Assembly (NCBI GenBank): GCA_965197725.1
Contig: CBDANQ010000019.1
Location: 1 to 20,198 of the forward strand
Source of the DNA: Longimicrobiales bacterium
Lineage (GTDB): Bacteria; Gemmatimonadota; Gemmatimonadetes; Longimicrobiales; Gaopeijiaceae
Direction of reading: 5' to 3'
DNA length: 20,198 nucleotides
Part shown: positions 1 to 20,198 of the stretch, piece after piece
How positions within the stretch are numbered: position 1 is the first letter of the stretch
Layout of the letters: each line of letters starts with the position of its first letter
The notes under the pieces: model-generated
Database searches by the model: none
Told to the model about the DNA's origin: nothing
What the model saw: the letters and a program-made list of their open reading frames with translations, nothing else
Program-made: the position numbers and the translations under genes

Positions 1-203
1 ACAGCACCCACTCGGGCGTAAGACAGAAGACCCGCAGGGTGACCAACTGGAAGAACGGAGCGATGGCCTTGCGCTGGGCTGCGGCCTCGTTCGTGGAAAC
101 CGAGAAGAGCTACCGGAGGATCATCGGCTACGACCAGCTCTGGATGCTCAGGGCCCACCTCGACGACCATGAACCGGTTGCCGAAATGAGAAAGGCAGGC
201 TAA
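1..203 (+). CDS. IS256-family transposase, C-terminal fragment (5' truncated by window edge)
   Basis: Reads STHSGVRQKTRRVTNWKNGAMALRW...EMRKAG* (TAA 201-203), near-identical to the C-terminus of ORF 3284..4573. Confidence 0.92.
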   Translation, partial: STHSGVRQKTRRVTNWKNGAMALRWAAASFVETEKSYRRIIGYDQLWMLRAHLDDHEPVAEMRKAG

Positions 204-253
204 CAAGGAGACTCTCCGGAGCCACCACCTTCAACTGTCAGCGGGACACCATC
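1..253 (+). mobile_element. IS256-family insertion sequence, right part only (left part outside window)
   Basis: 1..253 aligns to 4371..4623 with 6 mismatches. Identity ends exactly after the right IR ...TTCAACTGTCAGCGGGACACCATC. Confidence 0.93.
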
Positions 254-292
254 CTTCGACCGGGTCGGAGCACGGTTCGGACTCCTCAGTCC

Positions 293-312
293 GGGTAACA
301 GTTTGGGTAACA
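293..312. repeat. Tandem GGGTAACA x2 at 12-bp period (putative integrase arm-type site) on the 3' side of tRNA-Ser
   Basis: GGGTAACA-GTTT-GGGTAACA, 61 bp from the tRNA 3' end. The functional role is inferred. Confidence 0.4.
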
Positions 313-373
313 CCCCAGTTGGTCCGCTGGCAACGGAAGCGACACCCTAGCCGTAACTCCTTGTCCTACAACA

Positions 374-457
374 CGGAGGGGGCGGGATTCGAACCCGCGT
401 GGGCTTGCGCCCGCCGGTTTTCAAGACCAGTGCATTGAACCGCTCTGCCACCCCTCC
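374..457 (-). tRNA. tRNA-Ser (anticodon UGA), long variable arm, CCA not encoded
   Basis: Reverse complement GGAGGGG-TG-GCAGAGCGGTTCAATGC-A-CTGGT-CTTGAAA-ACCGG-CGGGCGCAAGCCCAC-GCGGG-TTCGAAT-CCCGC-CCCCTCC-G folds into a complete cloverleaf with a G discriminator. Confidence 0.96.
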
Positions 458-524
458 AACTCGTTCAAACGTAAGGGCTAATGCCCTTTTCCTACACTTG
501 CCACCTCACTCTCAAGCAGGGGGG

Positions 525-547
525 TGTCCCCCAGAGTGTCCCCTGAC
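525..547. repeat. TGTCCCC x2 at 12-bp period; direct repeat of 2971..2993 (putative arm-type integrase site)
   Basis: TGTCCCCCAGAGTGTCCCCTGAC vs TGTCCCCCAAACTGTCCCCTGAC, 21/23 identical. Confidence 0.65.
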
Positions 548-715
548 GATTCCTTCGCGTCATCGCCCACGGTACTGCTGCACACCCGCACTTCGGTAGG
601 CCAACAGATCGTCGTGGCTTAGAACGCCGTCACCAGTTTTGGGGTTAGACGCTCAACCTACCACCGACGATCACCACGCCTTCCACGAAGACGCGCAGCC
701 AGGGGATCTGGGCCT

Positions 716-1645
716 TCAATTGGGCACCAGACGCTTCAGTTCCTCGAAGAAGTTCTGGACGAGGATGTACTCGACCTCAGCCTGGGTATCACTTCTGTAC
801 GTGCGGACCATCAGGAACCGCTCGCCGTCTGAACTGACGTCGTAGGAGTTGGCGCCCGATACCATCAGATATCCCGCCGGTACGGTGAACAGCATCTCCT
901 GCGCCACCACCAGACCAGAGGCCGGATCGAACTGGGCGGCCACGAACCCACGGTCCGGGCTCATGAAGAATAGCTCACGTCCACTCTTCGCCCAGACCGG
1001 CACGATGCCTCCATCAGTCGAAACGCGCACTCTGGTCGAGTCCACGTTGGGAAACGGACGAACGAATACCTCGGCGCGGCCCGTTTCGGTGGAACTGTAA
1101 GCAAGCCAGAGACCATTCGGCGAGATTGCAGTTCCACCCTCACGGAACGCCGGTGACGCCACGAGGGGTACGGCGACGCTGTCCACGCCCGGACGGAAAC
1201 CCAGGATATCGCGCTCAGCCCTCTCCGCGCTTCTGTCTGCTGAACGGAGCACCAGCGACTCGCCATCCGGACTCCAAGACCCCTGGGCGAAGCTGCGGTC
1301 GTCATCGAGTACGAGTACTGGCTCTCCCGTCCCATCTGCGCGCATGGACCACACGCTCAAGTGTTCGTCGCGGCGGGGACCCGAAAAATACGTCACGCTT
1401 TGCCCATCGAGCGTCCAGAATGGACTGTACTCGGGGTCGGGGTCGTCCGAGAACGTGATCCTCTCCTCCGGTCCGTCGGGGAGGTGCTTGATCCGCACGT
1501 CGGTGTTGCCATCGACAGTGCTGGCGAACGCGACCCGCGTCTCGTCCGGCGAGAGCCTCCAACCGGCGCTTTCGCCCGGCGTGAAGGTGTACCCCGGATC
1601 AACAGGCGTCGCCTGGCCAGAGCGTGTGACCCACACGAACTCCAA
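716..1645 (-). pseudogene. TolB-like (PD40) beta-propeller C-terminal region, N-terminally truncated
   Basis: Repeats LSPDETRVAF, PFWTLDGQSVTY, WSPDGESLV, ISPNGLWLAYSSTETGRAEVFVRPFP, PVWAKSGRELFF and YDVSSDGERFLM, ending in the VQNFFEELKRLVP tail typical of kinase/cyclase-TolB proteins. It begins mid-domain (EFVWVTRSG) at a TTG inside the upstream ORF. Confidence 0.75.
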
Positions 1646-1919
1646 GACGTAACGGGACCACGGGTTCCTGGCGGAGACCGTGCTGAACTTCTACGGCGGC
1701 CCGTACTGCCTCAACGACACTCGGGAACATGGTGAGACTTCCATCGCCCAAGTACTGAAGCAGATCACCGCCGTGCGCCGAAACAGCCGCCTCCAACACC
1801 TGCCGGTGGCGTCGTCGGACGATGCGGGCCGCTTTCTCGTCCCGCTGCATCAGTGCCGTGTAGCCCACAACATCGGTGAACATCACGGCGAGAAGACGAC
1901 GCTCCTTTGAGCTAGTCAC
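1599..1919 (-). pseudogene. Class III adenylate/guanylate cyclase domain, N-terminal half only
   Basis: RRLLAVMFTDVVGYTALM and QYLGDGSLTMFPSVVEAVRAAVEVQ carry both metal-binding Asp residues. Similarity stops at PLRLG, before the rest of the domain. SD-like GGGAGG lies upstream of the GTG. Confidence 0.8.
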
Positions 1920-2152
1920 ATCGCCCTCCCGCTCTCTCCTAACTCACGCTCGATGCGGTAGCGGCCCTGTAGAGGGCTGCGTTCAGGCGGGTGACGGGGT
2001 CGGGCATGGACCCCAAGATGCGGCTCAGTTCAGCAGAGCGCGAGATCCTACAGCAACACCAACCGCAGCCCCAGCGCGAACAGCGCGCTCACGATGATCA
2101 CGCTGACGAAGCCCATCGAGCGGAAGCAATGGACCGACCTCGCCGCCTATGA

Positions 2153-2545
2153 TCAACACCGAGATTGCGAGTCCGACCATCTTTTTGATCCCAGTAGACG
2201 CCCCAAGAAAAGGGAGAGAACCGGAAGGAGAACCGGGACGATCGCCCACACCGTCTTCCCCACCTGCAGGCGTCTCCATTCAACTGCTGTGATGTCCGCA
2301 AGCGCGATCCTGACAGTCCCAGTGCGGAGATTACTGAAGATCCGGGCAGTAAGGGAATCAGACTCGACCTGTGGGTTTCTAAGCTCCATCCGCTCGCCGT
2401 CAGCTTTGAAGATCCTGATGTGGTCGGGCGCTGCCTCCTCGATTAGCTGTCGAGGGCTGACCGTGACAGGTTGCCACGAGTAGCATCCAGCGAGGTGCAG
2501 CACCAACAGCAACAGGGCCAATGGGCGATAGCGGCGCAGTTCCAT
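2153..2545 (-). CDS. Hypothetical lipoprotein with a C-terminal hydrophobic segment
   Basis: MELRRYRPLALLLLVLHLAGC gives a basic n-region, h-region and LAGC lipobox. SD AGAGGGA lies upstream of the ATG. TVWAIVPVLLPVLSLFLG is TM-like. Confidence 0.7.
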   Translation of the reverse strand: MELRRYRPLALLLLVLHLAGCYSWQPVTVSPRQLIEEAAPDHIRIFKADGERMELRNPQVESDSLTARIFSNLRTGTVRIALADITAVEWRRLQVGKTVWAIVPVLLPVLSLFLGRLLGSKRWSDSQSRC

Positions 2546-2916
2546 GGCGGTCCCTCTTGAACGAGTCGTGACGACTCACACACCGTGGTTCGATCGAGTT
2601 TGTGAGCACATACGTATCGTGACGTAGGCGTGCGCGGCCCTGCAGCGGTGCGCGGCCAATACTTCGTAACGGGCGGAGTAGAGTCTGCCGGAGGATTGCT
2701 CGGTCATCTCGCAGGATGTGCGCGAGAGGAGGAGGGGGCAAGATCGGCTTGGAAGCCCCGCTGTGGTCTCACATGATCGGGCGGGGTCTTGCGATAGACC
2801 GAATGCAGGACTCCCGCCATAACTCCCGCTGTTCGATGCCGTTTCCCCGCTGTTGAGTGCCGGCAGATCCCGGCATCGCGAATCGGCAAGTGCGGCAGAT
2901 CGTGCAGCCCGGTGAG

Positions 2917-2941
2917 ACGGTGTCGGTTACGGTGTCGGTTA
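2917..2941. repeat. Perfect 12-bp tandem repeat ACGGTGTCGGTT x2
   Basis: ACGGTGTCGGTT-ACGGTGTCGGTT-A read directly from the sequence. Confidence 0.7.
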
Positions 2942-2970
2942 GTCCTGCAAGCTGCCTGAACCGAAAGGGA

Positions 2971-2993
2971 TGTCCCCCAAACTGTCCCCTGAC
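2971..2993. repeat. Second copy of the TGTCCCC 12-bp-period arm-like repeat
   Basis: 21/23 identity with 525..547, same orientation, 114 bp from the att core at 3108. Confidence 0.65.
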
Positions 2994-3107
2994 CAGCGGG
3001 ATTGAGTCACACTCAGCGGGACTCACGAAGAAAGGCCTATCCCAGGAAGCCAACTGGGACGGGCTCTTTCGTACCTAGGGGGACTCAGCCGGAAAGCTCA
3101 GATAGAG

Positions 3108-3146
3108 TTTCAAGGCCGGTGCATTGCACCGCTCTGCCACCCCTCC
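3108..3146 (-). pseudogene. 5' half of tRNA-Ser(UGA) (att-site remnant)
   Basis: Reverse complement GGAGGGGTGGCAGAGCGGTGCAATGCACCGGCCTTGAAA followed by unrelated sequence, with no T-arm or 3' acceptor strand. Confidence 0.85.
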
Positions 3147-3215
3147 AGACGGATAACCACCCTCGGGAAGCTGTCCCAACCGTAGTTGAAGGTCCCTGAT
3201 AGGGGAGAAAGAAAA

Positions 3216-3282
3216 GTGGTGGCTCCGGGGGTCCCGGGCCGATAGGCTCGGGTAGGCAAAAACCCCAACACGGAGCCACCAC
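3216..3282 (+). promoter_or_regulatory. 12-bp inverted repeat covering the transposase ribosome-binding site
   Basis: GTGGTGGCTCCG (3216..3227) is the perfect complement of CGGAGCCACCAC (3271..3282), which contains GGAG and ends 1 nt before the ATG. Confidence 0.6.
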
Positions 3283-3283
3283 G

Positions 3284-4573
3284 ATGAAGAGAACGTACGA
3301 GGTAAGGGATCGGGCGGACAAGCGCGCGATCAGGGAGTTCCTGAAGCGGGAGGGGCAGTTTCTGCTTCCGATGCTTGAGCTCGTGGAGCAGACGGAGGTC
3401 GCGATCGACGAAGTCATCCAGGTGATGGGACGAGCGACGATCGAAGCGGTGCTGGAGATGAGCGCCGAGGGTGTGGCAGGCGTGAAGCAGGCAGGTCGGT
3501 CACGAGCGGAAGACGACACGGTGTGGTATGGCCGGCAGGGTGGTGTGGTTTACCTGTTGGACCGGAAGGTGCGTGTGGAGCGGCCACGGCTCAGGCGCCG
3601 GGGCGCCGGGGAGGGTGGCGAGGTCGAGGTGCCGGCGTACGCAGCGATGCGGAGACCGGGCGCCGTGGCGGATCGGATGCTCGAGGTCCTGATGGCGGGG
3701 GTGAGCACGCGGAAGTACGGCCGTGTGATCGGTGAGATGGCCGACACGGTCGGGGTGAGCAAGTCGGCGGTGAGCCGTGAGACGGTCGAGGCCTCGGAGC
3801 GCGTGCTGAAGGAGCTGATGGAGCGCCGGCTGGATGCGTGGGACCTCCTGGTGATCTACCTGGACGGGATCCAGATGGGCTCGCACCACGTGCTTGCTGC
3901 GGTAGGCGTGGACTCAGACGGAAAGAAGCACGTGCTGGGCGTGAGGGAAGGAGCGAGTGAGAACGCCGAGGTGACCAGCGCGCTCCTAGAGGATCTGGTC
4001 GAGCGCGGCCTGGACCCGGGCAGGCGGCGGCTGTTCGTGATCGATGGCTCGAAAGCGCTCAGGAAGGCGATCGAGAAGGTGTTCGGCCAACGTCACCCCA
4101 TCCAGCGCTGCCGCAACCACAAGCTCCGCAACGTGCTGGGTCATCTGCCGAAGGATCAGCATCCTCAGGTGAAGGCGGCGTTCCGGGCGGCGATGAAGCT
4201 GGACGCGAAGCAGGGCGAGCAGAAGCTCGAGCAGCTCGCCCGATGGCTCGAGCGCGACCACCCCTCGGCCGCAGCCAGCCTGCGCGAAGGCCTCAGCGAG
4301 ATGTTCACCATAAACCGGCTCGGCCTCCCACCGCGGCTGAGGAAGTGCCTGGGCTCGACCAACCTGATCGACAGCACCCACTCGGGCGTAAGACGGAAGA
4401 CCCGCAGGGTGACTAACTGGAAGAACGGAGCGATGGCCTTGCGCTGGGCTGCGGCCTCGTTCGTGGAAACCGAGAAGAGCTACCGGAGGATCATCGGCTA
4501 CGACCAGCTCTGGATGCTCAGGGCCCACCTCGACGACCATGAACCGGTTGCCGAAATGAGAAAGACAGGCTAA
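3284..4573 (+). CDS. IS256 (Mutator-like) family transposase
   Basis: 429 aa with GVSTR, VSKSAVSR, IYLDG, AVGVDSDGKKHVLG, FVIDGSKAL, QRCRNHK (CxxH) and STNLIDS motifs. Confidence 0.95.
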   Translation: MKRTYEVRDRADKRAIREFLKREGQFLLPMLELVEQTEVAIDEVIQVMGRATIEAVLEMSAEGVAGVKQAGRSRAEDDTVWYGRQGGVVYLLDRKVRVERPRLRRRGAGEGGEVEVPAYAAMRRPGAVADRMLEVLMAGVSTRKYGRVIGEMADTVGVSKSAVSRETVEASERVLKELMERRLDAWDLLVIYLDGIQMGSHHVLAAVGVDSDGKKHVLGVREGASENAEVTSALLEDLVERGLDPGRRRLFVIDGSKALRKAIEKVFGQRHPIQRCRNHKLRNVLGHLPKDQHPQVKAAFRAAMKLDAKQGEQKLEQLARWLERDHPSAAASLREGLSEMFTINRLGLPPRLRKCLGSTNLIDSTHSGVRRKTRRVTNWKNGAMALRWAAASFVETEKSYRRIIGYDQLWMLRAHLDDHEPVAEMRKTG

Positions 4574-4636
4574 CCAAGAGACTCTCCGGCGCCACCACCT
4601 TCAACTGTCAGCGGGACACCATCACCCTCGGGCAGA

Positions 4637-4665
4637 AAGATGCTTCAGCCCCTGCCCCGCTTCAA
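4637..4665 (-). promoter_or_regulatory. Putative sigma70-type promoter of the ancestral tRNA-Ser locus
   Basis: Minus strand TTGAAG-N17-CATCTT. With the IS removed it would lie about 25 bp upstream of the tRNA 5' fragment at 3146. Confidence 0.4.
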
Positions 4666-4686
4666 CCGGGACCTTCGGGGATGTGG

Positions 4687-6273
4687 CTAGTGCCGGAACA
4701 GCCTTCGGCCGGTGAACACCATCGCCATGCCGTGCTCGTTCGCGGCGGCGATGACTTCTTCGTCTCGCTTGGAGCCGCCCGGCTGGATGACGGCCTTTAC
4801 GCCGGCTTCGGCTGCTGCGTCGACTCCGTCTCGGAAGGGGAAGAAGGCGTCTGAGGCGAGGACCGCACCGGTCAGGTCGAGGCTGGCGTCACTGGCCTTT
4901 CGCACTGCGATCTTGGACGAGTCCACGCGGCTCATCTGTCCGGCGCCTATGCCTAGCACGGCTCCGTCCTTGGCGAGCAGGATCGCGTTCGACTTCACGC
5001 CGAAAATCGCGGCCCAGGCGAAGCGCAGGTCGTCCATCTCCTCCTCGGTCGGCTGCCTCTCGGTGGCGACGGTCCAGGTCTCGTCGTCGATCCCGTAGAA
5101 GGGGAGCACGGGCGGGGTCTGGGCGAGCATGCCACCGTAGACGGTGCGCAGCATGCGCGCTTCGGGGATTCGGCCCCAGCCTGCGAGGAAGTTGTCGTCG
5201 CCCCCTCCCCCGATCTCGGGGAAGGTCAGTAGGCGGACGTTCTTCTTCTCGGTGAGCCTGGCCATGGCGGCCTGTGAGTAGCCGGGCGCCACGATGCACT
5301 CGATGAAGAGCGTCGACATGAGCTCAGCGGTCGCCTCGTCGAGGAGGCCGTTCATTGAGATCACGGAACCGAAGGCGCTGGTGGGATCGGTCGCGAGCGC
5401 TTTCTCATAGGCGTCGGACAGCGAGTCCGAGATGCCGAGGCCACACGGGGTGGTGTGCTTGACGATGCAGACGGCGGCCCGTGGTGAATGAGCGAACGGC
5501 GACAGCGACAGGAGAGCTCCGTCGAGATCCAGCAGATTGTTGTACGAGAGCTCATTGCCGTGGTGCTGTTTGAGCGCGGATAACCCGGCGGGCTCGTCGG
5601 GGCCGTAAAACGCTGCTTCCTGATCCGGATTCTCACCGTATCGGAGCGTCTTCAGACGCCGCAGTGAGCCGATCAGCCGTTCGGGAAGTGGCGTCCAGTC
5701 CGCCGATCGCTCCATATAGGCGGCCACGGCGTCGTCGTATATGCTGACGTGACGGAAGACCTTGGCCGCGAGTCGGCGGCGCAGCTGTGTCTGCCCCTCC
5801 CCGTCGATCCCGGCGATCACGACCTCGTAGTCGGCCGGGTCCACGACGACCCATACGTCCCGGTGTGACTTGGCGGCCGCACGGATCATGGTCGACCCGC
5901 CAATATCGACTTTCCCCATCGCGCCATCCATCGGGACATTGCCGGCGGCGATCGTCGCCTGGAACGGGTAGAGGTTGACGGCCACCAGATCGATGGGCCC
6001 GTACCCGCGTTCTTCCAACGCGGCCATGTCGTCGGCGCGGTCCCGGCGAGCTAGCAATGGTGCGTGAATCGCGGGATGGAGCGTCTTCACCCGACCATCC
6101 ATCATCTCGGGATGCTGGGTGACCTCAGAGACGCTCGTCACCTCGAGGCCGGCGTCCCGGAGGATCCGGGCGGTACCACCGGTCGAGAGCAGCTCCCAAC
6201 CTCGCTCCAAGAGTGCCTCCCCGAGCTCCACGATGCCGGTCTTGTCGGACACGCTGAGTAGCGCACGTTTCAT
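4687..6273 (-). CDS. purH: Bifunctional AICAR formyltransferase / IMP cyclohydrolase
   Basis: [68 protein letters not shown] and terminal RLFRH. Confidence 0.97.
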
Positions 6274-6301
6274 CGCACTTCCCTTTCGGGTTCAGAGAGA
6301 T

Positions 6302-6958
6302 TCAAGGTGCCTCATCGGAGAGGCGATAGGCATCTCCGTTGCACGTCAGCGGCCCGGGATCGCGCCCTTCGGCCAACGCGTCGCATACGTGATCCGCTGC
6401 CATGGGGTACAGGCGGTGCTCGGCCCTCAGTACCCTCGCGGCGAGTGCTTCCGGCGTATCGGTCGGCTTCAGCGGCACCGGCCACTGCGCCACGATGCCG
6501 CCGTTGTCGTACTCCTCGTCCACGTAGTGGACCGTAGGCCCCGAGATTCGCGCGCCCGACTCGATCACGGCCCGATGCACGTTCATCCCGTACATGCCCT
6601 TGCCCCCGAACGCGGGAAGCAGCGCGGGATGCACGTTGAGAATGCGGCGAGGGAAGCGCTCGACGACCTGGGTCGGGATCTTCCGGAGGTAGCCGGACAG
6701 GAAGATGACCTCGATGTCGTGCTGCTCGAGCAGCTCGAGCGTTTCTCTGGCCACTCGCGCTGGCTCACGATCCTTGGTCGGAATCACCGCTGACGCCACA
6801 CCTGCGGCCTCAGCGCGCCGCAAGGCTCCAGCGCCCTCACGGTTGCAGACGAGGAGGGACAGCGTCCAAGGGCTCTTGGCCCCCTGGTGGTCGATCAGCG
6901 CTTGTAGGTTGGTGCCTCCGCCGGAGGCGAACGCGGCGGCCTTCAGCGCTCGGCTCAC
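6302..6958 (-). CDS. purN: Phosphoribosylglycinamide formyltransferase
   Basis: FASGGGTNLQAL, NVHPALLPAFGG and SGPTVHYVDEEYDNG. Start reassigned to GTG at 6958 (GTGA overlap with the upstream stop) rather than the ORF-track 7246. Confidence 0.95.
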   Translation of the reverse strand: MSRALKAAAFASGGGTNLQALIDHQGAKSPWTLSLLVCNREGAGALRRAEAAGVASAVIPTKDREPARVARETLELLEQHDIEVIFLSGYLRKIPTQVVERFPRRILNVHPALLPAFGGKGMYGMNVHRAVIESGARISGPTVHYVDEEYDNGGIVAQWPVPLKPTDTPEALAARVLRAEHRLYPMAADHVCDALAEGRDPGPLTCNGDAYRLSDEAP

Positions 6959-7608
6959 ACCAGCTCCCCTCCGAAGTGCGGTACCAGGAAGGGGTTTCCG
7001 ACACGCTCGTGGCCGACGGTCGTCGGTGGGCCATGGCCGCTCAAGAGCACGGTCTCGTCCGGCAGGGTCAGAACCTGATCGCGGATGGACCTCATGAGCG
7101 TGGCCAAGTCCCCACCCGGAAGGTCCGTGCGCCCGATCGAGCCCATGAACACGACATCGCCGGAGATCGCCACGCCCTCGTCTTCGGCCACGAAGATCAC
7201 GTGACCCGGTGCGTGACCCGGCGTGAAGCGAACGTCGAGGGCGCACGTCCCGAACTCGTAGCGCTGGCCGTGCTCGAGCTCGTGTGTGGGCGTGGCTTGT
7301 GCCTCCGCCGTGAGCCCGAACGCCGCCGCCTGTCTTGGCAGCGCCTCGTACATGGCGAAGTCGTCCCGGTGCAGCCAGATGGGCACTTCAGGCGCGACCG
7401 CCCGGACGTTGTTGACACCCTCGATGTGATCGAGGTGCGCGTGCGTGAGCAGGATCGCCTGCAGCGAGAGCTCGTCCTCGACGATGGCGCGGGCCAGGTC
7501 TGACGCGGCTCCGCCGGGATCGATGGCGACGGCAACCCTCGACTCCTCACAGGCGACCAGGTATGCGTTTTCCCCGAAACCTCCACCTGTGAAGGTTCGG
7601 ATATCCAC
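6955..7608 (-). CDS. MBL-fold metallo-hydrolase (glyoxalase II / YcbL-GloC-like)
   Basis: THAHLDH (HxHxDH), TPGHAPGH, SGDVVF, SIGRTDLPGG and SGHGPPTT. Confidence 0.92.
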   Translation of the reverse strand: MDIRTFTGGGFGENAYLVACEESRVAVAIDPGGAASDLARAIVEDELSLQAILLTHAHLDHIEGVNNVRAVAPEVPIWLHRDDFAMYEALPRQAAAFGLTAEAQATPTHELEHGQRYEFGTCALDVRFTPGHAPGHVIFVAEDEGVAISGDVVFMGSIGRTDLPGGDLATLMRSIRDQVLTLPDETVLLSGHGPPTTVGHERVGNPFLVPHFGGELV

Positions 7609-7644
7609 TACGTCACGACCACCCGGAGGTCTGTACTAGGGAGA

Positions 7645-7971
7645 TCAAACCGTGAACGAGCTCCCGCATCCGCAGCCACCCGAGGCGCTCGGGTTCTTGA
7701 ACGTGAAGCCCTGACCCATGAAGCTGGCCACGTAGTCGATCTCGACGCCTTCGAGGTACTGGGCACTGAAGGGGTCCACGAAAACCTTCACACCTTGGAT
7801 GTCGACTACTTCGTCCTCGTCCTCGGGCGCGTCCTCGATGTTGAGGCCGTATTGAAAGCCAGAGCACCCGCCGGGCAGTACCGCCACGCGCAGGCCGGCG
7901 TCACCCTCGACGCCGTGGTCCTGGATGAAATCCTGGATTTTGGCGACCGCGGTCACCGTCATGGTCATCAT
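7645..7971 (-). CDS. A-type Fe-S cluster carrier (HesB/IscA/ErpA family)
   Basis: GGCSGFQY, IDYVASFMGQGF and NPSASGGCGCGSSF; three conserved Cys. Confidence 0.95.
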   Translation of the reverse strand: MMTMTVTAVAKIQDFIQDHGVEGDAGLRVAVLPGGCSGFQYGLNIEDAPEDEDEVVDIQGVKVFVDPFSAQYLEGVEIDYVASFMGQGFTFKNPSASGGCGCGSSFTV

Positions 7972-7977
7972 GGCAAA

Positions 7978-8006
7978 AAGCTATTCGAGGTTCGAAATAC
8001 GGTCAA
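7978..8006 (-). promoter_or_regulatory. sigma70-type promoter, probably producing a leaderless iscA/erpA mRNA
   Basis: TTGACC (8006..8001)-N17-TAGCTT (7983..7978), then 6 nt and ATG at 7971. No SD is present. Confidence 0.65.
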
Positions 8007-8557
8007 CGGCGAGTCTCCTCGACAATCAACTGCGCCGCGGCCGCGAGGTCGTCAACCACCAGTATCGGCTCCGGTGCCGATGCTTCCAACTCATGTCCAT
8101 ACCCCGTCCGGACCAGAATGCCCCGTCCACCGAGCTCGAGCGAGGGCATGACGTCGGTGAGTTTGTCTCCGACGTAGTACGAGCGCGCCGGATCCAGACC
8201 GAGCTCTTCCGCCGCATCGAGGTACATGCCGGTCCCGGGCTTTCGGCACGGGCACGGACCGCCCAGATCCGGGTGATGCGGGCAGAAGCGCGTCATGTCG
8301 ACGGCGACGCCCGCCTCTTCGAGTAGCGCATCCAGCCGTGCCGCCACGGCTTGGTAGTCCTCGATCGAGTAGTAGCCGCGCGCGATCCCCGACTGGTTCG
8401 TGACGATTACGAGCGCAAAGCCCGCCTCTCGGAGCGCTGCCAGCGCCTCGAACGCGCCAGGTACGATCTCTACGCCGTCCGGGTCGGCGAGATACTCCCG
8501 TTCGATCATGATGGTGCCGTCGCGGTCGACGAACACCGCGGGCCGTAGCTCAGTCAC
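8003..8557 (-). CDS. gmhB: D-glycero-D-manno-heptose 1,7-bisphosphate phosphatase (HAD IIIA)
   Basis: AVFVDRDGT, VTNQSGIARG, CPHHP...CPCRKPGTGM and VGDK. Start likely GTG 8557, overlapping the selA stop (GTGA). Confidence 0.85.
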   Translation of the reverse strand: MTELRPAVFVDRDGTIMIEREYLADPDGVEIVPGAFEALAALREAGFALVIVTNQSGIARGYYSIEDYQAVAARLDALLEEAGVAVDMTRFCPHHPDLGGPCPCRKPGTGMYLDAAEELGLDPARSYYVGDKLTDVMPSLELGGRGILVRTGYGHELEASAPEPILVVDDLAAAAQLIVEETRR

Positions 8558-9951
8558 GGGGCCACTTCCCCCGGCCAAGCCTCGGTGACACGGCGCACGA
8601 GGTCGTGCTCTTCCTCGGAATCGACGGTCCGGGGATCGAGCAGCACCCGCCCGTCAGCGATGCGTGCGATCACTGGAGGGCGCCCACTGCGCAGGCGAGC
8701 AGCCAACGCTTCGGCCCCGTCCGGGGGGTCGAGCGCGAGCGCCCAGCCGGACAGCGCCACTCCGGGGTAGGTGCCGCCACCCACTGCGCCCTTCGCCTCG
8801 ACCAGCGCACCGGACACGCCCGAGTCGCCGAGCCTTTCTCGGAGGGAGATCGCGCGCGCTTTCAGCTCCTGCACGGTGGCCGACAGCATGCGCAGCGTGG
8901 GGATCTCGGCGCGTGCCCGTTCCGGGTCCCGATACAGCTGGAGCGTCGCCTCTAGACCCGCCAGCGTGACCTTGTCGACGCGGAGCGCACGACAGAGCGG
9001 ATTCACCCGCAACTGCGCGATGACGTCCGCCCCGCCGAACAGGAGTCCGGCCTGGGGGCCGCCCAGGAGCTTGTCGCCCGAGACCGCGACGACGTCTACA
9101 CCGTTCGAGAGCGACTCGGCGGCCCGGGGCTCCTCGGGCAAGGCAAGCAACTCGGCGCCGAGCATGAGCCCCGACCCCAAGTCGTGTAGAAGCGGGATGC
9201 CCTTGGCTCGAGCCACGGCGGCGAGCGCATGCAACGGCGCCTCCTCCGTGAAGCCCGTGATACTGAAGTTCGAGCGATGGACCTTCAGGATCGCCGCCAC
9301 GGAACCATCTGCGCACGCTTCCTCGAAATCGGCGACTCGGGTGCGGTTCGTGCTCCCGACCTCCACCAAGGTCACGCCGGACCGCTCAAGGATCTCGGGG
9401 ATGCGAAAACCCCCACCGATCTCGACGAGCTCTCCTCGCGACACCACCACACCGCGCCCACGTGCCATCGTATTCAGCGCCAAGACGAGCGCGGCCGCGT
9501 TGTTGTTCACGACGAGCGCGTCGTCCGCGCCCGTGAGGTCGCACAGAAGCGACACGCAGTGGTCATAGCGTGATCCACGCCTGCCCTCTTCGAGGTCGTA
9601 CTCGAGATTCGAGTAACCGCGCGCCGCACGCGCCATGGCGGCGCGCGCGGCGGCAGGAAGTGGAGCGCGCCCCAAGTTGGTATGCAGCACCACGCCCGTT
9701 GCGTTGATCACCGCGCGTAGCGACGGCTCGTCCTTCCGAACGAGGTGGTCCTCAACTCTACTGGCATACAGTTCAGGGCCGTCGATGCCCTCGATTTCCG
9801 TACCGGCCTTCACCTGCTCGCGCACGTCGGCGATGGCCGAGCGAAGTGCCTCGACCACGCGCATGCGAGGGTACGCCCTCACCAGCGCAGCGAACGACTC
9901 CTCTTCGAGCAGCACGTCTACGGACGGAATGGACCTCCTGGGGTCGCTCAT
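8554..9951 (-). CDS. selA: L-seryl-tRNA(Sec) selenium transferase (selenocysteine synthase)
   Basis: VINATGVVLHTNLGRAPL, YSNLEYDL, VSRGELVEIGGGFRIP, VGSTNRT, KVHRSNF and SGDKLLGGPQAG (PLP lysine). Confidence 0.95.
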   Translation of the reverse strand: MSDPRRSIPSVDVLLEEESFAALVRAYPRMRVVEALRSAIADVREQVKAGTEIEGIDGPELYASRVEDHLVRKDEPSLRAVINATGVVLHTNLGRAPLPAAARAAMARAARGYSNLEYDLEEGRRGSRYDHCVSLLCDLTGADDALVVNNNAAALVLALNTMARGRGVVVSRGELVEIGGGFRIPEILERSGVTLVEVGSTNRTRVADFEEACADGSVAAILKVHRSNFSITGFTEEAPLHALAAVARAKGIPLLHDLGSGLMLGAELLALPEEPRAAESLSNGVDVVAVSGDKLLGGPQAGLLFGGADVIAQLRVNPLCRALRVDKVTLAGLEATLQLYRDPERARAEIPTLRMLSATVQELKARAISLRERLGDSGVSGALVEAKGAVGGGTYPGVALSGWALALDPPDGAEALAARLRSGRPPVIARIADGRVLLDPRTVDSEEEHDLVRRVTEAWPGEVAP

Positions 9952-11570
9952 CGTGAGGCCGCGCGACGAGCAGTGGTGTCGGTGGCCATGCTCGTGTCCG
10001 GTACCGCGCCCGTGTCGGGAAGCGCGAGCGAGTCCTCCGCGAAAGCGGTGTCCGTGGCCAACTCGGGCGGTTGAAGGACGAGCGCGGCACTCCCGCCACC
10101 GAACGGTACGGCCGTGATGTTCCTCACGGCACTGACAACGAGCTGGTACGGGCTGTTCGGCACGAGCGTGGCTCCGAGGATCGTGACGATCTGCCTCGAA
10201 GGCAGCCGCTCACCCCCGGGTCCGGTCTGCCCTCGTGCTCGGGTGACACCGGGGATGGGAAGTCTCGGCCGCGCCGTGGGTCGGCCGTCCAGGCCGGACG
10301 GGGCCACACGCCGGGCCGGGGGCGGCGACACCTGCTCCGCCTCGGCGGGATCTGTCGCTGCTCGATCTTCCGTCACTGCTCGGTCTTCCGCCGCCGCTCG
10401 ATCTTCCGTCACCGCTCGATCTTCCGTCACCGCTCGATCTTCCGCCGCCGCTCGATCTTCCGCCGCAGGGTCGACGATGGTGACGGTGTCGGCTACGCTC
10501 GCGCTATCGAGCTCCTCAACCGCGGTGCTGTCCTGCGCGGCGGTACTGTCCCGTGCGGCGGTGCTGTCCCGTGCGGCGGCCTCGGCGTCTCGTAGCACCG
10601 CGTCGAGGGAGTCGAGGACCGCGAAAGAGTCTGCGATCTCCTCGGCGTACGCCACGTATTCGTACTCGTGGAAGACACGCGCCGTGGCTACGCCCACACT
10701 GTCTTCATCGAGCACCGTGACGATCACGCCGGCGAGCGGAAAGTCCGGATCCAGGTAGTCGTCGAACTCGATGAGCGCGGTGATCGAGTCAAGTGCCGTG
10801 ACACTCGTGACCTGGGCAGGAGTCGTGTCCGGCTGGAGCACGGGGATGTCCAGGTAGAGCGTGTCGGCCTCGTGGACCAGCTGCCGCTGCGCACCCTGCA
10901 CCTCCATCAGGTCCACGATGCCGTCGCGATTCCGGTCTTCGAACGCTGTGAGTTGGAAGCGGCCAGCGCGTCGCCCGTCGACCTCGATCGCGGTGGGCAC
11001 GAAGCGCAAGCCGAACACTCCATCGGTGTCGGTCATGGTCAGGTGCACGGACGAGTCGCCCTCTGTCGCCACCGCGCGGACCTCATAGTCCGCCGCGCCC
11101 TGTCCGGTGACCCGGTCCCAGACGATCCCCGCAATCGTCGTGGGCACGGGAGTCGGACCGGTCGAGAAAACGAGCTCGAATTGGTCACGCATCTGGTTGT
11201 TGAACAGGTCGCGAACTACCGGCAGCAGCGTCACTCGATATATGCGGTCGGGCTCGAAGCCTCCGTCCACGTCGATCACGAGGCTGCGTCGCTCGTGGCG
11301 CACGCGCACATCTCCCAAGCGCGGGGACACGACTACGGCATCGTCGAGCGCACCCCCATCGACTTGCTCGCTGATGCGCTCGTCGAAGTCGAAGCGAATC
11401 GAGCCCGAGAAGTCTGGAAGCACAGCAAACGTGTCAGGGGTGGTGGACACCACCACCGGGGGTCGGCGGTCCTCCGGACCTCCCCGCGGTGCCCCCTGCT
11501 GTGCACACGCGGCGACCGAGGCTACGGCCATCGCGACCGCGGCACCGGTGACTCCCCGCCGACCCCGCAC
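9948..11570 (-). CDS. Ig-like (Big_5-type) domain lipoprotein with low-complexity repeat region
   Basis: Signal peptide with VAAC lipobox followed by AQQGAPRGGPEDRRPP (CAxxxxPxGGPxDxxPP type), beta-rich domains and a DRNRDG Ca-binding-like loop. Exact start uncertain. Confidence 0.75.
   Translation of the reverse strand: MRGRRGVTGAAVAMAVASVAACAQQGAPRGGPEDRRPPVVVSTTPDTFAVLPDFSGSIRFDFDERISEQVDGGALDDAVVVSPRLGDVRVRHERRSLVIDVDGGFEPDRIYRVTLLPVVRDLFNNQMRDQFELVFSTGPTPVPTTIAGIVWDRVTGQGAADYEVRAVATEGDSSVHLTMTDTDGVFGLRFVPTAIEVDGRRAGRFQLTAFEDRNRDGIVDLMEVQGAQRQLVHEADTLYLDIPVLQPDTTPAQVTSVTALDSITALIEFDDYLDPDFPLAGVIVTVLDEDSVGVATARVFHEYEYVAYAEEIADSFAVLDSLDAVLRDAEAAARDSTAARDSTAAQDSTAVEELDSASVADTVTIVDPAAEDRAAAEDRAVTEDRAVTEDRAAAEDRAVTEDRAATDPAEAEQVSPPPARRVAPSGLDGRPTARPRLPIPGVTRARGQTGPGGERLPSRQIVTILGATLVPNSPYQLVVSAVRNITAVPFGGGSAALVLQPPELATDTAFAEDSLALPDTGAVPDTSMATDTTARRAASR
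10360..10467. repeat. In-frame 18-bp tandem repeat x6 (A-A/V-A/T-E-D-R)
   Basis: GCTCGATCTTCCG(T/C)C(A/G)CC-type units at 10360, 10378, 10396, 10414, 10432 and 10450. Confidence 0.92.
10522..10575. repeat. In-frame 18-bp tandem repeat x3 (A-R/Q-D-S-T-A)
   Basis: GCGGTGCTGTCCTGCGCG / GCGGTACTGTCCCGTGCG / GCGGTGCTGTCCCGTGCG. Confidence 0.88.
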
Positions 11571-11608
11571 AAGTGTGGGCAGAGTTCGGCCCGAACGGCA
11601 ATCGGTGC

Positions 11609-14365
11609 TCAGGATGCTCCGCCCTCGAGCTCGGCCAGCTTCTCCTGCAGTTTACTCGCCTGCTCCTCGTACCGCGCGAGCTTGTCGCGCTCCTTTTGCA
11701 CGACCTGCACAGGGGCACGGGAGACGAAGTTGTCGTTGTCGAGCTCTTTTCCCGTGCCATCCGACAACGCTCGCAGTCGCTTGATCTCCTCGCTCAGCCT
11801 GGCCCGCTCGCGATCGAGGTCGATGACGCCTTCCAGCGGCACGAACAGTTCGGTGCCCCCTCCGAGCACCGCATGCGCACCGATGCCCGAGCCCTCGCCT
11901 TCGTCCACGCCCCCGACGCGCGCCAGACGCTCGAGCGCGGAAGCCTGCGACCGGACCGTGAGCAACAGCTGGGGGTCGCCGCCCATGAGGCGAATCCGGA
12001 TGCGCTCGCCCTCGGCGACCCCATATTCCTTTCGCAGCCGTCGAACCTCGACAATTAGCTCTCGCAGCGCCTCGAAGTCCCGTTCCGCGTCCTCGTCCCG
12101 ACGGCCGTCGCTGCCGTCCGGCCACGGCGCCACGATCAGATCCTCCGGGCGCTCGTCTCGCTCGGGCCACGGCAGTCGCGACCAGAGCTCGGAAGTGACG
12201 AAGGGCACGATGGGGTGCAGGAGCCGATATGAGTGGTCGAGCACGGTCACGAGCGTCGACCGCGCCGCCTCGCGGCTGGCGGCACCGGCGTCCTCGGTGA
12301 GGCGCGCCTTCACGAACTCGAGGTACCAGTCGCACACGTCGCCCCAGAAAAAGTGGTAGAGGCTCTCCGCGACGTCGTGCAGCCGGTAGCGCTCGAGCCC
12401 TCGGGTCGCGTTCGCCGAGGAGCTGCACACCCTCGACAGGATCCACCGATCTTCGAGTGCCAGGTCGCCCGCGACCTCGGCGAGCGGTCTCACGGGGGCG
12501 TCTCCGAGACTCATCAACGCGAAGCGGCCCGCGTTCCAGATCTTGTTCGCGAAGTTACGTCCGTTCGCGAAAGCTCCCTCGACGTCTTCATGGTCGAGGC
12601 TGATGTCGGTGCCCACCGCGGCCTGGCTCACGAGGGTGTAGCGCATGGCGTCCGCACCGTGGGCGTTCACGACTTCGAGCGGATCGATGCCGTTGCCCAA
12701 CGACTTGGACATCTTGCGTCCCTTCATGTCGCGGACCGTGCCGTGCAGATACACCTCCGTGAACGGAGGCTCACCCAAGAACTCGTAGCCCATCATGATC
12801 ATGCGGGAGACCCAGAAGAATAGGATCTCAGGCGCGGTGACCATTGCGTGGCCGGGATAGAACGCCTCCACGTCCGCCGTCTTCTCGGGCCAGCCGAACA
12901 CGGAGAACGGCCACAGCTGAGAGCTGAACCAGGTGTCGAGCACGTCAGGGTCCTGCTCGAGCTCCCTCGAGCCGCATTTCGGGCACTCGCTCGGGTCCTC
13001 GCGGGAGACGATCTCCTCGCCACAGGCGCAGTACCACACCGGGATCCGGTGCCCCCACCAGAGCTGCCGCGAAATACACCAGTCCCGGATGTTCTCCATC
13101 CAGTGCTCGTACACGCGCTGCCAGTGGCTGGGCGTGAACGTGATCGTGCCGTCCTGAGAGGCGCGTAGCGCGGGCTCCGCGAGCGGCTTCATCTTCACGA
13201 ACCACTGCAGAGACAGACGCGGCTCCACCACGGTGTCGCAGCGGTAGCACTGGGGCAGCGAGTGCGTGTGCTCGTCCTCGCCGGCCACGAGCCCCTGCTG
13301 CGCGAGAGCCGCCACGACCGCCTTGCGCGCGTCGAAGCGATCCATGCCCTGGAACGCCTTGGGGACGTTCTCGTTCATGCTGGCTTCGGGCGTCATGACG
13401 TTGAGCATCTCGAGTCTGGTCCTCTGCGCGATGTCGAAGTCGTTCGCGTCGTGCGCCGGCGTGAGCTTCACCATGCCGGACCCGAATTTCGGGTCGACGT
13501 GGGCGTCCGAGACGATCGGGATCGTGCGGCCCGTGAGCGGGAGCTCGACATGTGCGCCGATGAGCTGCAGGTAGCGCTCGTCCTTAGGGTTCACGGCGAC
13601 CCCGGTGTCTCCGAGCATCGTCTCGGGCCGGGTGGTCGAGACCGTGAGGTGCCAACGACCGTCGTCGAGCTGCCCGACCGCGTCGGCTCCGGCCTCGGAT
13701 GCCGCCCGCGCGGCTCCACCGGCCGACTCGGGTAGGGGGTAGCGAAGGTGCCAGAGGCTGCCCTGAGTGTCGTGACCCTCCGCCTCTTCGTTGGACAGCG
13801 CCGTCAGACACCGGGGGCACCAGTTGATGATGTACTCGCCCCGGTAGACGAGGCCCTTCTGGTAGAGGTGCACGAACACCTCTCGCACCGCCCGGCTGAG
13901 GTCGTCATCCAGCGTGAACCGAGTGCGGTCCCAGTCGCACGACGCGCCGATCGCTTTGAGCTGCTCGAGGATCGCCCCGCCGGTCTCCCCCACGTGGTTC
14001 CACACCGCCGTCACGAACCGCTCACGGCCCAGGTCCTCGCGATGACATCCTTCCGCCGCGAGCTTGCGCTCGACCACGTTCTGCGTCGCGATACCGGCGT
14101 GGTCCGTGCCGGGCACCCACACGGAGGCGCGCCCCTGCATGCGCCGCCAGCGGATGAGCACGTCCTGGATCGTATTGTTGAGTCCGTGACCCATGTGGAG
14201 CACCGCGGTCACGTTGGGCGGCGGAATGACGATCACATAGGGATCGGCGCCATCCTCGAGCACCCGACTCGCCGGCACATGGAAGTATCCGCCTTCCTGC
14301 CACTTCGCGTAGCGGGCGGGCTCGATGGCCTGCGGGTCTAGCCTGGGCGCCAACTCTTGAGACAC
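11609..14365 (-). CDS. valS: Valine--tRNA ligase
   Basis: PPPNVT..LHMGH (HIGH), PGTDHAGIATQ, TTRPET, DWCISRQLWWGH, DVLDTWFSS, KMSKS and a C-terminal coiled coil. Start reassigned to GTG 14365 with GGAG upstream. Confidence 0.97.
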   Translation of the reverse strand: MSQELAPRLDPQAIEPARYAKWQEGGYFHVPASRVLEDGADPYVIVIPPPNVTAVLHMGHGLNNTIQDVLIRWRRMQGRASVWVPGTDHAGIATQNVVERKLAAEGCHREDLGRERFVTAVWNHVGETGGAILEQLKAIGASCDWDRTRFTLDDDLSRAVREVFVHLYQKGLVYRGEYIINWCPRCLTALSNEEAEGHDTQGSLWHLRYPLPESAGGAARAASEAGADAVGQLDDGRWHLTVSTTRPETMLGDTGVAVNPKDERYLQLIGAHVELPLTGRTIPIVSDAHVDPKFGSGMVKLTPAHDANDFDIAQRTRLEMLNVMTPEASMNENVPKAFQGMDRFDARKAVVAALAQQGLVAGEDEHTHSLPQCYRCDTVVEPRLSLQWFVKMKPLAEPALRASQDGTITFTPSHWQRVYEHWMENIRDWCISRQLWWGHRIPVWYCACGEEIVSREDPSECPKCGSRELEQDPDVLDTWFSSQLWPFSVFGWPEKTADVEAFYPGHAMVTAPEILFFWVSRMIMMGYEFLGEPPFTEVYLHGTVRDMKGRKMSKSLGNGIDPLEVVNAHGADAMRYTLVSQAAVGTDISLDHEDVEGAFANGRNFANKIWNAGRFALMSLGDAPVRPLAEVAGDLALEDRWILSRVCSSSANATRGLERYRLHDVAESLYHFFWGDVCDWYLEFVKARLTEDAGAASREAARSTLVTVLDHSYRLLHPIVPFVTSELWSRLPWPERDERPEDLIVAPWPDGSDGRRDEDAERDFEALRELIVEVRRLRKEYGVAEGERIRIRLMGGDPQLLLTVRSQASALERLARVGGVDEGEGSGIGAHAVLGGGTELFVPLEGVIDLDRERARLSEEIKRLRALSDGTGKELDNDNFVSRAPVQVVQKERDKLARYEEQASKLQEKLAELEGGAS

Positions 14366-14536
14366 GTCAGCTCCGATCAATACAGCGGCCGAGAACGGAT
14401 TTTCTCGAAGCCAGAAAGATGGCGAGCCCTCCATGGCTTCGGAACCGCTATACGGCCTGGCGTCGGTGACGTTCCCGTGTTCCGCCGGGCTGAGCAGCCC
14501 GTGTCAGAAGTACAGCGGGCCGCTAGGAGATGTTCA

Positions 14537-15854
14537 CTAGACGGAGCGTGACAAGCGCCGGGAGCCACGGGAGCTTGGCTTCGTAAGAAAAGGCGCATCT
14601 CGCGTGTGCGGCTCGGTGCCCTCCGGCGGTACGGCTCGCGCCGCTTCGCACTCCTCTACAGGCACCGACAAAAAGGCTTCCGAGACCGTCGGGCCGAAGT
14701 GGACACCGGAACAGCGAGCGACCTCGGCAATCGCGGCCGGATGCGCGCGCGCGTGGCGGTAAGCCCGATCGGACGTCATCGCGTCATAGGCGTCGCAGAT
14801 CGCCATGATCTGTCCGATCATCGGAATGCGAGCGCCAGACAACCCTTCGGGATACCCGCCGCCGTCCCACCGCTCGTGGTGGTAGCGCGCACCCGTGGTC
14901 AGGTGCTGCAGCGACGGGATGCTCTCAAGGATTTCCGCCCCGTCCGCGGGATGAGCCTGAATGTACGCGAACTCCTCCTCGGTGAGCCGGGTCGTCTTGG
15001 TAAGAACCCGAAGGGGAACCGCCAGCTTGCCGAGGTCGTGGAGGTAGCCGCCGGCCCACAGCGTCGCCTTCATGTGGTCGTCCAGGCCCAGCTGATCCGC
15101 GACCGCGACGACAAGCATCGCGACACGGTGCGAATGGCCGCTTGTGTACGGGTCCTTCGCGTCGATGAGGTTCGAGACGATCCCGAGCAGTTGATCGCCG
15201 GAAAGTGGCGATACCTCGTCCGGCAACACATGCTCCGCAGCCCTCAGGAGCTTGTGCCGGAACGCCGAGGGCTCGTATCCGGGGACGTCGCCCCCGCGCG
15301 CTAGAGAGAGGTACGTCTTGCCGACTTCGGGTCCGAACTCAGCGCCGATACCTTGCTCGATGACCTCGATGATGTCCTCGCAGCTGAGCGGCGGCCGATG
15401 CGGCCGCTCTTGTCCGAGCGCCGCTATGGTATCGGAGATCCGCAGGATCTGTGCTCCGAGCGGAATCGCATCGCCGTCCAGTCCGTCCGGGTACCCACTT
15501 CCGTCCCACCATTCGTGGTGGTGGCGCACTAGGGGCGCCAGGACTTCGAGGTGCGGGATATGCCTTACACGCTCTTCGGAGCGCGCCGGATGCCTGTCAA
15601 CCCGTGCGCTCGGGAACCGGATTCTCCCAGGCGTCCTCGGCCAAACCGACCATGCCCATGTCTGCGAGAACCGAGGCGAAGAACAGTTCCGAGCGCTCGG
15701 CATTGGACAGGCCCATCTCCATCCCGATCTGGGTCGAGAGCATGGCGACCATCGGGCCGTGATCACGCAAATAGCCTTTCGCCAAGCCCATGACTTCGGT
15801 CAAAGCCTCGAGAAGACCTGCGTAAAACGTCCTACCAGACTCCGGTCCGGTCAT
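14537..15854 (-). pseudogene. Tandem HD-GYP phosphodiesterase, split by a frameshift near 15608
   Basis: ORF 15597..15854 gives the HD-GYP N-part (RDHG..VA, LADMG). ORF 14537..15766 continues in another frame from ARVDRHP through HHHEWWDGSGYPDG and a second, intact domain (HDLGK, HHERWDGGGYPEG). Confidence 0.8.
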
Positions 15855-15896
15855 TCGTGCGTGTTCCCAGCGGGTTCCACAAAATGCCGAACCTTA

Positions 15897-15905
15897 AAGA
15901 TACCA
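15897..15905 (-). promoter_or_regulatory. Possible extended -10 promoter (TGnTATCTT) for the HD-GYP gene
   Basis: TGGTATCTT on the minus strand, 42 bp upstream of ATG 15854 in an intergenic gap. Confidence 0.35.
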
Positions 15906-15945
15906 CTGCGCCGACCCCAGCCACCAGGGCTATCTATACCCAGGG

Positions 15946-16752
15946 CTATCGGCGCGAGCGCGTCGTATCCGGCTGAGCCTTCGCCCGCTCGCGGTCACGC
16001 CGCTCGCGAATCGCTTCCTGGCGATCCTCCCACGCGTCTTCGACGTCGCGGCGCGCGCTTTGGCGCAGGATCTCGTCCCACTGCCACTGCCGTTGGGCGA
16101 CCTCGTCACGCTTGCCGACGGGGACACCGAACAGGTGAGTCCCGGGTAGAACGACATCGCCCAGATAAATCCTGCCGTCGGCGACTCCCCAGCGCTTGCC
16201 GTCACCGTCGGTGAAGGTCCAATCGGTGAGCCGCGCCTCCGCCGCCTGCGCCGCCGCGAGCGAGTCGGCCCAATCCGCGATTCGGCCACGGAGCGCGAGC
16301 TCCTCCCGCTGCTCCAGGCTCAGATCGGTGAGCGACGGATCGATGGGCCTCCACAGACGTTCGTCGGTGAGCCGGGGACGGAGCAATTCGGCCCCAGTGA
16401 GAGGCGGAGGCGTGAAGTCGAGGCCTGGTTCCGCCTCCAAGATCAACGGGGTCAGAGGCACCTCGGGCGACTCGATCTCCTGGATCTCGTCCGGGTCGTC
16501 CGGCCGCTCGGGGTCCGTAGCCTGAGCCAGCTCGATGAGGCGAAGCAACTCCAGAGCGTCAGAACTGCCCGTGAAGTCAGGAAACGGAAGGCGTGCATTC
16601 CCCGGCGCCAACGTGCCGTAGATCGGATACAAGCCGATGAGCAAGAGGTGGATCGCGACCGAGATGGCAGCGGACGTCCACACGACCCTGCGAGACCCGA
16701 GCCCCAACCGTTCTCGACCGGCGTGTTCCGCGTACCCCCCCTGAGCTTGCAT
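15946..16752 (-). CDS. Hypothetical membrane-anchored protein
   Basis: N-terminal TM (SAAISVAIHLLLIGLY), Pro/Glu-rich linker and C-terminal DWTFTDGDGKRWGV region. Co-oriented with neighbours; AGGA upstream. Confidence 0.7.
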   Translation of the reverse strand: MQAQGGYAEHAGRERLGLGSRRVVWTSAAISVAIHLLLIGLYPIYGTLAPGNARLPFPDFTGSSDALELLRLIELAQATDPERPDDPDEIQEIESPEVPLTPLILEAEPGLDFTPPPLTGAELLRPRLTDERLWRPIDPSLTDLSLEQREELALRGRIADWADSLAAAQAAEARLTDWTFTDGDGKRWGVADGRIYLGDVVLPGTHLFGVPVGKRDEVAQRQWQWDEILRQSARRDVEDAWEDRQEAIRERRDRERAKAQPDTTRSRR

Positions 16753-16760
16753 TCGTCTTC

Positions 16761-16987
16761 CTAAACCGCCCTCGCAGCCCCGTTCCTAGTTGCGAGAAGC
16801 CGACCGAGCCTCTGCGCCGCCTCCAACATGCGCTCCTCGGTGACCGTGAGCGCGATACGGAAACAACCTTCTCCTCCGGCGCCGAGCGCCCCTCCGGGCA
16901 TGACGATCACGAGTTTTGTGCGTGCCACCTTCATCTCCGCGAACGGAAGTCCGGGAGCGCCTCGAAGCGTGTGCTGCGTCGCTTCAT
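16761..16987 (-). pseudogene. Class I/II PLP aminotransferase (LL-DAP aminotransferase-like) remnant with a 1-nt frameshift and ~0.9-1 kb internal deletion
   Basis: ATG at 16987 after GGAG gives MKRRSTRFEALPD, then a frame change to PFAEMKVARTKL, joined directly to the family C-terminus VIVMPGGALGAGGEGCFRIALTVTEERMLEAAQRL. Confidence 0.75.
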
Positions 16988-16989
16988 GC

Positions 16990-17610
16990 CTACTCCTCGC
17001 GGACCCGATTCGCGACCTCGCCGACACCCGCGATCTCCACCACGACTTCGTCCCCGTCGGCGAGCGGGCCGATCCCTGATGGCGTGCCCGTCGCGATGAC
17101 ATCTCCAGGCTCGAGCGTCATGAAGCGCGTGATGTGTTCAATCAGGACGGGGATCGGGAAGACCATGTCCTGCGCGGGAGAGTCCTGACGCACGTCACCG
17201 TTGACGCGTGTCGTGACGCGGAGGCCATCCAGGTCCACTTCTGCGAGGGGGGTCACCGAGCCGATGGGGCAGAACGTGTCGAAGCCCTTCGCCCGGCTCC
17301 ACTGCCCGTCCGCGTTCTGGAGGTCGCGCGCGGTGACGTCATTCACGGGCGCGAGTCCGGCGACGTGCTCCCAGGCGGCATCCGTGGCCACGTTCCGCAC
17401 ACGGGCGCCGATCACGACTCCGATCTCTCCCTCGAAGTCCACTCGCCCCGCCCAGGTCGGCATGACGATGTCGTCCCCCGCGCGGATGATCGCGGAGGGT
17501 GGCTTCAGGAAGATCAGTGGCTCATTGGGAACGTCATGGCCGAGCTCAGCTGCGTGCTTCGCATAGTTCTGCCCGACGCAGACGATTTTGGACGGAAACG
17601 GCAGGGACAT
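16990..17610 (-). CDS. Fumarylacetoacetate hydrolase family protein
   Basis: KIVCVGQNYAKH, FLKPPSA, DFEGEIGVVIG, NDVTARD, AKGFDTFCPIG and TLEPGDVIATGTPSG. Confidence 0.95.
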   Translation of the reverse strand: MSLPFPSKIVCVGQNYAKHAAELGHDVPNEPLIFLKPPSAIIRAGDDIVMPTWAGRVDFEGEIGVVIGARVRNVATDAAWEHVAGLAPVNDVTARDLQNADGQWSRAKGFDTFCPIGSVTPLAEVDLDGLRVTTRVNGDVRQDSPAQDMVFPIPVLIEHITRFMTLEPGDVIATGTPSGIGPLADGDEVVVEIAGVGEVANRVREE

Positions 17611-17666
17611 CGAAGTCTCCTTAGAGAGGCGCCGGAATGCCCAGCATGCGAAGAGGCTGCCCGAAC

Positions 17667-20198
17667 CTAGGTCGGACGGCCTCCGGAGTCACCCTCGTAG
17701 AACGCCTCGAGCCGTCGGCGGACGTCACTCCACGCGCCCTTGATGAACGGGGCATCCGGAAGCGAATCCCGCAGGTAGCGTCCGTATCGCTTCGCCACGA
17801 TACGATCGTCCAGAAGGAGCACCGCTCCACGGTCTGCTCGGGATCGGATGAGCCGCCCGAAGCCCTGCTTCAACCGCAGCGCGGCGTGGGGAAGCATGTA
17901 CTGTTGGAAAGGATCCCCACCAGCGCGCTCCACCGCTTCCATGCGGGCCGCCGTAATCGGCTCGGTCGGCACGCGAAACGGCAGTTTCTGAATGATCAGG
18001 CCGCGTAGGGGGTCCCCCGGTACGTCAACACCCTCCCAAAACGACATCGTCCCCAGCAGGATGCCCCGTCCGTGCTCCACGAATCGACGCAAAAGCCGGT
18101 GGCGATCGTCCTCCCCTTGAACGAAGAGCGGCCAACGCTCAGCCGAGACGTGGTCGCGGAGCAGCTCAGCGACCTGGCGCAACGCGGCGTGCGACGTGAA
18201 GAGCACAAAGAGCCCGCCGTCGCTCATTTCCGCGAGTTCGCGAGTCACGTCCGCGGTCGCCACCTGAAACGCCTGCGCGCCGCCCTCCGCGCCCGGCAAG
18301 TCTGTGGGCGCACAAAAAACTGTCTGATTATGGAAATCAAACGGCGACACCAAGATACGCTCTATAATCTCAGGTGGATTATCAGTACGGTTGAGGTGCT
18401 GTTCGTCGAGCCCGAGGCGCGCCCGCAGGAAGTCGAAGCTCTTGCGCGTCGACAGCGTCGCAGAGGTCAGGACCGTGGTCTCGGCCTTCGTGAAGAGCGC
18501 GTCCAGAAGGAGCCCTCCGAGATCGATCGGAGCCGCTGCCATTACGACGTTCGCTCGCTTCCCACGCCCACGGGTTTCCAACAAGCGCACATAAGTGTCT
18601 GCCTCCTCCCCCGGAGCGAGCACGAGGCGCAGTCCGTGCGTCGACGCCGCAAGACGTCGCTCCACCGAACGCAGGTCCAGCACACGCCCCTCCAGCGCCT
18701 CCGAGATCTCTTCATCGAGTTCGATGCGGGCCCGGAGCTCGGCGACCTCCCGCTCGAGCGCGCCCAACGAGGCCAGCGTCCCTGCCAGTCGCTCCCGAAT
18801 GTCGTCGCGCTCCGCGGGCTCCCCGATGCCCGAAGGTCCGAGGCGGACACTGCCTCCGCCCGGAGGGATGAAGCACTCGATGGTTTCGACGAAGCCCTCA
18901 ACCTCGGTGCGTGCGCGAGCCGTCGCGGGGCGAACGCGGTTCTCCGACCTCTCGCGCAGCTCCTGGCTACTACAAGATCCCGACAGCGCCTCGTGAACCG
19001 CGGTGAGAATCCCTTTCCCCCCCCGGTCGAGCCTCGAGAACATGCGGTAGAGGCTGCGGCGCGTGACCTCGACACCCAGATGGGACGTAGCGGCGTCTTC
19101 GATGTTGTGCGCCTCGTCCAATATGACCCGGTTGTACGCGGGAAGGACGGCGGACTGCGTGAAGTTCAGCGTGGCGTTCCGCACCGCGAGGTCGGTGAAC
19201 AGGAGGTGATGGTTCACGACCAGCAGCTCGGCGGACGCGGCGCGGCGGCGTGATCGCTGATAAAAACACTGCTGGAAGTGCGGACACCGGCTGCGCATAC
19301 AGATGTCCGGATCGCTCCGGACCTCCTCCCAGGTCTCGGACTCCGGGGTGAACGGGAGGTCCGAGAGTGATCCGTCGTCCGTGGTGCCGATCCATTCGAG
19401 AAGCGCCCTCATCTCCTCGGAGCGATCGTCGTCGAAGAGCGAGGTCTGCGCTTCAGCGGCGAGCAACGCCCGGCGGATCGACACGTAGTTGCCCCGACCC
19501 TTCACCAGTGCCCACCGCACCTCGCCCGTCAGCGACTGCACGAGCGGAAGATCCTTGCCGGCGAGCTGTTCTTGGAGATTGATCGTATTGGTCGAGAGCA
19601 CGGTCCGCTCTCCGTTCTCCTGCGCCCAGCGTGCGGCCGGCAGCAGGTACGCCAGAGACTTCCCCGTGCCGGTTCCCGCCTCGACGATCGCGACACCACC
19701 CTCGTTGAAGCGGTCGACGACGGTTCGCAACATGTCCCGCTGCCCCGGGCGGTCTTCATATCCGTCAAAGTGCTCGGCGAGGGCCCCCTCCGGCGCGAGC
19801 AACGCGTCCAGCTCCTCTGTTTGCAGCGGCACGCGGACTCGAGGCTGTGGCGGCTCGACAACCACGAACAGCTGCTCCGCACCGTTATCTACGATCGCGG
19901 TACCCAGGCCTTCTTCGTACAGCTGCGCTGCGATCCGCATGTCGGCATCCGAGGGCTCCAGCACGCCCGAAGGGTGGTTGTGCAGCATGACGCCACCCTC
20001 GTCGGCACCGCGGGCAGCCACCAGTACCGCGGCAAAGTTGCCCCGAGCCACGGCGCGAGGCTCGCGTACGACCCGGCCCTCATCCACGCGCGCAAGAAAG
20101 CATACTTCCCGTCCGCCGGCGCACTCGATCTCCGCCCTAAGTCGTACGGAGCTCTCGGCTGACAGCGTGAGCGGCGTGGGTGGCGTCGCGGCCGGCCT
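17667..20198 (-). CDS. JAB/MPN (RadC-like) domain fused to DinG/XPD-family SF2 helicase; 5' end beyond window
   Basis: Frame is open to the window edge (...EIECAGGREVCFLARVDE). JAMM motif HNHPSGVLEPSDAD, Q-motif YEDRPGQ, EAGTGTGKS, LDEAH, TSATL, LFTS, FWEGVDVPG and QGFGRLIR. Confidence 0.9.
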   Translation of the reverse strand, partial: RPAATPPTPLTLSAESSVRLRAEIECAGGREVCFLARVDEGRVVREPRAVARGNFAAVLVAARGADEGGVMLHNHPSGVLEPSDADMRIAAQLYEEGLGTAIVDNGAEQLFVVVEPPQPRVRVPLQTEELDALLAPEGALAEHFDGYEDRPGQRDMLRTVVDRFNEGGVAIVEAGTGTGKSLAYLLPAARWAQENGERTVLSTNTINLQEQLAGKDLPLVQSLTGEVRWALVKGRGNYVSIRRALLAAEAQTSLFDDDRSEEMRALLEWIGTTDDGSLSDLPFTPESETWEEVRSDPDICMRSRCPHFQQCFYQRSRRRAASAELLVVNHHLLFTDLAVRNATLNFTQSAVLPAYNRVILDEAHNIEDAATSHLGVEVTRRSLYRMFSRLDRGGKGILTAVHEALSGSCSSQELRERSENRVRPATARARTEVEGFVETIECFIPPGGGSVRLGPSGIGEPAERDDIRERLAGTLASLGALEREVAELRARIELDEEISEALEGRVLDLRSVERRLAASTHGLRLVLAPGEEADTYVRLLETRGRGKRANVVMAAAPIDLGGLLLDALFTKAETTVLTSATLSTRKSFDFLRARLGLDEQHLNRTDNPPEIIERILVSPFDFHNQTVFCAPTDLPGAEGGAQAFQVATADVTRELAEMSDGGLFVLFTSHAALRQVAELLRDHVSAERWPLFVQGEDDRHRLLRRFVEHGRGILLGTMSFWEGVDVPGDPLRGLIIQKLPFRVPTEPITAARMEAVERAGGDPFQQYMLPHAALRLKQGFGRLIRSRADRGAVLLLDDRIVAKRYGRYLRDSLPDAPFIKGAWSDVRRRLEAFYEGDSGGRPT

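Follow-up and report, generated by a model that had tools for sequence, protein, structure and literature searches.

A probable integrase-less remnant of a tyrosine-integrase island bearing the 5′ half of tRNA-Ser in a Longimicrobiales genome

The window analysed here comprises 20,198 nt from a Longimicrobiales bacterium (GCA_965197725.1, contig CBDANQ010000019.1, positions 1..20,198 of the forward strand; genome G000, assembled in 61 contigs). We conclude, with a probability of about 0.88, that positions 373-3147 are what is left, without its integrase, of a tyrosine-integrase island in which attP bore the 5′ half of tRNA-Ser. Both ends of the island, empty sites, integrase-bearing relatives and an integrase tail in the window were observed directly. 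On the mechanism we propose, recombination would have occurred across the 7-nt anticodon loop, with the crossover presumably inside it, and the promoter and 5′ half of the host gene would have stayed beside purH. At a distance of 2.7 kb, just past the integrase stop codon, the tRNA gene would have been rebuilt with the 5′ half that the element brought, and it would be transcribed from a promoter located in the integrase tail. Later, deletion would have reduced the integrase to its tail, the orphan half would have acquired mutations, and an IS256-family element would have inserted such that it split the orphan from the host promoter.

The tRNA-Ser gene, its orphan half and the ancestral locus

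A 40-nt direct repeat (419-458 and 3108-3147, spacing 2689) is identical at 37 of 40 positions and was recovered against the whole genome by blastn with an E value of 2e-9. It represents the first 40 nt of tRNA-Ser(TGA) and stops at the final base of the 7-nt loop CTTGAAA. The initial annotation had made the same identification from the letters alone, and both ARAGORN (tRNA-Ser(TGA) at 373-458, minus strand) and Rfam (RF00005, 374-457) bear it out. RNA folding did not recover the cloverleaf and was uninformative. Among the 50 tRNAs called in the assembly this is the only Ser gene with a TGA anticodon. In this working gene (373..458, minus strand) the 5′ half (419-458, attR) would derive from the reverse-polarity element and the 3′ half probably from a second element. 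The orphan host 5′ half (attL, 3108..3147, minus strand), with the anticodon loop and crossover core at 3108-3114 (minus strand), has two private substitutions, and a 5′ half likewise follows purH in G001 and G002.

An IS256-family element (3167..4623, plus strand; transposase 3284-4573, PF00872), one of many near-identical copies in the genome, lies between the orphan half and the host promoter and is bordered by the 8-bp target duplication ACCCTCGG (3159-3166 and 4624-4631). With this element removed in silico, the stop codon of purH (4687..6273, minus strand; PF01808 and PF02142) is 74 nt from the orphan half, in good agreement with the 75 bp or so estimated earlier. The motif proposed as the ancestral host promoter, TTGAAG-N17-CATCTT, is indeed present ahead of the orphan half (4637..4665, minus strand) and recurs in G001, G002, G003 and G004, where it precedes either the tRNA or its 5′ half. 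It scores 16.2 bits, a value reached by 0 of 200 shuffles, with a matrix for which the best 60% of 57 regions upstream of tRNAs served as the training set (training median 9.4 bits); this matrix is self-trained on the relatives' tRNA-Ser upstreams and favours the host motif.

The host gene purH directly precedes an intact tRNA-Ser in three of 18 relatives (13 of which had purH within the DNA examined), with spacers of 62 nt in G003, 67 nt in G012 and 86 nt in G018; this is the arrangement that had been predicted for the empty site. The predicted longer elements with the same ends plus an integrase were likewise found, in G001 and G002 of the same genus, as islands of 5616 bp and 7079 bp carrying a tyrosine integrase that points into the tRNA (PF00589, E 1.4e-17). 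In G002 the DNA 3′ of the intact tRNA is 90% identical to the host flank of G004 over 135 nt including the tRNA. It follows that in G002 the element gave the 5′ half and the host retained the 3′ half, so the earlier suggestion that the element carried the 5′ part holds up. A second line of reasoning in the initial annotation fared less well. The orphan half does offer a C-G pair with the 3′ half where the intact gene has U-G, and it does have a C-A mismatch; however, the U-G pair and the mismatch are both private to G000, and the repeat copies of G001 and of G002 are 40/40 identical and the same as the empty-site sequence of G003. These features show decay after integration and are not evidence of polarity.

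Of the integrase, the window retains the C-terminal tail of about 35 codons plus the stop (478..590, minus strand), with the proximal repeat pair at 525-543. The tail has 86% amino-acid identity to the integrase tails of G385 and L053 (HMM E 2e-8), and its DNA match to G001, G385 and L053 stops at 590. Beyond it lies decayed cargo (591..2970; GC 0.617 versus 0.662 in core genes) containing a PD40 beta-propeller fragment (716-1645) that is 98% identical to a copy within the tRNA-Gln island of G000, two ORFs (1599-1919 and 2153-2545) with no Pfam match and dispersed repeats at 640-722, 1921-2010 and 2040-2130. The window contig has no PF00589 match. Searches of G000, an assembly that is 89% complete, scored four to six candidates each and found no intact integrase of the family; a helper acting in trans was thus not found with these queries, rather than being absent. 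Because no intact integrase of the family was found in the assembly, the 2689-bp excised circle is unlikely. The mutations in the host 5′ half and its separation from the promoter by IS256 probably lock the remnant in: excision now would leave a tRNA that is damaged and separated from its promoter, and the remnant is thus probably fixed in the genome.

Three further 5′-half islands occur in G000. A tRNA-Ile 5′ fragment on contig C59 was rejected as another such island, the whole gene having a host-type promoter and the fragment having element-like DNA upstream. A DNA probe of 182 nt from the end of the element matched only G000 and G001 among 401 genomes of the phylum, and no relative of the element integrase was found on viral contigs.

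One integrase family, two polarities and a probable second element

At seven of the 31 loci examined the integrase is co-directional with tRNA-Ser and just upstream of it; the displaced 5′ half is visible at only two of the seven, the other five being on short contigs. Six of these integrases were of tree-usable length and form one clade (SH-aLRT 100). At ten distinct loci of the same family, counted without one duplicate and the distant L045, the integrase instead converges on the tRNA 3′ end. Sister integrases that are 50-61% identical show this ordinary 3′ polarity, and a close pair of opposite polarity at the same loop is 52% identical, with alignable att arms.

The distal att arm of the 5′-type element (2971..3107, minus strand; 95% identical to G002 over 177 nt) ends in the direct-repeat pair GGGGACA-N5-GGGGACA (2971-2989, minus strand), which may constitute arm-type sites for the integrase. 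The start of this distal pair is 122 bp away from the centre of the loop in G000, G001 and G002 and also in the 3′-type island of G003. Distal arms of the window or G002 match those of C25 or G003 at 23-24 of 40 positions, a value reached by 0 of 20000 shuffles; the match is weaker for G001 (20-21/40) and not significant against L080 or L036 (12-15/40). The proximal repeat pair is spaced at 101-102 bp in 5′-type and at 109-114 bp in 3′-type elements. Otherwise the two polarities share the stem and loop only, and identity ends at the loop end. These comparisons suggest that the family switched polarity by inverting its target while keeping its att layout. A tree uniting all 3′-type integrases is not rejected (AU p 0.36), so that either polarity may have come first. 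The trees are quick trees with long-branched outgroups and unreliable rooting, built without duplicates and without the short pieces L034, L055, L056, L080, L094, L099 and L100; the tree with the AU test also leaves out L054, L088, L092 and L093.

On the tRNA's opposite side lies the proximal end of an ordinary 3′-type sister element (254..372, plus strand), matching the ends of the G003 3′-type island at 24 of 24 positions and at 82% over 49 nt. It contains the repeat pair GGGTAACA-N4-GGGTAACA (293-312) at a spacing of 109 bp, inside the 3′-type range, and a probable integrase tail aimed at the tRNA 3′ end (255-350, plus strand), for which the protein match is weak and not significant (HMM E 0.11). 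At the contig start it is cut by the end of a second IS256 copy (1..253, plus strand; 98% identical to 4371-4623). A tRNA-Ser 3′ half matching at 55 of 55 positions occurs at G000:C25:108-162, and the DNA preceding it is 85% identical to the distal end of the G003 3′-type island; the link between the window contig and C25 crosses an assembly gap. In G001 a 5′ fragment and a 3′ fragment lie on one contig. The tRNA-Ser 3′ half in G000 thus probably came from a second, ordinary element rather than from the host. The tRNA had been described as chimeric, and this stands for the element-derived 5′ half but probably not for a 3′ half belonging to the host. With a 3′-type remnant just downstream and a 3′ half on another contig, both halves may be element-derived and the gene almost wholly mobile DNA.

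Promoter of the rebuilt tRNA and alternative explanations

A candidate element-borne promoter, TGTAGG-N17-TACGTT (468..496, minus strand), ends 10 nt before the tRNA. At 8.3 bits it falls below the training median, and 9-13 of 200 shuffles scored equally or better. It is the best match in six of nine element upstreams, the exceptions being L053, L056 and L013. In eight of the nine, TACGTT (TAGGTT in G006) stands 10-12 nt before the tRNA, a position that fits the TAnnTT −10 and the spacing of host tRNA promoters. A generic scan of 254-800 for sigma-70 promoters and terminators found nothing. Judging from a sequence match that is weak to moderate, the element probably supplies the promoter of the rebuilt tRNA.

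The same island could instead have its tRNA transcribed by read-through, from the integrase promoter in intact elements or from cargo DNA in the remnant. The integrase stop codon precedes the tRNA by about 20-25 bp on the same strand, the candidate has a poor −35, no terminator-like site was found within 254-800, and for pTN3-type tRNAs expression is said to come from the integrase promoter (PMC8371274). We nevertheless consider read-through unlikely, given the recurrent, host-like placement of TACGTT or TAGGTT and a window that lacks the integrase start and yet holds the only TGA-anticodon Ser gene of the assembly.

Other explanations dispense with an island that donated a 5′ half. A single element with a short core might have split the host tRNA, leaving its 5′ half by purH and its 3′ half on C25, and might carry its own complete tRNA-Ser. 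Three such pieces are indeed present in G000 (an orphan 5′ half, an orphan 3′ half and a whole gene), and tRNA-dependent lysogeny has been described for mycobacteriophages (PMC10865867). However, G002 has a 5′-half island with no 3′ half listed and a host-type flank past the whole gene, and G003 has a 3′-half island alone; this assigns the two halves to elements that are separable, both of which turn an integrase end of their own towards the whole gene, and the single split becomes highly improbable. Membership in the tRNA-dependent lysogeny class was likewise rejected, with 40-43 nt shared, the whole gene at the junction and host flank beyond it in G002. Less credible still is an origin of the repeat by misassembly or by duplication, whether IS-mediated or homologous: IS256 copies flank the region and the assembly is fragmented, but the same two junctions recur in G001 and G002 together with an integrase and with no IS256 match at the examined loci. 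A misassembly at 3108 had been named as a risk; contigs from runs X1 (2822-3190) and X2 (2845-3167) bridge that point with zero differences to the window, although both runs are probably the source sample and their support is therefore not independent. Joints leading from the tRNA to the purH side (457>4689 and 458>4712) were left unused, the short side being under 30 letters at 88% likeness and perhaps from other organisms.

Beyond the donated 5′ half itself, we hold a wider interpretation at about even odds. The integrase family would have kept its att arms and inverted the tRNA half that it carries, and both polarities would occupy the same anticodon loop, each from its own side, so that the sole tRNA-Ser(UGA) found, with its promoter, would be the product of two elements and the remnants could not be lost. 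Reverse polarity would be common in the genus, not exceptional, and at least three unrelated integrases would have arrived at it separately, at Ser, Gln and Val sites. New here are one integrase family with both polarities, in which the distal att arms are homologous and equally spaced, a 3′-type sister remnant beside a 5′-type remnant, such that both tRNA halves may be element-derived, and a host half that is mutated and separated by IS256, in a genome with three more 5′-half islands. The close pair of integrases with opposite polarity makes orientation switching directly testable, and a single tRNA with two sites can accumulate islands on either flank. A tRNA that is apparently single-copy would thereby have come under the control of mobile DNA, and this could fix remnants that lack an integrase; such remnants would escape island finders that need an integrase or scan only downstream of tRNAs.

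Relation to known tRNA-targeting elements

The attP of tRNA-targeting islands usually carries the tRNA 3′ half. Islands with a 5′ fragment are rare but already catalogued, both in Islander, where they number 159 of 3919 or about 4% (PMC4383910), and among archaeal pTN3-type elements; integration of this reverse polarity is treated as an exception, 'seldomly encountered in bacteria' (PMC8371274). Our locus resembles the Islander 5′-fragment islands in having a whole tRNA and, upstream of it and oriented alike, a 5′ fragment that ends at the anticodon loop (PMC4383910). Fragment and gene share a replicon, they are 2689 bp apart (the Islander limits are 2-200 kb), the fragment spans tRNA positions 1-40 and so includes the gene end, and one intact tRNA marks the empty site in G003, G012 and G018. 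A PF00589 ORF is present in G001 and G002; the window copy, reduced to its 35-codon tail, is thus a decayed member that, unlike the Islander set, would fail the Islander integrase filter. The accessible parts of the Islander paper discuss neither a polarity switch within a family nor two-sided tRNA capture, and nothing on polarity switching appears in those of PMC9897764, PMC1635311, PMC13626063 or the tycheposon preprint (10.1101/2020.12.28.424599). Within the literature covered on two-sided capture, element-supplied promoters and islands of this phylum (with Williams 2002, Zhao and Williams 2002 and supplements outside its scope), there was no description of this integrase family; the Islander and TIGER tables may already list such islands.

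With the archaeal pTN3-like integrases our family shares an attB in the tRNA 5′ half (PMC8371274, PMC5495485), and CalSub-E1 at tRNA-Ser (PMC6563490) stands beside them among the closest known systems. The pTN3 integrases have attP inside their own gene, which is split on integration (PMC8371274, PMC5495485). Here, in contrast, the host is a bacterium, the integrase gene stays whole, with its end about 20 bp ahead of the tRNA half, and repeat pairs flank it at both ends; G001, G002, G385, L051, L052 and L053 all have a complete catalytic domain and a stop codon that precedes the tRNA. One bacterial system has been cited as the precedent for recombining with the 5′ part of a target gene; its target is reportedly a protein-coding gene. 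Also close are the ordinary anticodon-loop (site A) 3′-fragment islands, including those of the sister integrases, which use the same loop with the integrase end facing the att site; the sister 3′-type islands also share the repeat-pair motif and the 122-bp distal spacing. Unlike the 5′-type elements, these 3′-type islands have the tRNA the opposite way round and leave it with the host promoter.

The repeated tRNA-Ser 5′ half and its site in relatives

The window comprises bases 1–20,198 of contig C19, in a 3.0 Mb assembly that is 89% complete, and ARAGORN calls a single tRNA in it, tRNA-Ser(TGA), at 373–458 on the minus strand. As the initial annotation had described, the 5′ half of this gene is repeated: its first 40 nt recur at 3108–3147 with three mismatches (E 2e-9) and the identity ends at the last base of the anticodon loop, CTTGAAA. 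Two of the mismatches, including one at the loop-closing pair, lie in this displaced copy (hereafter the orphan half) and the third lies in the working gene; because both copies are 40/40 identical in G001 and G002, two relatives from the same genus, all three are private to the window genome. Position 3108 is spanned, with zero differences, by contigs from two runs of one sample, probably the sample from which the window itself derives. An IS256-family element with an 8-bp duplication (3167–4623) is located between the orphan half and purH; its removal leaves a 74-nt spacer containing TTGAAG-N17-CATCTT. Approximately 18 full-length copies of this IS256 element at 98–100% sequence identity, in addition to others of an 81%-identical relative, are present in the assembly, indicating a recent expansion.

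We used the tRNA as query in 40 relatives, retrieving DNA from 18, with purH inside the retrieved DNA in 13. The predicted empty site (purH, a short spacer and an intact tRNA-Ser) was found in G003, G012 and G018, where the intact gene lies directly 3′ of purH at distances of 62, 67 and 86 nt, respectively. In six further relatives the tRNA is on the same strand as purH and 0.26–3.9 kb after it, with no 5′ half among the matches listed; another two have purH on the strand opposite the tRNA. In G001 and G002 a 5′ half lies about 75 nt after purH and the whole gene is 5616 and 7079 bp beyond, respectively. The tRNA-side end of the window element matches theirs at 90–92% over about 220 nt and the purH-side end at 76% (G001) and 95% (G002); the cargo between these shared ends is not the same in any of the three. 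A PF00589 integrase with a damaged start is present in both relatives, where it shares the strand of the whole tRNA and ends just short of it; the two thus represent the longer, integrase-bearing elements that had been anticipated. All that is left of this integrase in the window is its last 35 codons (481–585; 86% identical; HMM E 2e-8). Since the DNA 3′ of the whole tRNA in G002 is common to another relative, G004, the host retained the 3′ half and the element supplied the 5′ half, as originally proposed. We place the probability that the initial observation and its core interpretation, an island that donated a new 5′ half to tRNA-Ser, are correct at roughly 0.88.

Integrase polarity and att arms

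Of 12 named records with a related integrase, 11 are Gemmatimonadota, which makes this the probable phylum of the window's host as well. Among 31 family-search loci examined for orientation, the integrase is co-directional with and just upstream of tRNA-Ser in seven (L031, L032, L051, L052, L053, L056 and L068; the tRNA is Ser(CGA) in L052) and convergent on the tRNA 3′ end, the ordinary 3′-type geometry, in ten distinct loci (Ser(TGA), Ser(CGA) and one Gln), discounting one duplicate and the distant L045. The remaining examined loci had no called tRNA close to the integrase; reading of the flanks revealed a reverse-strand tRNA 3′ end in L071, L091, L092, L094, L099 and L100. Displaced fragments corroborate the polarity, being 5′ in L031 and L032 and 3′ in L034 and L080. 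All six long co-directional proteins group in a single shallow clade (SH-aLRT 100) whose sister is a 3′-geometry protein (support of 86 in one quick tree and 92 in the other), and a constraint uniting all 3′ types was not rejected (AU p 0.36). The 5′ form may be the derived one. At L052:1017–1100 the 5′-clade member lies upstream of tRNA-Ser(CGA) rather than Ser(TGA); the 5′ half differs, yet the 102-bp spacing and TACGTT are unchanged, which reads as a target switch inside the 5′ clade. A diverged 5′-type element end is also found upstream of tRNA-Ser in another genus (L013, genome G006), with TAGGTT replacing TACGTT.

When read in the integrase direction, the att arms (the element DNA flanking the loop at each end) have an identical layout in both polarities. 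A GGnnACA-N5-GGnnACA pair inside the integrase tail lies 101–102 bp from the loop centre in all eight 5′ ends and 109–114 bp from it in the 3′ ends where the pattern matched (6/11). By analogy with lambda-type attP sites, we take these repeat pairs to be arm-type integrase sites. A distal pair begins 122 bp from the loop centre in 3/3 5′ elements and in the G003 3′ element; in the three remaining 3′ ends, one of them truncated at a contig end, the pattern found no match. Over the 40 nt past the loop, 23–24 positions are identical when the window or G002 is compared with contig C25 of the window genome or G003 (0/20000 shuffles) and 20–21 for G001 (p about 0.001), and the similarity is not significant against L080 or L036. 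The loop itself reads CTTGAAA in one polarity and TTTCAAG in the other; given the same att layout, element geometry is therefore unchanged while the loop orientation flips. A motif of the form ACAACGACTTAC, which we take to resemble the IHF-site consensus, is conserved after the tRNA in 3′-type elements (window 355–372; past the tRNA 3′ end in L069, L074 and L086).

Probable capture from both sides and expression of the working gene

Downstream of the tRNA, window positions 254–372 match the ends of the G003 3′-type island and have a repeat-pair spacing of 109 bp, as in the 3′ type. A weakly supported integrase-like tail (E 0.11) may also be present in this element, which is truncated at the contig start by an IS copy. 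The start of C25 matches the distal end of the G003 island at 85% identity over 161 nt and includes a 55/55 copy of the 3′ half of the window tRNA. If 254–372 and the C25 start are two ends of one island, a linkage that crosses an assembly gap, the working gene would be a composite of a 5′ half taken from one element and a 3′ half taken from the second. G001 has 5′ and 3′ fragments on one contig, the 3′ island there being unrelated, and L051 and L056 have 3′-type ends immediately after the tRNA. A palindromic insert of ~70–100 bp splits the T-arm of displaced or extra tRNA 3′ ends at L031:619–745 and in the flanks of L071, L094 and L100.

Five core genes contain 11 UCA codons between them, and the working gene is the only TGA-anticodon Ser gene among 50 tRNAs called in the assembly. 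Some upstream sequence should therefore drive its expression, and all upstream DNA for 2.6 kb is element DNA. A promoter matrix built from 57 tRNA upstream regions, with the best 60% used for training, yielded TTGAnn-N17-TAnCTT. The host promoter site scores 16.2 bits (0/200 shuffles as good) and the best element site, TGTAGG-N17-TACGTT located 10 nt 5′ of the tRNA, scores 8.3 bits (13/200 shuffles as good). The latter site ranks best in six of nine element upstreams, and eight of the nine have the hexamer TACGTT or TAGGTT 10–12 nt before the tRNA; a generic promoter scan found nothing in 254–800. These matches are only suggestive of an element-borne promoter for tRNA-Ser. The IS256 insertion separates the orphan half from the host −10 box, which fits with the orphan copy being dead. 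Because excision now would yield a tRNA with a mismatched loop-closing pair, separated from its promoter by the IS, the remnant is probably locked in.

Other tRNA islands and known systems

The window genome has three further 5′ halves, each lying upstream of, and on the same strand as, a whole gene and ending at or just past the loop, all in the L113–L116 set of loci: Asn(GTT) (C53:38311–44753, 6.4 kb), Arg(CCT) (C60:54770–71941, 17 kb) and Gln(TTG) (C61:86337–108920, 22.5 kb). It also has about seven 3′ fragments and an Ile fragment of ambiguous status. In the Gln island a co-directional integrase with one internal stop is beside the whole gene and a host-type promoter precedes the orphan. 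Directly upstream of tRNA-Val(TAC) is another co-directional integrase (C21:29476–30153, L117), and in G002 (C1:24470–95450) a Val 5′ half lies 71 kb upstream of the whole gene, with at least five Val 3′ halves elsewhere. By BLASTP, the Gln and Val integrases barely resemble the Ser enzymes or one another, if at all (best E 6e-4). The ambiguous tRNA-Ile 5′ fragment (44/44) is found 10 kb upstream of its whole gene (C59:142757–152988, L121), with a host-type promoter on the whole gene and element-like repeats upstream of the fragment. A 17-tRNA array is near-identical in order in three genomes (C47:3956–6763 in the window genome, L069 and L080), and in two of these genomes 3′-type sister integrases target Ser(CGA), the final gene of the array.

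A beta-propeller cargo fragment (659–1643) is 98% identical to C61:106145–107129, inside the Gln island, which suggests recent cargo exchange between the Ser and Gln islands. Dispersed repeats at 640–722, 1921–2010 and 2040–2130 have 17, 17 and 15 matches in the genome, respectively; they border cargo genes, frequently near one another, and one adjoins the att arm of the G003 island. They are possibly cassette boundaries exchanging cargo between islands.

When 41 genomes were probed with five tRNAs, the matches listed included at least one tRNA 5′ half for every one of the five genomes in the window's genus, giving a provisional count of at least nine 5′ halves and at least about thirteen 3′ halves in the genus, several of which lie on separate contigs. 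Table 1 of the Islander paper has 159 islands with a 5′ fragment versus 3760 with a 3′ fragment (PMC4383910). The apparent enrichment of 5′ halves in this genus is far above 159 of 3919, a comparison across differing counting rules and among kin that are not independent.

According to one review, bacterial recombinant tRNAs retain their own promoter with very few exceptions (PMC8371274); pTN3-like integrases are described as using the 5′ half, the tRNA being expressed from the integrase promoter (PMC8371274; PMC5495485), and a 5′-side insertion at tRNA-Ser is described in an archaeon (PMC6563490). Our literature search, in which coverage of 2002 work was incomplete, found no paper describing a switch of polarity inside a single integrase family or two-sided capture of one tRNA. 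Since reverse polarity is already known, the base finding is a fresh example of a rare class, to which the present analysis adds matched opposite-polarity sister elements, a probable two-sided capture and an apparent enrichment in the genus. The window element appears to work like the Islander 5′ class, the pTN3-like elements and the archaeal tRNA-Ser case; it is a decayed member of the Islander class, departing from it only at the integrase filter, and, unlike pTN3-type elements, it belongs to a family whose integrase is not split and is therefore not of that type.
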